Notes under the pieces: generated by a model
What the model saw: only the letters and a program-made list of their open reading frames with translations
Database searches by the model: none
Told to the model about the DNA's origin: nothing
DNA from: Gemmatimonadota bacterium
GTDB taxonomy: Bacteria; Latescibacterota; UBA2968; UBA8231
DNA length: 64,000 bases
Assembly (NCBI GenBank): GCA_038153405.1
Contig: JAYOYH010000012.1
Location: 32,001-96,000, forward strand
Direction of reading: 5' to 3'
Part shown: positions 1 to 64,000 of the stretch, in pieces
How positions within the stretch are numbered: position 1 is the stretch's first letter
How the letters are laid out: every line of letters begins with the position of its first letter
Translations under genes and position numbers: made by a program

Positions 1-102
1 AACCAATTCGCCGCCCTTAGCCATCCTGAATGCGGGTATAAATCCCCAGTCGGAAATACCCGCCGTGCTGATAATGCCCCATCGCAGTGTGTTATTGGTC
101 AT
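1..102 (-). CDS. Gfo/Idh/MocA family oxidoreductase, N-terminal fragment (runs off the window edge)
   Basis: Not in the ORF track. Minus strand from ATG at 102 reads MTNNTLRWGIISTAGISDWGFIPAFRMAKGGELV, a typical Gfo/Idh/MocA Rossmann start (LRWGIIST). GGAGAGGAG ribosome-binding site just upstream. Confidence 0.7.
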   Translation of the reverse strand, partial: MTNNTLRWGIISTAGISDWGFIPAFRMAKGGELV

Positions 103-141
103 GGCAATCTCCTCTCCGTTTCTATCTAATTGTTCGCCGCA

Positions 142-2040
142 TCAGTAGGCAATGGCCAGCGTGCCCATGTGCCGCTCTTCAAAGGCGTTGGCACGCACCC
201 GCAGCACCCAGACGTAGGTACCCGGCAGCAGGCGCATGCCGTCCAACGTGCCGTCCCAGGCCAGCTGCACTGGACCAATGCCGCGCTCTTCGTCGAGCAG
301 CGCACCGAGTCGGCGTCCAGCCAAGTCGTAAATTTCTAATTGCACGGGGGCTGGACGCGTGAGTTGCAGCACGTTGAAAAAGACGTCCCAAGCGTCGTTG
401 ACCCCATCGCCATTGGGCGTAAAAGTGCGCGTATCTATGGCGATATCGCCGACTAATTTGCCGATCTGCGGCTTGGGAATAGCCACCGACAGGCCCGATA
501 ATTCGGCGATATCAGCCGGCTCGAACTGCACCGCGTCACCCGGCGTAAAGGCCTGCGGCACCTCGGGCGCGCGGCTGGTGTAGGCGCGACCGGAAAAGGT
601 CGTGCCAAAGCGAAAAATTGGCAGATCAAAGGTCAGTTCGAGCAGTGCACCCTCGTCGCGCACCTGGGCAAAACTGATGCCGAAGCCATCGCTCTCGATA
701 AAGTCGACGTTATATTCATAGGGCTCGCCGTTGAGCTTGACCTCGCGCACGGCCGATGCGGCAACGCCCGTATCGACTTCTATGCGGTCGAAGCCGCGCA
801 CGGCACCGCCAACCTGAAACAGGCGCACAGCGTAGCGAAACGTAGCCGCTTTTTCCGCTTCGGCTAGGCGCGGAAAAACTTCGGCCACTAGGCGCCCGGC
901 AATCGGCGGCTGGATATAGGCAAAGGACATCTCGTCGACGCGACGCGCGGCAAAGAGGTCGCCGTTAAACTCGAACTGAAACTGCACGTAGCGACGCGGA
1001 TTGGGCGCGGCGATTAAATCGCCGTTGCTGGCGGCAAACCACGGGCTCCAGCGGTCCGTATCCTCGACAATACCGCCGCGCGACGTGGGCACGAGTTCGG
1101 CGTATTCCTGGCGCGTCACCTCGACATAGGTTCCCTCGCCCGGCAAGACGCCTGGAATAAACTCGCGAAAGACCAGCGGCGTGTCGTCTAAGCCGGTGCG
1201 CACGCGCACAGATAGCGACGAAAACTCGGGCGTGCCCAGCGCATCCTCAACCCAGTCCACCGCGCCGATCGCCGCGCGGTCACCCATATCGATGATGTCG
1301 GTATAGTAGGCGCCGCGGCGCAAAAAACCCGTGCCGTAGACTTCGACTTCGTCAATTTCAAAGGGCTGGTCGACCAGCGACTTTATTTTGACGTAGCGCG
1401 CATACTGCGACGGCACTTCGATATCGACGATCGGCTCTTCGTTCTCCGCATCGCGCGCCACCAAGACGTCGGGCGTGGTAAAGCTGTCGAGCGCCTCGTT
1501 GATCCACACTTCGTAGCCGCGCAGAAAGTCGTTGTGAAAAGGAGCCGACGGCGTCTCAACCACCGTGTTGCGCGGATAGAAGCGCACGCGCGATACGCCG
1601 ACGGGCGAGCCAAAGTCGAGAATCAGCCAGATGCCGCGCGTCGTCACGCGCGGCTCAAAGAGCGTTGGCTTGCGCTCGAAGGCGAGTTCGTGATCGCCGT
1701 TTACCACACCCTCGAGCTGGGACGGCGGAATGCGGCCCGACGTCGGCGCGGTGACCTTGCCGCTGACCAATACGCGCGCGGCAATATTCTCGCTTTCGTC
1801 AAAGCGCAGCGGCGCGATCCAACCCGGACTATAGTCGTAGTCGATGCTGCCATCGGGCGAGTTGGTCCGTTCGACCTCTCCGCTAAACGAATTGAGTACA
1901 AAGACCGGATCGGTGCCCAGACCACCGCCGCGCCAAGGGCGGACCGGCCCCCCGAGGACAAAGGTCTGGGCCGGCTGTGCTACCGCACCGACGGTGCACC
2001 CTAGCAGCGCCAACCACGCTATCAGCTGCATGCGTCTCAT
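142..2040 (-). CDS. Secreted protein with discoidin/F5-8-like domain and C-terminal FlgD-Ig / type-B CTD-like domain (632 aa)
   Basis: Start moved to ATG 2040 (ATGA overlap with upstream stop), giving signal peptide MRRMQLIAWLALLGCTVGAVA. Discoidin-like ILDFGSPVGVSRVRFYPR...EIDEVEVYG. C-terminal FTPNGDGVND...IYDLAGRRL...WDG...PGTY. Confidence 0.8.
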   Translation of the reverse strand: MRRMQLIAWLALLGCTVGAVAQPAQTFVLGGPVRPWRGGGLGTDPVFVLNSFSGEVERTNSPDGSIDYDYSPGWIAPLRFDESENIAARVLVSGKVTAPTSGRIPPSQLEGVVNGDHELAFERKPTLFEPRVTTRGIWLILDFGSPVGVSRVRFYPRNTVVETPSAPFHNDFLRGYEVWINEALDSFTTPDVLVARDAENEEPIVDIEVPSQYARYVKIKSLVDQPFEIDEVEVYGTGFLRRGAYYTDIIDMGDRAAIGAVDWVEDALGTPEFSSLSVRVRTGLDDTPLVFREFIPGVLPGEGTYVEVTRQEYAELVPTSRGGIVEDTDRWSPWFAASNGDLIAAPNPRRYVQFQFEFNGDLFAARRVDEMSFAYIQPPIAGRLVAEVFPRLAEAEKAATFRYAVRLFQVGGAVRGFDRIEVDTGVAASAVREVKLNGEPYEYNVDFIESDGFGISFAQVRDEGALLELTFDLPIFRFGTTFSGRAYTSRAPEVPQAFTPGDAVQFEPADIAELSGLSVAIPKPQIGKLVGDIAIDTRTFTPNGDGVNDAWDVFFNVLQLTRPAPVQLEIYDLAGRRLGALLDEERGIGPVQLAWDGTLDGMRLLPGTYVWVLRVRANAFEERHMGTLAIAY

Positions 2041-4781
2041 TGATTTAACCCCGCCGTCACCGTCATAAAGACCGTGCTGGCATCCTGGCGCTGGGCCCCT
2101 TTGAGACTGCGCCGCTGAAGCTGTGCCCCAGTGCGCGTAACAATCTGGTAGCCCTGATAGGCCGTTTGGTTGCGCAGCTGCACTACACCGGTCCACGACG
2201 TGGCGTCGCGTTCAGCGCCTGGGCGCATGCCTTCGAGCAGCCACAGGCGGCCTGCTTCAATGCCTATCTGCAGTTCGGTGCTAAAGAGCTGACGGCCGTA
2301 TTTGGGGAAGTAGCTGACGCCGATACTCTCGGCCAACAGCGGCTGGGTCCACATGAGAATGGCCAGCTGTTCGACGCTTTCCGAAGCCGGCAGGCGGCGG
2401 CTAAAGGGCCGTTCGCGCCGGTACTCGCTCTTCCAGCGCGGCTCCAGAACGCCCAAGCCGATGGGTATGCTCCACTCCGCCTTGTTGATCACGCCGACGA
2501 AAAAGCTGGTCTTGCGCCCTTCGCGCTGGCGCGTCGCTTCGGCCGTTTCGCGCTGTTGAGACCAGTCCCACTTTACGCGGTGAAAGAGCCGCACGCCGCG
2601 ACCTAGACGCTGGTCCACGTCGGCGTAGAGCGCATTTTTCCACGCGTCTAGGCCGGGCAGAACATCGCGCACGTCGATCATGCGCCCGGGCGCATCGAGC
2701 GGCTGCACCCACTGGCGCAGGTCGTCTGCTATATCGTCCTCGACGCGCGCCCCGTGCGCGGCCAAGCGCAGGCGTCCTCCGCGACCCAGCGCGTGTGCCA
2801 GCGTCGCCATGTAATAGTGCGAGCGCGTGCGACCATCGCCGGATAGGAGGCGCATATCCTGACGACCCCATACCCATTTTAGCCCGGGTATGATATCTAC
2901 CTGCACAAAGGCATTATAACCGCTGTGGTCCTTTTTGTAGGGGTAGTCCGGCAAAATGTCGTTCTCAAAACGATCTATCGTGCCGTTGTGGTTCATGTCG
3001 AGGCCAAAGAGAAATTCCGGCCGGTCGGAGCGATAGCGCAGAAAGGGCTCTTCGTAGTCGGGCAGTAAATTGCCGTTTTGGTTGTAATCGTTGAGGAAGT
3101 CGCCGTTTTCATCCAGGCCCGGCCAGGCAATCTCGCGCCGATCGGATTGGATCGTGCCGGCGCGCTGCGCCGCGTCGCTGCCCCAGTTGACAAAGAACGG
3201 ACGCTGCCATTCGGTTAGCCCGTTGAGATCGTCGTCGTCATCGACGAACTCGTAGAGCTGCGGTATCGGATTCTTATAGCGGATGCGCCCGCTCTGGTCG
3301 CTGATCCAATAATTGGTGCTGTAGTCGTCTTCAATGGAGAATAGTTCGGCAAAGAGCGTCCACGCGCCGCGCCGATACTGCGCGTCGAGATAGGAGGCCG
3401 ACGAGAGGTCGGCGCGCTCATAATGATCGGAAATAGCCGGATTGGGATAGCGGAAAAAACGGCGATTAAGCACGAACTCACCCTGCAGCGACAGGCCGCC
3501 CCAGTCCACGAGGTTCCAGTCGACGCCGATGAGTTCGCTGGCCGTCGGCAGCCCGTAGTCGAGGTGCACGACGCGGGTATTGCTGTTGTCCTGCACGTTT
3601 CCGCCCGAGCGCTCAACGGGCAGGAAAACAATTTCGGCATTGCGCGTCTGACCGTCGGTCTGCAGGTCCGATGCCATTTCAATGCGGTAGTCATTGGCCA
3701 CCGAGAGCTCGACGGTCACTCGGCGCAAATCGTCCGACTGGATGTCGTCAAAGTCCAAGCTGCCCAGGTCGTATTCGAGTAGGATACCCTCCTCGTCGCG
3801 CGCAAATAGGCGCCCACCCTGCACGATGCCACCCTCGACGGTCGGCAAGAAGCCGATGTCGCGCCCGCGCAGTTGGCGTCCGCTGGTGTCGACGAGCACG
3901 ATATCAAAACCGGCCAGCGCCGCGCCAACGGCGCCGCGCCCCGGCGAGTCGTCGCGCACGCGCACCCACAGCTTATCGAGCGGCTGATTCTGGCGCGCAG
4001 TGAGAATGCCGTGCAGCGGATTGCCCTCGTCAAATTGGACCTGTGTCAGCACGTTGTGCGCATTGACATAGGTCAGTCCCAGCGTCGTCTGGGCACCGAA
4101 CTGCGCTTCGACGTGGCCGCCCATGACCGTCGTCGAGTTGGTCTGCGCCTCTTCGTCGGGATTGCTCGGCCGCGAGAGCAGCACTGTGCTGCTGTAGCGC
4201 TCGGCCGCATAGTCGAGCCGCACGCCGTTAAAGCGCGGCTTGTAAAAAGTTAGCGGCGTAAAACGAGTAAAGATCTCATCGCCAATCATCAAGCGATAGG
4301 CGCCGGCGCCGCGCTGGTCCGATGCAATGACTAAGCGGCTAAAAAAATCGCGATAGGCCGGTCGCTGATCGCCCATCAGGCGCAGGCTCGACAAGCCTCC
4401 CAGATTCTTGTCCACCACGCTGCCGCGCGGTCCGGGCTGCTCCTGCGTCCAGCTGTAGACGAGCCAACCGCGTCCCAGCGGATTGCCAAAGGTATCGTAG
4501 GATTCTTCTCCTTCGAGCAGGCGGCTGAGATAGCGCGCATAGCCATCGCGCGCATAGTTGCTCTGCTGTGCATACCAAGGACTCATATAGGTCTCGGGCA
4601 AGTAGCGCGGCTCGTACCACTTGTGCAGGGCCGGCGAGACATAGTCCAACTCAAACGCCTCACCGTAGGGATTGATCGTGGCCGTGCCCCAGCGCCGCGG
4701 ATCGACTTCGCGCCCCTGGCCCCAGGCTGTCGCGCAGAGGACGAGCAGCCACAGCACGCTATGCAAGCACACGCCGTTCAA
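2037..4781 (-). CDS. Large hypothetical exported protein, probable outer-membrane beta-barrel with Ca-binding-like repeats (914 aa)
   Basis: Long ORF with TTG start overlapping the upstream stop, signal peptide ending ATAWG, many alternating amphipathic strands, DxNxNG-type repeats, and terminal strand VFMTVTAGLNQ. Confidence 0.7.
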   Translation of the reverse strand: MNGVCLHSVLWLLVLCATAWGQGREVDPRRWGTATINPYGEAFELDYVSPALHKWYEPRYLPETYMSPWYAQQSNYARDGYARYLSRLLEGEESYDTFGNPLGRGWLVYSWTQEQPGPRGSVVDKNLGGLSSLRLMGDQRPAYRDFFSRLVIASDQRGAGAYRLMIGDEIFTRFTPLTFYKPRFNGVRLDYAAERYSSTVLLSRPSNPDEEAQTNSTTVMGGHVEAQFGAQTTLGLTYVNAHNVLTQVQFDEGNPLHGILTARQNQPLDKLWVRVRDDSPGRGAVGAALAGFDIVLVDTSGRQLRGRDIGFLPTVEGGIVQGGRLFARDEEGILLEYDLGSLDFDDIQSDDLRRVTVELSVANDYRIEMASDLQTDGQTRNAEIVFLPVERSGGNVQDNSNTRVVHLDYGLPTASELIGVDWNLVDWGGLSLQGEFVLNRRFFRYPNPAISDHYERADLSSASYLDAQYRRGAWTLFAELFSIEDDYSTNYWISDQSGRIRYKNPIPQLYEFVDDDDDLNGLTEWQRPFFVNWGSDAAQRAGTIQSDRREIAWPGLDENGDFLNDYNQNGNLLPDYEEPFLRYRSDRPEFLFGLDMNHNGTIDRFENDILPDYPYKKDHSGYNAFVQVDIIPGLKWVWGRQDMRLLSGDGRTRSHYYMATLAHALGRGGRLRLAAHGARVEDDIADDLRQWVQPLDAPGRMIDVRDVLPGLDAWKNALYADVDQRLGRGVRLFHRVKWDWSQQRETAEATRQREGRKTSFFVGVINKAEWSIPIGLGVLEPRWKSEYRRERPFSRRLPASESVEQLAILMWTQPLLAESIGVSYFPKYGRQLFSTELQIGIEAGRLWLLEGMRPGAERDATSWTGVVQLRNQTAYQGYQIVTRTGAQLQRRSLKGAQRQDASTVFMTVTAGLNQ

Positions 4782-7303
4782 TAGACCACGTGTATCAGGC
4801 GCACGACCTGCGTACCCTCCGCTGCGCTATCGGTGCCAAAGCGCACCTGTACCGCGTAAATGCCCGGGTGGACGAGCGCGCCGCGTTCATCGCGCCCATC
4901 CCATGCGACGACGTGCTCGCCGCTGGGGCGCACGCGCCGCGTCGATAGGTCGCGCACCCGATGCCCTGACAGGTCAAAAATCCCGATGCCGAGCTCTTTT
5001 TCACCCTCCACATGATAGACCGACAGCTCGATGGATACCCGGTCGTTGATGCCGTCGTCGTTGGGCGTAAACACATTGGGGTTCACCACTACGTCGCGCA
5101 GCAGCTGCGTATCTTCTAAATCGGATACGACGACCAGCGTCTGCGACGAAACCAGCGCACTGGCGTCGCCGCTGCTAACGCGCTGCACGCGCCCGGGCCG
5201 CGTCTGCCGCTCGAGCTCGACGCTAAACACCGTGCTCTGCAGAAATACCTTGGTTCTGAACTTCAGCTCATAGATCTGGTTGCCCCTCAGCACGGGGCTG
5301 GGAAAGCGCAGGGCCACCGCCCCATCGGCATCTCGCTCGTCCTGCAGCACGCCCGGCCACAGGTCGCTCCCTCCTCCCAAGCGCAGCGCGGCATCGGCGC
5401 CTGCGCGCACCGAGACCAATTCGATGTGCACGTCCGACGACGAGCGCAGGCGCATCAGATCAAAGCCCGGATTGCCGCTGGCAAACTGCGGTTTCACATA
5501 TAGGATGAACTCGCGCTCGATGCCCGGCTCTACCTGCCAAATAGGCCAGATCTCGCCCAGCACGTTGTCGACGAGCGGCGGCTCAAAGTTGAGCTGCAGC
5601 GAACGGATGCGCGCAGCGCGCAGCGGCTCGCGCGAAACTAGTCGCACTTCGACCTGTGCATAGCCGCGCGGACTGGGCGACTTAAAGTCGACGCCCGAGC
5701 CCTCGTACATCTCGCTCCAACTGCTCCAATCGGGTCCCGCGCGCTCCTCAATGACGACGGCTGGACGGCGGCTCTCTGGAATCAGCTCCCACAGCGTCTT
5801 GGATATCTCGCGGCCGGTGATGGCAAAGTAGTGTGGAATTTCTTCGATCTGCTCACCGGTGCGGGTGCGCACCTCGATACGCGTGCCCGGCGGCGCATCG
5901 CCATCCCATTCTATCGTGGTAAAAAGGCGCGGCCGATTGAGGCGAATAAAGGGCGAGACCATCGCCACTTCCGAGACGTAGCCCTCGCCAAAGGCCTGCA
6001 CCTCGCTGAGTTCGCCGCTCTCTTCGCCCGTATTGCTGAATTCGAGGCGACGCACCTCGATGTAGCGCACTTCGCGCGTGCTGAACAACTCCTCGACGTG
6101 CTGATAGCCGCTCAGATTCTGGCGCTCGCCCAGCGAAGTCCACACTTGTTCGCCGTTGGCGCTAAACGCCCCGTCGGATATGCGCAGCTGATAAGCCGGC
6201 GGCGGTCCCTCCGGCATCAGCAGCTTGATGCGGTTGAGCCAGTACTTGGCACCCAGATCGAGCACCAGTTGGTTCTCGTCGGTCACCGGATCGTAAATGC
6301 GCATGGGAAAGGCCGAGCTGTAGAGACCGTCGGTGTAAATGCGAAAAAAGAGAAATTCGAACCCGCTCTCGCCGGCGCCCAACTCGCGCTCGCTCTGCGT
6401 GAGTTGCACGATATTTTCCCCCAGCGAATAGACCTCGACCTCGGCCAGGCGCGGGCGTTCGTGGCGGTAGTAGCGCACGGGGCCGCGCTCCGCTTCGGCC
6501 AGCGCGCTCCACACCTCTTCGCCAATGAGTATTTCGCGACCGGCAGGCGTGACGCGGAAATAGTCGACGGCGCCCTGGTCTTCTTCGGGCAGCAGCGCAT
6601 AGTCGGCGTTCGACACTTCTTCGGCGCGCGGTCCGTCCGTGTCGAGCACATCGATGCGCAGGTACTGCATCACCTCGCCGACGATGCCCTCCGGCACGGG
6701 GCGCTGCGGTTCGATATCAAAGACGTATTCGCGCTGGTCTTTGTTGGGCTGCGTCTCCAATCCAACGCGATAGAAGCGCCGACGCTGCTCTTCGCCAAAG
6801 CGCTGGCCGTCCGAGGCGACTACGCGAAACTTCAAGAAGGGATCGCCCTGTTCCCTGTCTACAAAGCGCAACACCACTCGGTGAGCCACTACGGCACGGC
6901 CCAGATCGACCTCGATAAACCAGTTGTCGATCGGCGTATCGCGCAGCGGCTCCCAATACGTCAGCGCGTCGCCGTCGAGCACCAGCGGACCGTCGAGCAC
7001 GTTGCTGCCGGCCTCGTGCACGCCGCCCTGCAGCGTGTCGTTGGACACAAAGGGATTGACGTAGACAAAGCGCTCTGCGTCGAGCGAGACGTTGATATCG
7101 CTGCGCAGAAAGCGCGGCTCTACCGCACCGTCATCGCCGAGAACTTGCACGCCGGGCGGCGTTTTCCACAGCTGCCAATCTTCGGCCCGATCGATGCGCA
7201 CCTGCGTGGATAGCAGTCGATAGCCCAAGGAATCTTGCGCACTGGCGGCCTTAAGTAAACAGAGGGCGCACAAGAGCGTGCATCGCACGGAAAAAGAGAG
7301 CAA
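4778..7303 (-). CDS. Secreted protein with two discoidin-like domains and C-terminal FlgD-Ig / type-B CTD-like domain (841 aa)
   Basis: Signal peptide ending KAASA. Motifs FIEVDLGRAVVAHRVVLRF and LVLDLGAKYWLNRIKL. C-terminal PNVFTPNDDGIND...IFDLSGHRVRDL...WDGRDERG...PGIY. Confidence 0.8.
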   Translation of the reverse strand: MLSFSVRCTLLCALCLLKAASAQDSLGYRLLSTQVRIDRAEDWQLWKTPPGVQVLGDDGAVEPRFLRSDINVSLDAERFVYVNPFVSNDTLQGGVHEAGSNVLDGPLVLDGDALTYWEPLRDTPIDNWFIEVDLGRAVVAHRVVLRFVDREQGDPFLKFRVVASDGQRFGEEQRRRFYRVGLETQPNKDQREYVFDIEPQRPVPEGIVGEVMQYLRIDVLDTDGPRAEEVSNADYALLPEEDQGAVDYFRVTPAGREILIGEEVWSALAEAERGPVRYYRHERPRLAEVEVYSLGENIVQLTQSERELGAGESGFEFLFFRIYTDGLYSSAFPMRIYDPVTDENQLVLDLGAKYWLNRIKLLMPEGPPPAYQLRISDGAFSANGEQVWTSLGERQNLSGYQHVEELFSTREVRYIEVRRLEFSNTGEESGELSEVQAFGEGYVSEVAMVSPFIRLNRPRLFTTIEWDGDAPPGTRIEVRTRTGEQIEEIPHYFAITGREISKTLWELIPESRRPAVVIEERAGPDWSSWSEMYEGSGVDFKSPSPRGYAQVEVRLVSREPLRAARIRSLQLNFEPPLVDNVLGEIWPIWQVEPGIEREFILYVKPQFASGNPGFDLMRLRSSSDVHIELVSVRAGADAALRLGGGSDLWPGVLQDERDADGAVALRFPSPVLRGNQIYELKFRTKVFLQSTVFSVELERQTRPGRVQRVSSGDASALVSSQTLVVVSDLEDTQLLRDVVVNPNVFTPNDDGINDRVSIELSVYHVEGEKELGIGIFDLSGHRVRDLSTRRVRPSGEHVVAWDGRDERGALVHPGIYAVQVRFGTDSAAEGTQVVRLIHVVY

Positions 7304-7521
7304 ATAGATTCGACCTAACCTGAATAAATCGGAGCAACAGACGGGAATTGTGCTATACAGACGCGCGATTAAACAAAGTGGAGAACGCCCGTTGCCGCAA
7401 TACGGCCGCCTGCCCGACGCGCACCTATTGTCAAGCAGTGGATTTGGACGTACTTATACGTGTGACGCGCTCCTGCCGCTTCGGCACGTCGACGATTCAA
7501 TTCATCACAGAGGATCAACCA

Positions 7522-9147
<1,626 letters not shown>

Positions 9148-9177
9148 GCGCGTGGACCAGGTCGACTGATTACCGCG

Positions 9178-9219
9178 GTGCGCCGATGGGCAACAGAGCC
9201 CTTGGTGCACCGTTTTTTT
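9178..9219 (+). terminator. Rho-independent terminator after fumarase
   Basis: Imperfect stem CGGTGCGCCGA...TTGGTGCACCG followed by T7, between convergent genes. Confidence 0.6.
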
Positions 9220-10318
9220 AGTAGGTGTTTTGCGGCTGCGGCCACTGATATTGGGGCACCCAAGGCAGTTCGTAGCCCAGCTGGTGCGCGGCGCGCTGCC
9301 ACCAGCGCGGATCGGCCAGCGCGGCGCGACCGATAAACACGCCATCGGCCTGGCCCGTGCGCAGAATCAGCTCGGCCTGTCGTCCGTCCGTTATCATACC
9401 GACCGTGCCCACGGGCAGGTCGACCTCGGCGCGAATGCGTGCGGCCAGAACGGTCTGATACCCCGGACCGGGATGGACCGGACCATGGGGCACATTGCCA
9501 CCGCTCGATACGTCAATTAAATCTACGCCGCGCTCCTTGGCGCGTTGGACAAATGCAGCAGTGCGCTGCACGTCGCCCTCTACGTCGTGCCAATCGGTCG
9601 CAGAGACGCGCACCAGCAGCGGCATGCTGTCGGGCATCTGCCGACGCATTGCATCGATGACGGCCAGCGGCAGACGCATCCGATTTTCGTCGCTTCCTCC
9701 CCAAGCATCGGAGCGATTATTGACCAACGGACTGAGAAAAGAGCTCAACAGATAACCGTGTGCCCCGTGGATTTCTAGCGCATCAAAGCCCGCCGCAACG
9801 GCGCGTCCAGCCGCCGCCGCAAAATCGCCGATCACCCCGTTGATATCGCCTTCGGTCATAGCCAGCGGCGCGGGGCCGTCGCCGAATGCCGCATCGGTGG
9901 GCCCCAGCGTTTGCCAGCCCCCCTGCGCAGGGGACACGTAGCCTCTCTCTTGGGCAAAGGGCGGATGCGTCGAGGCTTTTCGTCCGGCATGGGCAAGTTG
10001 CACGGCGATCTTGGCACCGTTGTTCTGCGCGTGCACAAAGTCCGTTACGCGCCGCCAACCCGCTACTTGTGCCTCGTTCCACAAACCCGTATCGCGAGGC
10101 GAGATGCGCCCCACCGGATGGACGGCGGTCGCCTCGGCAACAATTAGGGCCGCACCGCCCGTAGCCAGCGATCCCAGGTGCACCAAGTGCCAGTCGTTAG
10201 GCACGCCCGGCGCGCTGTCCGCATCGCACGAGTATTGACACATGGGAGAAACCCAACCGCGGTGACGCAGTTCCAATGAGCGCAGTTGGAGTGGTTCAAA
10301 CAGCAGCGGCTTGTTCAC
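9218..10318 (-). CDS. NADH:flavin oxidoreductase / old yellow enzyme (YqjM/NamA-like)
   Basis: SPMCQYS, QLAHAGRKAS and IHGAHGYLL motifs. Probable GTG start at 10318 after AGAGAGG. Confidence 0.9.
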   Translation of the reverse strand: MNKPLLFEPLQLRSLELRHRGWVSPMCQYSCDADSAPGVPNDWHLVHLGSLATGGAALIVAEATAVHPVGRISPRDTGLWNEAQVAGWRRVTDFVHAQNNGAKIAVQLAHAGRKASTHPPFAQERGYVSPAQGGWQTLGPTDAAFGDGPAPLAMTEGDINGVIGDFAAAAGRAVAAGFDALEIHGAHGYLLSSFLSPLVNNRSDAWGGSDENRMRLPLAVIDAMRRQMPDSMPLLVRVSATDWHDVEGDVQRTAAFVQRAKERGVDLIDVSSGGNVPHGPVHPGPGYQTVLAARIRAEVDLPVGTVGMITDGRQAELILRTGQADGVFIGRAALADPRWWQRAAHQLGYELPWVPQYQWPQPQNTY

Positions 10319-10489
10319 GATAATCCTCTCTCGTACACAGTGTTCAATAGGTCGGCAACGCCTAACATATGGACGCACACTGGGCGCGCAATCCGTCGCG
10401 GTACGCGCCGCATTTTGCCATGAGCCCTACGCTATGCCGATATTATGGGCCGTTTCGTCTCACCCAAAAATAACTACGAGAGTAGGACG

Positions 10490-11728
10490 ATGGATTCCGA
10501 CCGCATGCTCGCGCCTGAAGAGGCGCGCGATATTGTTTTAGAGCACATCCATGCGCTGGGCGTTGAGCGCGTTGCCCTGCTCGATGCCGTGGGCCGCGTG
10601 CTCGCGCGCGACGTGCTGGCGCGCCGCGACAACCCGCCGCACGACAATTCGGCAATGGACGGCTTTGCCGTGCGCTATGCCGACGCGCAAGGTGCCACTG
10701 CAGAGAACCCGGTAACGCTGCAGATCATAGAGGACATTCCCGCCGGCAGCGTGCCGCAGAAGGCACTTGGGGCCGGACAGGCTAGCCGCATTATGACCGG
10801 TGCCGTCGTCCCGACAGGCGCCGATGCCATCGTGCCGGTCGAAGACACGCGCGGCGAGGGCGATCAGGTCTCCATCCTCGACGTCGACCAACTGGGTGCG
10901 CACATCCGCGCGCGCGGCGAAGATATGCGCAAGGACGCCCCCGTCTTGAAGGCCGGTCAGGCCCTTGGGCCCGGAGAAATTTCCGTGCTGGCGACGCTGC
11001 AGCAGAGCTTTGTCACCGTCTATCGAAGGGCCCGCGTGGCCATTATCACCACCGGCGACGAGCTCGTTGAGATCGAAGACGAGGTCGGACCGGGGCAGAT
11101 CGTCAACGGCAATACGGCCGCGTTAGCCGCCTTCTGTCGCGCGCACGGCGCCGAACCGCTCATGTTGCCCATTGCCCGCGATGACCGGGCCGATATTCGC
11201 CGCACGATAGAAGCGGCGCTCGATGCGGACATCGTGCTCTCTTCGGGCGGCGTTTCAGTGGGCGACTACGATTTCGTCAAAGAGGTGCTCGACGAAATGA
11301 ATGCCAAGACCATTTTTTGGCGCGTGGCCATGAAGCCAGGCAAACCGCTGCTGTTTTGCACCATCGGCTCGACGCCCTATTTCGGTCTGCCCGGCAATCC
11401 CGTGTCGAGCATGATGTCTTTTTTGCAGTTTGTGCGGCCAGCCCTCTACAAGGCTGGCGGCCATCCGCCCGTGGCCTGGCCGCTGCCGCAGGCCACCGCG
11501 CTGCTCGACAGCGCCGTCGACAACGACGGCAATCGCCGCAACTACATGCGCTGCAGGCTCTACTACTGCGACGAGAGCGGCGCGCTGCGCGCCGAAGTAT
11601 TTGCCCAACAGGGCTCGCATATGGTTTCGTCTATGATTGGCGCCAACGGCATCGCCCTCTTTGAACCCGAAGCGCGCGCGGAGGCCAACGAGCGCATTGC
11701 CGTGCAAATCATCGGTCCCATTATCTGA
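10490..11728 (+). CDS. moeA: Molybdopterin molybdotransferase
   Basis: NSAMDGFAVR, RIMTGA, TTGDEL, SSGGVSVGDYDFVK, MKPGKP and GLPGNPVS motifs. Confidence 0.93.
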   Translation: MDSDRMLAPEEARDIVLEHIHALGVERVALLDAVGRVLARDVLARRDNPPHDNSAMDGFAVRYADAQGATAENPVTLQIIEDIPAGSVPQKALGAGQASRIMTGAVVPTGADAIVPVEDTRGEGDQVSILDVDQLGAHIRARGEDMRKDAPVLKAGQALGPGEISVLATLQQSFVTVYRRARVAIITTGDELVEIEDEVGPGQIVNGNTAALAAFCRAHGAEPLMLPIARDDRADIRRTIEAALDADIVLSSGGVSVGDYDFVKEVLDEMNAKTIFWRVAMKPGKPLLFCTIGSTPYFGLPGNPVSSMMSFLQFVRPALYKAGGHPPVAWPLPQATALLDSAVDNDGNRRNYMRCRLYYCDESGALRAEVFAQQGSHMVSSMIGANGIALFEPEARAEANERIAVQIIGPII

Positions 11729-11745
11729 GAGGAGGCCCGTAGCCC

Positions 11746-12756
11746 ATGAACCGCCCCCCCGACCAATTCAAGTGCATTGCCGTAGCGCAGCTTCGCCGCT
11801 TTGCCGCAGCCTGTCTAAGGGCCAGCGGCATGACGTCCGAACACGCCGACCAGTTGGCTGAGCTGCTGAGCAACTCCGACCTACGCGGCGTGCGTTCGCA
11901 CGGCACGCGGCAGATCCTCGGCTATTGTGGTAGCCTGCGCGAAGGGCGCGTCAACCCGACGCCCGATATACAAATCGTGCAGGAAACCGACACGGCTATT
12001 CTCGTCGACGGCGACGGCGGCCTGGGCTACGCGCCGATGATGCACGCCACCGAACGGGCCATTGCCAAGGCGAAAGAGAAGAAAGTGGCTATTGGCGCTA
12101 CCCGTCACCACGGCCACTACGGCTCGGCCGGACACTACGTGCGCCGCGCCATGGAAGAGGGCTGCACCGCCTTTTCCGTGCAGGGTTCGCACCCGGCCCA
12201 CTTTGGCGAAGGCGGCGGCAACAAGGGGCAGTCCTCGGCCTATTGGGGCAACCCGCCCATCTGCTTTGGCTTTCCATCCGATGAAGAGCCGCCGCTCGTC
12301 CTCGATGCGGCAACCTGCATTTTGGCCGACTACCAGCGCGGCGACCAATTCGACGCACTGCAGTCGCTCATCCCCGCCGCCTTTTTTAAGAGCATGGGCT
12401 ACACGGGCGCAGCTACGGCGCTGGGCGGCACCTTTGTTGGCCAGAGCAACGCGGCTGCCCGCGCCGTCGAAGAAAAGTGGCCCGCCGCGCGCGGAGGTGG
12501 ACTGATTATCGTACTCGATATAGAGGCCTTTGTGCCGGCCGCAGAATTTCGCAGTGGCATCGACTTTCTCGTGCGCGGCGTGCGCGAAACGATGGAACCG
12601 CTGCCTGGCTACGACGAAGCGACGCTGCCTGGCACGGTCGAACACCGCAACCAGTTGGCCTACGCCGAAGAAGGCGTACCCTATGCGCTAGAAGATCTGC
12701 AGCGTTTAGAAGAATGCGGCCGCCTGTGCGGCATTGAACCGGAGTGGGCCCAGTGA
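11746..12756 (+). CDS. Ldh_2 family (malate/L-lactate/ureidoglycolate dehydrogenase-like) oxidoreductase
   Basis: DLRGVRSHG, VDGDGGLG, HHGHYG, GNPPICFG and LVLDAAT motifs. Confidence 0.85.
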   Translation: MNRPPDQFKCIAVAQLRRFAAACLRASGMTSEHADQLAELLSNSDLRGVRSHGTRQILGYCGSLREGRVNPTPDIQIVQETDTAILVDGDGGLGYAPMMHATERAIAKAKEKKVAIGATRHHGHYGSAGHYVRRAMEEGCTAFSVQGSHPAHFGEGGGNKGQSSAYWGNPPICFGFPSDEEPPLVLDAATCILADYQRGDQFDALQSLIPAAFFKSMGYTGAATALGGTFVGQSNAAARAVEEKWPAARGGGLIIVLDIEAFVPAAEFRSGIDFLVRGVRETMEPLPGYDEATLPGTVEHRNQLAYAEEGVPYALEDLQRLEECGRLCGIEPEWAQ

Positions 12757-13427
12757 ATATCCCCGTCTACGCGCCGCCGCCCGTTGACCGGCTAGTCTTT
12801 CGCGCCCAACTGCGCCCAGCGGCGGCGAACCGCCTGCCCGATAAGCTGGAGCGATTGAAGCTACTAGCAGAAAAGAACATAGCCAGCGGCCAGATGCTGA
12901 CAGCCAGTCTGTTTCAAGCGCAAGACCAACTCTTTCTCTACTACGAGTGCCCGCGCACCAAGCTGCCAGCTAGCGAAGTGGCCGCCCCGCTAAACGACTT
13001 GCTAGAAGACTGGCCCGGCGCAGCAGCCCCAAGGTGCTGGGTGCCGATGATGGATATCTTTCACTACAGCCGACCGCTGAGCATCGAGCACTGGCGACGC
13101 GGCGCAGCGCCGCAGGAGTGCACTGGTCGCATTATCTACCTGCGGCCAGAAATGGTCAGCAGCTATATTTTCTATCATTTCCAACTGCAAGAGGAAAAAC
13201 CCGGCGCGCTCGGCAGCAAGTACGGACTAATTTCACAGCACGAAAATTTGCTCTTCTTCTACATGGAGAAGCCCGACGTAGCGGAGAGCGAATCGTATAC
13301 CGGACACCTCAAGACGCAGAACACGCCGCCCAATTGGGGCGAGGTCATGGATCCGCATTTTCAACCCTGGCCCGACGAAGAGGGCGAGCGCCTGTGGCGC
13401 CCTATCGAATGCATCTTCTCCGCTTGA
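12753..13427 (+). CDS. Hypothetical protein, two tandem L-rhamnose-mutarotase-like domains
   Basis: GTGA overlap with upstream stop. Internal duplication (LFLYYE...WVPMMDIFHY versus LLFFYME...WRPIECIFS) with YxxxH in the second half. Confidence 0.55.
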   Translation: MNIPVYAPPPVDRLVFRAQLRPAAANRLPDKLERLKLLAEKNIASGQMLTASLFQAQDQLFLYYECPRTKLPASEVAAPLNDLLEDWPGAAAPRCWVPMMDIFHYSRPLSIEHWRRGAAPQECTGRIIYLRPEMVSSYIFYHFQLQEEKPGALGSKYGLISQHENLLFFYMEKPDVAESESYTGHLKTQNTPPNWGEVMDPHFQPWPDEEGERLWRPIECIFSA

Positions 13428-13497
13428 GCAGGCGCGTTTACATGCGCTGCAGGCAGCCACTGTTCACCTAGACACCCACTGATAGAAAGGGATTAGC

Positions 13498-14289
13498 ATG
13501 AGTATTTTTTCACTGGAAGGTAAAGTAGCGCTGGTGACGGGCGCTGGCCGCGGCATCGGTCGCGCCATCGCCGAAGGGCTGGCCGCCCAAGGGGCCAAGG
13601 TCGCCTGTGCAGCGCGCAGCGTCGACCAACTGGAGGAATTGGCCCAGTCGATCCGCGACGCCGGCGGCGAGGCGATGGCCGTGGCCATTGACATGGGCGA
13701 TATGAATTCACTCGACCGCGCCCTTGAGACCGTGGCCAATGCCTATGGCCACCTCGATATCCTCGTCAACAACGCCGGCATGAACGCGCGTCAACCCATC
13801 GACGAGGTGACCGAAGAAAATTACGATCGCATTATGAACGTCAATCTGAAGGGCCTTTACTTCCTCAGCCAAAAAGCGGCGCGCTACATGGCGCAAAACG
13901 GAGCGGGTAAAATTATCAACATCGGCTCGCTGACCACGGGCTACGCGCTGGCCAAGGTCTCCGTCTACACCGCGACCAAAGGAGCCGTCGGCCAGCTAAC
14001 CAAGGCGCAGGCCGTCGAATTTGGCAAGCACAACATTCAGGTCAACGCCATCTGTCCGGGCTTTGTATTGACCTCGCTAACGGAAAAAATGTGGGCCGAT
14101 CCGACCATGCGGCAGTGGGGCGAAAGCCGGGTGGCGCTCGGTCGGTTGGCCACGCCCAAAGACATGGCGGGCACGGCAGCCTTCCTCGCCTCGCCGGCCT
14201 CCGACTACGTAACGGGCCAGTGCATCTACGTCGACGGCGGCTTTATGGCCGGCGACAATTGGCCGTTGCCCGAGGCAGCCGCTAGCTAG
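13498..14289 (+). CDS. Short-chain dehydrogenase/reductase (gluconate 5-dehydrogenase/KduD-like)
   Basis: TGAGRGIG, NNAG, YTATK (YxxxK) and VNAICPG motifs. N-terminus MSIFSLEGKVALV. Confidence 0.9.
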   Translation: MSIFSLEGKVALVTGAGRGIGRAIAEGLAAQGAKVACAARSVDQLEELAQSIRDAGGEAMAVAIDMGDMNSLDRALETVANAYGHLDILVNNAGMNARQPIDEVTEENYDRIMNVNLKGLYFLSQKAARYMAQNGAGKIINIGSLTTGYALAKVSVYTATKGAVGQLTKAQAVEFGKHNIQVNAICPGFVLTSLTEKMWADPTMRQWGESRVALGRLATPKDMAGTAAFLASPASDYVTGQCIYVDGGFMAGDNWPLPEAAAS

Positions 14290-14317
14290 CGCGCGGCGCA
14301 CAGCGGCCAACGCTATA

Positions 14318-14351
14318 CGGGGGACCTTCAAAGTAGGAGGTCCCCCGCTTT
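14318..14351. terminator. Hairpin between convergent SDR and VOC genes, probable terminator
   Basis: CGGGGGACCTTC-AAAGTA-GGAGGTCCCCCG stem-loop followed by CTTT. Confidence 0.6.
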
Positions 14352-14362
14352 GCGCTAGCCAA

Positions 14363-14965
14363 CTAGGCTTCCTCCACCGGCTTGACGTAGGCCTTCTTGG
14401 GCCTGCGCTCGGCCGACAACGTCGCGCGCGTGCGCGCGCTCAGTCGCTCGAGCGCGTCGGCCACGTGCACTTCGGCAATGTGGTGGTCGCCGCGCTCGAC
14501 GCGCAGCAGATGGGCCTCAAACAGCACCTGCGCGTGCGCGCAGCCATCCGGCGGTTCGAATTTATAAGAGGCCAGTTCGATGCGCTGGCCTAGCGGATCG
14601 CGAAAGTATATCGAATCCATAAAGCCGCGATCGATTGCACCCGTATGCGGCACGCCGCGCGCCTCCAGCCGCGCAGGAATCTGCGCAAAGGTCGCGCGCG
14701 ACACGCTAAAAGCTAGGTGGTGCACATGGCCTATGTCTTCGCTATTGGACCGGGTGTCGACGTCGCGGCGTTCGTTAGTGAATACGGTGATGAGCCGCCC
14801 ATCGCCCGGATCGAAGTAGAGATGCGATTCGTCGGGGTTGTCCAAATTCGGCTGCTCAAAAATAAAGGGCATGCCGAGCACGCCTTCCCAAAAGTCAATC
14901 GACACTTGGCGCGTGGCGCCGACGAGCGTGATGTGGTGCACGCCCTGCACTTGAATCTTCTGCAT
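14363..14965 (-). CDS. VOC / glyoxalase family protein
   Basis: GVHHITL, HLYFD, VHHLAF and SIYFRDPLGQRIEL motifs. Confidence 0.88.
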   Translation of the reverse strand: MQKIQVQGVHHITLVGATRQVSIDFWEGVLGMPFIFEQPNLDNPDESHLYFDPGDGRLITVFTNERRDVDTRSNSEDIGHVHHLAFSVSRATFAQIPARLEARGVPHTGAIDRGFMDSIYFRDPLGQRIELASYKFEPPDGCAHAQVLFEAHLLRVERGDHHIAEVHVADALERLSARTRATLSAERRPKKAYVKPVEEA

Positions 14966-15030
14966 GGCTCTTCTCCACCGTGTGAGTTCTCACCGTTGAT
15001 ACTACGCGAAAACGCGCGAAATGGGAGTGT

Positions 15031-15618
15031 ATGAAAAAAGTAGAAATCTTAGCTCAACGCGGCCTCGTAGACGCCTTTTTTAAACTCGAAGAGGCGGAAC
15101 TGCGCCACGAGCGGCGCGACGGCTCGATGAGCGAACCCATGCACCGCCTCAACTTGGAGCGCGGTGACGGAGTGGCCGCACTGGTCTACCACCCACAGCG
15201 CGATGTGCTCGTCTTTGTGCGCCAGTTTCGCTACCCGGCCTATGTGCGCAGCGGACCGGGTTGGTTGGTCGAACTGCCGGCCGGCATGCTCGATCACGAC
15301 GAAGAACCTATCGACTGCATGCGACGCGAGATCGGCGAAGAGACGGGCTACGCCATCCGCCACATCGAACTCGTTTCCTCATTTTACCTTTCACCCGGAA
15401 GCTCTTCGGAGCGCATCTTTCTCTATTACGCCGAGATCGATCCTCTCGCAGAGCCCAGCGCGGGCGGCGGTTTGGCCAACGAACAGGAAGACGTCGAGCG
15501 GGTAGAACTCCCGCTGTCCGAGGCGTGGCGCCAACTCGACGCCGGCGCGTTTATCGACGCAAAGACCATCATTGCGCTGCAGTGGATGCGCGCGCGCGCC
15601 TCGCTGGGCTGTCCCTAA
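15031..15618 (+). CDS. Nudix hydrolase, ADP-ribose / nucleoside-diphosphate-sugar pyrophosphatase type (NudF/NudK-like)
   Basis: Nudix box AGMLDHDEEPIDCMRREIGEETGY, plus VRQFRYP, SPG and DAKTIIALQW. Confidence 0.88.
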   Translation: MKKVEILAQRGLVDAFFKLEEAELRHERRDGSMSEPMHRLNLERGDGVAALVYHPQRDVLVFVRQFRYPAYVRSGPGWLVELPAGMLDHDEEPIDCMRREIGEETGYAIRHIELVSSFYLSPGSSSERIFLYYAEIDPLAEPSAGGGLANEQEDVERVELPLSEAWRQLDAGAFIDAKTIIALQWMRARASLGCP

Positions 15619-15622
15619 GCTC

Positions 15623-15651
15623 TTGAAGCTCGACGCAAAATACAATAGTAT
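15623..15651 (+). promoter_or_regulatory. Candidate sigma70 promoter for acs
   Basis: TTGAAG-N17-TAGTAT in an AT-rich intergenic gap about 75 nt before the ATG. Confidence 0.45.
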
Positions 15652-15725
15652 TATGGGCAAAGCTCAACACCCACTACTGCGACTTACTACAAACCTACCA
15701 CGAGAAGCAACACAGGAGTTCCGCT

Positions 15726-17696
15726 ATGGCAGACGAAGTATATCAGCCCTCAGCCTCCCTGCAAGAGAGGGCCTTTATCAACAGCATGGAGGCCTACCAA
15801 CAGGAGTACGAGCGTTCCATTGCCGATCCTGAGGCGTTCTGGGCAGAAAAAGCGGAAGCGTTCCATTGGTTCAAAAAATGGGACACCGTCTGCTCGTACA
15901 ATTACGACATGAGCAAAGGCCCCATCTCGATCAAGTGGTTTGAGGGCGGCAAGACGAACATCACCTACAACTGCCTGGACCGCCATCTCGACGGCAAAGG
16001 CGATCAGACGGCGATCGTCTGGGAGGGCAATAGCCCCGACGAAGACGCGACACTAACCTACAGGGAACTGCACGAGCGGGTCTGCAAATTCGCCAACGTG
16101 CTCAAGAGCCGCGGCGTTAAAAAGGGCGATCGCGTGTCGATCTACATGCCGATGGTGCCCGAATTGGCCGTGGCCATGTTGGCCTGTGCGCGCATCGGCG
16201 CTATGCACTCGATCGTCTTTGGCGGCTTTTCCGCCGACGCGCTGGCCGATCGCATCGTCGATGCCACCTGCACCACCGTGCTGACCTGCGACGGCATCTA
16301 CCGCGGCGCCAAGCCCGTGGTGATGAAGCCGCTAGTCGATGAGGCCATGGCCAACGCCGAAAGGCAAATGGGACAGCCCGTCACTACCTGCATCGTCGTG
16401 CGCCACCACGCCGACGACGCCGATTTCACCTGCCCCATGCAGGACGGCCGCGACGTCGACTACGCCGAGGCCATGGCCGCCGCATCGGCCGACTGCCCGC
16501 CTGAAGAAATGGACGCTGAAGACCCGCTCTTTATCCTCTATACTTCGGGCTCGACCGGCAAACCCAAGGGCGTGCAGCACACCGTGGGCGGCTATATGGT
16601 CTACACGGCCACTACGCACAAATACGTCTTTGACTACCACGACGGCGATATCTATTTCTGCGCCGCCGATATCGGCTGGATCACCGGTCACTCCTACATC
16701 ATCTACGGCCCGCTGGCCAATGGCGCGACCACCATGATGTTCGGCGGCATTCCGACCTACCCCGACGCAGAGCGCTACTGGCAGATCATCGAAAAGTGGA
16801 ACGTCACCCAGTTTTACACCGCGCCGACGGCTATTCGCGCCATTGCCGCAGCCGGCGAAGAGTTGCCGACTAAATACGATATGGCCTCGCTGAAAATCCT
16901 CGGCAGCGTCGGCGAACCGATCAACCCGGAAGCCTGGCGCTGGTACTATACCAAGGCGGGCAAGGAGCGCAGCCCGATCGTCGATACCTGGTGGCAAACC
17001 GAGACGGGCGGCATTCTCATTACGCCGCTGCCCGGTGCCACGCCGCTCAAACCCGGTTCGGCAACTTTTCCCTTTTTTGGCGTGCAACCCGTCGTGCTCG
17101 AACCGGAGAAGGGCACCGAGATCGAAGGCAACGACATCAGCGGCGTGCTTGCACTAAAAGCGCCCTGGCCCGGCCAGATGCGCACCGTCTACGGCGACCA
17201 CGAGCGCTTTGAGAACACCTATTTCCAGCAGTATAAAGGCTATTACTTTACCGGCGACGGCTGTCGCCGCGACGCGGACGGCTACTACTGGATTACCGGA
17301 CGCGTCGACGACGTGATCAACGTATCCGGCCATCGAATGGGCACCGCCGAAGTAGAGAGCGCGCTCGTGCTGCACGGCAAAGTGGCCGAGGCCGCCGTCG
17401 TTGGCTTCCCGCACAACATCAAGGGCGAGGGGATTTACGCCTACGTCACGCTCAACGCCGGCGAGGAATACACCGACGCGTTGAAAGACGAGCTAAAAAA
17501 GCACGTGCGTCAGGTCATCGGTCCCATTGCCACTCCCGACGTCATTCACTGGGCACCGGGCCTGCCCAAGACGCGCTCGGGCAAAATCATGCGGCGCATT
17601 CTCCGCAAGATATCAACCAACGAGATCGATCAGCTCGGCGATACGTCAACGCTGGCCGATCCGGGCGTGGTCGACCAGTTGCTCGCCAACCGCTAG
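15726..17696 (+). CDS. acs: Acetyl-CoA synthetase (AMP-forming)
   Basis: [33 protein letters not shown] and [12 protein letters not shown] motifs. CAGGAG RBS. Confidence 0.96.
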
Positions 17697-17711
17697 GACC
17701 CCACGCGGGCC

Positions 17712-17750
17712 AACCGGCGGCTTCCCAGCGGAAGTCGCCGGTTTTTTTAT
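17712..17750 (+). terminator. Rho-independent terminator after acs
   Basis: AACCGGCGGCTTCC-CAGC-GGAAGTCGCCGGTT stem followed by a T run. Confidence 0.8.
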
Positions 17751-17780
17751 TCATTCTCTGCGTTTGCTACATAACCAACT

Positions 17781-19742
17781 ATGTCGCTACCCATATCTTT
17801 TAAAGACGATGTAACGCGCGATATTGCGCGCGCCGCTAGCCGAGAGTGGTTAGAAACCAACGGCCTCGGCGGCTGGTCATCGTCCACTATCTGCATGGCG
17901 CATACGCGCCGCTATCACGGCCTGCTCGTCGTCGCACAGCACCCACCCGTCGGCCGCGTCGTCCTTCTATCTCACCTAGACGAGACGCTATCGATTGAGG
18001 GCAACCGCCTCGCATTGGGCTGTCATTTCTTTCCCGGCGCCACGCATCCGCAGGGGCATCTACACCTATCCTCTTTTGCCCTGACGCCCAGCCCGACCTT
18101 CCTCTATACCAGCCAAGGCATATCGCTGCGCAAACAGATCGCCATGCTCTACGGCGAACACGGCCTCGTTATTCGCTACGAACTCCTGCGCGCACCGGCT
18201 CCCCTGCATATGGAGCTACAGCCGTTCTTTGCCGGACGCGACTATCACCATCTAATGAGCGCCAACAGCGATGTGCAGACGCAGGCCGATTTTGCCGACG
18301 ACTTATTTTCCTACACTCCCTATGCTGGCCTGCCCACGACCTATATCCACCTGCCTGGAGCACGCTACGCGTCAGCGCCAGACTGGTATTACAACTACGT
18401 ATACCCGCGCGAAGAAGAGCGCGGCCTCGATGCCAGTGAAGACCTCTTTACGCCCGGCACGCTCAACGCTACCCTGCGCGTTGGCCAGCCGCTTCACGTG
18501 CTCGTCAGCACGGCCAATCCACACAGCCGCCATGCAGAGGCGCTCTTCGTCGACGAGATGGCGCGCCGTGCGCGCCTAGTCGCACCGGCTCTCATTGCGA
18601 AAAAACCGCATTTGGTTCAGCTAGCCCGTGCCGCCGATCAATTTCTCGTGCGGCGCGGCAGCGGACTGCACACCATCTTGGCTGGCTATCCCTGGTTTAC
18701 CGATTGGGGGCGCGATACCATGATTGCCCTGCCCGGCATTTGCTTGGTAAACGGCAAATGGGCCGAGGCGCGTGCCATTTTTCGCGCTTTTGTAGAACAC
18801 GTCAATGAGGGCCTGATTCCCAACCGCTTTCCCGACCACGGCGAAGTGCCCGACTACAATACCGTCGACGCCACACTGTGGCTGTTTACCGCACTCCATA
18901 AATACGAACGGCACAGCGGCGACGAGGCGTTGGGCGACGAACTATGGCCCGTTTTGCGCGATATCATCGCCTGGCACGCGCGCGGCACGCGCTACCATAT
19001 CGGCGTCGATGATGATGGCTTACTGCGCGCCGGCGAGCACGGCACGCAGCTTACGTGGATGGATGCCAAGGTCGGCGATTGGGTCGTCACGCCGCGCCAG
19101 GGCAAAGCCGTAGAGATCAATGCACTCTGGTACAACGCCCTGCGCATTGCCGCCCCAATCGCCCAACGGCGCGGCGAAGAAGAATTCGCCGCTGAGTTAT
19201 TGGCCAAGGCCGCTGCGCTCCAGGACACTTTTTCCGAACAGTTCTGGAACGCCGAGTTGGGCTGTTTATACGACGTGATAGATGGCGAAAGCAAAGATGC
19301 CTCCATTCGTCCCAACCAACTCTTGGCGCTCTCCCTGCCCTTCCCCCTGCTAAATGGCGAGCGCGCCCATAGCCTCTTTGCCGTCGTCGACGAGCACCTC
19401 TACACGCCGCGCGGACTGCGCTCGCTATCGCCGCGCCACCCGGCCTATCGCAGTCGCTATTGGGGCGGTCCATGGGAACGCGATGGTTCCTATCATCAAG
19501 GTATCGTATGGGGCTGGCTCATGGGGCCCTTTCTAACGGCGCTGGCGCGCCTGCACGGCGAAGAGGGCAAGGTGCGCGGGCGCGCTATTGTCGAAGGGTT
19601 TACCGAACACCTGTGCGAAGCCGGTCTCGGCTCCGTGTCAGAAATATTTGACGCCGATCCGCCTTTCGCACCGCGCGGCTGCTTTGCGCAGGCATGGAGC
19701 GTAGCTGAACTGCTGCGAGCCTCCGTCGAAGACCTATCGTGA
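17781..19742 (+). CDS. Glycogen debranching enzyme / amylo-alpha-1,6-glucosidase family
   Basis: EWLETNGLGG, TRRYHGLL, AGYPWFTDWGRDTMI, TWMDAK, SYHQG and QAWSVAE motifs. Confidence 0.9.
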   Translation: MSLPISFKDDVTRDIARAASREWLETNGLGGWSSSTICMAHTRRYHGLLVVAQHPPVGRVVLLSHLDETLSIEGNRLALGCHFFPGATHPQGHLHLSSFALTPSPTFLYTSQGISLRKQIAMLYGEHGLVIRYELLRAPAPLHMELQPFFAGRDYHHLMSANSDVQTQADFADDLFSYTPYAGLPTTYIHLPGARYASAPDWYYNYVYPREEERGLDASEDLFTPGTLNATLRVGQPLHVLVSTANPHSRHAEALFVDEMARRARLVAPALIAKKPHLVQLARAADQFLVRRGSGLHTILAGYPWFTDWGRDTMIALPGICLVNGKWAEARAIFRAFVEHVNEGLIPNRFPDHGEVPDYNTVDATLWLFTALHKYERHSGDEALGDELWPVLRDIIAWHARGTRYHIGVDDDGLLRAGEHGTQLTWMDAKVGDWVVTPRQGKAVEINALWYNALRIAAPIAQRRGEEEFAAELLAKAAALQDTFSEQFWNAELGCLYDVIDGESKDASIRPNQLLALSLPFPLLNGERAHSLFAVVDEHLYTPRGLRSLSPRHPAYRSRYWGGPWERDGSYHQGIVWGWLMGPFLTALARLHGEEGKVRGRAIVEGFTEHLCEAGLGSVSEIFDADPPFAPRGCFAQAWSVAELLRASVEDLS

Positions 19743-19768
19743 GTAGGCAGTGCGATCTATCAGGTGCG

Positions 19769-20629
19769 TCAGCCTTGCACCTGCGGATGGCGCGCCTTGG
19801 GCAGGCCGTGCTCATCACACCACTCGGCGATCGGATTGCGCCCGCCATTGACCTGAAACGCCGCGACCTCTTCAAAAGCCTCGCCCACTAAAAAGCGCTG
19901 TAGCGGCGACAGCGTCTGCACAAATTCCGGCGCTTGCTTCACGTAGTCCATTGGCATCACCCAACGATAGCCATAGCCGATCATAATCGCCTTGCGCGTA
20001 TCATTGCCCCGGTGCAGCGCCCCGGCGTGAAACGTGCGATTTTCAAAGATCAGACAGTCGCCCGGCTGCAGCTGCGGCTCCACGGCATTTTCCGGATCGA
20101 CCTGTCCGTCGGGAATGGAGAGTCCACCCGAAAGCAGATGGCTGCCCGGAGAGACCATCGTCACGCCGCGCCCCTTCTCGCTGAGATCGGTCAAATAGTA
20201 GGCGCACTTGACTAGCAGGCGCGGAATGGCGGCATGGCCCATATCGTGCATTGCCATCGCGTAGTCGCGGTGCCAGCCCGGCAGTCGGTGCGTGGCCGGC
20301 TTATCGGATGGATCGGGCTGTTTGTAAATCAGGTGCGACGTCATCACGTGCAAACTCGCGCCCAGAAGCTGCACGACGACGGGCAAGATCCTCTCGTGAT
20401 CGATTAGCGCGGCAAAGGCCGGATCGAGTGCGATCGAGTTGCGAAAGCCGTCGTAAATGCCGCCGCTGGTGGTCTGGCGATTGGTCTGCATTTCGCTGTC
20501 GAGCAGGCGATCGCCGGCGGCGATTAACTGCTCTACCGTCGCCGCATCGAGGGCATTGCGCACGATCAGATAACCCTGCTGATCGAAGTGATCGATGTCT
20601 GTTTGAGAAACGGGTTCGTATTTCAGCAT
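19769..20629 (-). CDS. Phytanoyl-CoA dioxygenase (PhyH) family Fe(II)/2-oxoglutarate oxygenase
   Basis: FDQQGYLIVRNAL, WHRD (HxD), PGSH and PGDCLIFENRTFHAG motifs. ATG 20629 follows GAGAGGA. Confidence 0.88.
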   Translation of the reverse strand: MLKYEPVSQTDIDHFDQQGYLIVRNALDAATVEQLIAAGDRLLDSEMQTNRQTTSGGIYDGFRNSIALDPAFAALIDHERILPVVVQLLGASLHVMTSHLIYKQPDPSDKPATHRLPGWHRDYAMAMHDMGHAAIPRLLVKCAYYLTDLSEKGRGVTMVSPGSHLLSGGLSIPDGQVDPENAVEPQLQPGDCLIFENRTFHAGALHRGNDTRKAIMIGYGYRWVMPMDYVKQAPEFVQTLSPLQRFLVGEAFEEVAAFQVNGGRNPIAEWCDEHGLPKARHPQVQG

Positions 20630-20637
20630 AAGTCCTC

Positions 20638-21954
20638 TCACGAAGCGGCACCGACAGCCGCCTCTTCTTTTTTGCGCTGCGCGCTCAGTTCAGCTAAACT
20701 GCCCAAATTGCGCAGCGAGGGAAATAGGCCACTCCATGCCAGCACGACCACGAGCGTGCCGATGCCGCCGCTGACGACGGAAACTACCGGATTGTAAAGC
20801 TGGGCGACAAGCCCCGACTCAAAGCCGCCGATCTCGTTGGAAGAGCCGATGAAAATCGAATTGACAGCTGAGACGCGACCGCGCATGTGGTTGGGCGTGC
20901 TCATCTGCGATACGACATGGCGCACGACCATGCTGACGTTGTCGAACGCGCCGGTCAACGCCAGCATCAACATTGAAAGCCAGAAGTTCTGTGATAGGCC
21001 GAAGACGATGGTCGCCGCACCAAAGCCCGCCACGCAGAACAGCAGCGTGCGCCCCGCCCGCCGCATCGGTGGCAGATGCGCCATCAGCAGGGCCATCACA
21101 CAGGCACCGGCGGCCGGCGCTGCGCGCAGCCAGCCCAGCGCCTCTTCGGGCTCAAGACCGACGGGCGCTAGATCGACAATTTCGCGCGCGAAGATGGGCA
21201 GCAGATAAACGGCTCCGCCCAGCAGCACGGCGAATAGGTCGAGCGAACTGGCGCCAAGCAGGATTTTTTTGTTCCAGACAAAGCGCAGCCCCTCGGCTAC
21301 CTGCTCGAACATGCGTCCGCGTGCGCTGCGCGTGGACGCCGGAAGCTGCATGCCAAAGAGAAAGACGATAAAGGCCAGCGAGGAAATCGCGCTCAGCACA
21401 TAGGCCGCTTGAATATTGTAGGCAATGATAAAACCGCCGATAGCCGGGCCGCCGATGCCGGTGATTTGCTGCAGGCTCGTGCGCCATTTAACGGCGTTTT
21501 CGAATTCCTCTTCCGGCACGAGCAGCGGCATGATGGCCGTGCGCGCCGGCGCGCCCATGCGCAGCATCGTCGCGTCGAGAAAGAGCAGCGCATACATCCA
21601 GTGCACCGACAGCTCATGGTAGCTAAAAGCCGCAAGACCCAGCGACGTGAGCGTGGCGCCGGCCAGACTCAGCATCATCAGCTTGCGGCGATCGTAGACG
21701 TCGGCCAAATAGCCAGCCGGCAGCGTAAAAATCAGCATGGGAATGGCCTGGACGAGTCCGACCAGCCCGAGCGAAATAGCTTCGCCCGTTCGGTCGTATA
21801 CTTCCCAGCCAATGGCCAGACCCTGCGCCGCCGTCCCCATGCTGACCAGCGAAGACGCGACGAGATAATTGCGAAACAGCGCTATGCGCAGCGCGCTATA
21901 CGGATCGTGTTTTTCGCTCAATGCACCTCCGCCCACTGGCGTGCGATGCCGCAC
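20638..21954 (-). CDS. MFS transporter (EntS/DHA3-like)
   Basis: About 12 hydrophobic segments, AGYLADVYDRRKL motif A, MRGRVSAVNSIFIGSSNEIGGFESG. Alternative TTG start at 21921. Confidence 0.88.
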   Translation of the reverse strand: MRHRTPVGGGALSEKHDPYSALRIALFRNYLVASSLVSMGTAAQGLAIGWEVYDRTGEAISLGLVGLVQAIPMLIFTLPAGYLADVYDRRKLMMLSLAGATLTSLGLAAFSYHELSVHWMYALLFLDATMLRMGAPARTAIMPLLVPEEEFENAVKWRTSLQQITGIGGPAIGGFIIAYNIQAAYVLSAISSLAFIVFLFGMQLPASTRSARGRMFEQVAEGLRFVWNKKILLGASSLDLFAVLLGGAVYLLPIFAREIVDLAPVGLEPEEALGWLRAAPAAGACVMALLMAHLPPMRRAGRTLLFCVAGFGAATIVFGLSQNFWLSMLMLALTGAFDNVSMVVRHVVSQMSTPNHMRGRVSAVNSIFIGSSNEIGGFESGLVAQLYNPVVSVVSGGIGTLVVVLAWSGLFPSLRNLGSLAELSAQRKKEEAAVGAAS

Positions 21955-22113
21955 GCAGTATCTCCTATACCTTCTCTAAAATGCTTCTGAACAAACAGCG
22001 GCAGAATATAATCGCGCCGACCACTCTCTACAATTCCATCGGCTTGGCCGACGGTGCGATTTATGCGATACTATGCAACGAGTTAAACCAGCTATTGATC
22101 GCGGGGATACGAT

Positions 22114-23007
22114 ATGCCCATTCGCTTTGTCCTGCTAACGGACAGTCACTACCACCCTCGGGCCGAAAAGGACTACGGTGCACCCAAGATGTTGACGCGC
22201 AGTCGCGAAGTGCTCGATGCCGTTCCCGACGCGGTCAACGCGCTCGACCCCGACTTTGTCGTGCACGCTGGCGACCTGCTTTGTGGGGGATCTTCCTTTG
22301 ACCTGCCTACCGCGCTGTACGAGCGCTCCGTCGACGAAGTGGCTGACGTATTCGCTTCCATCAAAGCACCTCTGTACTGCGTGCCTGGCAACCACGACTG
22401 CGACGCGCAGAGCGGTTCAATGGACGGCTTTGCACGCCGCTTTCACCTGCCCAATCCGCTCACGACAGTGGACGCCGGGCCGCGCCTGCGCCTAGCGCTG
22501 GCCAATGTATACCACGCCTGTAACGGCGTCGACGAAGGGTGCGGCATTTGGACCGATGCGCTCGATGCGCACCTGCGCTCCGCTGCGCTACGGGCCGAGC
22601 GCGACCGCTGCGCGCTCCTGCTCGTCTTGCATACTTGGGTGCTGTCCGATCACACGCCGGGCAGGGGCGTGGTCAACAACGTCGAAAAACTCGTCGATAC
22701 GCTGACCACTCACCCGGCCATCGCCGCCGTCTTTACCGGCCATCGCCACCTCAACCGCATACGCATGTACCGCGACGTGCTCGTCGTCGACACCGCTTGC
22801 TTAGTCGGTTTCCCGCTCGGCTTCCGCCTGATTGAGCTAACAGACGATGGGCTGTTGAAGACCCGCTTCCACGCGCTGCCCCTGCCCGAACTGAGCGCGG
22901 CTTCCTACGCGCGCTCGGCCGAGTGGGAAAACGAGCGCTGGCAGGGCGAAATTCACGATCGCGACACCGAAGTGCTGCTGCCGCGCCTGCGCCATAGCTG
23001 GTCTTAG
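22114..23007 (+). CDS. Calcineurin-like metallophosphoesterase (CpdA/Icc-like)
   Basis: DSH, GDL, PGNHD and GHRH metal-binding motifs. Confidence 0.85.
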   Translation: MPIRFVLLTDSHYHPRAEKDYGAPKMLTRSREVLDAVPDAVNALDPDFVVHAGDLLCGGSSFDLPTALYERSVDEVADVFASIKAPLYCVPGNHDCDAQSGSMDGFARRFHLPNPLTTVDAGPRLRLALANVYHACNGVDEGCGIWTDALDAHLRSAALRAERDRCALLLVLHTWVLSDHTPGRGVVNNVEKLVDTLTTHPAIAAVFTGHRHLNRIRMYRDVLVVDTACLVGFPLGFRLIELTDDGLLKTRFHALPLPELSAASYARSAEWENERWQGEIHDRDTEVLLPRLRHSWS

Positions 23008-23022
23008 ACAGCGAGGTCTTCC

Positions 23023-24120
23023 GTGCAACTACGCGAACAGAAAATGCCCGGCGGCTGGGCCGTCGACCTCTTTTGCGACGGGCGCTCCATTTCGCGCCTG
23101 TGGATTGCCGATCGTCAGATGCGGATTGGATCGTGCACCGTTAAAATAGGAGGCATTGCCGGCGTCGGCACCGATGCCCAGTACCGCAAACAGGGTCTGG
23201 CCAGCCGCGTGCTCAACGCCGCTGTCGAGCTAATGGGACGCGAGGACTACGACGCCTCTTTTCTCTACGGCATCGCCGATTTTTACCACCGCTTTGGCTT
23301 TGTAACGTGCATGCCGCAGCACAGTCTAGAATTGGATACGCGAAGCGCCGAACGCGCCGAAGACCGTTTGAAGATGCGGCCTGTCCACAAGGCCGATTAC
23401 GCTACCATAGCCCGCATATACAACCGCGACAGCGCCGAGCGCACGGCCAGTTGCACGCGCGACGTGCGCCGTTGGCGCGGCTTTCCCATGGGATCGGGCT
23501 TTGGCGTGCCCTGCACGACCCGCGTCGTTGTCGACGGGCGCAGCCGAGTTATCGGCTACGTGCTCTACGACGACATAGACACGCACTGCCGCGTCGCCGA
23601 AGTGGGCGGTCGGGGCGAAGCCGTATTTCACGCACTCCTGCGCGATATGGCGCGCCGCGCCGTCGCGCTGCGCCGCGGCAGTTTTTCGCTAAGCCTGCCA
23701 CCCGACCACCCCTTTGCCCTATTCTGCCGCAGCTACGGCTGCACGGCGCACACGGCCTACGAACGCAGCGCCGGCCCCATGGGACGCCTTATCAATTTGC
23801 ATTCCTGCATGGAAAAAGTGTGCTCTGTGCTGGCGCTTCGCTGGGGTCCCGCCGACCGCCAACAACCGCTCGCCGTGCGCACGGATATAGGAGATTTTTC
23901 GCTGGGTTGGCGCGACAACCAGCTGCGCGTCGACCACGAACAAATGCGGGGCGCCGTCCGCCTCGACCAGACCGCGCTTACTCAGCTACTGCTCGGCTAT
24001 GCTACGCCGAGCCATCTCAAGGCCGCTGGCCAACTGGCGTGCAGTAAGGCGCAGCTCGCTCTATTGGAGCGCCTGTTTCCGCTGCAACAGGCCCATATGT
24101 CCTGGCCCGACCGCTTTTAA
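23023..24120 (+). CDS. Eis-like GNAT N-acetyltransferase with C-terminal SCP2-like domain
   Basis: GGIAGVGTDAQYRKQGLAS and FYHRFGF motifs. C-terminal LTQLLLGY...LERLFP...DRF. Confidence 0.8.
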   Translation: MQLREQKMPGGWAVDLFCDGRSISRLWIADRQMRIGSCTVKIGGIAGVGTDAQYRKQGLASRVLNAAVELMGREDYDASFLYGIADFYHRFGFVTCMPQHSLELDTRSAERAEDRLKMRPVHKADYATIARIYNRDSAERTASCTRDVRRWRGFPMGSGFGVPCTTRVVVDGRSRVIGYVLYDDIDTHCRVAEVGGRGEAVFHALLRDMARRAVALRRGSFSLSLPPDHPFALFCRSYGCTAHTAYERSAGPMGRLINLHSCMEKVCSVLALRWGPADRQQPLAVRTDIGDFSLGWRDNQLRVDHEQMRGAVRLDQTALTQLLLGYATPSHLKAAGQLACSKAQLALLERLFPLQQAHMSWPDRF

Positions 24121-24134
24121 AAGGGAGACCAACT

Positions 24135-25595
24135 ATGCGCATTCTGCTAGCGGCTTTCAAGCAAGAAACCGCTACCTTTAACCCAGCTTGTTCGACGCGA
24201 GAGCATTTCACCGTAGCGCGCGGCGACGATATCCTGGCGCTAAAGAACACGCGCAGCGAAATCGGCGGCGCCCTGACGGTCTTTGCCGAGATGAGTGTCG
24301 AAATCGTACCGACCTACGCGGCGTGGGCCGTGTCTGGCGGTCCGGTAGACGACGGCGAGTTGGACGGCATGATCGACGAGATGCTCGCCTCCGTCCGCGC
24401 GCATAGAAACGTCGACGGCGCGCTCATTATCTTCCACGGCGCCATGGCCGGCCAGACGGAAATGGATCCCGAAGGGCGCGTCCTAACAGCGGCGCGCGAG
24501 ATACTCGGGGATATACCCATCGTCACCACCTTCGATCTGCACGGCGTTATTACCGACCGACTCGTCGAGCACTCGGACGCCATCGTGCCCTTTCACACCT
24601 ATCCGCACGTCGATCAGTACGAAACTGGCCAGCGCGGAGCCCGCTGTTTGCTCAGGTTGCTCACCACGACAGCCAAGCCCGTTATTGCGCGCATTAAACT
24701 GCCCATGCTCGTGCGCGGCGACGAACTCATTACCGCAACCGGGCGCTTTGGCCAGGCCATTGGCCTGTGCCAGAAAATCGAACGATCTGAAAGGGGACTA
24801 GCGGCCGGCGTCTTTATCGGGAATCCCTTTACCGACGTGCCCGACCTGCGCTCTAACGTCGTTATTACCGCCGACGGCGACGCGGAATGGGCGCAGCAAA
24901 GGGCCGTGGAAATCGCCCGCTTTATGTGGGATAATAGAGCGCATTTCGTCGCTCCGCTGACCCCGCTGGACGAGGCCATTGGCCTAGCCGAGAGCACGGA
25001 TGGGCTCACGGTATTCTCGGACGCGGCCGACGCCACGTCTTCGGGCGCCTCAGGCGATAGCAACGCGGCGCTGCGGGGCCTGATTGCGCACGGCTACTCG
25101 GGAACGGCTCTGCTGCCTTTGGTTGACGCACCGGCGGCCCGAGCGGCCTTTGCAGCCGGCGTGGGCAAGAGCATCCGCGTGGCGCTGGGCGGCAGCGTTG
25201 ACCGGCAGCGACACGAGCCCATCGAGTGCGAGGCCTACGTAAAAGCGCTCGGAGACGGCCACTTCCTCTACAGCGACGGCCTGCCCGGCCACGCCGGTCC
25301 CACCGCCGTGCTCTGCGTCGGACGCTACACCTTGATGGTGACGACGCTGCCCGTCAACATTATGGATCGCCACGTCTTCATGGCCTGTGGCCTGCTGCCG
25401 GAGCACTTTGATCTGGTGGTGTGCAAATCGCCCAACGGCTTCCGACCGCACTACGAGCACATCGCCCGCCGCATCGTCGCCGTAGACCTGCCCGGCTCGA
25501 CCAGTGCCAACCTGCGCTCACTGCCCTTTGCTCGCTGCCCGCGTCCCATCTTCCCGCTGGACGAGGACGTCGCCGCCCCGGACGAATTGGCTTAG
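24135..25595 (+). CDS. M81 metallopeptidase (MlrC family)
   Basis: QETATF, HGAM, DLHG, TYPHVD and VVCKS motifs. Confidence 0.87.
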   Translation: MRILLAAFKQETATFNPACSTREHFTVARGDDILALKNTRSEIGGALTVFAEMSVEIVPTYAAWAVSGGPVDDGELDGMIDEMLASVRAHRNVDGALIIFHGAMAGQTEMDPEGRVLTAAREILGDIPIVTTFDLHGVITDRLVEHSDAIVPFHTYPHVDQYETGQRGARCLLRLLTTTAKPVIARIKLPMLVRGDELITATGRFGQAIGLCQKIERSERGLAAGVFIGNPFTDVPDLRSNVVITADGDAEWAQQRAVEIARFMWDNRAHFVAPLTPLDEAIGLAESTDGLTVFSDAADATSSGASGDSNAALRGLIAHGYSGTALLPLVDAPAARAAFAAGVGKSIRVALGGSVDRQRHEPIECEAYVKALGDGHFLYSDGLPGHAGPTAVLCVGRYTLMVTTLPVNIMDRHVFMACGLLPEHFDLVVCKSPNGFRPHYEHIARRIVAVDLPGSTSANLRSLPFARCPRPIFPLDEDVAAPDELA

Positions 25596-26350
25596 TCGAC
25601 CGACGCCGTCACTTCGCCGATCCAGCGCAGGCACTCGGCACCCCAGTCAAACGGCGCACCGAGCCCAAGCCCGTGTCGCCCGCGCGCGTAGAGATGCAGT
25701 TCAAAGGGCACGCCGCGGTCGCGCAGCGCCGAGGCAAAGAGCATGCTGTTTTCCAGCGGCACGCCGACGTCTTCGCCGGTGTGCCACAAAAAACACGGCG
25801 GCGTTGCAGCCGTAACGCCGCGCTCGGTGGACAGTTCGTCGAGTAGCCCTGGCGCAGGCGTCTCGCCCGCCAAATTGCGCATCGAGCCGGCGTGTGCAAA
25901 GGGCCCCTGCGACGTGATGACCGGATAGCACAAGACGCCAAAGTCGGGGCGCAGCGACACCGCGCTCTCGTAGGTATCCCAAGCGACCAGCGCGTGCGAG
26001 GCCAGATGGCCACCGGCCGACGAGCCCATAATGCCGATGCGCTGCGGATCGAGGCCGAATTCGCCGGCTCGAGCGCGCACGGCACAGATGGCCGACAGCG
26101 CGTCTTCGAGCATGGCCGGATGGCGAAAGCCGTCCGTGCCCAGGCGATACGTCACCACAAAGCCGGCAATACCCGCCGCCGAAAAATACTCCGCATAGCC
26201 TCGTCCCTCGTGCTCGGCCAGCGCGCCGTAGCCGCCGCCGGGTAGAATGATCAAGCCCGCACCCGTGCTGTCTCCTTGCGGCAGCCAGCACTCGATGCGC
26301 GGCGAGGGGGCCGTAGTTCCGCCCTGCAATTCGCCTCTGATCTCGTCCAT
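25592..26350 (-). CDS. Alpha/beta hydrolase (acetyl/feruloyl-esterase-like)
   Basis: PGGGY oxyanion motif, GSSAGGH nucleophile elbow, D in TGEDVGV, H in GRHGLGL. Confidence 0.85.
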   Translation of the reverse strand: MDEIRGELQGGTTAPSPRIECWLPQGDSTGAGLIILPGGGYGALAEHEGRGYAEYFSAAGIAGFVVTYRLGTDGFRHPAMLEDALSAICAVRARAGEFGLDPQRIGIMGSSAGGHLASHALVAWDTYESAVSLRPDFGVLCYPVITSQGPFAHAGSMRNLAGETPAPGLLDELSTERGVTAATPPCFLWHTGEDVGVPLENSMLFASALRDRGVPFELHLYARGRHGLGLGAPFDWGAECLRWIGEVTASVD

Positions 26351-26416
26351 AATACCGTTCTCCCATGGGACAATGTGTAGTTTTCTACAAAGTTCCAACC
26401 AACGCCGGTTTCGCGC

Positions 26417-28042
26417 CTAGCGATTCGGTCGCACGACTTGTCCGGGGGTCGCCCCCGTGTGCTCTCCGTCGCGCACCACCCGCACCCCGTTGACCCACAC
26501 GTCCTGCACGCCCACCGAAAGCTGGTGTGGGTCTTCAAAGGTCGCCCGGTCGCCTATGGTCGCTTCGTCAAAGACCACGACGTCGGCCTGCAGGCCGCGC
26601 ACCAACAGACCGCGATCGCCCAGCGACAGGCGCGTGGCCACGGCGCCGCTCATTTTATGCACGGCCTCTTCTAAGGACAGTATCTTTTCTTCGCGCACAT
26701 ACTTGCCGAGCACGCGCGGATAGGTGCCGTAGCCACGCGGGTGCACCGGACCATAAGCCTTGGCCCACGTCGGATCGTGGCCGCCAGCATCGGTCGACAC
26801 TTTAATCCAAGGCAGGCCCAGTTGCAGGGCAACATTTTCTTCGCTCATTGAAAAGTAGATGGTGCTGATGCGCTGACGCTCGCTCAGCAGCAGGTCGCAC
26901 ACCGCATCAAACCAATCCTGGCCGCGTTCCCGCGCAATGTCCGAAAGGCGACGCCCCACGTAGGGCTTATTCTCTTCCTTCTGAAAGCCGATCGGCATCA
27001 CGCCCTCCTGCCCATGCTGGTCGACCATGGCCTCCCAGCGCCCACCCGGCTGCATGGACTCGGCTTTGATTTCGGCGCGCTTGGCCGCATTTTCGAGGTT
27101 CTCAAAGAGCTTGCCTTCGGCCGCCGCCCACGGCGGCAGCACCGACGAAAGCCCGGTACCCGAAGCGGGATAAGGATACATATCGGCTGTCACGTCGAGC
27201 CCGCCGGCGCGCGCCGCATCGATCTTTTCAATGACCTGCTGCATCGCGCCCCAGTTGCGCCGACCAGCCGCCTTCAGGTGATAGATCTCCACCGGCAGGC
27301 CGCTGTCGCGACCGATGCGCAGCGCTTCGTCTACCGCTTCGAGAAGCGCGTCGCCCTCCGAGCGAATATGGGTTATGTACAGGCCGCCATAGCGCGCGGC
27401 TTCCTTGCACACCTCCACGATTTCCTCGGTCTCGGCATAGGCATCCGGCGGGTAGATTAGCGCATAGGACGGCCCGAAGGATCCGTCTTCCATCGCCTCG
27501 GCCATCACCCGGCGCATCAGCACCCGTTCGTCGGCCGTCGGTGCACGCATTTCCAGTCCCATCGCATATTCGCGCAGCGTGCCCGCCCCTAGGAAGGAGC
27601 CCACATTGGGCGACACGCCCGTCTCGACCATGGCCGCCAGCCAATCGCCAAAGCGGTGCCATTGGCCCGCCCGTTCGACCCACTCAGCCAGGCGCTCCCC
27701 GTATATACCCATGCTCAGCGCCTGTTCAATGCGTCCGCCAAACGGGGCCGGCGTCCACGCCTCGCCCATAATTTCGGTGGTGACGCCCTGCGTAATTTTC
27801 GACAGACAGCGGCCGTCGAGCATCAGCGGTACGATCGAATGGCTCTGGATATCGATAAAGCCCGGACACACCACTCGACCCCGCGCATCGACGACCTCTG
27901 ACGCATCGCCGTCGGCCAGCACGTCGGGCGCCGTGATGTCTGCAATGCGCTCGCCGCGCAAACCGATATCGCCATAGCGCCACGGACCGCCCGTGCCGTC
28001 GACGACCTTGCCGTTGCGAATCAACACGTCTAGTGCAGCCAT
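26417..28042 (-). CDS. N-acyl-D-amino-acid deacylase (D-aminoacylase) family amidohydrolase
   Basis: VVDGTG, PGFIDIQSHS, THIRSE, HPRGYGTYPRVLG and ADVVVFD motifs. Confidence 0.88.
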   Translation of the reverse strand: MAALDVLIRNGKVVDGTGGPWRYGDIGLRGERIADITAPDVLADGDASEVVDARGRVVCPGFIDIQSHSIVPLMLDGRCLSKITQGVTTEIMGEAWTPAPFGGRIEQALSMGIYGERLAEWVERAGQWHRFGDWLAAMVETGVSPNVGSFLGAGTLREYAMGLEMRAPTADERVLMRRVMAEAMEDGSFGPSYALIYPPDAYAETEEIVEVCKEAARYGGLYITHIRSEGDALLEAVDEALRIGRDSGLPVEIYHLKAAGRRNWGAMQQVIEKIDAARAGGLDVTADMYPYPASGTGLSSVLPPWAAAEGKLFENLENAAKRAEIKAESMQPGGRWEAMVDQHGQEGVMPIGFQKEENKPYVGRRLSDIARERGQDWFDAVCDLLLSERQRISTIYFSMSEENVALQLGLPWIKVSTDAGGHDPTWAKAYGPVHPRGYGTYPRVLGKYVREEKILSLEEAVHKMSGAVATRLSLGDRGLLVRGLQADVVVFDEATIGDRATFEDPHQLSVGVQDVWVNGVRVVRDGEHTGATPGQVVRPNR

Positions 28043-28067
28043 CGCACGCTCCTATTGTGCAATGCGA

Positions 28068-29822
28068 TCAGCCCTGCACAGGCCGCAAATTGAGCAGCAC
28101 CAGCAGCCAGCCGCGATGCCAGTAGGCACTGTTGATATAGGGGTTTTCCTCCGTCGGCCAATTTGTCCAATAGGTCTCGTTGTGCGGAATGCGATGGTAC
28201 CACTGTACAAGAGGAATAGACGGCAGCTGGTCCAGCCAGATCTGCATTGCCTCGCGGTAGAGTTGCATCAGCCGAGGATCGCCCGGCGCCACTTCGGCCA
28301 TCTGGTCGACGACGCGATCAAAGTCTCTGTTGGGCCAGCGCCAAAAATACTCGGCCGAGGTGCCCGTCGGCTGCACAAAGCGGCTGTGGTAGAGGCGCAG
28401 CGTAAAGTAGGGATCGCGCACCGAACCGCCGTGGCCGTTTATGAAAGCGCGTGCCTCGCCCTGCGCCATGCGCGAATAGGCGTCCGAGGTCATGCGAAAA
28501 TCGGCATCGAAGCCGGCGCGCTCCAGCTGTGCAACCAGCACCGGCGCCAAATCATTGAATATGGGAAAGATGTCGATAATAATGCGAAAGGGGCGGCCGT
28601 CTTTTTGCCAGTAGCCGTCCTCGCCCCGCTTCCATCCCTTAGCGCGCATAATTTCGGCGCTCTTGTCGACGTCAAAGATGCCCACCTTGCTCGCTTGCAG
28701 CAGGTCTTCTACGGCCCTGAAGTAGGGCCTGAGCGCAGGATAGTCGGGAAAGGGCAACAGCGTTGGTTTGCCGGCGCCCTGCCAGCCTATTTCCACCAGC
28801 TGGTCCCGATCGATCGCGTAGTTTATCGCGCGGCGCAGATCGGGATCGTCAAAAGGTGGTTCCAGCGTATTAAAGCCGAGCGAGATCGGCCAGAAGTCGA
28901 CGTATCCCATCGGCGATTGGCGCCCCGTCCACGTGCTGACGCGCGCGTTGCGGTCGACGATTGTCTGAATGTTGGGCGGTCGCAGGTCTAAGCTCGTATC
29001 CATCGCGTTGGCGATGAGGTTCTGCACGCGCTTGGCCTCCTCCATATAGGGTAGGTAGATAACGCGCTCCACCTGCGGCTTTTTGGCCAAGCCCACGTTC
29101 TCACCCCACCAATTGTCGCGCACGTCCCAGATGCGCTGCTGCGGCGAGGATAGGACCATGGTATAGGGCCCCGACACGACGGGCCAACCGTTTTGCAGGT
29201 CAAAATTTTCAAACGTATTGGGATCTTTGCCCTCCCATATATGGCGCGGCACGATTGGCACGCCAATGCCGAACGTTGCCGTCAAGTAGGAAAACGCAAA
29301 GCGCGGGTTGGGCGCCGTCAGCTCGATGCGGGCCGTCAGCGAATCGACGGCTACCGCCGTTTTTACCCAGTTGGCCATATCCGTCGAATAGGTCAGCGAG
29401 GGGGCATTGTCCTTGAGCATATTGACAGTGAAGACCACGTCATGCGCCGTCCATGGCATGCCGTCGCTCCACTCAACGCCTTCGCGAATATGGACGACCA
29501 GCTCCGTATAGTCGTCGTTGAACTCGTGTCCGGTGGCAATCCAGGGAATGACCTCATCCTTGAACGCGTTGTAGTAGTAAAGCGGCTCATAGAGAAAGTT
29601 ATATCCCGTGCGCGAAGTCGTACCGGGCAAGAAGGGATTAAAGGAATTGTAGTCTTGGATTTGACCGCCGCAAATATTGCTCTCGGCGCAATCCATAATG
29701 AGCGTGCGATTGCGCGGCACGTTGGCCAAGCTAGCACCCGCCCCTCCGCTGCCGGCGGGCTGCTCACTGCAGCCAGCCCACAAAAAGACCACCCATGCGA
29801 GAATCGTGCATCGTTTTGCCAA
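28068..29822 (-). CDS. ABC transporter substrate-binding lipoprotein, family 5 (paralog 1, no adjacent permease)
   Basis: TTG 29822 follows ATAGGAG. Lipobox WAGC. IREGVEWSDGMPWTAHDVVFT family-5 signature. Confidence 0.88.
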   Translation of the reverse strand: MAKRCTILAWVVFLWAGCSEQPAGSGGAGASLANVPRNRTLIMDCAESNICGGQIQDYNSFNPFLPGTTSRTGYNFLYEPLYYYNAFKDEVIPWIATGHEFNDDYTELVVHIREGVEWSDGMPWTAHDVVFTVNMLKDNAPSLTYSTDMANWVKTAVAVDSLTARIELTAPNPRFAFSYLTATFGIGVPIVPRHIWEGKDPNTFENFDLQNGWPVVSGPYTMVLSSPQQRIWDVRDNWWGENVGLAKKPQVERVIYLPYMEEAKRVQNLIANAMDTSLDLRPPNIQTIVDRNARVSTWTGRQSPMGYVDFWPISLGFNTLEPPFDDPDLRRAINYAIDRDQLVEIGWQGAGKPTLLPFPDYPALRPYFRAVEDLLQASKVGIFDVDKSAEIMRAKGWKRGEDGYWQKDGRPFRIIIDIFPIFNDLAPVLVAQLERAGFDADFRMTSDAYSRMAQGEARAFINGHGGSVRDPYFTLRLYHSRFVQPTGTSAEYFWRWPNRDFDRVVDQMAEVAPGDPRLMQLYREAMQIWLDQLPSIPLVQWYHRIPHNETYWTNWPTEENPYINSAYWHRGWLLVLLNLRPVQG

Positions 29823-30007
29823 GAAGTGCGCTCCTATGCTAAGTGCCGGCAAAAATACTCGGCAATATTTCCGTACTCGTGAAGACGACAGCGCGCGCGC
29901 CGCGTCTATAGCTTCCGTATATATGGCTTCCATATATTATCTTGTAGCCGTCTCACAAGTAGTGCATTATACTACGCAAAAAACCACTCTTCGGGAAAGG
30001 ACACTCC

Positions 30008-30796
30008 ATGCGCTGTCAAGAAATAGACTATCATATATACGGCAACGACCTACAGGTGGTGGAGGTCGAACTCGACCCCGGCGAAACCGTCATTGCCGAA
30101 GCAGGGGCGATGAACTGGATGGACGACCGGATCAGCTTTGAGAGCAAAATGGGCGACGGCTCTAAGGCCGACGAGGGCTTTATGGGCAAGCTCCTCAGCG
30201 TCGGCAAGCGCGCGCTGACCGGCGAGTCGCTCTTTATGACTCATTTTACCAACGATGGACGCGACAAAAAGCGCGTCGCCTTTGCTGCACCCTATCCAGG
30301 ACATATCATTCCCATCGACATGGCGCACATCGGCGAGGAACTCATATGTCAGAAGGATTCTTTTCTCTGCGCGGCACTGGGCACTGAACTCAGCATCGCC
30401 TTTACCCGCCGACTCGGCAGCGGCTTTTTTGGTGGCGAGGGCTTTATCCTACAGCGACTGCGCGGCGATGGCATGGCCTTTGTGCACGCCGGTGGAACCG
30501 TCGTCAAGAAGGAGCTCAACAACGAACTACTCCGCGTCGATACGGGCTGTCTGGTCGCCTTTACGCCCGGCATTGACTACGATATCGAAATGACGCGCGG
30601 CCTCAAGTCGATGTTCTTTGGCGGCGAGGGGTTGTTCTTGGCCACCCTGCAGGGTACGGGCACCGTCTATCTGCAGAGCCTGCCTTTTTCGCGTCTGGCT
30701 GATCGCATTCTCGAGAATATGCCTTCGGCCGGAGGCAAGCAGCAGGGCGAAGGCTCCGTGCTGGGCGGTCTCGGCCGCATGATCGACGGCGACTAA
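30008..30796 (+). CDS. TIGR00266 / AIM24 family protein
   Basis: AEAGAM, TGESLF, FFGGEG twice, VDTGCLVAF and [10 protein letters not shown] motifs. Confidence 0.88.
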
Positions 30797-30840
30797 CGAC
30801 CGTAAAGACGACTGCGCTGGTCAATAGAATCCGCTGTCGG

Positions 30841-30869
30841 TTGACACGGCGCCGCGTTGTGGCGAAAAT
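30841..30869 (+). promoter_or_regulatory. Candidate sigma70 promoter for the second D-aminoacylase
   Basis: Consensus TTGACA, then N17, then GAAAAT, about 65 nt before the ATG. Confidence 0.45.
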
Positions 30870-30933
30870 GTGCCCGCGCTGGGGCCCGATGCCCCAGCGC
30901 GCTATCGCACACTAACCTGCACGAGGCGCTCCT

Positions 30934-32538
30934 ATGTATGATCTCCTCCTCAAGAACGGCCTCCTCATCGACGGCAGCGGGGCCCCTGCCTTCCAAGCTG
31001 ACATCGCCGTCCAAGACGGGCGCATCGCCGCCATCGGCGCGCTTGGCGACGGACCCGCGCGCCAAACGGTCGATGCCAGCGACCGCTGCGTGTGCCCCGG
31101 CTTTATCGATATCCATACGCACTCCGACCTGACCATCGCCCTCGACGGGCGCGCCTACAGTTCGCTGGCACAGGGCATCACCACGCAGATCATGGGCAAC
31201 TGCGGCGTCTCCGCCGCGCCTACGCGCGATGGCGCCCTGTACTACGGACCGCTAGACCCAAGCATGACGCGCGGCCTGGTCTGCGACTGGGCGCACTTCG
31301 ACCAGTATTTTGCGCGCCTCGAAGACCAGGGCTTGGGCACCAATACCGCTACGCTCGTCGGCCACGGCAATATTCGCGTCGCCGCCATGGGATACGACGA
31401 TCGACCGCCAACGACAAGCGAAATGGCTGTTATGCGCGAGCTGGTCGAGCGCGCCATGCACGACGGCTGCTTCGGTTTGTCCAGCGGCCTGGCCTACGCG
31501 CCGGGTCCCTACGCCGCCCTCGATGAATTAGTTGAACTGAGTGAAGTCGTCGCGCGCCACGGCGGCATCTACACCTCGCACATCCGCAACCAGACCGAGG
31601 GCATCGCCGCTGCCGTAGGCGAGGTGACCAGCGTCGGCCAGCGCGCGCGCTTGGCCGCGCACGTCTCGCATATGCAGCCAGGCGCGCCGATGATCGGCTC
31701 AACGCGCCAGCTGCTCGACGACATCGATGCCCTGCGCGCCAGCGGCATGGATATCAGCTGCGATGCCATTCCCTATACCATCGGCAGCACTACGCTCAAA
31801 TCGCTCCTGCCGCCCTGGGCACTGGACGGCGGCGACGAGGCGCTGCTGCGCCGGTTAAACGATCTGGAAATGCGCGAGAAGATCAAGGCCGATACCATGC
31901 AGTACGGCGCGGAGAGCGGAGGTAGCCGCAAGCGCAACCTAGTCAAAAGCCAGCAGTGGGAGAAAATCTGGCTGGGCAGCGCCGAGCACAACGCCGCGCT
32001 GGCCGGACTCGACTTTGCAGAAATCGGCCGCAGACGCCAGCAGGATCCGCACGACGCCGTGCTCGACATCCTCATCGAAGAGGAGGCACGCCCGTGGATG
32101 TTGGCCGAGGACGTGTCGGAAGAAGACTTTCTCAACATCGCCCGCCACCCGGCCGGCGGCGTCATATCCGACGGATTCTCGCTGGTGCCCGAAGGCGTGC
32201 TGGCCGAGGGTAAGCACCACCCGCGCTCCTATGCGGCTTTTCCCTATTTCCTGCGCCGCTTCGTGCGCGAACAGTCGGCGCTGCGCTGGGAGGAAGCCAT
32301 CTTCAAACTCAGCGGACATGCCGCTGCGCGCTTTGGCCTGTCCGATCGCGGCCTGCTGCGCGAAGGGCTATGTGCCGACTTAGTGGTCTTCGACCCGCAG
32401 CACATTAGCGAGGGCGCCGACTTCGACTCCCCGTATCAATATCCCAGCGGCATCGACTGCGTCGTGGTCAATGGATCGATCGCCGTCGACGGCGGCGAAC
32501 TCAGCGACGTGCGCGCCGGTCGGGTGCTGCGCAAATAA
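30934..32538 (+). CDS. N-acyl-D-amino-acid deacylase (D-aminoacylase) family amidohydrolase
   Basis: PGFIDIHTHSD, GNCG, SHIRN, HPRSYAAFP and ADLVVFDP motifs. Confidence 0.9.
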   Translation: MYDLLLKNGLLIDGSGAPAFQADIAVQDGRIAAIGALGDGPARQTVDASDRCVCPGFIDIHTHSDLTIALDGRAYSSLAQGITTQIMGNCGVSAAPTRDGALYYGPLDPSMTRGLVCDWAHFDQYFARLEDQGLGTNTATLVGHGNIRVAAMGYDDRPPTTSEMAVMRELVERAMHDGCFGLSSGLAYAPGPYAALDELVELSEVVARHGGIYTSHIRNQTEGIAAAVGEVTSVGQRARLAAHVSHMQPGAPMIGSTRQLLDDIDALRASGMDISCDAIPYTIGSTTLKSLLPPWALDGGDEALLRRLNDLEMREKIKADTMQYGAESGGSRKRNLVKSQQWEKIWLGSAEHNAALAGLDFAEIGRRRQQDPHDAVLDILIEEEARPWMLAEDVSEEDFLNIARHPAGGVISDGFSLVPEGVLAEGKHHPRSYAAFPYFLRRFVREQSALRWEEAIFKLSGHAAARFGLSDRGLLREGLCADLVVFDPQHISEGADFDSPYQYPSGIDCVVVNGSIAVDGGELSDVRAGRVLRK

Positions 32539-32556
32539 TTACCTCTAAACAGGTAG

Positions 32557-33017
32557 ATGTGCGTAAAAATTAACAAGGTCGAAACCATTCGCTCAATCGA
32601 GCGCAACTACTGCTGGATTTTGATCTACACCGATGAGGGGCACGTAGGCCTCGGCGAGACCTACCACCGCGCTGACCCGGCCGAGCTCATAGTGCATGAG
32701 TTTGCACGCGACATACTGCTCGGCCAGGATCCGCGCAATATCGAGCGCATATTGAATCCCGACTAGCCTGGACCGGCGGCCTTTCCGAAGTGCGCAAGAT
32801 CGCCGCCTGTGCTCAGGTGCACTACGTGCCGGTCGCCCCACACAACTACGGACCCCTGAGCTGCATGGCGCTGACGCACCTAATGGCCGCTCTTCCCAAC
32901 ACGCGCCATCTCGAATTTACCGCCTACCGCTATCCGATCTGGAATAGCTATCTCGATGAACCGATCACCTGGTCCGAGGGACAGCTGGCGCTGCCGAGAA
33001 CAGTTATAGAAGAATAG
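32557..33017 (+). pseudogene. Mandelate racemase/muconate lactonizing (enolase superfamily) pseudogene with internal deletion and frameshift
   Basis: N-terminal capping-domain fragment (TDEGHVGLGE...LLGQDPRNIERI) is joined directly to late barrel sequence LNPD/LAWTGGLSEVRKIA...PVAPHN in another frame. Only about 150 codons in total. Confidence 0.75.
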
Positions 33018-33024
33018 TCGCTCG

Positions 33025-34017
33025 TCAATGGATGATCTTGTCGAGCAGTCCGTTCGCCTTTAGCCCCCAGTAAAGCTTCTGCGCTAATTCCCACGACCCC
33101 TCGCTCGTTAAGTGAATGCCGTCCTCGACAAAGTACTTGTGCGTCAGGTCTTCTTGTGGAAATTGGTCAAACGCGCCCAGCATATCGACTACGAGCGCGC
33201 CTTCGTCGCGCGCGACCGCGCGCACGATCTCAGCGTAGCGCCGGTGTAGCGGTACTAGCTCGCTCAGATCCTCGAGCCAGCGCTCACCCAAGTAGACCGG
33301 CTCGTGCCCTACGCGGTGCGAGGAGGGCGCCGTCAGCAGCACCGGCGTAATATTCGCCGCGCGCGCCGTGCGCACCATCTCCGTCAGGTTGGCGCGAAAA
33401 TCGGCTTCCGATACGCGGCGCGGACGCGCGCCATCGCCGTAGCTCCCAATGGCCAGATAACTGAACAACTGCACCAAGCGCCAATCGTCAAAGCGCATCA
33501 GCAGCGAACGGTCTGCATTAAATACTCCAACATTCTTGTCGGCAATGCCAAAGCTCATCCAGTGATCGTTCCACCCGTAGTATATGGTGACGATCTGCGG
33601 CTGCATGGGCACGATGTCGCGCTCCAGCTGCTGAAGCCCTTGATAGGAGCTCCAACCGCCAACGCCTGCGTTGACGAAGGTAAAGCTATTTTGTGGGTGT
33701 GCCTGGTCGATAATGCTCTTGAAGAGCCGGCTGTAGTTGCTCCATGCCGTGCAGGAATCGCCCATAAAGACAATATTCGGCCGGCTGCCGCTCAAGTTGT
33801 CGACCGCCTCACGGTATCCCTTTGGGACCCACAGCACCTTTTCGTCGGCCGTAAAGGTGTCTGCCATCAGAACGGGATCAGGCCAGCCAAACTCCACGCG
33901 TGCTGGAAAGAGTTTGTATTCAAACCCGTATGCGCGCAGCAGCAGTTCGCCGAGGGCGAGTGATACGACGAGGCTACAGGCGAAGAGTGCTGCTGTTAGA
34001 TAGGATCTTTCTTTCAC
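33025..34017 (-). CDS. Membrane-anchored SGNH/GDSL hydrolase family protein
   Basis: N-terminal TM, GDS (block I), GVGG (II), GWND (III) and DGIH (V). Confidence 0.85.
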   Translation of the reverse strand: MKERSYLTAALFACSLVVSLALGELLLRAYGFEYKLFPARVEFGWPDPVLMADTFTADEKVLWVPKGYREAVDNLSGSRPNIVFMGDSCTAWSNYSRLFKSIIDQAHPQNSFTFVNAGVGGWSSYQGLQQLERDIVPMQPQIVTIYYGWNDHWMSFGIADKNVGVFNADRSLLMRFDDWRLVQLFSYLAIGSYGDGARPRRVSEADFRANLTEMVRTARAANITPVLLTAPSSHRVGHEPVYLGERWLEDLSELVPLHRRYAEIVRAVARDEGALVVDMLGAFDQFPQEDLTHKYFVEDGIHLTSEGSWELAQKLYWGLKANGLLDKIIH

Positions 34018-34038
34018 GACGACGTCCCTTTGGCGGCC

Positions 34039-35949
34039 CTACCCATTGTCGTTAAACGCTTGCTCCAACGCGCTTTCCAATAGCGCCTGAGCTGCAGCCG
34101 CGCTGAAGTCGGACGGTGCAAAGCGCAGTATGGCGCGTAGGGCCTCATCGCGATTTCCCGCCGCGTAGAGCGACATCGCCCACTGCATATACGCATAGCG
34201 CATTTGCTCTCCGTCTTGTGCACCCTCTTCCAGTGCATCAACGGCCCGCCCATAGGCGCGCACGGCTAGGCCAAAGACGCGACTGGTAAAGTAGATATCG
34301 CCCAGGGCCACGTTCCGTTCAAAGAGGTTAGGGCGCAGGCGGGTGCGCGGCTCTAAGCGCGCGCGCGAACGGGCTATGTCCTCTTTCGAGACCGCTCGGT
34401 AGGTTTCCCGACTCAGCCACTGATCCCACGCGCCGCGGTGATAATCCCATATGGCGCGCCAGCGCGCGCCCGATAGGAGCGGGCCGCTCGTTATCAGACG
34501 CAGTCCATCGTAGTAGCGACCCAACTGGCGATCGGCCAGCACATTTTCTCCATAGATCAGCGTCTCGAGATAGCCTTCGGGCATGATCCGCTCAAAGTGG
34601 CCCGGGCTCCACTCGGCATCTTCAAAGGCGGGCAAACGCGCCAGCAGCGCCGTGCCGATGCCGAGCACATCGGCGTGATACAGTTTGGGGCCTGCATAGT
34701 ATGGCAAGATGCCAATGTTGTAATACGTCGTAACGACCAATTCCTGGCGCTGGGCGGCCGCTCTTAATTGCCGGCCAAAATCGACCCAATGATGGCGCGG
34801 AAACTCAACACCCTCGTCTGCCGACAGCGCTTTGAGCAATCCCGTCGCCGCGTGGTAATTGGCGCGTTCGTCCAAAATTCCGTGCCCCGCTTCTACGCCA
34901 TGCTCCTCGTAGTCGACGCCGCTGAGCGGAGGCGGCGCTGACCCCATCAAGCCAACGGCCAGCACGGCGCCCAGCGCCGCAAGGCCGGTGCGCGCATCGC
35001 GCAGCGCTACAGCATATACCAGCGCACACACGGCCCCCAAAAATGGCAGCGCGATAAAGCGCCCCGTCATATAGTCGCCGCCAATGCGGACGACGTAGAC
35101 CAGATAGAGCGCGCAGCCCAGTACGATCACTCCCTCTCGAGCCAAGCGCCGATAGGCACACCATGCACTGGCCAAAGCCAGCGCGCCCAGTGCCAGGGGA
35201 TCGACGCGCAGTGAGTTTTGCAAATAGCGCAATCCCTGCACCACCAACTCTCCAGAATCCACACCCGTATTGAGCTTGGCATAGGCCGTGTTGGGAACAA
35301 AAAAACCGTAGTACGCGAGCGAGAATATCTCCCACCCTAAAAAGAGCGGCAACCCGCACGACAGCAGGTACAGGGCGCGCGCGCTGCGCTCCTGCCATAT
35401 GCAGTAGAGAAGAGCGGGGCCGTAGACGATCAGCACATCCATGCGCGTCAGCGCCGCCAACGAGGTCAATACGCCGAGCAGGACGAGTCGACGCGGTCCG
35501 TTCTCAGCGCGCAAAAAAACGGCGACGAAGAGAGCCAGCAATAGGTGCGACAGCGGATTTTCTAAACCGGATGTCGAATAGTCGACAAAGGCCTTACACA
35601 GGCACAGTAGAGCCACGCCCAAGGCCGCATGCCACACGCTCGGTGCCAGCACGACCACGACGAGCGCAGCTACCCCTAGAGAGCACAGCCAGGAAACACC
35701 AATGCTGGTGTAAAACACCTCACCGCTCAGCCAGTGCGCCAATGCCATAAAACCAAACCACAGCGGATGGGTGTAGGTCTGCACGCGCTCGCCGACGTTC
35801 CACACCGCACCGTAGCCGTTGAGTAAATTATCTACCGTGCGAAAGGTGATAAAGGCATCTTCGTGCAGCCAGGCGTTTTGCAAAACGACAAGCGCATAAA
35901 CTCCTAACGCAACCGCTTGCAGTGCGCGATGAGCAGGGGTTGTGAGCAT
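34039..35949 (-). CDS. Polytopic membrane GT-C glycosyltransferase-like protein (AftB-like) with C-terminal TPR-like helices
   Basis: HEDAFITFRTVDNLLNGYG...GERVQTYTHPLW, TSGLENPL, PNTAYAK and GGDYMTGRF motifs with many TM segments. Start taken as ATG 35949. Confidence 0.7.
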   Translation of the reverse strand: MLTTPAHRALQAVALGVYALVVLQNAWLHEDAFITFRTVDNLLNGYGAVWNVGERVQTYTHPLWFGFMALAHWLSGEVFYTSIGVSWLCSLGVAALVVVVLAPSVWHAALGVALLCLCKAFVDYSTSGLENPLSHLLLALFVAVFLRAENGPRRLVLLGVLTSLAALTRMDVLIVYGPALLYCIWQERSARALYLLSCGLPLFLGWEIFSLAYYGFFVPNTAYAKLNTGVDSGELVVQGLRYLQNSLRVDPLALGALALASAWCAYRRLAREGVIVLGCALYLVYVVRIGGDYMTGRFIALPFLGAVCALVYAVALRDARTGLAALGAVLAVGLMGSAPPPLSGVDYEEHGVEAGHGILDERANYHAATGLLKALSADEGVEFPRHHWVDFGRQLRAAAQRQELVVTTYYNIGILPYYAGPKLYHADVLGIGTALLARLPAFEDAEWSPGHFERIMPEGYLETLIYGENVLADRQLGRYYDGLRLITSGPLLSGARWRAIWDYHRGAWDQWLSRETYRAVSKEDIARSRARLEPRTRLRPNLFERNVALGDIYFTSRVFGLAVRAYGRAVDALEEGAQDGEQMRYAYMQWAMSLYAAGNRDEALRAILRFAPSDFSAAAAQALLESALEQAFNDNG

Positions 35950-36084
35950 CAAACCTTCAACTATTTTTGTTGTCAATGGGCGAATTGAATGTAGAAGGCT
36001 GCCCGTTGTCGAGCAAACGCACTGCGCCGATCGGGCGACGCCCTCTCCAATGTAAATCCATCCTGATGGCATTCGAGGTATACC

Positions 36085-37455
36085 ATGACGCGGCAACCTA
36101 ATCTCATCGTCGTCCTGTCTGACCAACTGCGCCGACACGCCTTGGCGTGCTACGGCGACCCGGACGCGCGCACACCGCATACGACACAGCTAGCGGCCGA
36201 CGGCGTGCGCTTTGCCAACGCCTGCTCGACCTACCCGATTTGCGTTCCCTTTCGCTTTACCATGATGACCGGCGAGTACGCACACACGCGCTGGGTGCCC
36301 GGCATAGAGTACCGCATGTCACCGCGCGAGCGCACGCTGGCCGACGAGTTTAACGAAGCGGGCTACCAAACGATCTACGTCGGCAAGTGGCACCTCGACG
36401 GCGGACACGGTCGCATGGGATCGGCCGTGCAAACCAACCGAACGCCCGTGCCGCGCACACATCAGGGACGCTGGAAAACATGGTTTGGCTTTGAGCTGCG
36501 CAACGGACCTTTTGACACCTGCTATTTTGCCAACGAAGACCCCACGCCCATTGCGATAGCGGACTACCAGACCGACGGTCTATTCGATATCGGCATGCGC
36601 CACCTCAGAGAGCGGAGCAATCCGCACGAACCGTTTTGCATGGTTATCTCCGTCGAACCGCCGCACGATCCGTTTGAAGCGCCGGCGGCACTACAAGAGG
36701 CGTGGGCGAAACGCGATATCGCTCTACCGCCCAATTTTGCCCCCGACGACGATGCCCAGCGCGCGCGCTTTATCGGCGAGCGCAAACGCTACAACGCCAT
36801 GATTGAAAACCTCGACCAAAACGTGGGGAAATTGCGCGCCTTCCTGTGCCAAGAACGGCTGGCCGATGAGACGATCATCGTCTTTCTCTCCGACCACGGA
36901 GAGTTGGGCGGCGCCCATGGTCTAGGGCGCAAACAGTGGCCCTATGAAGAATCGGTCGGCATACCGCTCATCGTCTTTGATCCGCGCTCGCCTTCCCGCG
37001 CTGGCAGCGTCATCTCAGCGCCCACCTGCACAGAAGACCTCTTTCCAACTTTTCTGGGATTATGCGGCTTGACGGCCAGTAACTCGTTACCCGGCACCGA
37101 CCTCACATCGCTCATATCCGGCCAGGCTGCGTCGCTGGACAGAGAGGGCGTTATGCTGCAGTTCGTCGCCGAACTGCGCCACAGCCAGATTTTTCACGAC
37201 GCCGTCTGGCGCGCCTTTCGCAGCGAGCGATTTAAATACGTGGTGCGCGGCGATAAAAACGCATCGCAGCCGTGGATGCTCTTTGATTTGCACAGCGATC
37301 CCTACGAAATCCACAACCTGGTGGCCGACCCGGCCTGGGATGCGCACAAAGCGCACCTGCACCAACAACTCCGCCTGCGCATGGCCGAAACGACCGATCC
37401 CTTCGTACTATCACCCGCTTGGAACGCCCCCGGTCTTAACCAATGGCATGCGTGA
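36085..37455 (+). CDS. Sulfatase (Cys-type, formylglycine-dependent)
   Basis: PNLIVVLSDQ, CVPFR (CxPxR), GKWHL, PPHDP and SDHGE motifs. No signal peptide. Confidence 0.9.
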   Translation: MTRQPNLIVVLSDQLRRHALACYGDPDARTPHTTQLAADGVRFANACSTYPICVPFRFTMMTGEYAHTRWVPGIEYRMSPRERTLADEFNEAGYQTIYVGKWHLDGGHGRMGSAVQTNRTPVPRTHQGRWKTWFGFELRNGPFDTCYFANEDPTPIAIADYQTDGLFDIGMRHLRERSNPHEPFCMVISVEPPHDPFEAPAALQEAWAKRDIALPPNFAPDDDAQRARFIGERKRYNAMIENLDQNVGKLRAFLCQERLADETIIVFLSDHGELGGAHGLGRKQWPYEESVGIPLIVFDPRSPSRAGSVISAPTCTEDLFPTFLGLCGLTASNSLPGTDLTSLISGQAASLDREGVMLQFVAELRHSQIFHDAVWRAFRSERFKYVVRGDKNASQPWMLFDLHSDPYEIHNLVADPAWDAHKAHLHQQLRLRMAETTDPFVLSPAWNAPGLNQWHA

Positions 37456-37460
37456 GGGAG

Positions 37461-39290
37461 CTATTCGTTGCGCACGCGCTGCCAAAGGTCTGGGGCCGCG
37501 TGCTGTGCCGCGCGCAACAATTGCGCGCCTTCGCCCTCTCTGCCTGTAAGTTTGAGTAGCACTCCCAAGTTGTATAGAGCAGCAAAATAGGTGCTGTCTT
37601 CCCGTATCGCAGTCCTGTAGTACTTTTCCGCTTCGTCTAGCCTGTCCATCTGATTATGTAAAAAGCCTAACTCGTAATAAGCAACGGAACGCTCACCGCC
37701 CAGTTTCAACGCATCCAATAGCACGCGCTCAGCTATTTCGCTCTGCCCCGCCAAACGCAGCGCCTGGCCCCACCGTATGTGGTGGGTCATATCCCACGGA
37801 TCTAACTCGACTGTTTGTCGACATGCTTCAACAGCTTCTTTTGCGTATTGCCCTTGTATCAGCACTTCACAGAGCCCAGCATTCGTCTCTATATCTCGAG
37901 CGTCAAGGCGTATTGCCGAACGGAAATAGGACACAGCCGAATCGGCTTCGTCACACATATTGAAAGCCCTAGCCAAGTTTTTCTGTGGTAATACCCATTC
38001 GGGGGAAAGCTCTATAGCACGACGAAAATGCATCGTTACCTGTTCGCAACTTGTTGAAAGCCTAGCGATGTTGTTATAGATACGCGGATTGTCGGGAGCT
38101 ACGGCCAGCGTCGCCTGCCAAATGGACAGTTCGCTTGAATACTCGGCGTTGCGTTTTACCGTCAGGCCTGAAAACCCCGCAACGACCACCGACAATACCA
38201 CATTGCGAATGGAAACACTCCACCCCTTACTGTGCCACAGCGCATGAATACCCGACACAACGAGCGCAATGAGCGGTATAAGCGGCAGATACATGCGCCG
38301 CTCGGCGCCCACCTCCGTCACAATAGGTACAATGCTCGACGTGGGCGATAGCAATATAAAAAATCCCACGGCAGCAAAACCCACGCGCGGTTGTCGGTAC
38401 AGCGCCGCGCCGCTCATTGCCAATAGCAGCGCGATCGACAGCAACTGCGGCCATACTTCGACCACCGTCACTGTGCCGGCAAAACCATAGTCGAACAGCA
38501 GTGGATGCGGCCAGAACGCACTGCGCAAATAGTCGACTAAAATATCGGATTGGATGAGCGCATAGGTGAACGGAGAGATCTGCAGTCCCCAGCCGGCGGT
38601 ATCGCCGCGCGGACCTTCTGCCACCAATACAGCCAACAGCAACCAGCTGGCCATGAACCCTGCATAGATGCGCCGCCGTTGCCTCCAAGCCGCGCGCCAG
38701 CTATCGAATAGATATACTCTGTCGTAGAGGGCGATCAGCACGGGGGCCGTTACCATCGACTCCTTACAGGCCATGCCAGCCGCACACGATACCACAGATG
38801 CACACTCCCATACCCAACAGTTGCGACCGCGCGCCGCGCGCTGGGCGGCATACAACGCAGCTAAATAACACAGCGCCATGAGCTGCTCGCTGCGCTGAGA
38901 TATGTAGTTAATGCATTCGGAATTAAGCGGATGAATCAGCCAGACCAGCGCAACGACAAGCGCTTTCCCATCCGACAATACGGGGCGCAATACCGCCCAA
39001 CAGAGCCATGAACACAAGATGTGCAGCGCAAGGTTAACCACTCGGAAGTGGGCAACATCGTAACCGCTCAGGGCATAGCTGATCGCAAAGCTCAGCCGCA
39101 CCAATGGACGCCCATCTGTTGGGAGGCCTCGAGTTTCGGCATTGGCGGGTAAGAGCTGGCGAATCGACTCGTTTTTCAGTATGCCAACATGGTCGTCAAA
39201 GACAAAGGGGTTACTCAGGCTATTGGCGTATAGAGCACACCCGACGACCAAGAGCAGCCACAGAGGACGCGTTCTCTCGTACAACGCCAT
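37461..39290 (-). CDS. TMTC-like membrane glycosyltransferase with C-terminal TPRs
   Basis: FVFDD, RPL, HPLNSECINYISQRSE, KES, PHPLLFDY and AERRMYLP motifs followed by TPR repeats. Confidence 0.78.
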   Translation of the reverse strand: MALYERTRPLWLLLVVGCALYANSLSNPFVFDDHVGILKNESIRQLLPANAETRGLPTDGRPLVRLSFAISYALSGYDVAHFRVVNLALHILCSWLCWAVLRPVLSDGKALVVALVWLIHPLNSECINYISQRSEQLMALCYLAALYAAQRAARGRNCWVWECASVVSCAAGMACKESMVTAPVLIALYDRVYLFDSWRAAWRQRRRIYAGFMASWLLLAVLVAEGPRGDTAGWGLQISPFTYALIQSDILVDYLRSAFWPHPLLFDYGFAGTVTVVEVWPQLLSIALLLAMSGAALYRQPRVGFAAVGFFILLSPTSSIVPIVTEVGAERRMYLPLIPLIALVVSGIHALWHSKGWSVSIRNVVLSVVVAGFSGLTVKRNAEYSSELSIWQATLAVAPDNPRIYNNIARLSTSCEQVTMHFRRAIELSPEWVLPQKNLARAFNMCDEADSAVSYFRSAIRLDARDIETNAGLCEVLIQGQYAKEAVEACRQTVELDPWDMTHHIRWGQALRLAGQSEIAERVLLDALKLGGERSVAYYELGFLHNQMDRLDEAEKYYRTAIREDSTYFAALYNLGVLLKLTGREGEGAQLLRAAQHAAPDLWQRVRNE

Positions 39291-39296
39291 GCGCGC

Positions 39297-40463
39297 CTAT
39301 GCACCCTCGCCCGGCACCAAAAACATTTCGCGCCGGTAGGGAAGGAACGCTCCCTGCTGACAGTAGAGCGCGTGATAGCGAGCTACTTTTTCTTCGTCCA
39401 CTTCGACGCCTAAACCAACTCCCTGCGGCACGCCCCAGTGCGGGCCATCGGCGATGGGTAAGCGCTCGCGCACAATGTCGTCTTCCATCATGGCGGCCAC
39501 CTGCTGATTGCCATCGACTACGTTTGGCAAGGTCAGGCAGACGTGGTGCGACGCGGCGGCCATAAGACCCAATTCGCCGTGCGTATGGCGACACACCTTC
39601 AGACTCTGGCCGTGTGCTTGCCAACTCAAGCGGTGAAATTGACCCAGCGTGCCCACCCAATTGCTGCTGAAGCACAGCACGTCGGCCGCGCGCCGCCCAA
39701 TGACTTCGCGCACGTCGCATACGCGCCACAGCCCCTCGTTGGCGCAGAGCGCAACCGGCGTCTGCCGACGCACTTCGACCATATTGTCAACCGGATCTGG
39801 CCATACTGGCTGTTCGGCGAAATCGATGCGATAGGCGTCAAATGCATTCAGGTTGCGGATTGCCTCGTTCACGCTCCAGGCGCCGTTGGCATCAATGCGG
39901 ATTTTACGCTGCGGCCCAATTGCCGAACGCAGCGCAGCAACCGCTGCCAATTCGCGCTCTAAGTCAATGCCTACCTTCAGGTAGAACACGCCGTACCCCC
40001 GTTCGACGCCCTCCACCGCCTGCGCGGCCACCGCGTCGGGGTCGCCGTAGGACAGATAGTAGAAGTAGTCGACGGAATCGCGCTGTAGACCGCCGAACAA
40101 GTTGTAGAGCGGCTGACCAGCGGCTTTGCCGCACAAATCCCAGAGCGCCATATCGAGTCCTGCAAAGGCAAAATTGCCGCTCATCTCGCGGTGGTACCAA
40201 TGTGCCGTCATAAAAAAGTCCCGCGCTATCGCCTCGCGCTGCCACGGGTCGCGACCGACAAAGAGCGGGGCAACCGAATCGAGCGCCGCACAAATGCTCT
40301 CGACGTTGGGCCCAGGGCAGCTTTCACCCCAGCCGACCAAACCGCAGTCCGTGCTGACTTTGACCAACACGGCCGTAACTCCATCGCGGCGTACGCGCGA
40401 CGACGTCTCGCGATGCTTATAGGGCACGCTGACCATCGTGTTCTCAATCGACGTAATCTTCAT
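39297..40463 (-). CDS. Mandelate racemase/muconate lactonizing enzyme family (enolase superfamily)
   Basis: GLVGWGE, DMALWDLCGK, RIDANG, EQP, NE and GLGVEVDE motifs. YLK stands in place of the usual KxK. Confidence 0.88.
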   Translation of the reverse strand: MKITSIENTMVSVPYKHRETSSRVRRDGVTAVLVKVSTDCGLVGWGESCPGPNVESICAALDSVAPLFVGRDPWQREAIARDFFMTAHWYHREMSGNFAFAGLDMALWDLCGKAAGQPLYNLFGGLQRDSVDYFYYLSYGDPDAVAAQAVEGVERGYGVFYLKVGIDLERELAAVAALRSAIGPQRKIRIDANGAWSVNEAIRNLNAFDAYRIDFAEQPVWPDPVDNMVEVRRQTPVALCANEGLWRVCDVREVIGRRAADVLCFSSNWVGTLGQFHRLSWQAHGQSLKVCRHTHGELGLMAAASHHVCLTLPNVVDGNQQVAAMMEDDIVRERLPIADGPHWGVPQGVGLGVEVDEEKVARYHALYCQQGAFLPYRREMFLVPGEGA

Positions 40464-40504
40464 GAAGACACCTTAACAAGTCGAAGAAGACTGGCGAACC
40501 GGCA

Positions 40505-42289
40505 TTACGTCTGCGCAGGTTGCAGACCCAGCAGCACGAGCAGCCAGGTGCGATGCCAGTAGGCGCTGTTGATGTAGGGATTGTTCTGCGACGGCCAGTT
40601 CGTCCAATAGGTTTCGTTGTGCGGAATGCGGTGATACCACTGCAGTATGGGCACGGAGGGCTGCTCCGCTAGCCAGATATCCATGGCTTGGCGAAAGAGT
40701 CCGACCAGCTGCGGGTCGTCGGGAGAAGTCTGTCCCATTTGGTCGACTAACCGATCAAAATCCTCGTTAGACCAGCGCCAAAAGTGCTCGGCGGGCTGGC
40801 CCGTCGGCTTGACAAAACGGCTGTGGTAGAGGCGGAGCGTAAAGTAGGGGTCGCGCACCGAACCAGCGTGACCCTGTATATAGGCGCGCGCTTCACCTTG
40901 CGACATCTGGTCGTAGACGTCGGATAGCATGCGAAACGACGCGTCGAAACCTGCTTTTTGCAGCTGCGCAACGAGCACCTGGCCGATATCGTTGAACGCG
41001 CCAAAAATATTGATCGCCATGCGCACCGTTTGCCCATCATTTTCCCACAGACCCTCTTCGTTTCGAACCCAACCACTCTGTTGCATCAGCGCCGCGCTCT
41101 TGTCTAGGTCATACACTCCCGCACCGTATTTCTCCAGTAGGTCAGCGATGGAGTCCGTGTAGCGGCGCAGCGGTGGAAAGTCGGGAAAGGGCAGGTTCGC
41201 CGTCGAACCACTGCCCTGCCAAGCAACTTCGACTAGCTGTTCGCGGTCGATGGCAAAGCTGATGGCACGGCGCACAACGGAATCGGAAAAAGGCCACTCC
41301 TGCGCATTAAAGCCCAGGGCAATGGGCCACCAGTCGAGATAGCCAAAAGGCGGCTGCCGCCCGGTCCACGTCGTCAAATTGGGATTGCCCTCGACCATGG
41401 CGCGAACGTTAGGTGGCCGCGAATCGACGCAGGTATCCAGCGCGTTGGCCAACAGCAGCTGCACGCGCTTGGCCTCTTCTACGTAGGGTAAAAAAATCAG
41501 CCGTTCGACTTTCGGCAGTGCGCGAAAGCCCATTTCGGCAGCCCACCAGTCTGCGCGCACATCCCATACGCGCTGTTCGGTGCTCGACAACACCAACTCA
41601 TAGGGTCCGCTGACGACGGGCCAGCCCTGGGTCATGTCGAAATTGGCGAATTCTTCGACGTTGCGCCCAGCCCAGATATGCTTGGGCACAATGGGCACAC
41701 CGTTGTCGAAATTGTGGGTGAAATAAGAAAAAATAAAGCGCGGATTGGCTGCTGTCAGTGTGATGTGCGCCGTGTGGTCATCGACGGCCACGGCCTCTTT
41801 GACCCACGTTTCCATATCCGTTGAATAGAGCAGTATTGGCGCATGATCCTTCAGCATGTTGATGGTGAAGACCAGATCGTGCGCCGTCCACGGGTGCCCG
41901 TCGCTCCAGCGCACACCGTCGCGAATGTGCACGGTCACTTCGGTATAGGCGTCGTTGAATTCGTGCCCTGTCGCTATCCAGGGAATGATATTATCACCGC
42001 TCTCGGCGTAGGCATTGTAGAAGTAGAGCGGCTCGTAGAGGAACTGATAACCCGTGCGCGACACGCGTCCCGGTATATAGGGATTGAAGGTATCGTAGTC
42101 CTTCATCTGACCCGCACACGTCCCCGGGTCGACGCAGTCTAGAATCAGCGTGCGATTGCGCGGCACCTGCGCCAAATTGCCGCCCTGCGCAGCGCCATCG
42201 GCCCGATTGCCCATCTGCGTCTGCTCACTGCTCCCGCAGGCCATCAGCACGGCGATGCAGGCAATCCGCATCCACTCATATGGCTTCAT
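40505..42289 (-). CDS. ABC transporter substrate-binding lipoprotein, family 5 (paralog 2)
   Basis: Lipobox LMAC, IRDGVRWSDGHPWTAHDLVFT, clear similarity to the other two paralogs. Confidence 0.9.
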   Translation of the reverse strand: MKPYEWMRIACIAVLMACGSSEQTQMGNRADGAAQGGNLAQVPRNRTLILDCVDPGTCAGQMKDYDTFNPYIPGRVSRTGYQFLYEPLYFYNAYAESGDNIIPWIATGHEFNDAYTEVTVHIRDGVRWSDGHPWTAHDLVFTINMLKDHAPILLYSTDMETWVKEAVAVDDHTAHITLTAANPRFIFSYFTHNFDNGVPIVPKHIWAGRNVEEFANFDMTQGWPVVSGPYELVLSSTEQRVWDVRADWWAAEMGFRALPKVERLIFLPYVEEAKRVQLLLANALDTCVDSRPPNVRAMVEGNPNLTTWTGRQPPFGYLDWWPIALGFNAQEWPFSDSVVRRAISFAIDREQLVEVAWQGSGSTANLPFPDFPPLRRYTDSIADLLEKYGAGVYDLDKSAALMQQSGWVRNEEGLWENDGQTVRMAINIFGAFNDIGQVLVAQLQKAGFDASFRMLSDVYDQMSQGEARAYIQGHAGSVRDPYFTLRLYHSRFVKPTGQPAEHFWRWSNEDFDRLVDQMGQTSPDDPQLVGLFRQAMDIWLAEQPSVPILQWYHRIPHNETYWTNWPSQNNPYINSAYWHRTWLLVLLGLQPAQT

Positions 42290-42375
42290 TGGAACCTCTT
42301 CTCCAAAAAAACAGAGACGCCCACGGTGCCACACTGCGATGTGCACGGCGCGCTCTGTGTCATAGCGAAAATTAT

Positions 42376-43680
42376 CTATCGCGATCTGCGCTCGATGTGT
42401 GCTCCCAGCGCGCGCAGACTCTCGTCTATTTGCTCGTAGCCGCGGTCCAATTCCTCAATGCCGCGTATGACCGAACGCCCATTGGCCAAAATGGCTGCTA
42501 TCAGGTAGGTAAACCCGGCGCGCAGGTCGGGAATGGCAATTTCCGAGCCCACCAGCGTGGCGGGCCCGCGAATGACCGCGCTGTGCCGATGACCGCTAGC
42601 GGCAAAGCGACAGGTGTGGCCGCCAAGGCAGGTGTCGTACACTTCGATATCGGCGCCCATCTTCTGCAATTCGCGCACGTAGACAAAGCGATCTTCAAAT
42701 ACGGTCTCGTGCACCACGCTCATGCCATCGGCCTGCGTTAATAGGAGCGCAAACGGCGGCTGCCAATCCGTCATAAAACCCGGGTGCACCGTCGTCTCTA
42801 CGGCGATTGAGCGCAGCGGCCCGTCGCAAAAAAACCGAATGCCATCGCTCTGCACTTCAAAACCGCCGCCGACGCGACGCAGCGCATTCAGAAACGTCAG
42901 CATATCACCCTGGCGCGCACCGCGCACGAATAGATCGCCGCCCGAGGCCACCGCCGCCGCCCCCAGCGAGGCGGCCACCAATCGGTCCGGCATAATCTCA
43001 TGCGCGGCACCGCCCAGCGAGGAAACGCCTTCCACAACAAAGGTGCGGTCGGTCTGGTAATCGATAATGGCGCCCATTTTCTGTAGGAACAGCGCTAGGT
43101 CGACGACCTCCGGCTCAATAGCCGCATTGCGAATAAAGGTGCGCCCCTTGGCCAAGGTGGCCGCCATCAGCAGGTTTTCCGTCGCCGTCACGCTCGGATA
43201 CGGCAGCGCGATATCGGCCCCCTGCAGCCCATCGCTCTCCAAGTAGTAGACGTCGTCGAGCGTTTCCACCCGCGCGCCCATGCGCCGATAGCCCTCTAGG
43301 TGAAAGTCCACTGGGCGCGGACCAATGCGATCGCCGCCGGCCGCCGGCACCACGGCGCGACCGTGCCGGTGCAAGAGCGGCGCCAGCATCATTACCGAGA
43401 GGCGATTTTTCACCGCCAGCGCTTCGGGCACGGCGGCCACGGCAATATGTGGGGTTTGCACATCGAGGCGTTTACCCACACTCGTCTGGCAGTGCGCCCC
43501 CAGCGCTTGGCAAATCCGCTTGGTTATTTCCGTATCGCCGATGGTTGGCACATTGAAAAAGCTGCACTGCTCGGCCGTCAGCATGCTCGCCGTCAGCAGC
43601 TTGCTGACCGAGTTCTTTGCCCCGGCCACGGTGATTTCACCGAGCAGCGGCGTGGGTCCTTCTACGATCAGTTCTTCCAT
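42376..43680 (-). CDS. murA: UDP-N-acetylglucosamine 1-carboxyvinyltransferase, Asp-type
   Basis: GAKNS, GGDRIGPRPVDFH, SVTATEN, NAAIEPEV, PGFMTDWQ, DLRAG and LDRGYE motifs. Confidence 0.93.
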   Translation of the reverse strand: MEELIVEGPTPLLGEITVAGAKNSVSKLLTASMLTAEQCSFFNVPTIGDTEITKRICQALGAHCQTSVGKRLDVQTPHIAVAAVPEALAVKNRLSVMMLAPLLHRHGRAVVPAAGGDRIGPRPVDFHLEGYRRMGARVETLDDVYYLESDGLQGADIALPYPSVTATENLLMAATLAKGRTFIRNAAIEPEVVDLALFLQKMGAIIDYQTDRTFVVEGVSSLGGAAHEIMPDRLVAASLGAAAVASGGDLFVRGARQGDMLTFLNALRRVGGGFEVQSDGIRFFCDGPLRSIAVETTVHPGFMTDWQPPFALLLTQADGMSVVHETVFEDRFVYVRELQKMGADIEVYDTCLGGHTCRFAASGHRHSAVIRGPATLVGSEIAIPDLRAGFTYLIAAILANGRSVIRGIEELDRGYEQIDESLRALGAHIERRSR

Positions 43681-43775
43681 AGCTCACCCATGCGGCAATA
43701 GCGTTCGATACACGGCGATAGCGCGCGGTTACGCCAATATAGGTTGCTCTGCAGCACCCGAGCAATCGATCGCGC

Positions 43776-43811
43776 ACAGAAAGAGCGGAGCACCCATCGG
43801 GCACTCCGCTC
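43776..43811 (-). terminator. Rho-independent terminator of the ABC importer operon
   Basis: Minus strand GAGCGGAGTGCCC-GAT-GGGTGCTCCGCTC followed by TTTCTG. Confidence 0.7.
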
Positions 43812-43846
43812 CACCTCCCACCACCGCTTCGCAACGCTGCGCGTGG

Positions 43847-45595
43847 CTATCCCTGCACCGGTTCCAATCCCAACAAGACCAGCAGCCAAGTATTGTGCCA
43901 GTAGGCACTGTTGATATACGCGTTGTCCACCGTCGGCCAGTTCTTCCAGTAGGTCTCGTTGTGCGGTATGCGATGATACCACTGCACCAGCGGAATGGAG
44001 GGCAACTCGCTCAGCCAGATTTCCATGGCCTGGCGAAAGAGCTTCTGCAGTTCGGGATCGTCGGGCGATGTCTGCCCCATTTTATCGACAATGGCATCGT
44101 ATTCGGGGTTGGACCAGCGCCAAAAGCGCTCGGCATGCGTGCCGGTGGGCTGCACAAAACGGCTGTGATACAGGCGCAGCGTAAAGTAGGGGTCGCGCAC
44201 CGAACCGCCGTTGCCCATCATATAGGCCCGTGCCGTGCCCTGCGCCATGCGCGAAAAGGTATCGGAGGTCAGGCGAAACGAGGCCTCAATGCCGGCGCGC
44301 TTTAACTGCGCCGCCAGCACGGGAGCCAAATCGTTAAAAATGCCGAATATATCGATGACCATCGTCAGGCGTTGGCCGTCCTTGATCCAAAACCCTTCGC
44401 CGTCCTTGCTCCATCCCTTGCGCTGTAGAATCTCGGCCGCTTTGGACGGATCGTAGACGCCAATCTCGTATTTTTCAACAAGGTCCTGGATGCCATTTGT
44501 ATACTGGCGAATCGGCGGAAAGTTGGGCAGCGGCAGATGCGAAGACGTTCCGGCTCCCTGCCAGCCGATCTCAACCAATTGGTCGCGGTCGATGGAGTAG
44601 TTGACCGCACGGCGAATTTCCGGATCGCTGAAGGGCGGCTCTAGGTTGTTGAAGCCCAGACACACGGGCCACCAGTCGAGATAACCATGCGGCAGTTCCT
44701 TGCCCGTCCAGGTAGACACGGAGGGGTTGGCATCGAGAATGGATTGGATATTGGGCGGGCGCAGGTCGAGGCTGGTATCCATCGCGTTGGCGATGATATT
44801 CTGCACGCGCTTGCTCTCCTCCATATAAGGCAAGTAGATCAGGCGCTCGACCTTCGGCAAATCGCGAAAGCCAATCTTGGCCGCCCACCAATCGCTGCGC
44901 ACATCCCACACGCGCTGCTCGGGCGAAGAGATCGCCATCTTATAGGGACCGCTGACGACGGGCCAGCCCTGAGCCATATCGAAGTTGCTAAAGCTCTCCG
45001 GATCTTGGTTCTCCCAGATGTGCCGGGGAACGAGGGGAACGCCGTTGTCGAAGTTGTTGGTAAAGTAAGAGAAAACAAAGCGCGGATTGGAAGCGGTGAG
45101 TTCGATTTGTGCCGTGTGATCATCGATGGCTACCGCACTCTTCACCCACGTTTGCATATCGGTAGAAAAGTTCAAACTCGGCGCGTGTTCCTTGAGCATG
45201 TTGACCGTAAAGACTAGGTCATGCGCCGTCCACGGCTGGCCGTCGCTCCACTCCACGCCCTGGCGAATGTCGATGGTGACCGCAGTGTAGTCGCTGTTAT
45301 ACTGGTGACCAGTGGCGATCCAGGGAATGACATTCTCGCCCCCTTCGGAGTAGGCGTTGTAAAAGTAGAGCGGCTCGTAGACGAAGTTCCAACCCGTCTT
45401 GGTCGTGCCCGTCAGCAGAAAGGGATTGAACGATGCATAGTCTTTAAACTGGCCGCTGCAGTCCTGCTGCCCCGAGCAATCGGTGATTAGCGTGCGATTG
45501 CGCGGCACGCTGCTGCCCTGACCACCGCCGCCACAGCCGTAGAACACAGCGACGGATGCCAGCAGCAGCGCGGCACTCGATATCAATTTTCTCAT
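43847..45595 (-). CDS. ABC transporter substrate-binding lipoprotein, family 5 (paralog 3, operonic)
   Basis: Lipobox FYGC, IRQGVEWSDGQPWTAHDLVFT, GAGGT RBS before ATG 45595. Confidence 0.92.
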   Translation of the reverse strand: MRKLISSAALLLASVAVFYGCGGGGQGSSVPRNRTLITDCSGQQDCSGQFKDYASFNPFLLTGTTKTGWNFVYEPLYFYNAYSEGGENVIPWIATGHQYNSDYTAVTIDIRQGVEWSDGQPWTAHDLVFTVNMLKEHAPSLNFSTDMQTWVKSAVAIDDHTAQIELTASNPRFVFSYFTNNFDNGVPLVPRHIWENQDPESFSNFDMAQGWPVVSGPYKMAISSPEQRVWDVRSDWWAAKIGFRDLPKVERLIYLPYMEESKRVQNIIANAMDTSLDLRPPNIQSILDANPSVSTWTGKELPHGYLDWWPVCLGFNNLEPPFSDPEIRRAVNYSIDRDQLVEIGWQGAGTSSHLPLPNFPPIRQYTNGIQDLVEKYEIGVYDPSKAAEILQRKGWSKDGEGFWIKDGQRLTMVIDIFGIFNDLAPVLAAQLKRAGIEASFRLTSDTFSRMAQGTARAYMMGNGGSVRDPYFTLRLYHSRFVQPTGTHAERFWRWSNPEYDAIVDKMGQTSPDDPELQKLFRQAMEIWLSELPSIPLVQWYHRIPHNETYWKNWPTVDNAYINSAYWHNTWLLVLLGLEPVQG

Positions 45596-45609
45596 GTGCT
45601 TTACCTCAT

Positions 45610-46641
45610 TCACTTTTCGCCGAAAAGCTGCGTTAAGTCGCCGTTTTCCAGCACCTGCTCTTCGTCAAAGAGAAAACACGAAGCCGCGCGCCCAGTGCCG
45701 CTGCGAAACAGCGGGGGCTGCGCGCTGCACTTTTCCATGGCCTGTAGACAGCGCGGCGCATAGCGGCAACCGCCAACGGGCTCTTCCACTGCGCCTTCGT
45801 CTAGCACCTTCTCTTCGATTGCCTCTTCTATCCAAGCGCTGCCCGGATCGGGCACGGGAATGGAGTGAATCAGCTCGCGTGTATAGGGGTGCTGCGGATC
45901 TTTGATGACGCTCTCTACGTCGCCAGCTTCGGCCACCGTGCCGTGATAGAGCACGACGATGTTTTCGCTCACCTGATAGGCCGTCGTTAAGTCGTGCGTG
46001 ATGTAGACAAAGGAAATATTAAAATCGCGAAAGAGCTTGTGCAGGTTGGCCAAAATGGTCGCGCGCAGCGAGGCGTCGACCATCGAAACCGGCTCATCGG
46101 CGATAATGAGTTTGGGCTTGAGCAGCAGCGCGCGCGCAATGGTGATGCGCTGGCGCTGGCCACCGGATAGCTGGTGCGGGTAGCGCCCCAGCGTCTCCTC
46201 CGGGCGCAGCCCGACCGTGCGCAGGGCCACTTCAATCTGCTCGCGCGCCTCCGCCTGCGAGGCGGCCAAACCAAACTTCTCGATGGGGGTCGTCAGGATA
46301 TGATCGACCTTGTAAAACGGATTGTACACTTCAAAGGGGTCTTGAAAGATGGCCTGCACATCCTGGCGGAACGAGCGCGTACCGCTCTTGTCGAGCGTGC
46401 GCAGATCGCGGCCGTTGTAGAGCACTTCGCCCGCGCTCGGCGCAATAACGCCGAGCAGCATGCGCGCAATCGTCGTCTTGCCGCTGCCCGACTCACCGGC
46501 AATGGTGGTAAACGAAGGGTTATCGGCATCGATCGTCAGGGTGAAATCGTCGACGGCCACTGTCTGCTTATCGTCAGTAAACAGTCCACCGCCGCCCGAA
46601 AAGACCTTGCGGATATGGCGCGCTTCAAGAAGCGGGGGCAT
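45610..46641 (-). CDS. ABC transporter ATP-binding subunit (OppF/DppF-like)
   Basis: GESGSGKT, LSGGQRQR, IIADEP, HPYT and C-terminal Cys cluster. Confidence 0.92.
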   Translation of the reverse strand: MPPLLEARHIRKVFSGGGGLFTDDKQTVAVDDFTLTIDADNPSFTTIAGESGSGKTTIARMLLGVIAPSAGEVLYNGRDLRTLDKSGTRSFRQDVQAIFQDPFEVYNPFYKVDHILTTPIEKFGLAASQAEAREQIEVALRTVGLRPEETLGRYPHQLSGGQRQRITIARALLLKPKLIIADEPVSMVDASLRATILANLHKLFRDFNISFVYITHDLTTAYQVSENIVVLYHGTVAEAGDVESVIKDPQHPYTRELIHSIPVPDPGSAWIEEAIEEKVLDEGAVEEPVGGCRYAPRCLQAMEKCSAQPPLFRSGTGRAASCFLFDEEQVLENGDLTQLFGEK

Positions 46642-47629
46642 CGCACTCCTCCTCATGCAGAAGACAAGAGGCCCACTGGCCTGGGGAAACCTCCCTCAGC
46701 GTCGGTTCGCGCTGCGCACAGAGCTCGGTGGCCTTGGGACAGCGCGGGTGAAAAAGACAGCCCGACGGCGGATCGAGCAGCGACAGGCCTACGCCGGGGA
46801 TGCCCTTGAATTCGCCGCGCTTCTCGAAGGATGGAATACTCGATATGAGCAGCTGCGTGTAGGGATGCTGCGGGTTGCAAAAAATGTCGGAAACCGTGCC
46901 CACTTCGACGAGCTTGCCGCCGTACATAATGCCAACGCGCTCGGCGAACTGCGCCATCAGGCCCATATCGTGTCCAACCAGCAGTACCGTAGCGTCGAGG
47001 TCCAACTGCAGCTGGCGCAGCGTCTGCATAATTTGCCGCTGGACGACCACGTCGAGCGCCGACGTGGGTTCGTCGGCTAAAATGAGCTGCGGATTGAGAC
47101 AGATGGCCTGCGCGATGCAGGCGCGCTGCTTCATACCGCCGCTCAATTCGTGCGGGTAGAGCTGGGTTGCCTCCGGCTTGAGTCCGACCTTGTCCAACAG
47201 CGCCTCGACGCGCCTCATGAGCTCGTCCCTTTCGCCCTCTTCGCCGTGCTCGCGCATCGTCAGCACCATTTGATCGCCGATGCGAATCACCGGATTGAGC
47301 GAATTCATCGCGCCCTGTGGTACCATGGCCACGCGCTTGAGGCGCATTTGGCGCACCTGCTCTCGATTGAGGGTCAACAGGTCCGTTCCATCATCGAAAA
47401 CGGCCTTGCCGCCGGCGATAAAACCGGGCGTCTTAATCATGCGCAACAGCGCCAGGATCATCGTCGTCTTGCCGCTGCCCGACTCGCCCACCAACCCAAA
47501 GCGCTCGCCCTTGTAAAGCGTTAAGTCCACTTCGTTGACGGCGCGTGCAATGCCGCGACGCGTCTCGAAGTGCACTTCCAGACCCCTAATATCGAGCAGC
47601 ACGTCTCTCTTTTTGGCGCTCTCGCTCAT
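46625..47629 (-). CDS. ABC transporter ATP-binding subunit (OppD/DppD-like)
   Basis: GESGSGKT, LSGGMKQR, LADEPTSALD, HPYT and GCLFHPRC motifs. Confidence 0.92.
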   Translation of the reverse strand: MSESAKKRDVLLDIRGLEVHFETRRGIARAVNEVDLTLYKGERFGLVGESGSGKTTMILALLRMIKTPGFIAGGKAVFDDGTDLLTLNREQVRQMRLKRVAMVPQGAMNSLNPVIRIGDQMVLTMREHGEEGERDELMRRVEALLDKVGLKPEATQLYPHELSGGMKQRACIAQAICLNPQLILADEPTSALDVVVQRQIMQTLRQLQLDLDATVLLVGHDMGLMAQFAERVGIMYGGKLVEVGTVSDIFCNPQHPYTQLLISSIPSFEKRGEFKGIPGVGLSLLDPPSGCLFHPRCPKATELCAQREPTLREVSPGQWASCLLHEEECDAPAS

Positions 47630-48483
47630 ACGGCTTTCCGCTGTTTGGGGTTGGCTAGCTCATCGAGACCGACGGCAATCAGCAACAGACCGACGAAAAT
47701 GAGCCCGATAAAGGCAATGGGAATAGCCCACCACCACCACATACCGCGAATCAGCGCGCTAAAGGTGATGGCCCAGTAAATCGTCATGCCGACCGTCGGG
47801 TCATTCTGCGGCCCCAGACCGAGGGCCTCTAAGCCGATGGACGAGAGAATGGCCCAGTTGACGGCGTTGGCAAACTGTGCCGCCAGATAGGGCAGTAGAT
47901 TGGGAAACAGCTCTTTCCAGATAATTTCGGCATTGCTCATGCCGTTGAGCTTGGCCATCTGCACGTAGGCGCGCTCGCGCATGCTCAGCACCTGAGAGCG
48001 AATGACGCGCGTTGGCCACATCCAAGCCAGCGAGGCAACGACTAGCGCCATGATATTGACGCTGATTTCCTCGCGGATCGTCGAGGCAATGGACACCAGC
48101 ACGACCAGTCCGGGCACGGTCAGCAGCGTATCGACCACGCCGCGCACGACCGTATCGAACTTGCCGCCGAGATAGCCGCTAGTAAAACCGAGAAAAATAC
48201 CCAACCCCAAACCGACTGCACCGGCCAGCAGGCCAATGCGCATGGTCAGCGGCACGCCAACGACCATGACGGAGAGCAAGTCGCGCCCTGAATCGTCCGT
48301 GCCAAAGGGATGATCCCATGAGGGCTCCAAGCGCGGCGTCGTCGACAGCGGCTGCGCCAGCGAGGTATCGACAAAGAGTGGACCGAGCAGGCCAAACAGC
48401 AAGATGATGGAGACCATGACAAAGCCAACCGCCAACATCGGGCTTTCGCGCAGATAGTAGAGAATCTGGTTGAACCGCTGCAT
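47626..48483 (-). CDS. ABC transporter permease (OppC/DppC-like)
   Basis: HPFGTDDSGRD, EAA-like loop and WWWWAIP motif. Confidence 0.92.
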   Translation of the reverse strand: MQRFNQILYYLRESPMLAVGFVMVSIILLFGLLGPLFVDTSLAQPLSTTPRLEPSWDHPFGTDDSGRDLLSVMVVGVPLTMRIGLLAGAVGLGLGIFLGFTSGYLGGKFDTVVRGVVDTLLTVPGLVVLVSIASTIREEISVNIMALVVASLAWMWPTRVIRSQVLSMRERAYVQMAKLNGMSNAEIIWKELFPNLLPYLAAQFANAVNWAILSSIGLEALGLGPQNDPTVGMTIYWAITFSALIRGMWWWWAIPIAFIGLIFVGLLLIAVGLDELANPKQRKAV

Positions 48484-48484
48484 A

Positions 48485-49495
48485 TCAGTTCTGCCTGCTA
48501 TGTGAGATCCGCGGATCGAGCAGCGGGTAGAGAAAGTCCATCAGCATCGTAACCACACCGATGGACATGATGAGAATGAGCACGACGCCGTTGATCACGG
48601 TGTAGTCGGATGACTGGATCGCCTGAAAGAGCACCGTGCCAATGCCGGGGTAGGCGAAGATCACCTCGACGATCACCTGGCCGGCCACGACGTTGGCCAA
48701 CGACAGGCCCAGCGCCGTAAACTGTGGCAGCATGGCGTTGCGCAGGCCGTAGCGAAAGAAGATGGTGCGGTTGCGCAGGCCATTGGCCTCGGCCAGCGTG
48801 ATATAGTCTTCACCCGACGTAGTAACCATCATGCCGCGCATGCCCAGCGCCCAGAATCCCACCGCCTGCAGCACGATGGCCAGCGCCGGCAGTATGGAGT
48901 GGTGCAGGACGTCTAAATAGAAATCGACGCTGGCAATGGCCAACATTCCCGGCGAATAGCCGCCCGACAGGGGGAACCACTGCATCTTGAGCCCCAGTAT
49001 GTAGAGCACAATCAGACCCAGCAGGTAGGGGGGAATCGCCGAAAGCGTCATAAAGGGAACGGCGAACCGGCGCACCCAGGGCGGCGCGTTGGGCCACGCC
49101 GAAAGCGCGCCCATCAGCGTGCCGAGGGCAAAGCCTATAAGCACGGAGATGAACATCAGGCCAAGCGTCCAGGGAATAGCATTGCCGATCATTTGACCCA
49201 CGCGCGCCGGATAGTTGGCCAGCGAGTAGCCCAAATCAAGAGTGAAAGTGTCGCCAAGAAAGTTCAGATACTGGATGTAGAGCGGCTTGTCGAGACCGAA
49301 TTTAGCCTGATAGGCCTTGACCATCGCCTCAATCCCATCCTGGCGCAGACCGCCGCTGGCGGCCAATTGTCCCAGCTTCTCGCGAATGGGATCGCGCCCC
49401 GTGCCTAGGCGAGGCACGAAGAAATTGACGCTGGCGGCAGCCCACACGACTACGAGAAAGAGAGCCACGCGTTTTACGACAAAGTTCCAGTTCAT
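48485..49495 (-). CDS. ABC transporter permease (OppB/DppB-like)
   Basis: FGLDKPLYIQY, DLGYS, DYITLAEANGL, EVIFAYPGIG and LDPRI motifs. Confidence 0.92.
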   Translation of the reverse strand: MNWNFVVKRVALFLVVVWAAASVNFFVPRLGTGRDPIREKLGQLAASGGLRQDGIEAMVKAYQAKFGLDKPLYIQYLNFLGDTFTLDLGYSLANYPARVGQMIGNAIPWTLGLMFISVLIGFALGTLMGALSAWPNAPPWVRRFAVPFMTLSAIPPYLLGLIVLYILGLKMQWFPLSGGYSPGMLAIASVDFYLDVLHHSILPALAIVLQAVGFWALGMRGMMVTTSGEDYITLAEANGLRNRTIFFRYGLRNAMLPQFTALGLSLANVVAGQVIVEVIFAYPGIGTVLFQAIQSSDYTVINGVVLILIMSIGVVTMLMDFLYPLLDPRISHSRQN

Positions 49496-49553
49496 TGGAG
49501 TTGGCTATTGTGGTTGGGAATGGCAATTGGCTACGGCAAAAACAGAAGGCGAT

Positions 49554-49593
49554 AAGTTACCGTAGACGCGCTACCCTGTCAAATAAGTTTGAC
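49554..49593 (-). promoter_or_regulatory. Sigma70-type promoter of the ABC operon with a palindrome over the -35 box
   Basis: Minus strand TTGACA (49582-49577)-N17-TAACTT (49559-49554). Inverted repeat GTCAAA-TAAG-TTTGAC at 49578-49593. Confidence 0.6.
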
Positions 49594-51251
49594 TAGTTCT
49601 CGCCGCCTTCGCGCACGCGCAGCACAGAGCCGGCAGCGACTGAATACAGCGTGTCGCTAATACCGCTGGGCCACTGCACGCAGACCCATTCGGCCCGCTC
49701 GCTCTCCCCCAGGCCAAAGTACAGGCGCAGGGCGTTGGCGCCGAGGTAGCCCGAGCTGCCATTGACCGTGCGCACTTGTGCACGGTCGTCGACGCGCACC
49801 TCGACGCGCGCGCCCACGCCATGGCGGCTGCTTTGCACACCTACGAGATCAACGGCAATAGCGCCGTTTTTCGTCGCCGTATCGTTGCGCAGCAGCGTCG
49901 GCGCCTCGTCCAGATTGGTAACCAATAGGTCGACGTCGCCATCGCCGTCGTAATCGCCGCTAGCCGTGCCGCGGCTCACCGCTCTTATCGCCAAGCCCGG
50001 TCCGCCGTCCTCTTCTGAATAGACGCCTCCATCGTTGCGAAACAGCTGGTTGCGCTGGGCGTAACCGCCTCCCGTCGAGGCCTTCTCCACCTGCGGATAG
50101 ACGTGGCTATTGACGGCAAATAAATCGAGGTCGCCGTCGCTATCGGCATCAAAAAAGTGCGCTCCCCAGCCAAGGTACTCGACGCTGGGAGCACCAAGAC
50201 CGCTGCCCGATGTCGCATCGACAAAGCGCATTTGGCCATCATTGCGATAGAGCGTATTGGTCTCGCCGTAGAAATTTGTCACAAAGATATCGCCGTCGCC
50301 GTCGCCGTCGTAGTCGCCGACGTCGACGCCCATACCCGACTCCTCTTCGCCGTCGAGGTTAAAGGCGACGCCCGATAGCATGGCCACGTCGACAAAGGTG
50401 CCCCCGTCGTTGCGCCACAGCACGTTGGCGCGTTCGTCGTTGGCCACAAAGACATCCATATCGCCGTCGGCATCGAAGTCTTCGGGCACCACACCCAACC
50501 CGTAGTGATCGTTTGCCGCGGCGATGCCGACCTCGTCGGTGACGTCGGCAAACTGACCGACACCGTCGTTTCTGTAGAGGCGATCCTCGCCTCCAGGCAG
50601 GCCGACGGGCCCGCAAAAGACGCGCAGACCACCCAGGTAGACACAGGGATCCCACAGCTTCGGGTCTTCCAACAGCGGAGCGATATTGAAGGCCACGTAA
50701 TTGCTTACGTAGAGATCGAGATCGCCGTCGTTATCGTAGTCGAAAAAGGCCGCACTGGCGCTAAAGTCGTCGCCCTCTGCCCCCGATATGGTTTCGACAA
50801 AAGCGCCGCCGCCGTTGAGAAAGAGCGCGTTGGCACCATAGTTGGTCAGGTAGATATCGCGCAGGCCATCGCCGTCGACATCGCCGATGGCCACGCCAGC
50901 CCCCCAGCGCCGGTCGCCGAGTCCTGCGCGCTCCGTTTCTTCGACAAAATGCCCGCCGTCGTTGCGGTAGTAGGCGTTGCCCGGCCCGCGGTCATAGGCG
51001 GCAAAGGTAGAGCCGTTGACCAAGTAGAGATCTAAATCGCCGTCGTCGTCACCGTCGAAGAAGGCTGCGCCGCTGCCGTGCGCTTCGAGAATAAAACCCT
51101 TGTCTCTGCTCCCGCCGGTGTGGACAAAGTCGATGCCCGCCTGAGCGGTCTGGTCGCTAAAGGATATTTGAGCAACAGCCGGCGCTGCCAGCGCAATGAG
51201 CAGCGCGGCGGAGCGGATCAGGCGCGGCCCGGTGCGTTGCTCAGTGCGCAC
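49593..51251 (-). CDS. CRTAC1 family protein (FG-GAP/VCBS repeats + ASPIC/UnbV domain), secreted
   Basis: Signal peptide ending PAVA, seven DxDxDGDxD-type repeats, C-terminal GARVEV...YFGLG...VQWPSG. Confidence 0.88.
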   Translation of the reverse strand: MRTEQRTGPRLIRSAALLIALAAPAVAQISFSDQTAQAGIDFVHTGGSRDKGFILEAHGSGAAFFDGDDDGDLDLYLVNGSTFAAYDRGPGNAYYRNDGGHFVEETERAGLGDRRWGAGVAIGDVDGDGLRDIYLTNYGANALFLNGGGAFVETISGAEGDDFSASAAFFDYDNDGDLDLYVSNYVAFNIAPLLEDPKLWDPCVYLGGLRVFCGPVGLPGGEDRLYRNDGVGQFADVTDEVGIAAANDHYGLGVVPEDFDADGDMDVFVANDERANVLWRNDGGTFVDVAMLSGVAFNLDGEEESGMGVDVGDYDGDGDGDIFVTNFYGETNTLYRNDGQMRFVDATSGSGLGAPSVEYLGWGAHFFDADSDGDLDLFAVNSHVYPQVEKASTGGGYAQRNQLFRNDGGVYSEEDGGPGLAIRAVSRGTASGDYDGDGDVDLLVTNLDEAPTLLRNDTATKNGAIAVDLVGVQSSRHGVGARVEVRVDDRAQVRTVNGSSGYLGANALRLYFGLGESERAEWVCVQWPSGISDTLYSVAAGSVLRVREGGEN

Positions 51252-51957
51252 ATCGAAAGCCCAGCGTATTGCCCTTCACATAGGAGTGGGCATCTTTGGT
51301 ATTCGAGCGCTTGTCGCACTGTGCCAACGTATTGCCATTGACCCACGAACCGCCGCGCAGAAACTGCAGGTCGCCCTCCGACTGCGTCCACTCCCACACG
51401 TTACCCGCCATGTCCATGATGCCAAATGGACTGGCTCCTTTGGGAAAGGTGCCGACCGGCGCCGTGCGCACATAGCCATCGTGCTTGTGGCCGTATATAT
51501 TGGCGTAACCCTGTTCAAAAGTGCCTCCCCATGGATATTTCAATCCCTCTGGCCCCTCGCAGGCATAGCGCCACTCCTGCTGGGTCGGCAGGCGTTTGCC
51601 GGCCCACGCGCAGTAGGCGCGCGCGCCGTGCCAAGACACCTCCACCACCGGATGCGTGGCAAAACTGTCTTTGGCGGCAAAGACCCCATCCTTCTCCTCA
51701 ATCAGCGCAAAGCGGCTGCGCAATTCGACCCAGTAGGCGCCCTCTTCCTGCTGGTTGCCGCGTTCGTTGAGAAATTCGGCATACTCGGCATTGGTCACTT
51801 CGAACGTATCGAGGTGATAGGCGCTGCCGTCGCGATCGATGCGAACAGACGGGCCGCCTTTGAGCGAATCCGGCCGCGATGCGACGTCCTGCGCACCGAG
51901 CGCAATCGGCAGCAGCAGTGCGCAGCACGCTGCAATACAGTAGGCGTATCTATCCAT
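51241..51957 (-). CDS. FGE-sulfatase (SUMF1/PvdO-type) fold protein, secreted, probably non-catalytic
   Basis: EVTNAEY, HPVVEVSW, KRLPT, YPWG, DMAGNVWEW, RGGSW and GFRC motifs. Confidence 0.85.
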   Translation of the reverse strand: MDRYAYCIAACCALLLPIALGAQDVASRPDSLKGGPSVRIDRDGSAYHLDTFEVTNAEYAEFLNERGNQQEEGAYWVELRSRFALIEEKDGVFAAKDSFATHPVVEVSWHGARAYCAWAGKRLPTQQEWRYACEGPEGLKYPWGGTFEQGYANIYGHKHDGYVRTAPVGTFPKGASPFGIMDMAGNVWEWTQSEGDLQFLRGGSWVNGNTLAQCDKRSNTKDAHSYVKGNTLGFRCAH

Positions 51958-52813
51958 TGTATATGCCCTCTACGTAACGAGAAACAGTGGTGCTAAATCC
52001 TTCTTCTGCAAGCGACGGACCTACTTCAATATGCGTACCTGCGATCAGACGGCGCACTTCGGGCTTGGCATTGCCCATCAGCACACCCACCCCAGCCGCT
52101 TTGAGCATCGGCAAATCGTTGTCGCCGTCGCCTATAGCCAGCGTTTCGTCCAAGGCGGCACCCACCTCGCGCGCCAGCGCGCGCAGGGCGACGGATTTGT
52201 CGACGTGCGGCGGCATGACCTCTATCCGATCTGGAATCGACCAAGTCGCATAGAGGCGCTGCCCCCAGCGCGCGTTCATCGCCTCCATCACCGCAGTGCG
52301 CTGCTCTTCGCCGGTGACCATCATAATTTTGGGCGGCGCAGCGACCTCACCGGCCAAACAGCGCTCGTAGAGGGCCTCGTCGTGTATAAAGCCCGGCCCT
52401 CCGAACACTTCTAACCCCTCTACCGAGTGCGAGTGGCGGTACTCTTCGCGCAGACCGCCCTCTTCCTGCGCGCACAGGCAGCAAATCAGATTAAAATCGC
52501 CCGCTCGACTAAAGGCGACCAATTCGCTAAAAAGTTCCGCGTCGAGGCGCTCTTGGTGCAGCAAGCGGCGCCGCCCATCGCGTTCGGCGCTGACGGCAAC
52601 GCCGCCGTTATAGCCGCCCACGTAGAGGGCAGAGGCCACATGCGGCCAGTCGGCCAGTGGCTCCTGCGAACGGCGAATGCTGCGGCCGCTATTGCTGGCC
52701 ACCGCAATGCCCCGTTCGAGCAGCGACTCAATGGTTCGCAGCGACGCAGCCGATAGGTTGCTTTCCTCATCCAGTATAGTGCCGTCCATATCAAAGGCAA
52801 CTAGCTTAATCAT
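51950..52813 (-). CDS. Cof-type HAD-IIB hydrolase
   Basis: DMDGT, SGR, K and GDGDND motifs. Confidence 0.88.
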   Translation of the reverse strand: MIKLVAFDMDGTILDEESNLSAASLRTIESLLERGIAVASNSGRSIRRSQEPLADWPHVASALYVGGYNGGVAVSAERDGRRRLLHQERLDAELFSELVAFSRAGDFNLICCLCAQEEGGLREEYRHSHSVEGLEVFGGPGFIHDEALYERCLAGEVAAPPKIMMVTGEEQRTAVMEAMNARWGQRLYATWSIPDRIEVMPPHVDKSVALRALAREVGAALDETLAIGDGDNDLPMLKAAGVGVLMGNAKPEVRRLIAGTHIEVGPSLAEEGFSTTVSRYVEGIYNG

Positions 52814-54194
52814 GATCCTCCTGCCATTTTTGCTCTACGTCGCGCAGGCGCTGCTGCTCGCGTTCGTCGCCGCGCGCCAGTTCTATGTAGCGCTGCCACT
52901 CGGCGCGTGCGCGCTCCGGATAGGCGCGCTCGTAGGTGGCGGCCAAGTGGTAGCGCCACAGCGCGCGCTCCGGCTCTAGCTGCACCGATGCCTCGCCGGC
53001 GTCTAACGCCGCGCCCAGCACGCCTAATTGCCGATATACATCACCCAGCGATGCGTGCAGTTCCGCGTTGTTGGGATACTGTGCTACGCCATCGGAAAAA
53101 ACCTTTACCGCCGCGCGCAGACGCCCCCGGTGAACGTGGAGTCCCCCCAGTTTAAGAGCGGCATCCCCGCCGTCTTCGCCAATGGCCAGAGCCTGCTTAA
53201 ACGCATCCTCTGCCCCCTGCCAATCGCCGCGCTGGCTGTGCACGATGCCCATGCTAACCCATGCGCTTGCATCCTGCGGGCTCTGGGTGGCCAACTCGGC
53301 GTAAACCGCCAGCGCCTCATCGAGGCGCCCTGCGGCGCTATAAAGCAGCGCGGTATAGCGCTGGGCCAGCGGCAGGTCGGGGGCCAGTGCCCGGGCGCGC
53401 TCCATGTGTTCCAAGGCGCGCTGCGCGTCGCCATCCTCCCATAGAAAACGCCCCATTTCCTGGTGCAAAAGCGGCGAATCCGTCCGCCGCGCCAAGCCCT
53501 CGGCCAGCACGCCGCGACCTATTTGCGGCTGGCTCATTTCGCGGTGAAGCGACGCTAGCTCTATGCGTGCCACGACATCATCGGCATCGACTTCCAACGC
53601 CTTGGCATAGAGCACCAACGCCTCGTCGCGCTGCCCCAAGCGCGCTTCTACGCGTGCCAAATGTGTATGCACGTCGCGCATTTGTGCGTCGATTTGCAGC
53701 GCGGCGCGATAGGCCGCACGGGCCGACTGCAGGTGTTCATCCACGTGGCCCAGAGCCGCATAGGCATGTCCCAGACGAGCGTAGAGCCGCGCCGAACGCT
53801 CGCCGCGGCGCAGCGCGTCCTGATAGGCCCGCTGTGCGCCGCTGTAGCGGCCCTGCGCCGCCAGCGCAAAGCCCAAGCCTGCGTAGGCCGCGCCCATATC
53901 AGGATGTCGTTCGACGAGCTGGCGATAGAGCACCGTAGCCTCTTCGTATGCGCCCTGTGCCTCGTACAGGGCCGCCAAATTCAGCGCCGCATCGACCATG
54001 GTCGAATCGAGCGCCAGCGCCTGTTGCTCGGCGTATTGCGCCGTTGCTAGCACCTGTGGATCAAGCGTGCGCAACGCGCGCCCCCCCACGGTTTCCACCG
54101 CTTCGGCGTGCCAGGCCTGGGCATCTTTTTGCCCGCATCCATTGCAGAGGGCACAGCTCAACAGTGCGCAGAGCGCAGACGCCAGGTATTTCAT
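52806..54194 (-). CDS. TPR repeat lipoprotein
   Basis: Cys-containing signal (CNGC) followed by about ten TPR repeats. Confidence 0.82.
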   Translation of the reverse strand: MKYLASALCALLSCALCNGCGQKDAQAWHAEAVETVGGRALRTLDPQVLATAQYAEQQALALDSTMVDAALNLAALYEAQGAYEEATVLYRQLVERHPDMGAAYAGLGFALAAQGRYSGAQRAYQDALRRGERSARLYARLGHAYAALGHVDEHLQSARAAYRAALQIDAQMRDVHTHLARVEARLGQRDEALVLYAKALEVDADDVVARIELASLHREMSQPQIGRGVLAEGLARRTDSPLLHQEMGRFLWEDGDAQRALEHMERARALAPDLPLAQRYTALLYSAAGRLDEALAVYAELATQSPQDASAWVSMGIVHSQRGDWQGAEDAFKQALAIGEDGGDAALKLGGLHVHRGRLRAAVKVFSDGVAQYPNNAELHASLGDVYRQLGVLGAALDAGEASVQLEPERALWRYHLAATYERAYPERARAEWQRYIELARGDEREQQRLRDVEQKWQEDHD

Positions 54195-56320
54195 TGCACC
54201 GCCTCCAAGCGCGCCAGTCCCTCTACGACGCGCCAGCGACGGTCGACCGCCACATCGGCAAATACGTCCGTTATGCCGCTCGGCCAGCGCACGGCCACCT
54301 GCTCCGCGCGCGCGCAGTCGCCCAAGCCAAATTCGGCCTCCAGGCTATTGCTGTTGCCGAAGCTATAACCAGAGGCCACTTCGCGGATTTGCCTGCGCTC
54401 TCCGCACTGTACTTCAATGCGCGCACCTAGCCCATCGCGATTGCTCTGCCGACCTCGCAGCTGCACGACGAGCCAGTGGTTGCCAAAGCCGTCGTTGCGA
54501 TAAAGGGCATTGTGCCAATGGTCGCCGGGCTGCGCACCGCCGGAGGGCACGTAGAGGTCGACGTCGCCGTCGCCGTCGTAGTCGGCAAACGTCACGCCGT
54601 GCGACTTGCCGACGTGGCCGAGCCCAAGCGCTTCGGTAGCGTCGACAAACGTGCCGTCACCGAGGTTGCGATAGAGCACGTCGGGATCGCGGCGACTCAT
54701 CTGTGGACCGCCGTTGCCCAAGTACAGATCGACCCATCCGTCGTTGTCCACATCGGCCGACACGCCGCTCATTGTCCCTTCGGCACGCGCCATGCCGGCC
54801 GCCTCTGTTACGTCGGCAAACGCACCGTTGCCGAGGTTGCGGTAGAGGACCGGTCGGTCGCGCGCGCTCGTGCTGCGACCGGCCGCGCGATCGGCCAGCA
54901 CCCGATCAAACAGGCTCCAATTGCCGACAAAGAGGTCGAGCTGACCGTCGTTGTCGTAGTCGAGTGTAAACGTTATAAAGCCGTCAATATGTGCGGCAGC
55001 CGTGCCCGAAGATTCCGTAATATCGGCAAAGGCCCCGTCGCCCTCGTTGCGATACAGCGCATTGGGCTCGGTGAAATTGCATACGTAGAGATCGGCATCG
55101 CCGTCGCCGTCGAAATCGCCCCACGCCGCGCTCAGGCTCTGACCGCGGTGGTCCACACCCGCCGCACCGGCCACGTCGACAAAGGTGCCGTCACCGCGGT
55201 TGCGATAGAGCACATTGGTCGAATCGCCGGTGGCTCCCGTGCCGTTGGCCACGTAGATATCGACCCAACCATCGCCGTCGTAGTCGGCAAAGGCCGCGCA
55301 AAAGCCGGAGCCCGTATCGCCGACGCCGGCGCGCTCCGTCACATCGACAAAATGCCCATCGCCGTTGTTGGCAAACAGCACATTGGCACCACCGCCAAAC
55401 CAGCCATCGCGCGTTATATAAAGATCGGCATCGCCGTCGTTGTCGTAGTCGGCTACCTGCGTGCCAATGCCACCCGCTGGCAGTTCTAAGCCCGCTTCGC
55501 GCGTGTTCTCGGCAAAGCGCGCTCCATCGTTGCGGTAGTAGGCCAAGTCGGGATGGCCCAGCGCAACTAAGTCTAGATCGCCGTCGCCATCGAAATCGGC
55601 CCAGGCGCTCGAGCGCCCACCGTCGAGCTTGTCGACGCCCACTTCGACGCCCACTTCGCGGAATCGGCCCGCCAGCGCGTGGGCCGGAGAGTCGGCCTGT
55701 GGAAAGCGATAGGTCTCAGGGATATCGGCACTGCCAGCGCCCAGCGCCCGATGCACTTCGCGCAGGCTCCACCTGAGCGCTAGTGCATCGGGATGCCGCT
55801 CGATGGCCCGGCGCAGCAGCGAATCGGCGCGCGCGTATTCCCCCTGCCAAATAGCGGTTACCGATGCCTGGTAGAGCGGCTCGTAGCCGGTTGGGTCGAC
55901 CGCCAACGCACGCGCAAAATATGCCTTCGCCTGCGCGTAACGTCCCTCCTCGAGCGCCTCGCGACCGCGGCCCAAAAACGTCTCGAGAATCAGCGCGCGC
56001 GCGGCCGTTAGCTGCGCGTTCAGCGCCAGTGCACGCTGCAGCTGTTCTACCCCATCGTCGATGCGCCCCTGTAACAGGCGCAGGCGCCCCAGCTGCCAGT
56101 GCCCTTCATAGGCATCTGGCGACAGCGCCACGCAGCGGCTGAAGGCGCGTTCAGCCTCCAGTAGACGATGGCGTTCAAGCAGATCCAGGCCCGTTCGATA
56201 GGCGTCCAAGAAATCCGCCGAGCGCGCGGGCACACGCGGATCGTTGCCAGCGCACGAGGCGATGCACAGCACCGCACAAAGACCGTTTAACAGACGAGAT
56301 ATAGCAGGATTTCTTAGCAC
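54191..56320 (-). CDS. TPR + FG-GAP/ASPIC-UnbV (CRTAC1-like) fusion lipoprotein
   Basis: Lipobox IASC, N-terminal TPRs, repeated ADYDxDGDxD, C-terminal SNRDGLGARIEV...FGLG...VRWPSG. Confidence 0.87.
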   Translation of the reverse strand: MLRNPAISRLLNGLCAVLCIASCAGNDPRVPARSADFLDAYRTGLDLLERHRLLEAERAFSRCVALSPDAYEGHWQLGRLRLLQGRIDDGVEQLQRALALNAQLTAARALILETFLGRGREALEEGRYAQAKAYFARALAVDPTGYEPLYQASVTAIWQGEYARADSLLRRAIERHPDALALRWSLREVHRALGAGSADIPETYRFPQADSPAHALAGRFREVGVEVGVDKLDGGRSSAWADFDGDGDLDLVALGHPDLAYYRNDGARFAENTREAGLELPAGGIGTQVADYDNDGDADLYITRDGWFGGGANVLFANNGDGHFVDVTERAGVGDTGSGFCAAFADYDGDGWVDIYVANGTGATGDSTNVLYRNRGDGTFVDVAGAAGVDHRGQSLSAAWGDFDGDGDADLYVCNFTEPNALYRNEGDGAFADITESSGTAAAHIDGFITFTLDYDNDGQLDLFVGNWSLFDRVLADRAAGRSTSARDRPVLYRNLGNGAFADVTEAAGMARAEGTMSGVSADVDNDGWVDLYLGNGGPQMSRRDPDVLYRNLGDGTFVDATEALGLGHVGKSHGVTFADYDGDGDVDLYVPSGGAQPGDHWHNALYRNDGFGNHWLVVQLRGRQSNRDGLGARIEVQCGERRQIREVASGYSFGNSNSLEAEFGLGDCARAEQVAVRWPSGITDVFADVAVDRRWRVVEGLARLEAVQ

Positions 56321-56388
56321 GTCGAGAAGTGAGCTGACCTGAAGTTTTGCGCAATATCGCGCAGCGCTGGAACAACATCAACTTCTCT

Positions 56389-56417
56389 TTGCCATTTGTC
56401 AACGTTTCTAGTAAATT
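56389..56417 (+). promoter_or_regulatory. Candidate sigma70 promoter in the divergent gap
   Basis: TTGCCA-N17-TAAATT about 40 nt before ATG 56458. An opposite-strand TTGACA (56397-56402) lies in the spacer. Confidence 0.45.
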
Positions 56418-56457
56418 GCAGCCCGTCTCCAATCGCTCACCTGCAAAGGAGTTTCCA

Positions 56458-57576
56458 ATGCGCATCGCCCTCATGGTTGCCGCTATGCTCTGCACTACAG
56501 CCCTATCCGCTTCAGAAAACCGCCCCACGCTCAGCATGGGAGGCAAAGCCGCCCAGCTCGTCATCGACTTGGGCGGCGGTTCTATCGCCGACTTCCACCT
56601 CGGCCAAGATGGACTCAACCCGCTGCAGTGGGACTCGTGGGACTTCAGTGACGATCCCTCTGCCGAGCCACCGCTCGAACCCCGCTCCATGGGACACTTT
56701 CTCTGCCTCGATCGCTGGGGACCGGCCACGGAAACCGAAACCGAGATGGGCATGGGGTGGCACGGCGAAGCGTCGCGCAGTTGGTGGAGCGTGCGCCAAG
56801 CGCCGACGCACGGTGAGGGCAGCACCCAGGCGCAAATGGCCGCAGTGCTGCCGCTGGCCGGACTCGAAGTGCTGCGCACCGTTCGCCTACACGACGATCA
56901 GGCCATTTTCACTGTCAGCGAGGCGGTGACCAATACGCGCCACATTGGGCGCATCTACAACATCGTCCAGCATCCGACCATCGGCCCGCCCTTTCTCGAC
57001 GAGAGCACCGTCGTGGATGCCAACGGCACGCGCGGCTTTATGCAGGAGACGCCGGCGCCCAACTTTGAAACGCCAGAAGTGCGCTGGCCCAACGCCTTGC
57101 AAAAGGACGGCACCGAAGTCAACCTGCGCCATCTTACGGACGACGCGGCGCCCGGTGTGGTATCCTATATCATCGAAGAAGAATACGGCTGGGTGACGGC
57201 GATCAATGCCTCCAAAGAATTGCTTATCGGCTATATTTGGCCCAGCGCCGACTATCCGTGGTTTGACGCCTGGCGCCACGTGGCCGACGGCAAACCCTTT
57301 GCACGCGGACTCGAATTCGGTACGACGGGCCTGCACCAGCCCGGTCCCGTGCTGGTAGAAAAGGGCAAGATCTTTGACCGCCACCTGTTCCGCTTTATCG
57401 ATGCCGGCGAAACACAGACATTCTCCTACGCTAACTTCCTCATGGAAATTCCGCAGGATTTTAACGGCGTAGAAAGCGTGGCCTACAACGGCAGCGAAAT
57501 TGTCGTGAGCGAGCGCGGCGGCAAGGGACGCGCGCTGAAAATGCAGGTGGGAACGCTCTTCGCAGCGGCCGAGTAG
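56458..57576 (+). CDS. Secreted galactose-mutarotase/aldose-epimerase-like fold protein
   Basis: AAGGAG RBS, signal peptide ending ALSA, beta-rich sequence with WHGEAS, QHPTIG and GLEFG resembling aldose-epimerase HG/H/E motifs. Confidence 0.55.
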   Translation: MRIALMVAAMLCTTALSASENRPTLSMGGKAAQLVIDLGGGSIADFHLGQDGLNPLQWDSWDFSDDPSAEPPLEPRSMGHFLCLDRWGPATETETEMGMGWHGEASRSWWSVRQAPTHGEGSTQAQMAAVLPLAGLEVLRTVRLHDDQAIFTVSEAVTNTRHIGRIYNIVQHPTIGPPFLDESTVVDANGTRGFMQETPAPNFETPEVRWPNALQKDGTEVNLRHLTDDAAPGVVSYIIEEEYGWVTAINASKELLIGYIWPSADYPWFDAWRHVADGKPFARGLEFGTTGLHQPGPVLVEKGKIFDRHLFRFIDAGETQTFSYANFLMEIPQDFNGVESVAYNGSEIVVSERGGKGRALKMQVGTLFAAAE

Positions 57577-57642
57577 CATCGCTTTGCCAGCGATGCCGCA
57601 TAGCGCAAGACGCGGGCGCCGCATCCCAACGCGGCGCCCGCG
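57576..57642. other. Two adjacent GC-rich hairpins after the stop codon
   Basis: GCATCGCT-TTGCC-AGCGATGC (57576-57596) and a perfect 12-bp stem CGCGGGCGCCGC-ATCCCAAC-GCGGCGCCCGCG (57611-57642). No U-tract. Confidence 0.5.
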
Positions 57643-57660
57643 ACGGCGCATTCATCTGCC

Positions 57661-57806
57661 GGCTACGGCACGCGCACTAGGCGGTCAGTCTGCCTTTGTC
57701 GTGGCGCGCAACGAGGCGCGGGGGTCGTGCATCGTGGAACGGCGGTGATTTTCGCGGCATCAACTGGATGCAGCGCCGTCCGCACGTCTACGAGGCCTAT
57801 CTTAGA
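57661..57806 (+). pseudogene. Possible remnant of a carbon-nitrogen hydrolase (nitrilase family) C-terminus
   Basis: One frame reads ARALGGQSAFVVARNEARGSCIVERR, and an overlapping frame reads FRGINWMQRRPHVYEAYL. No start codon. Confidence 0.3.
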
Positions 57807-57844
57807 CGCGGCCAATCGCGCTTCGCTGTGATAGGAAAGCGAGC

Positions 57845-58321
57845 CTAATACACCCCATCTTCAAAGCGTAGCTTGCCCTGCGAAGCACGGGTAAAATACG
57901 CCTCTACCGTCTGGCGCGTGCGCGGAAACAGCCGGCGCAGCTCGTCGACGACGGCCTGTACGTTGGCCTCATCCTCTCCCATATCGAGCAATAGGCGCGC
58001 ATAGAGAAAGAGCAGCTGCTGGTTGTGGCGATCGGCTTCCAGCGCCTTTTCAAGATGGGCGCGCGCCGCTTTGAGCTGGCCCTTTTCAGCCAGTGCCGTG
58101 CCCATCAGCAAGTTGGGCTGCGCGCCCTCCGGATAGAGCGTCAGCAGAACGCGCGCCACCTCTTCGAGCGACTCGCCCTTGAGAGTCGGATGGCCGCGCG
58201 CGTGCGTGCGATCGGCAAGGTGTTCGTACTCGGCTGCGCGCTGGCGCTCTACATAAGCCAAGACCGCGCCTATAGCCATGATGATGAACAGGAGTTTAAA
58301 GGGGCGTAAATAGCGCATCAT
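57845..58321 (-). CDS. Small membrane-anchored TPR protein
   Basis: N-terminal TM helix and one to two TPR-like repeats (LLMGTALAEKGQLKAARAHLEKAL). Confidence 0.7.
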   Translation of the reverse strand: MMRYLRPFKLLFIIMAIGAVLAYVERQRAAEYEHLADRTHARGHPTLKGESLEEVARVLLTLYPEGAQPNLLMGTALAEKGQLKAARAHLEKALEADRHNQQLLFLYARLLLDMGEDEANVQAVVDELRRLFPRTRQTVEAYFTRASQGKLRFEDGVY

Positions 58322-58345
58322 TCACCATGCGTGCACACCGACGAA

Positions 58346-59398
58346 TCACAGACCTTCCTGCACGTCCTTTTTGCGCACTTTCCAGATAAAGGCGTCGTAG
58401 TAGTAGTGAATGAGGGCAAACGAACTGAGCAGCGAATAGCTGAACAGGTCGAAGTTGGTGTTAAATCCGACGATGCCGAAGCCGAAATCGCGCACGTGCC
58501 CCTCGCTCAAGGCGTGGAACACCAGCGCATAGGCGGCGCACATCAGCAGAAAGGCCTTTACGTTGCCCGGCTTGGCCAAATAGTTGATGATCGTCGAATC
58601 GGCCACGCCGCGCTCGACCTTGTGCCGGTTGTAGTAGTAGACCATGACGATATACTGGACGCCGTGCATAATGCGATGGGCCACGGCGTAGACGAGCAGG
58701 TACTCCGTCGTAAAGCTGGTGAAATACCAGAGAAAGTAGCTGACGCCGAGAAAGGCGTATTTGAGCGGATTGAGCGCGTAGCCTTGGCGCAGGGTCCAGG
58801 CGATATGACCCAGCCAAACAAGGCCGTAAACGATGGTAATGGCCCAGGATATTTGGTGCACGGTCTGCACGCCGGCCGCGCCTATCGGCACGTGCCATTC
58901 GTGCAGCATGCGCACCCACAGGGTCGAAAACAGCGGCGACACCACCAGCATATTGACGAAAAATATCCAAGAAAAGCCCAAGTCGAACTTTGCCGTGGAT
59001 GGCGCACCGGTTTTGGCCTTGAAGTCATAGACTCGCGCAAAGCCATACTGCTGCATGAGACTGTGTTGATGGTCCCACAGCGTAACGATGAGGACCAGGC
59101 TGAGCGGCGCGTAGTGCAGCAGCACATAGCAGAAGCCGATCAACAGCACCGGCCCCCAGATAAAGCGCTCCTTAAAACGGGTAAACTCGCTAGGCGAACC
59201 GTAGACGCGCAGCCAAGTCACAAAGTGATGCGGCACCGTGACCCACAGCGCAATGGCCGCCAGCGCCGCGCCGGGCAGGTACTGTCCAGAAATAAAGGCA
59301 AACGCCAGCGCCGCCAGCGGCAGCCCGAGAAACCACACGCAGTCCTGGCGGCGATCGACGATATAACCAGAGCGAAATAAATTCACGGGCTGTGACAT
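58346..59398 (-). CDS. Polytopic membrane protein with His-rich motifs, function unknown
   Basis: About eight hydrophobic segments. Motifs PHHFVT, WDHQH...QYG, HRIMHGVQY and HYYYDAFIW. GGAG RBS. Confidence 0.75.
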   Translation of the reverse strand: MSQPVNLFRSGYIVDRRQDCVWFLGLPLAALAFAFISGQYLPGAALAAIALWVTVPHHFVTWLRVYGSPSEFTRFKERFIWGPVLLIGFCYVLLHYAPLSLVLIVTLWDHQHSLMQQYGFARVYDFKAKTGAPSTAKFDLGFSWIFFVNMLVVSPLFSTLWVRMLHEWHVPIGAAGVQTVHQISWAITIVYGLVWLGHIAWTLRQGYALNPLKYAFLGVSYFLWYFTSFTTEYLLVYAVAHRIMHGVQYIVMVYYYNRHKVERGVADSTIINYLAKPGNVKAFLLMCAAYALVFHALSEGHVRDFGFGIVGFNTNFDLFSYSLLSSFALIHYYYDAFIWKVRKKDVQEGL

Positions 59399-59432
59399 AA
59401 ACTCATATCTCCAAGAAGGGCGTAGCCACTGC

Positions 59433-61061
59433 TCAAGAGGGCTGCTGCGATAGCCGCTGCAGTTGCTCTTGGTTTACTGAGATTTCCACGGCGCGCCGCT
59501 TGCGCAGCTCCTCGGCAAACTCCTTGAGGATCTTCTGCGACTGGTCTTCTCGCCAATCGGCCTCGACCTGCTCGCGCACTTCTTCCAGGGGTGGATAGTG
59601 CGCTGCGCGCCGCGCCGTAATCCGCACCACGATGTAGCCATTATCGGTGGCAAAGGGTCCGTGCACCGTGCCCTCGTCTGCGCGCAGCGCGCGGCTAACG
59701 GGGTTGTCGCCCTGCCAGGCGCCGCTTCCGTAGATCAGGTGCACAAAGCGATCATCGGCGATCGACTCGCCGGCGCGCAGGCGCTCGACGATGCGTCGTC
59801 CCTCTTCTACATCATCGGTTAGCAATCGATCTACTTCGACCTTTTCCGGCACTTCATAGCGCACCTTTTGCTCCTCAAAAAACAGGCGTAGCGCATTGAC
59901 ATTGGGCTCGGGTGCCTGCGCGAGCAGCTGCTCCTTAAGGCGGCGCACTACGTATTGACGACGCGCCGTTTCAGCCCCGGCGGCGACTTCTGGATCGTTA
60001 ACCAGATCCAGCCGTACTACTTCGAGCGAAGCCAGCACCTGCCGGGCAAATTCGCGCCGCAGCGCCAGCGCAAATGCCGCGGTATCGATCGCCGCGATAC
60101 CGCGCATCATTTCCACGGCGCGCTCCAATGACAGCGAGCCGCCCTCGTAGGATACGACCTCCACTGCAGGATTGGCTGGTGCTGTATTGTCGCCCAGCGC
60201 TTTCAGCAGAGCCGCGACACCGCCTTCGCTATAGCGCACGCTGTAGCGCGCGTGCAGCGAATCGTAATAGGCCAATAGCTGGTGACCTACACCTTCGCGC
60301 GTCACCAGTTTTTCCACCGTTTCACGCTCTTGCTCAAAGCTAACTGGGTGCACGTCCGTGAGCTTGATAATGAAGTATCCATCGGCTACCTTGAGCGGTC
60401 CGGCCAGCTGACCCACCTGCATATCAAATGCCTTTTCGGTGAGCGCTGCATAGGCCGGCATGGTCTCTCCCCAGCGATGGTAGCCCATATCGGCATTGCG
60501 CTCGAGAATGCGCGGGTCCTGCGAGTGGCGCTGCGAAAGCTCTTCGAAATCGGCGCCCTGACGCAGCTGAGATAGCAGCGGCGCGACGGCCGTAGAATCG
60601 CGCACCATCAGCAGGCTAAAGCGCACCTTGCGACTGTAGGGACTGCGGGCAAAATAGGCGCGCAGCGAATCTTCGGAGGGCGTGCGCGGACCGACGCCAA
60701 CGCGCGCATAGAGCAGTCGCTGCAGCAGGCCAATGCGCTCGCGCTCGACGGCAGTCTGAACCTGTGGACTCCGATGCAGACCACGCGCCTCGGCTTCCTG
60801 TACCAGCAGCTCTTCTTCGATGAGGGCATCGACGTAGCGACTCGGCTCCATCTCATCGCGCATGGGCTCGGGTATGCGCTGCAAATAGCGCTGATAGCGC
60901 GCCGTCCCTATTTCGACGGAGCCGACTTTGGCGAGCGCCGTGCTTTTCGCTTCGGTGACGAGCTCTTTCTCGTCCGCTATGTCCGGCCCGCCGCAGGCGG
61001 CCAGCACCGATGCGGCCGTCGCCCATAGCGCACTTCTAATGATCGTGCTGCGCGTGATCAA
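59433..61061 (-). CDS. PpiC/parvulin-type peptidyl-prolyl isomerase / chaperone lipoprotein (PrsA/SurA-like, duplicated architecture)
   Basis: Lipobox LAAC, GADFEELSQRHSQD...DMGY, GPLKVADGYFIIKL and second GPFATDNGYIVVRI. Confidence 0.8.
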   Translation of the reverse strand: MITRSTIIRSALWATAASVLAACGGPDIADEKELVTEAKSTALAKVGSVEIGTARYQRYLQRIPEPMRDEMEPSRYVDALIEEELLVQEAEARGLHRSPQVQTAVERERIGLLQRLLYARVGVGPRTPSEDSLRAYFARSPYSRKVRFSLLMVRDSTAVAPLLSQLRQGADFEELSQRHSQDPRILERNADMGYHRWGETMPAYAALTEKAFDMQVGQLAGPLKVADGYFIIKLTDVHPVSFEQERETVEKLVTREGVGHQLLAYYDSLHARYSVRYSEGGVAALLKALGDNTAPANPAVEVVSYEGGSLSLERAVEMMRGIAAIDTAAFALALRREFARQVLASLEVVRLDLVNDPEVAAGAETARRQYVVRRLKEQLLAQAPEPNVNALRLFFEEQKVRYEVPEKVEVDRLLTDDVEEGRRIVERLRAGESIADDRFVHLIYGSGAWQGDNPVSRALRADEGTVHGPFATDNGYIVVRITARRAAHYPPLEEVREQVEADWREDQSQKILKEFAEELRKRRAVEISVNQEQLQRLSQQPS

Positions 61062-62433
61062 CCAGCCCCTCCTGCTTTTCCTTTAGTATCTGTAATTGGC
61101 GCTTGCTGTCCTCCACACGCCCTGTCTTCAGGTAGGAAACGGCCAATTTCTGGCGCGCATCCAAAAAATCGCCATCGCCCTCTACTGCGCGCTCCAACAC
61201 CTCGGCCGCCTGCGCAAAATCGCCGTCGCGCGCATGGAGCAAACCCATGTAGTAGTTGGCGTAGACATCGTCGGGTTTGCGCTTGAGCGCTTCGACAAAG
61301 TGCGTGCGCGCTTCGGCAAATCGCTGCGCGCGCAGGTGCGCCTGCCCCATGTTGTAATAGGCCTCAGCGTATTCGGGATCTATGGCCAGCGCCCTCTCAT
61401 AGGCTGCAATCGCCTCGGCATACTGGCCCAGGCGCAGCTGCATATTGCCCAAGTTATTCTGGTAACTCAGGCTGTCGGGCGCGAGGCGCGTGGCAAGCGT
61501 GTAGGCCTCGGCTGCTTCGGCATAGCGCCCTTGGCGCGCGTAGAGCAGGCCGAGCATAGCGCGCGCTTCGTGGTCATCGGGGTCGTTGCCCAGCATGCGC
61601 AACTGGTCTTCAATCTTGTCCAGCTGCGCATCGAGAGCGCTAAACTGGTCGAGCACCTGGCGACTCTCCTCGCCGCGGCCGAGGCGGCGCAGCGCATTGG
61701 CCAGCACGAAGTACGCCTCTTTTTCTAGCGGCGCCAGCGCAATGCTGCGCCGGCTGGCGCGCTCGGCCGCTTCGTAGTCGCGCAGCTTGACGTCGACCTG
61801 CGCCAGATCGACGTAGGTGGCCGCATCGGTGCTGTCCAATGCAATGGACTGCTCGAGCGACGCGCGCGCCTCGGCAAACTGCAGCTCTTTGGCATGCATG
61901 CGACCGAGCAGGCGATAAAAAGAGGCGTTGCCGGGATCGCGTCGCTGTCCTTCGGCCACCAGTTCGCGCACGCGCTCGTATTCTCCGCGCAGAAAGTGGA
62001 TATAGCCCAGATCGTAGTAGGTCGTTATATGACCTGGATCGAGGCGCAAAACCGTCTCGTGCTCTACAATGGCCTGCGCATAGTTGAGCTGGCGCACGTA
62101 CATCGCCGCCAGATTGTGCCGCGCCGACACGTGCGCAGAGTCGAGCCCCAGCACGCGCACATAGGACTCTATCGCCTCCGGGTAGTTGAGCTGGCGAGCA
62201 TAGGCATTGGCCAAGTTGTAGTGCACCTTAACGTAATTGGGCGCCAGCTGCCGAGCCTCTTTGTAGGCATCGATCGCCTCGGTGTGCCGACCCTGTGCGG
62301 CCAGTGCCACGCCGCGATCAAAGTGCAGCTCAGCGTCGATGATCGATCCCGGAACGGCCGTCTCAACGGTCGTTTGCGGCGACGGCTGATCGGCACAGGC
62401 CAGCAGTAGAGCGCAGAGGAAGAGCGCTTTCAC
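61036..62433 (-). CDS. TPR repeat lipoprotein
   Basis: Lipobox LLAC and about eleven canonical TPRs (HYNLANAY, YQNNLGNM, AYYNMGQ). Confidence 0.88.
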   Translation of the reverse strand: MKALFLCALLLACADQPSPQTTVETAVPGSIIDAELHFDRGVALAAQGRHTEAIDAYKEARQLAPNYVKVHYNLANAYARQLNYPEAIESYVRVLGLDSAHVSARHNLAAMYVRQLNYAQAIVEHETVLRLDPGHITTYYDLGYIHFLRGEYERVRELVAEGQRRDPGNASFYRLLGRMHAKELQFAEARASLEQSIALDSTDAATYVDLAQVDVKLRDYEAAERASRRSIALAPLEKEAYFVLANALRRLGRGEESRQVLDQFSALDAQLDKIEDQLRMLGNDPDDHEARAMLGLLYARQGRYAEAAEAYTLATRLAPDSLSYQNNLGNMQLRLGQYAEAIAAYERALAIDPEYAEAYYNMGQAHLRAQRFAEARTHFVEALKRKPDDVYANYYMGLLHARDGDFAQAAEVLERAVEGDGDFLDARQKLAVSYLKTGRVEDSKRQLQILKEKQEGLVDHAQHDH

Positions 62434-64000
62434 AGCCCGCTTCCTTCGCGCAAAATTAGCGTGCGATCCGCTGCCACATCGACCACTTCATCGACGCGAC
62501 CCGAGGGCCAGTAGACGACAATCTTGTCGACGCGCTGGGCCGAACCCAACCCGACGTGCAGGCGTATATCGCTCTGTGAGAGAAAGCTCGCTCCCGACCG
62601 GACCTCGTCCGTTTGAATCGAGCCACCGGCATGCACCTCGACGCGCGCGCCCAGCGCCGCGCGATTGCTCTGTGCGCCGCGCAGCTGCAGATGCAACCAG
62701 TGCGCACCGATAGCACTATCGTTGCGCATGAGCGTAGGACCATCGCCGACATTGGCCACCAGCACGTCGATATCGCCGTCTTCATCGTAGTCGCCAAAGG
62801 CCGCACCGCGGCTAACTTTGCGCACTGCCAGCGCATCTTCCTCACTCGTCGGCTGCAACTCCTCGAAGCGCCCAGCACCGACGTTGGCAAAGAGCTGGTT
62901 GCGCTGAGCAAAGGTGGTGTTTTCGTAGGATTCCACGTCGCTTTCAAGGTGGCCATTGGCAATAAATACGTCGCGGTCGCCGTCGTTGTCGTAGTCAAAA
63001 AAGCGCGTTCCCCACGACAGATAGGGAATGCTGCCCTTGCCCAGTCCAGCCAGGAATGTTTCGTCGACAAAGGTGCCATCGCCCAAGTTCTTGTAGAGCG
63101 TATTGGTCTCCCACTGGAAGTTGGTCACGAAGAGATCGGGATAGCCATCGTTATCGTAATCGCCCATATCGACGCCCATGCCCGCCTCGACATCGCCGTC
63201 TTCGTTATAAGCCGTGCCGGCCAGTAGGCCCACCTCCTCGAACAGTCCGCGACCGTCGTTGAGAAAGAGAAAGTTAAGCGTCTTGTCGTTGGCCAAGTAC
63301 AGATCGGAATCGCCGTCCAGGTCGACATCGCCGAATACCACGCCCAGTTCCTTGCCGTCGTCGCTGTACAAGCCGGCCTGTCGAGTGACGTCGGCGAAGG
63401 TGCCATCGCCGCCGTTCTTGTAGAGCACGTCGGATACCCCGTCAAAGGCCTCGGGACCACAGTAGAGCTGCAGACCGCTGCCGCCCTCGGCGCACACGCG
63501 GTGGTTGTCGTAGGAAAAGTCGTGGTAGTTGGCTACGTAGAGATCGACGTAGCCGTCGCGATCGACGTCGGAAAAGGCGCAGCTCGTCGCCCAGCGCTCG
63601 TCGCCGACCCCAGCGGCCTTCGTCACATCGACAAACGAGCCGTTGCCCTCATTGCGATAGAGCGCATTGGCGCCAAAATTGCCCAGGTACAGGTCGAGAT
63701 CGCCGTCGTTGTCGTAATCGCCCACGGCCATGCCCATGCCATAGCCCTCGTCGCCAACTCCAGCCGCCTCCGTCACGTCGACAAATGCGCCGCTGCCCGC
63801 ATTGCGGTAAAGCGCGTTGCGCGGTGGCGTATCGAAGTGCACACCCGGCGTCGCCGCGCCGTTGATCAGGTAGATATCTAGCGATCCGTCGCCATCGTAG
63901 TCGAAAAAGCCGGCACCTGCTCCCACTGTTTCGATGACGAATTTTTTGCCACTCGCTCCGTTGACGTGGCGAAACTCAATGCCCGCCGACGCCGTCACAT
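62430..64000 (-). CDS. CRTAC1 family protein (FG-GAP + ASPIC/UnbV), 5' end outside the window
   Basis: Repeated DYDxDGxxD motifs and SNRAALGARVEV...LSQSDIRLHVGLG...YWPSG. The frame is open to the window edge. Confidence 0.88.
   Translation of the reverse strand, partial: VTASAGIEFRHVNGASGKKFVIETVGAGAGFFDYDGDGSLDIYLINGAATPGVHFDTPPRNALYRNAGSGAFVDVTEAAGVGDEGYGMGMAVGDYDNDGDLDLYLGNFGANALYRNEGNGSFVDVTKAAGVGDERWATSCAFSDVDRDGYVDLYVANYHDFSYDNHRVCAEGGSGLQLYCGPEAFDGVSDVLYKNGGDGTFADVTRQAGLYSDDGKELGVVFGDVDLDGDSDLYLANDKTLNFLFLNDGRGLFEEVGLLAGTAYNEDGDVEAGMGVDMGDYDNDGYPDLFVTNFQWETNTLYKNLGDGTFVDETFLAGLGKGSIPYLSWGTRFFDYDNDGDRDVFIANGHLESDVESYENTTFAQRNQLFANVGAGRFEELQPTSEEDALAVRKVSRGAAFGDYDEDGDIDVLVANVGDGPTLMRNDSAIGAHWLHLQLRGAQSNRAALGARVEVHAGGSIQTDEVRSGASFLSQSDIRLHVGLGSAQRVDKIVVYWPSGRVDEVVDVAADRTLILREGSGL

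Follow-up and report, generated by a model that had tools for sequence, protein, structure and literature searches.

Among the arrangements closest to the locus described here is the pairing of type B substrates of type IX secretion (T9SS) with PorP/SprF barrels, as in SprB-SprF and PG1035-PorP-PorE. In the excerpts available of PMC12618676 and PMC9143113, these substrates carry a tail of the FTPNGDGxND type, the substrate gene lies directly upstream of the barrel gene, and multiple paralogous pairs occur alongside orphans; all of these features are found here. SprA, and a distinct type-A tail class with PorV/PorU, are also common to both. However, the PorP/SprF barrel is a 14-strand FadL-type protein of ~33 kDa, whereas the barrel here is ~900 aa with 23-24 predicted strands. 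Furthermore, the tails here score under the TIGR04131 cut-off and end in Tyr, all of the partners share a single lectin body, GldL, GldM and GldN are undetected (controls silent) and the phylum is one other than Bacteroidota.

SusC/SusD and the utilisomes, a TonB-dependent barrel with a lipoprotein lid according to the excerpted text of PMC7618045, likewise consist of paralogous barrel and partner pairs, with partners that bind carbohydrate, as is predicted here. An ExbB/ExbD motor is also common to both, as is a membrane-anchored protein that is TonB-like; here these two are linked to the barrels of clade II. The two differ in that no TonB-receptor or plug match is seen here, the transducer here ends in DUF4159, and, where the SusD lid is a TPR-helical lipoprotein, the partner here is CBM32/Ig in build and has a T9SS-type tail; the gene order is also reversed and the present cassette is without glycosidases. 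A third comparison is with the TPR-tolQ-tolR-tolR loci with vWA force transducers (PMC12204202, in excerpt), which resemble the barrel operons in having a TPR gene, a single ExbB/TolQ, a pair of ExbD/TolR and a membrane-anchored transducer that bears His and has a C-terminal domain other than that of TonB, here DUF4159. What is added here is a link to T9SS-tailed lectins and to the barrel family as a candidate outer-membrane target, neither being mentioned in that excerpt. The large solved barrels SlpA (8ae1), MtrB (6r2q), LptD and the usher FimD share a large antiparallel barrel; the usher, a 24-strand barrel that is plugged at mid-barrel and has periplasmic domains at both its N- and its C-terminus, is similar in size to the barrel here. 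Literature searches did not find a lectin-capped giant-barrel system, and the supplements of papers could hold phylum-wide T9SS tables.

The A-B-C-B' cassette and its tailed lectins

Three consecutive ORFs, A, B and C, are located on the minus strand of the window (the whole 64,000-nt stretch analysed), as are all of the features below. Gene A (4778..7303; 841 aa, TTG start) encodes a signal-peptide-like N-terminus, two discoidin/CBM32-like domains and a type-B-like C-terminal domain ending VVY; gene B (2037..4781; 914 aa, TTG start) encodes an outer-membrane barrel that is predicted to have 23-24 strands and belongs to clade I of a family without a name; and gene C (142..2040; 632 aa, ATG start) encodes a paralogue of A whose tail ends IAY. 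The original prediction had joined the three by 4-nt overlaps, and these are indeed read from the sequence as TTGA between the stop of A and the start of B (4778..4781) and ATGA between the stop of B and the start of C (2037..2040). Five 914-aa orthologues agree with the TTG start of B, these being gene calls rather than experiments. The ATGA overlap also occurs at loci L026, L027 and L028, with a 1-nt overlap at the A/B junction of L026 and L027. By eye, signal-peptide-like N-termini are seen in A, B and C, each ending ahead of a Gln.

A fourth gene, B', a paralogue of B, lies just beyond the edge of the window. In relatives it comes directly after C, whereas here a ~1-kb Gfo/Idh/MocA oxidoreductase gene intervenes, which the conserved cassette does not include and whose 5' end is at 1..102. 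Conservation of gene order and the coupling of lectin then barrel, both foreseen, are retained, but the three-gene unit is rejected: the real unit is a four-gene cassette, A-B-C-B', i.e. two tailed-lectin/barrel pairs, of which the triad is the view from the window edge. This cassette, which contains no motor, transducer, glycosidase or regulator gene, is one of many copies in uncultured Latescibacterota-type bacteria. In the RNA runs at most 8% of words were present; short contigs 99-100% alike map within A, B and C and none spans any junction among them, so that expression and co-transcription are both unsupported. A promoter and terminator scan gave chance level only.

Discoidin-like domains had been claimed for both outer proteins. 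In A there are two such stretches, aa 106-168 (6800..6988; PF00754) and aa 342-417 (6053..6280; PF22633). C has by sequence one weak stretch (E about 0.008), with which its model agrees, having a CBM32/discoidin-fold domain at mature residues 63-216 (1330..1791) that matches 4a42 over 123 residues (Z 15.6, rmsd 2.0). The C model is all-beta, CBM32/Ig, and the ESM Atlas returned F5/8C for its body and nothing further; C matches A at 23% over 437 aa.

The common ending, FTPN(G/D)DG(V/I)ND...I(Y/F)DLxG...WDG...PGxY, is present as predicted and is type-B-like, being FTPNDDGIND...VVY in A (4781..5080) and FTPNGDGVND...IAY in C (145..426). Profile searches gave a divided answer: for PF13585 (cut-off 27) C is above at 30.8 bits and A just below at 26.8, A is above for PF13860 (28.1; cut-off 27), and the curated TIGR04131 cut-off of 35 is reached by neither A (19) nor C (33), the maximum among the scanned paralogues being 32.1. 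The model of the C tail matches the C-terminus of PorU (6za2) over 99 residues (Z 11.6, rmsd 2.6), which indicates an Ig-like T9SS C-terminal-domain fold.

No catalytic domain was detected in A and C, which are therefore rejected as enzymes, and neither has a SusD Pfam match; they are predicted to be sugar-binding proteins. The 53 such lectins of this genome are homologous over the body as well as the tail, 50 terminate in Tyr, and their genes occur in tandem arrays. LRR, FG-GAP/UnbV and dedicated PPIase genes are found nearby.

A very large predicted barrel

As had been proposed, the middle protein models as a large barrel (pLDDT 83, pTM 0.84). There are 23 consecutive long strands in the model; 22 strands are regular, with 129-136 and probably 84-93 in addition, and the seam is ambiguous. 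Covariance among 247 sequences (effective 118) picked up some of the hairpins between neighbours but missed the first-to-last strand pair. From the model, the strand count is put at 23-24 (range 22-26). A conserved Tyr-rich segment of low model confidence, mature residues 29-83 (4470..4634), is a candidate small luminal plug. Two inserts both lie on the long-loop, presumably extracellular, side: insert 1 (mature 225-389; 3552..4046) is a beta-rich domain and insert 2 (mature 463-597; 2928..3332) contains acidic DxDxDG/DxNxNG repeats that are likely to bind Ca. Across the family no other part is as well conserved as insert 2 (mean pairwise identity 0.43, and 0.54 in the core, as compared with 0.24-0.35 elsewhere), which is retained even in barrels without an adjoining lectin.

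At E<=1, B has no match in Pfam or NCBIfam, and its profile gave a single match among PDB sequences (E 0.26). Neither B nor 21 paralogues matched PF11751/TIGR03519, and membership of the PorP/SprF family is rejected both by sequence and by size (914 aa against the 14-strand, ~33 kDa FadL type), which upholds the prediction of a barrel much larger than, and unrelated to, PorP. The TonB-receptor or SusC family is also rejected, since the PF07715 plug and TonB-receptor barrel have no match in B or its paralogues; no TonB box was seen in B by eye. There is no usher Pfam match in B, and usher-type periplasmic N- and C-terminal domains are absent from the model. The best solved barrels in fold searches reach a TM-score of at most 0.27 (rmsd >=4.5, identity <=14%), a likeness that, on the model, is only generic; no PorV or PorP chain is among the top 50 fold matches listed, a distant relation being still possible. 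The ESM Atlas returned Latescibacterota/Gemmatimonadota clusters alone, with DUF6029 at 0.89 as a lead only. The prediction for B is thus an outer-membrane barrel of very large size that falls outside the known families. Clades I and II of the barrels were defined from a FastTree tree.

Partners, translocon and motor

The present genome (G000) encodes 23 such barrels and 53 such lectins, 76 genes in all. Two tail classes are present. A type-B-like tailed gene lies directly upstream of 15 of the 23 barrels and downstream of 4; 0 of 48 type-A-tailed genes directly precede a barrel; exceptions in other genomes, with a type-A-tailed gene ahead of the barrel, are L111 and L115. The 73 related loci include 98 barrels with sufficient DNA upstream, and 93 of these come after a type-B-like tailed gene, a count biased to close kin because the best 80 of 635 matches were used. 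For orthologues of B, an A-type gene is upstream at 33 of 35 loci with enough DNA, and at clade I loci the coupling of lectin to barrel is tight and in one direction across genera, an adjacent small barrel being mostly missing. From this gene order, A is the likely partner of B and C of B'; the earlier idea of one barrel serving both flanking proteins is rejected by the pairing. Lectin and barrel distances are correlated (Mantel r 0.46-0.65, not independent), as pairs duplicate together; since cassette duplication drives this correlation it was not used as evidence of co-evolution. Only 15 of the 53 lectins directly precede a barrel, 38 do not, and strict 1:1 lids are therefore impossible for all. 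Many barrels stand alone, and barrel match pieces outnumber lectins by 66 to 2 in G060 and 16 to 1 in G003. Among 151 genomes, which are related and so not independent, all 86 that are tail-positive are also barrel-positive; 51 genomes of three families have neither tail nor barrel, and 50 of these have SprA.

The expected translocon genes are present in G000 above curated cut-offs: SprA (TIGR04189, 606.6 bits; cut-off 200), PorU (665; 420) and the PorV family (255; 90). SprA is found in 143 of the 151 phylum genomes. GldM and GldN gave no match in G000 and GldL_N none in 41 genomes, with controls equally silent; PF11751 is absent from G000 and above cut-off in 1 of 41 family genomes. It is likely, judging from the tails, that A and C are exported via the SprA translocon, probably with a small PorV-like shuttle.

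An operon of lectin, PorV-like, B-type barrel, TPR (1,080 aa), ExbB, ExbD and ExbD genes, in which the PorV-like gene directly follows the lectin gene, occurs at C7 of G000 and in G003, G006 and G012, with rearranged versions at C34 of G000 and in G060. The TPR protein is found in 72 and DUF4159 proteins in 87 of the 151 genomes, every one barrel-positive. The DUF4159 proteins have a Pro/Lys-rich linker and an N-terminal membrane helix that in most of them bears His; of the 11 cases in G003, 10 have the gene no further than 3.1 kb from a barrel. At the thresholds used, 50 of the 51 barrel-negative genomes have SprA and lack TPR and transducer, so the motor module tracks B and not SprA. This linkage of motor and transducer is seen for clade II barrels; B is of clade I and the linkage is absent at its locus. 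The complete genome G009, going by two barrels that were sampled, has clade I barrels alone, and its matches to TPR and transducer are weak; G002 has neither TPR nor transducer.

Import, display or export

The best reading, to which we assign a probability of roughly 45%, is that SprA-exported lectins act as lids on motor-energised import barrels, with the logic of SusC/SusD and unrelated parts. A and C would leave through SprA by their tails and each would dock on its own giant barrel, A on B and C on B'. The barrels would be importers, possibly gated by the plug, and the ExbB/ExbD motor would power them in trans via the TonB-like DUF4159 proteins; such coupling may extend to clade I barrels such as B. 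The substrate could be a glycan or small organic, making each lectin and barrel pair a proton-powered nutrient import gate. A lid-like role is likely given the shared lectin body, the modelled CBM32 fold and the lack of a catalytic domain. The receptor-like excess of barrels over lectins in G060 and G003 counts in favour of energised import; against it, the acidic extracellular insert is the most conserved part, unlike the variable ligand loops of TonB receptors, and the motor linkage is that of clade II, with no motor or transducer gene in this cassette. The SusC/SusD-like capture module suggested originally thus survives as logic, being the better fit to the family-wide evidence, but not in its components, as there is no plug or receptor match and no SusD fold.

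Alternatively, B could be a giant functional stand-in for PorP/SprF. It would then import nothing; it would collect the type-B-like protein cognate to it at SprA, or be handed it there, and fix it to the surface as an adhesin, and the ExbBD motor would take the place of GldLM in pulling carrier and cargo off SprA. The order of cargo then barrel, as in the Bacteroidota pairs (PMC12618676, in excerpt), the near-absence of PF11751, the missing GldL, GldM and GldN matches (subject to the silent controls), a conserved extracellular insert that could dock tails, and the LRR, FG-GAP/UnbV and PPIase neighbours all agree with this. However, B is ~3x the size of PorP, barrels far exceed lectins in G060 and G003, the conserved operons interpose a further barrel, small and PorV-like, between lectin and B, and the motor module does not track SprA; the shuttle role that had been suggested for B is weakened by these operons and numbers, and we consider the stand-in unlikely.

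The same PorV-like genes, together with the stand-alone barrels and the 38 lectins not directly ahead of one, would suit lectins that stay on small PorV/PorP-like barrels or are released, with B as an independent energised channel whose genes travel with the lectins only because both act on one substrate. The tight, unidirectional coupling at clade I loci, mostly without a small barrel, and the joint duplication of pairs make this improbable. Slightly less probable still is that B exports or assembles the tailed proteins, in the manner of an usher or a two-partner pore, or links them to an Agl-Glt-like motility or surface-structure machine. FimD, of similar barrel size, aligns along the whole of B (Z 14.0, rmsd 7.2), but its score ties with unrelated porins. 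The tandem arrays, Tyr endings and dedicated PPIases would fit assembly, and ExbB with two ExbD and TPR would resemble AglRQS-Glt; yet both inserts are on the long-loop side, the usher-type periplasmic domains are missing from the model, the fold of the tail is that of a T9SS C-terminal domain and the genome has SprA.

The import reading can be carried further, to a second class of energised outer-membrane importer in Latescibacterota, not homologous to TonB-dependent transporters, in which 24-strand calcium-loop barrels are opened by ExbB/ExbD via DUF4159-tipped TonB analogues and the 1,080-aa TPR scaffold, their lids being lectins that a GldLM-less type IX translocon delivers. In this full form it is doubtful. 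If true, active outer-membrane import would extend beyond TonB-dependent transporters, and in an uncultured phylum of wide occurrence type IX secretion would have acquired another energy chain and another anchor. DUF4159 would gain a role, as would an orphan expansion that is among the largest in these genomes, and testable partners would be named for the TPR-ExbB-ExbD-ExbD loci, for which the excerpt of PMC12204202 gives no target. Even if the proteins were for display only, type B secretion would no longer be confined to Bacteroidota, and its barrel would be no relative of PorP. Against the import reading, G000 also has 10 ordinary TonB-receptor plug matches, located elsewhere, and a canonical TonB operon.

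Arrangement of the lectin and barrel genes

The three minus-strand genes of the locus, A (4778-7303, 841 aa), B (2037-4781, 914 aa) and C (142-2040, 632 aa), are joined as first noted by 4-nt overlaps (TTGA between A and B, ATGA between B and C). The discoidin domains ascribed to A and C were also confirmed, and these two "lectins" are paralogues with 23% identity over 437 aa. That their tails are of type B stands at the cut-off of Pfam CHU_C (A 26.8 and C 30.8 bits; cut-off 27) but not at that of TIGR04131, where both fall below 35 (A 19, C 33). B, the "barrel", matched nothing in Pfam or NCBIfam, and its named homologues (20 distant clusters checked) are nearly all Candidatus Latescibacterota or labelled Gemmatimonadetes, the others being one Planctomycetota record, one Handelsmanbacteria and several unclassified. 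Gln is the predicted first residue of mature A, B and C alike (7238-7303, 4719-4781 and 1978-2040), reportedly a likeness to the Q-rule of Bacteroidetes. By eye, the neighbours at 7348-9147 (plus strand) and 9218-17696 presumably belong to ordinary metabolism (fumarate hydratase-like, flavin oxidoreductase-like, MoeA-like and acetyl-CoA synthetase-like) and we take them to be unrelated to the cassette.

The proposed triad is coupled and its order conserved, but the unit is a four-gene one, A-B-C-B', where B' is a paralogue of B just outside the window. Extended past the window, the locus reads A-B-C-(oxidoreductase)-B'-LRR-C'', with C'' a further C-like gene, and A-B-C-B' is found again in the same genome, once on contig C10 and twice on C35. 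Among 73 loci of other genomes, taken from the best 80 of 635 matches, an A orthologue lies upstream of B in 33 of 35 cases (5 more at a locus edge), a C orthologue downstream in 36 of 36 (4 more at an edge) and a tailed gene upstream of B' in 54 of 57. The distance from the C stop to the B' stop is 3,682 nt here compared with 2,654-2,821 nt in six relatives, so the oxidoreductase is an insertion of ~1 kb; together with the gene order, this makes the cassette two lectin-then-barrel pairs. LRR lipoproteins also occur after B' or between lectins in such cassettes (L014:3907-5436; L016:10130-11974; L017:2035-3324 and 5217-6596).

The genome holds 23 B-family and 53 A/C-family genes. The xPNxDxxND motif is present in 47 of its 53 type-B-like tails and a terminal Tyr in 50, while 48 type-A-like tails carry PNP[F/A]N in 38 cases and end mostly in Arg or Lys. 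With genes from a simple purpose-made caller, the gene before each of the 23 barrels was type-B-like in 15, another barrel in 3, some other gene in 4 and a contig end in 1; it was never type A (0/23). Seen from the other side, a barrel comes immediately after only 15 of the 53 type-B-like genes. A search of a largely open-access body of papers found no description of barrel family or cassette, nor T9SS together with Latescibacter, and DUF4159 only in the Pfam paper. The lectin-barrel cassette is a real, conserved and apparently undescribed envelope module.

Predicted structures of B and C

The model of B (85-sequence alignment; pLDDT 83, pTM 0.84) bears out the large beta-barrel predicted for the middle protein, with 23 consecutive long strands across mature residues 129 to 890 and, likely, a 24th at 84-93. 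Short turns and the C-terminus share one side, which would place both large inserts on the extracellular side: mature 225-389 is a beta-rich domain, and 463-597 is acidic and of DxDxDG type. The acidic region is the best-conserved part of the family among 42 diverse members. The N-terminal 80 residues are modelled at low quality, yet have conserved tyrosines, and may form a lumen plug. Three fold searches with B returned generic large barrels only (TM ≤0.27; best Z about 14, with rmsd 7-12). The C model (pLDDT 92) is all-beta. One domain has a CBM32 fold (Z 15.6, rmsd 2.0), and the C-terminus resembles that of PorU (Z 11.6, rmsd 2.6).

Secretion, motor and candidate mechanism

The suggested T9SS connection held in part: SprA, PorU and two PorV-family proteins exceed curated cut-offs in this genome, while PorP/SprF (PF11751), GldN, GldM and GldL_N gave no match there, with control profiles equally silent. 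GldL_N was also absent from the matches in 41 genomes of the window's family. Across 151 phylum genomes, which are akin and hence not independent samples, 95 have the barrel, 86 the type-B-like tail (E≤1e-18) and 143 SprA. All 86 tail-positive genomes have the barrel; 9 barrel-positive genomes fall under the tail threshold, and in the 3 examined the core operon includes a single diverged lectin. In families f2-f4, 51 genomes lack matches to barrel, type-B-like tail, TPR and transducer; 50 of them carry SprA.

Five genomes contributed 20 regions for comparison, each surrounding a top-ranking barrel match. An operon common to contig C7 of this genome (G000) and to relatives G003, G006 and G012 runs lectin, small PorV-like barrel, one or two B genes, 1,080-aa TPR protein, ExbB and ExbD(-ExbD); in G060 and on contig C34 the operon is rearranged and lacks the small barrel. 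FastTree separates the barrels into two clades (SH-like support 100 each): clade I, with the window's B, is lectin-linked and has expanded in G000 and G009; the core operons and lectin-free expansions make up clade II. Clade II barrels adjoin DUF4159 proteins, whose N-terminal membrane helix (with His in the G003 and C85 copies, without it in C34) and Pro/Lys-rich linker form a layout that, judged from sequence, is TonB-like. In G003, 10 of 11 such proteins are no more than 3.1 kb from a barrel, and 8 no more than 400 nt. A loose first-pass search placed this transducer in at least 87 and the TPR protein in at least 72 of the 151 genomes, all barrel-positive.

In Bacteroidota, according to PMC12618676, PMC9143113 and PMC10994853, type B substrates exit SprA on cognate PorP/SprF barrels of 14 strands, whose genes lie directly downstream, and remain anchored there; the lectin-barrel system shares this gene logic. 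With SusC/SusD pairs, which import glycans via barrel and lid (PMC7618045), it would share energy links. The TPR - ExbB - ExbD - ExbD operons near clade II barrels resemble TPR-tolQ-tolR-tolR loci with vWA transducers, whose function PMC12204202 gives as unknown.

We tentatively favour, at a probability of about 0.45, a joint mechanism in which lectins would be exported through SprA, probably with the small PorV-like shuttle, each would dock on its own barrel, and import through the barrel would be gated by the motor. Several observations count against this mechanism: neither motor nor catabolic genes lie in the locus, only clade II barrels show a motor link, lectins outnumber barrels 2.3 to 1 in G000, and the extracellular insert is conserved, whereas TonB receptors have variable loops. 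Agl-Glt, usher architecture and TonB-box form are other points of comparison.

Alternatively, the barrel could anchor the lectin with no import, an arrangement we hold to be possible but rather unlikely. That lectin and barrel make no direct contact is doubtful. Least likely is that the barrel itself drives export or motility. A role as a simple shuttle is weakened by the separate small PorV-like barrel of the operons and by the excess of barrels over lectins in G060 (66 match pieces vs 2) and G003 (16 vs 1; G006 6 vs 1), these being pieces and not copy numbers; in G009 the balance is the other way, with about 13 lectins to 4 barrels.

Families found near the barrels

All 8 copies of a lipoprotein-like family (about 230-260 aa) in this genome, outside the window at C10:811, C3:121378, C6:119550, C60:19522, C10:29570, C34:22951, C7:88532 and C7:76715, are no more than 7 kb away from a barrel gene. 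SurA/parvulin-like PPIase lipoproteins recur beside cassettes (C3:108806, C4:145692, C5:101569, C6:108936, C7:89449, C10:27785, C60:20318 and C79:7706) and are probably dedicated foldases. CBM9-like proteins of about 300 aa with an SWGxIK end cluster near barrels and lectins (e.g. L018:4858-5724, L006:7322-8221); the motif lies near the C-terminus of 17 genes in the genome and may be a third sorting signal. A third operon, PorV-like - TPR (1,079 aa) - ExbB - ExbD - DUF4159-like, occupies C85:8437-14676, where the contig ends; no barrel is visible there. G060 has dozens of stand-alone clade II barrels (L109-L113), ending GFTE(F/Y)G..., some fragmented, and several have beside them the same ~443-aa gene, which we take to be transposase-like.

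Follow-up and report, generated by a model that had tools for sequence, protein, structure and literature searches.

A CRTAC1-like propeller and TPR lipoprotein cluster as a candidate periplasmic arm of a proposed solute-import cassette in Latescibacterota

The genome of an uncultured Latescibacterota member (G000) contains a cluster of genes for CRTAC1-like propellers (CRT) and TPR lipoproteins. We read it, with a probability of roughly 0.45, as the periplasmic arm or relay of a repeated Latescibacterota cassette that captures solutes at the cell surface and imports them. CRT belongs to the ASPIC/UnbV proteins, which have undergone expansion in Latescibacterota, Planctomycetota, Acidobacteriota and Poribacteria and include a vertebrate homologue. 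The literature that we searched, largely without subscription papers and supplements, yielded no partner or activity for them, and no CRTAC1-TPR complex or cassette of this kind. ASPIC/UnbV function can now be tested with two purified proteins, given a predicted partner whose interface residues are named, a conserved pocket and the genetic linkage to a barrel, cargo and importer cassette.

The window analyzed is a 64,000-nucleotide stretch of contig C12. All ten cluster genes lie on the minus strand in the order, and with the domains, given in an earlier note on this DNA, as Pfam and a check of open reading frames confirmed. The locus is laid out as follows, with the basis of each assignment in brackets.

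62430..64076, minus strand: type I CRTAC1-like propeller with ASPIC/UnbV domain, CRT_B (Pfam; match to 9ETN; predicted complex)
61036..62433, minus strand: TPR lipoprotein of 465 aa, from an insert-helix TPR subfamily associated with CRTAC1 (Pfam; predicted complex)
59433..61061, minus strand: double-parvulin lipoprotein, PrsA/SurA/PpiD-like (Pfam; NCBIfam-type profiles; residue check)
58346..59398, minus strand: all-helical four-His membrane protein of an unnamed family (profile, fold and homologue searches)
57845..58321, minus strand: N-terminally anchored TPR protein (Pfam; homologue comparison)
57611..57642, no strand: 12-bp perfect inverted repeat between convergent genes (sequence)
56458..57576, plus strand: exported DUF4432-like protein (weak Pfam match, below cut-off)
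54191..56320, minus strand: type II lipoprotein fusion of TPR, FG-GAP propeller and ASPIC/UnbV (Pfam)
52806..54194, minus strand: TPR lipoprotein of 462 aa (Pfam)
51950..52813, minus strand: Cof-like HAD-IIB phosphatase, accessory (Pfam; profile score)
51241..51957, minus strand: exported FGE-sulfatase-fold protein (Pfam; motif check)
49593..51251, minus strand: type I CRTAC1-like propeller with ASPIC/UnbV domain and signal peptide I, CRT_A (Pfam)
43847..49495, minus strand: family-5 ABC importer with two permeases, two ATPases and a solute-binding protein (Pfam)

The earlier note described two co-oriented operons and, with the second, overlaps at every junction. The common strand holds, as do the overlaps of the second run, from the type II fusion to CRT_A (−4, −8, −8 and −11 bp). 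The first run, from CRT_B to the anchored TPR gene, contains two gaps (−4, −26, +34 and +24 bp). The note had overlooked the plus-strand DUF4432-like gene, which splits the two runs and is kept at the locus in relatives, and the true start of the first run, which lies beyond the window: there, one gene encodes a CRTAC1-TPR fusion (~1,060 aa) and another a membrane protein resembling spermidine synthase. CRT_B itself overruns the window end by 76 bases, and its signal peptide falls just outside. Downstream, the ABC importer starts 97 bp after CRT_A; it holds that place in same-genus genomes and is absent from it in a rearranged relative, G017. The inverted repeat is a possible terminator, and at its slot three relatives (G001, G004 and G006) hold an inserted extra gene. 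A promoter and terminator scan performed at chance level (7 against 4.1 and 8 against 13.1), and a PDB sequence search found no match for the DUF4432-like or spermidine-synthase-like protein. Six RNA runs contained small parts of the window. The four that were aligned to it consist of assembled contigs and gave scattered, near-identical pieces of 150–460 nt, in two cases across the 62430 junction, which is evidence for neither transcription nor co-transcription.

Three genes (49593–51251, 54191–56320 and 62430–64076) exceed the Pfam cut-offs for FG-GAP_3 and UnbV_ASPIC, and CRT_B matches vertebrate CRTAC1 (9ETN) with a phmmer E value of 3.8e-15. All three are uninterrupted frames and none of the 23 ASPIC matches contains an internal stop; a selenocysteine reading does not apply. 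The three are putative Ca-binding propellers, with conserved DxDxDG motifs and a pLDDT of 88 for the CRT chain in a predicted complex. The bacterial proteins fall into two types. Type II has an N-terminal helical or TPR extension, as in 54191–56320, where a lipobox-like motif and TPRs at residues 41–182 precede the FG-GAP repeats; it lacks the AY[NS]xxG loop of type I, which is the predicted docking site for the TPR partner. Type I also carries a conserved polar pocket, whose position we infer from the repeat register: E23, Y158, D238, M274, H350 and Q365 are invariant in 14/14 paralogues, and Y363 and R397 are conserved in 13 of them. Such invariance among polar residues is more in keeping with a ligand-binding or catalytic site than with a simple scaffold.

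Several observations point to the TPR lipoprotein as the physical partner of the propeller, as had been proposed. The ten best in-genome relatives of this TPR protein include nine that are fused to CRT or encoded at most 2 genes from it. When CRT_B and the TPR lipoprotein were modeled together, the complex reached an ipSAE of 0.63 (runs of 0.63, 0.60 and 0.70), compared with 0.00 for the best of 3 controls; the mark used is attained by 116/157 solved complexes and by 2/215 mismatched pairs. The runs share at least 73% of contacts, the partner pLDDT is at least 89, and the TPR protein is predicted to clamp the propeller. The alignments were self-made and included 11 fused halves, which may have supplied the contact signal. 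Across 33 orthologues, conservation is higher in the interface columns than elsewhere, both in CRT (0.89 vs 0.74) and in the TPR protein (0.85 vs 0.66), whereas in the 11 fused CRT halves it is lower there (0.24 vs 0.49). TPR residue F264 and CRT residue G268 are unchanged in 45/45 rows. Lipobox-like signals can be read in the TPR and parvulin proteins, consistent with the suggestion that these are lipoproteins.

The partners also keep company with CRT elsewhere, as the note had expected. Among relatives, the order CRT, TPR, parvulin, four-His gene is retained in 31 of 41 related loci, which are kin and so not independent. By our own gene calls, a CRTAC1 gene is found no more than 3 genes away from 13 of the 45 TPR genes in G000 (0.95 expected) and from 6 of its 15 parvulin genes (0.32 expected), counts that treat genes as independent although they are clustered.

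Gene neighborhoods in relatives show the cluster to be one arm of a larger cassette of barrel, cargo and importer genes, a context that was out of sight for the note. Contig C12 breaks off within the next cassette gene, and in G007 and G017 the locus runs on into cargo genes, a barrel, a parvulin, a lipoprotein, FtsX-M28 and DUF6785. Their barrels are 83% and 74% identical, respectively, to a truncated G000 barrel with which contig C60 ends, and an equivalent gene mix occurs in another family (G032 and G038). The ~870-aa protein has no Pfam or NCBIfam match; its predicted barrel fold (AF2 pLDDT 77) has 23 strands of at least 9 residues, and its best Foldseek matches are SlpA and MtrB. Of the 23 barrel paralogues encoded in G000, 7 have a CRT gene no more than 6 genes away (0.83 expected). 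Proximity to a barrel also separates the cargo: 30/49 CTD genes ending in '-xY' lie within 5 genes of one, compared with 4/54 other CTD genes. The '-AY' cargo carries CBM32/NedA-like domains, for which our searches found no catalytic or ligand assignment. For DUF6785, the literature searched yielded no paper. In G000, 7 of the 21 DUF6785 genes are at most 3 genes away from a cassette gene (1.18 expected), but only 1 of the 21 is that close to CRT itself (0.53 expected). The note had left adhesion and substrate capture side by side; the barrel, cargo and importer context appears to favor capture.

The enzymatic part of the earlier proposal fared less well. A parvulin lipoprotein is present, as claimed, but both catalytic His residues of its first domain are replaced (Leu, Phe) in 38/38 orthologues and its second domain is degenerate, so it is more likely a holdase chaperone than the foldase suggested. 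For neither of the supposed modifying enzymes is that role supported. The FGE-fold protein lacks the catalytic Cys pair after RGGSW, has the non-catalytic SUMF2 as its best PDB match and scores below the cut-offs of SenA, GldK, EgtB and PvdO. The HAD protein has DxDGT and GDxxND motifs and exceeds the HAD-IIB cut-off (for the Cof subfamily, 123 of the 137 bits needed), but it has no signal peptide, is missing from the G017 locus and is a dispensable accessory to the cluster.

The product of 58346–59398 contains 15 His residues and has no Pfam match. Its family shares four conserved His plus Asp/Gln, making it a putative intramembrane metalloprotein. Membrane-TPR fusions of 500–820 aa occur in the family, and among long distant homologues 107/108 have C-terminal TPRs, with the four His nearly invariant; by sequence, 58346–59398 is a split form of such a fusion and 57845–58321 its detached TPR half. 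Among candidates of 759–2165 aa, none was a longer fused form, which is weak evidence. Pfam gave no consistent match across 72 members, and Foldseek found nothing at E≤0.001. The ESM Atlas returned unnamed clusters at 0.95–0.97 and a best named one at 0.77, and the VIA best match had Z 6.8 and rmsd 4.8 over 174 aligned residues. None of these searches assigned a family; the named intramembrane His-metalloenzyme families compared were desaturase, BCD and CREST. A rhodopsin identity was dropped, as Z values under 7 reflect generic helical bundles.

These observations suggest the following path for a solute, probably a glycan or glycopeptide. CBM32-like '-AY' proteins, exported by a T9SS-like translocon and held on their cognate barrel, would capture it at the surface, while the His-less parvulin lipoprotein would chaperone barrel or cargo in the periplasm. 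By analogy with PorE under PorP, CRT propellers are likely docked beneath the large outer-membrane barrel, where the TPR superhelix is predicted to grip the propeller rim beside the polar pocket, and the pocket may bind or process the incoming solute. Gene neighborhood suggests that passage through the inner membrane would then fall to DUF6785/FtsX-M28 or ABC family-5 importers, with HAD, enolase-family and BKACE enzymes receiving the solute. The four-His protein and the spermidine-synthase-like one, both in the membrane, could be optional envelope modifiers recruited through TPRs.

A scaffold that only displays or assembles the barrel and its '-AY' adhesin cargo, like PorE or BamB/BamD and with no solute relay, is an unlikely alternative, in which we include a dedicated BAM-like assembly role. 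It would account well for the PorE-like domain order of 54191–56320, for the association of '-AY' tails with the barrel and for the His-less parvulin within the cassette, and it gains from the five PorE/PorP/cargo operons of F. johnsoniae (PMC12618676). It fits poorly with the importers and catabolic genes that flank the cassette, with the invariant pocket and with the persistence of CRT beside DUF6785 where the barrel was not found: in the barrel-less genome G029, DUF6785 is no more than 12 kb away from 8 of the 10 ASPIC domains (rotation test, P = 0.004). We give similarly low odds to an envelope-modification platform, in which CRT is an enzyme or substrate-presenting subunit that acts on secreted proteins, lipids or glycans together with membrane enzymes bearing TPRs (the four-His and spermidine-synthase-like proteins, GT-C and SGNH proteins). 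The C-terminal TPRs and near-invariant His of the four-His family speak for it, as do the invariant pocket, the spermidine-synthase-like gene in 29/45 loci and the GT-C-TPR and SGNH-TPR genes of other cassettes. UnbV is also present in enediyne biosynthetic clusters, on which our literature search found no relevant paper. However, the membrane enzyme differs from cassette to cassette, CRT occurs in only 3/17 Planctomycetota loci of the four-His protein, and neither the FGE-fold nor the parvulin protein looks capable of catalysis.

Least probable, in our view, is that the CRT-TPR pair is the sole functional unit and the remainder a set of expanded envelope paralogues co-located in accessory islands. 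G000 does hold 24 CRT, ~100 CTD and 21 DUF6785 genes, all clustered; the assumption of independence in our enrichment counts weighs on this side, and relatives differ in the HAD gene, in the additional inserted gene and in the ABC importer. Against this, one and the same combination is found in six or more distinct G000 cassettes and in another family, it is still together after rearrangement in G017, and the '-xY' tail divides sharply by barrel proximity. The import reading is preferred, in a form that leaves CRT a broader role than the barrel cassette. ASPIC genes occur in 60/61 genomes of the phylum but the barrel in 30/61, type I CRT is present at 4–14 copies per genome in 4/4 Planctomycetota genomes examined, and Planctomycetota are not known for a T9SS; docking under this barrel is therefore not the family's universal role. 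The most specific form of the proposal is rather doubtful: bacterial CRTAC1/ASPIC-UnbV as the subunit that carries the pocket in a periplasmic heterodimer clamped by TPR, which in Latescibacterota would relay solutes between an undescribed giant outer-membrane barrel, bearing T9SS-secreted lectins, and DUF6785 importers, a TonB-independent counterpart of Sus, together with a new family of four-His intramembrane metalloenzymes.

Vertebrate CRTAC1 (9ETN; PF13517 and PF07593) has the same FG-GAP propeller followed by UnbV_ASPIC, but the bacterial proteins lack its EGF domain. PrsA, SurA and PpiD share with the parvulin protein a helical N-domain and parvulin domains, and lipoprotein character, and it aligns to their structures; here, in contrast, the catalytic His residues are replaced and each cassette has one paralogue. 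Polysaccharide utilisation loci of Bacteroidota combine SusC/SusD with surface glycan-binding proteins, and like the cassettes they repeat a barrel, lectin-like surface proteins, inner-membrane transporters and catabolic enzymes. Unlike in them, surface proteins of the cassettes end in tails of T9SS type, the locus yielded no identified glycoside hydrolase, and the cassette genes scanned gave no Pfam matches to SusC/SusD, with matches to TonB-dependent PF00593 lying outside the cassettes. If the uptake reading is true, it would account for polymer uptake in a phylum that is abundant, uncultured and poor in TonB-dependent receptors.

The closest parallel is with T9SS type B operons (P. gingivalis PG1035-PorP-PorE; F. 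johnsoniae Fjoh_3952-3951-3950), in which genes for CTD cargo likewise neighbor those for its cognate outer-membrane barrel and for a periplasmic lipoprotein that combines TPR and beta-propeller. In G000, SprA and PorU score above cut-off and there is a gene of the PorV/PorQ family; the GldM/PorM profile had no match, with a silent control and a genome 93% complete, and PorP/SprF (PF11751) had 0, again with a silent control. The type B profile TIGR04131 has 25 matches, 2 over cut-off, and matches the cassette cargo tails weakly (6/18 at E≤0.001, with equally many matching type A). The barrel, of ~870 aa and no named family, differs from the 14-stranded SprF, and the propeller is of FG-GAP rather than WD40 type. 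ASPIC/UnbV, whose fold we take to be transthyretin-like, presumably fills the place of PorE's CRD-like beta-sandwich after the propeller. PorE has an N-terminal TPR, then a beta-propeller and a C-terminal OmpA_C (PMC9143113, PMC12773672), the last being essential (PMC12773672), in a PorE-PorP-cargo model (PMC9143113, PMC12773672, PMC12618676). The 54191–56320 product has this domain order minus OmpA_C, which is absent from every CRT-bearing contig, its 6 matches in the genome lying on contigs without CRT. TPR and propeller are often encoded separately here, and the cassettes come with importers and membrane enzymes; should the uptake reading be true, the type B logic of cargo, barrel and PorE would extend beyond Bacteroidota.

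The ten minus-strand genes described in the earlier note exist and carry the domains it named. They form two runs. The first encodes a CRTAC1-like protein (CRT, an FG-GAP propeller with an ASPIC/UnbV domain), a TPR lipoprotein, a parvulin, a His-rich membrane protein and an anchored TPR protein; the second encodes a TPR-CRTAC1 fusion, a TPR lipoprotein, a HAD protein, an FGE-fold protein and another CRT. The relevant features of the window are:

34039-39290, minus strand, two GT-C-like membrane proteins, 3' of an ABC importer and an enolase-family gene; one weakly arabinofuranosyltransferase-like, the other PMT_2 with TPRs
40505-42346 and 43847-45613, minus strand, paralogous family-5 solute-binding lipoproteins with a murA-like gene in between
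49593-51251, minus strand, CRT_A, in the second run
56458-57576, plus strand, exported DUF4432-like gene (DUF4432 score below cut-off), between the runs
62430-64076, minus strand, CRT_B, in the first run, its last 76 bases beyond the window end

Overlap at every junction, as had been claimed, held for the second run (-4, -8, -8 and -11 bp) but not for the first (-4, -26, +34 and +24 bp). A 12-bp inverted repeat also separates the runs. The first run starts outside the window, where its opening genes encode a CRTAC1-TPR fusion and a membrane protein resembling spermidine synthase, and contig C12, which holds the window, ends within the next gene of a larger cassette. The related genome G017 (L043:9445-11485) contains only fragments of one CRTAC1 copy and of the spermidine-synthase-like gene, through decay or assembly error.

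The cluster is real and conserved. The genome contains 3,919 genes by our own calling and 23 ASPIC domains; gene calls and profiles together give 24 CRT genes, 17 with a TPR gene at most three genes away. Within three genes of a CRT lie 13 of 45 TPR genes (0.95 expected) and 6 of 15 parvulin genes (0.32 expected), figures that err on the high side because clustered genes are treated as independent. Same-genus genomes maintain the locus order as far as their contigs extend (that of G005 stops at the His gene). The locus genes of G017 remain together despite rearrangement, and the HAD is missing there. Aligning the His-rich protein retrieved 79 loci, 48 of them classed by title and identity as Latescibacterota-like. 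The earlier note had proposed checking whether CRT genes co-occur with these partners elsewhere: after exclusion of 7 of the 48 loci with too little upstream DNA, the exact CRT-TPR-parvulin-His order was found in 31 of 41, which are kin and hence non-independent. Of the 48 loci, 45 have at least 11 kb; HAD was detected in 10 of these and FGE in 11, the 10-kb flank restricting what could be detected. A CRT is present in just 3 of 17 Planctomycetota His-protein loci of at least 11 kb.

The CRT genes belong to the CRTAC1/ASPIC-UnbV family, whose ASPIC domain has a transthyretin-like fold and which has a link to enediynes. The CRT paralogues fall into two types; the names type I, type II, CRT_A and CRT_B are our own. 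Type I (n = 14, including C-terminal-TPR fusions) has an AY[NS]xxG-type loop; type II (n = 5) lacks it and has a helical/TPR extension at the N-terminus. An inserted helix marks the TPR subfamily of the 465-aa lipoprotein, and of the 10 best relatives of this protein in the genome, nine are either CRT fusions or no more than two genes away from a CRT. In complex prediction, CRT_B with TPR residues 28-458 scored an ipSAE of 0.63, versus 0.00 for the best of three controls; 116 of 157 solved complexes attained the mark, as did 2 of 215 mismatched pairs. Contact agreement across runs was at least 73% and partner pLDDT at least 89, with self-built alignments in which 11 of the 45 rows are fused halves. 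The predicted complex supports binding and the proposed TPR-propeller partnership, and we regard physical CRT-TPR pairing, taken by itself, as quite probable. A sequence search for solved relatives of the CRT chain turned up only 9ETN, which is single-chain.

The predicted interface involves the type I loop (258-268), residues 315-325 and the TPR insert helix. Across 33 orthologues conservation is higher in its columns than elsewhere (0.89 versus 0.74 and 0.85 versus 0.66), whereas in fused CRT halves it is lower (0.24 versus 0.49), a result that could stem from paralogue-specific pairing or be evidence against a common interface. Type I paralogues share 44-52% identity with CRT_B. All 14 retain E23, Y158, D238, M274, H350 and Q365, and 13 retain Y363 and R397. 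Judged from repeat register and integrin propeller geometry, these residues would point away from the Ca loops, which suggests a putative ligand or catalytic pocket.

The double parvulin aligns with PrsA, SurA and PpiD. Leu and Phe replace both catalytic His in 38 of 38 orthologues, so it is likely a holdase. The FGE-fold protein is without the catalytic Cys pair, and its best match is the non-catalytic SUMF2. The HAD protein keeps its motifs intact but carries no signal peptide, and the locus can do without it. For the His-rich protein, a Pfam search gave no family and fold searches with its all-helical model (pLDDT 85) no clear match. Its family comprises 1,464 clusters at 50% identity. Among 108 long distant members, analysed from the best 150 matches, 106-108 retain H57, H112, H245, H331, D335, Q116 and Q248; the protein is probably an intramembrane metalloprotein. 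C-terminal TPRs occur in 107 of the 108, and the His and anchored TPR genes are therefore a split fusion. The anchored TPR gene is replaced in one Latescibacterota clade (L068:11054-12910, also L071-L088, L139) by a FAD-linked oxidase, which may resemble alkyl-DHAP synthase, often with an SDR-like gene, and in some Planctomycetota (L110:11114-12460, L127:11086-12471) by a membrane-anchored WD40 propeller.

The cluster belongs to an envelope cassette that is repeated and looks unpublished. Elsewhere in the genome, CRT clusters adjoin arrays encoding proteins of 600-1,100 aa that combine F5/8 or NedA-like domains with FlgD-Ig/CHU_C tails, as well as members of an unnamed family of 870-aa proteins, which numbers 23 paralogues. 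The AF2 model of this family (pLDDT 77) is nearly all beta, with 23 strands of at least 9 residues; the top Foldseek matches, SlpA and MtrB, have low TM-scores, and we call it the barrel on this predicted fold. In G007 and G017, the locus continues into cargo genes, barrel, parvulin, lipoprotein, an M28-FtsX protein and DUF6785, an inner-membrane importer candidate, with BKACE next in G007; orthologues of this continuation sit at the broken end of another contig, C60. The same mix occurs in another family (G032, G038). A barrel lies at most five genes from 30 of 49 genes for T9SS-like C-terminal tails (CTDs) ending in -xY, versus 4 of 54 other CTD genes, and SprA, PorU and a PorV/PorQ-family gene score above cut-offs. 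Profiles for GldM and PorP gave no match, and their controls were silent too. A second barrel cassette opens the window (142-7228, minus strand), with CTD cargo, one tail exceeding the TIGR04131 cut-off, and a 906-aa barrel paralogue. Within the cassette (L001:9680-12288, minus strand) there are also a second FGE-fold gene, likewise Cys-less, and a gene for a MauG/MbnH-like di-haem protein that bears a CTD tail. A 2,117-aa FtsX, DUF6785 and DUF6784 fusion adjoins two CRTAC1 genes at L005:786-7139; its split counterpart, an M28-FtsX gene and a DUF6785 gene, follows the barrel of the locus in G007 and G017.

Several counts speak against a role tied to the barrel alone. Across the Latescibacterota, in which homologue names place the organism, the barrel was found in 30 of 61 genomes and ASPIC in 60 of 61; SprA is nonetheless present in six barrel-less genomes from a single genus. 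We know of no T9SS in Planctomycetota, four genomes of which carry 4-14 type I CRT genes each. There, 13 of 33 matches to the type I search lie in frames of at least 885 aa, and in G078 two of four matches have a TPR hit within 1 kb downstream. The CRT-TPR unit is therefore older and wider than the cassette. In barrel-less G029, a DUF6785 gene lies within 12 kb of 8 of 10 ASPIC domains (rotation test, P 0.004). In the genome holding the window, cassette genes are neighbours to 7 of the 21 DUF6785 genes (1.18 expected), but only one of the 21 sits directly beside a CRT.

Our preferred reading, at roughly 45%, is a capture-and-import relay. Lectin-like cargo would be secreted and then held on the barrel, the holdase would help folding, periplasmic TPR-clamped propellers would bind or process a solute, and inner-membrane importers would complete uptake; each functional step is our interpretation. 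Gene content, order and linkage and the loss of catalytic residues are observed, whereas the complex and the fold of the barrel are predictions. A role in display or assembly only is a rival reading that we find unlikely; importer candidates share the cassette. Envelope modification appears no likelier. Co-location of paralogues seems more doubtful still.

In the open literature that we searched, neither a CRTAC1-TPR complex nor the cassette is described. This analysis contributes a TPR-propeller interface predicted to residue level, a parallel to PorE and an unnamed four-His membrane family. Sus systems offer one comparison, with the likeness to Sus-type loci confined to logic. The available portions of PMC3174227, PMC3909097 and PMC10477339 record ASPIC/UnbV paralogues or domain layout and give no function; that of PMC4454575 predicts algal polysaccharide use for the phylum. 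PorE, in the portions of PMC9143113, PMC12773672 and PMC12618676 available, is a lipoprotein with TPR, propeller, CRD and OmpA_C, the propeller likely binding PorP. The cassette may work much as type B cargo/PorP/PorE operons do. Unlike them, however, it lacks OmpA_C, has a propeller of a different family and a far larger barrel, and is therefore not a member of that group.
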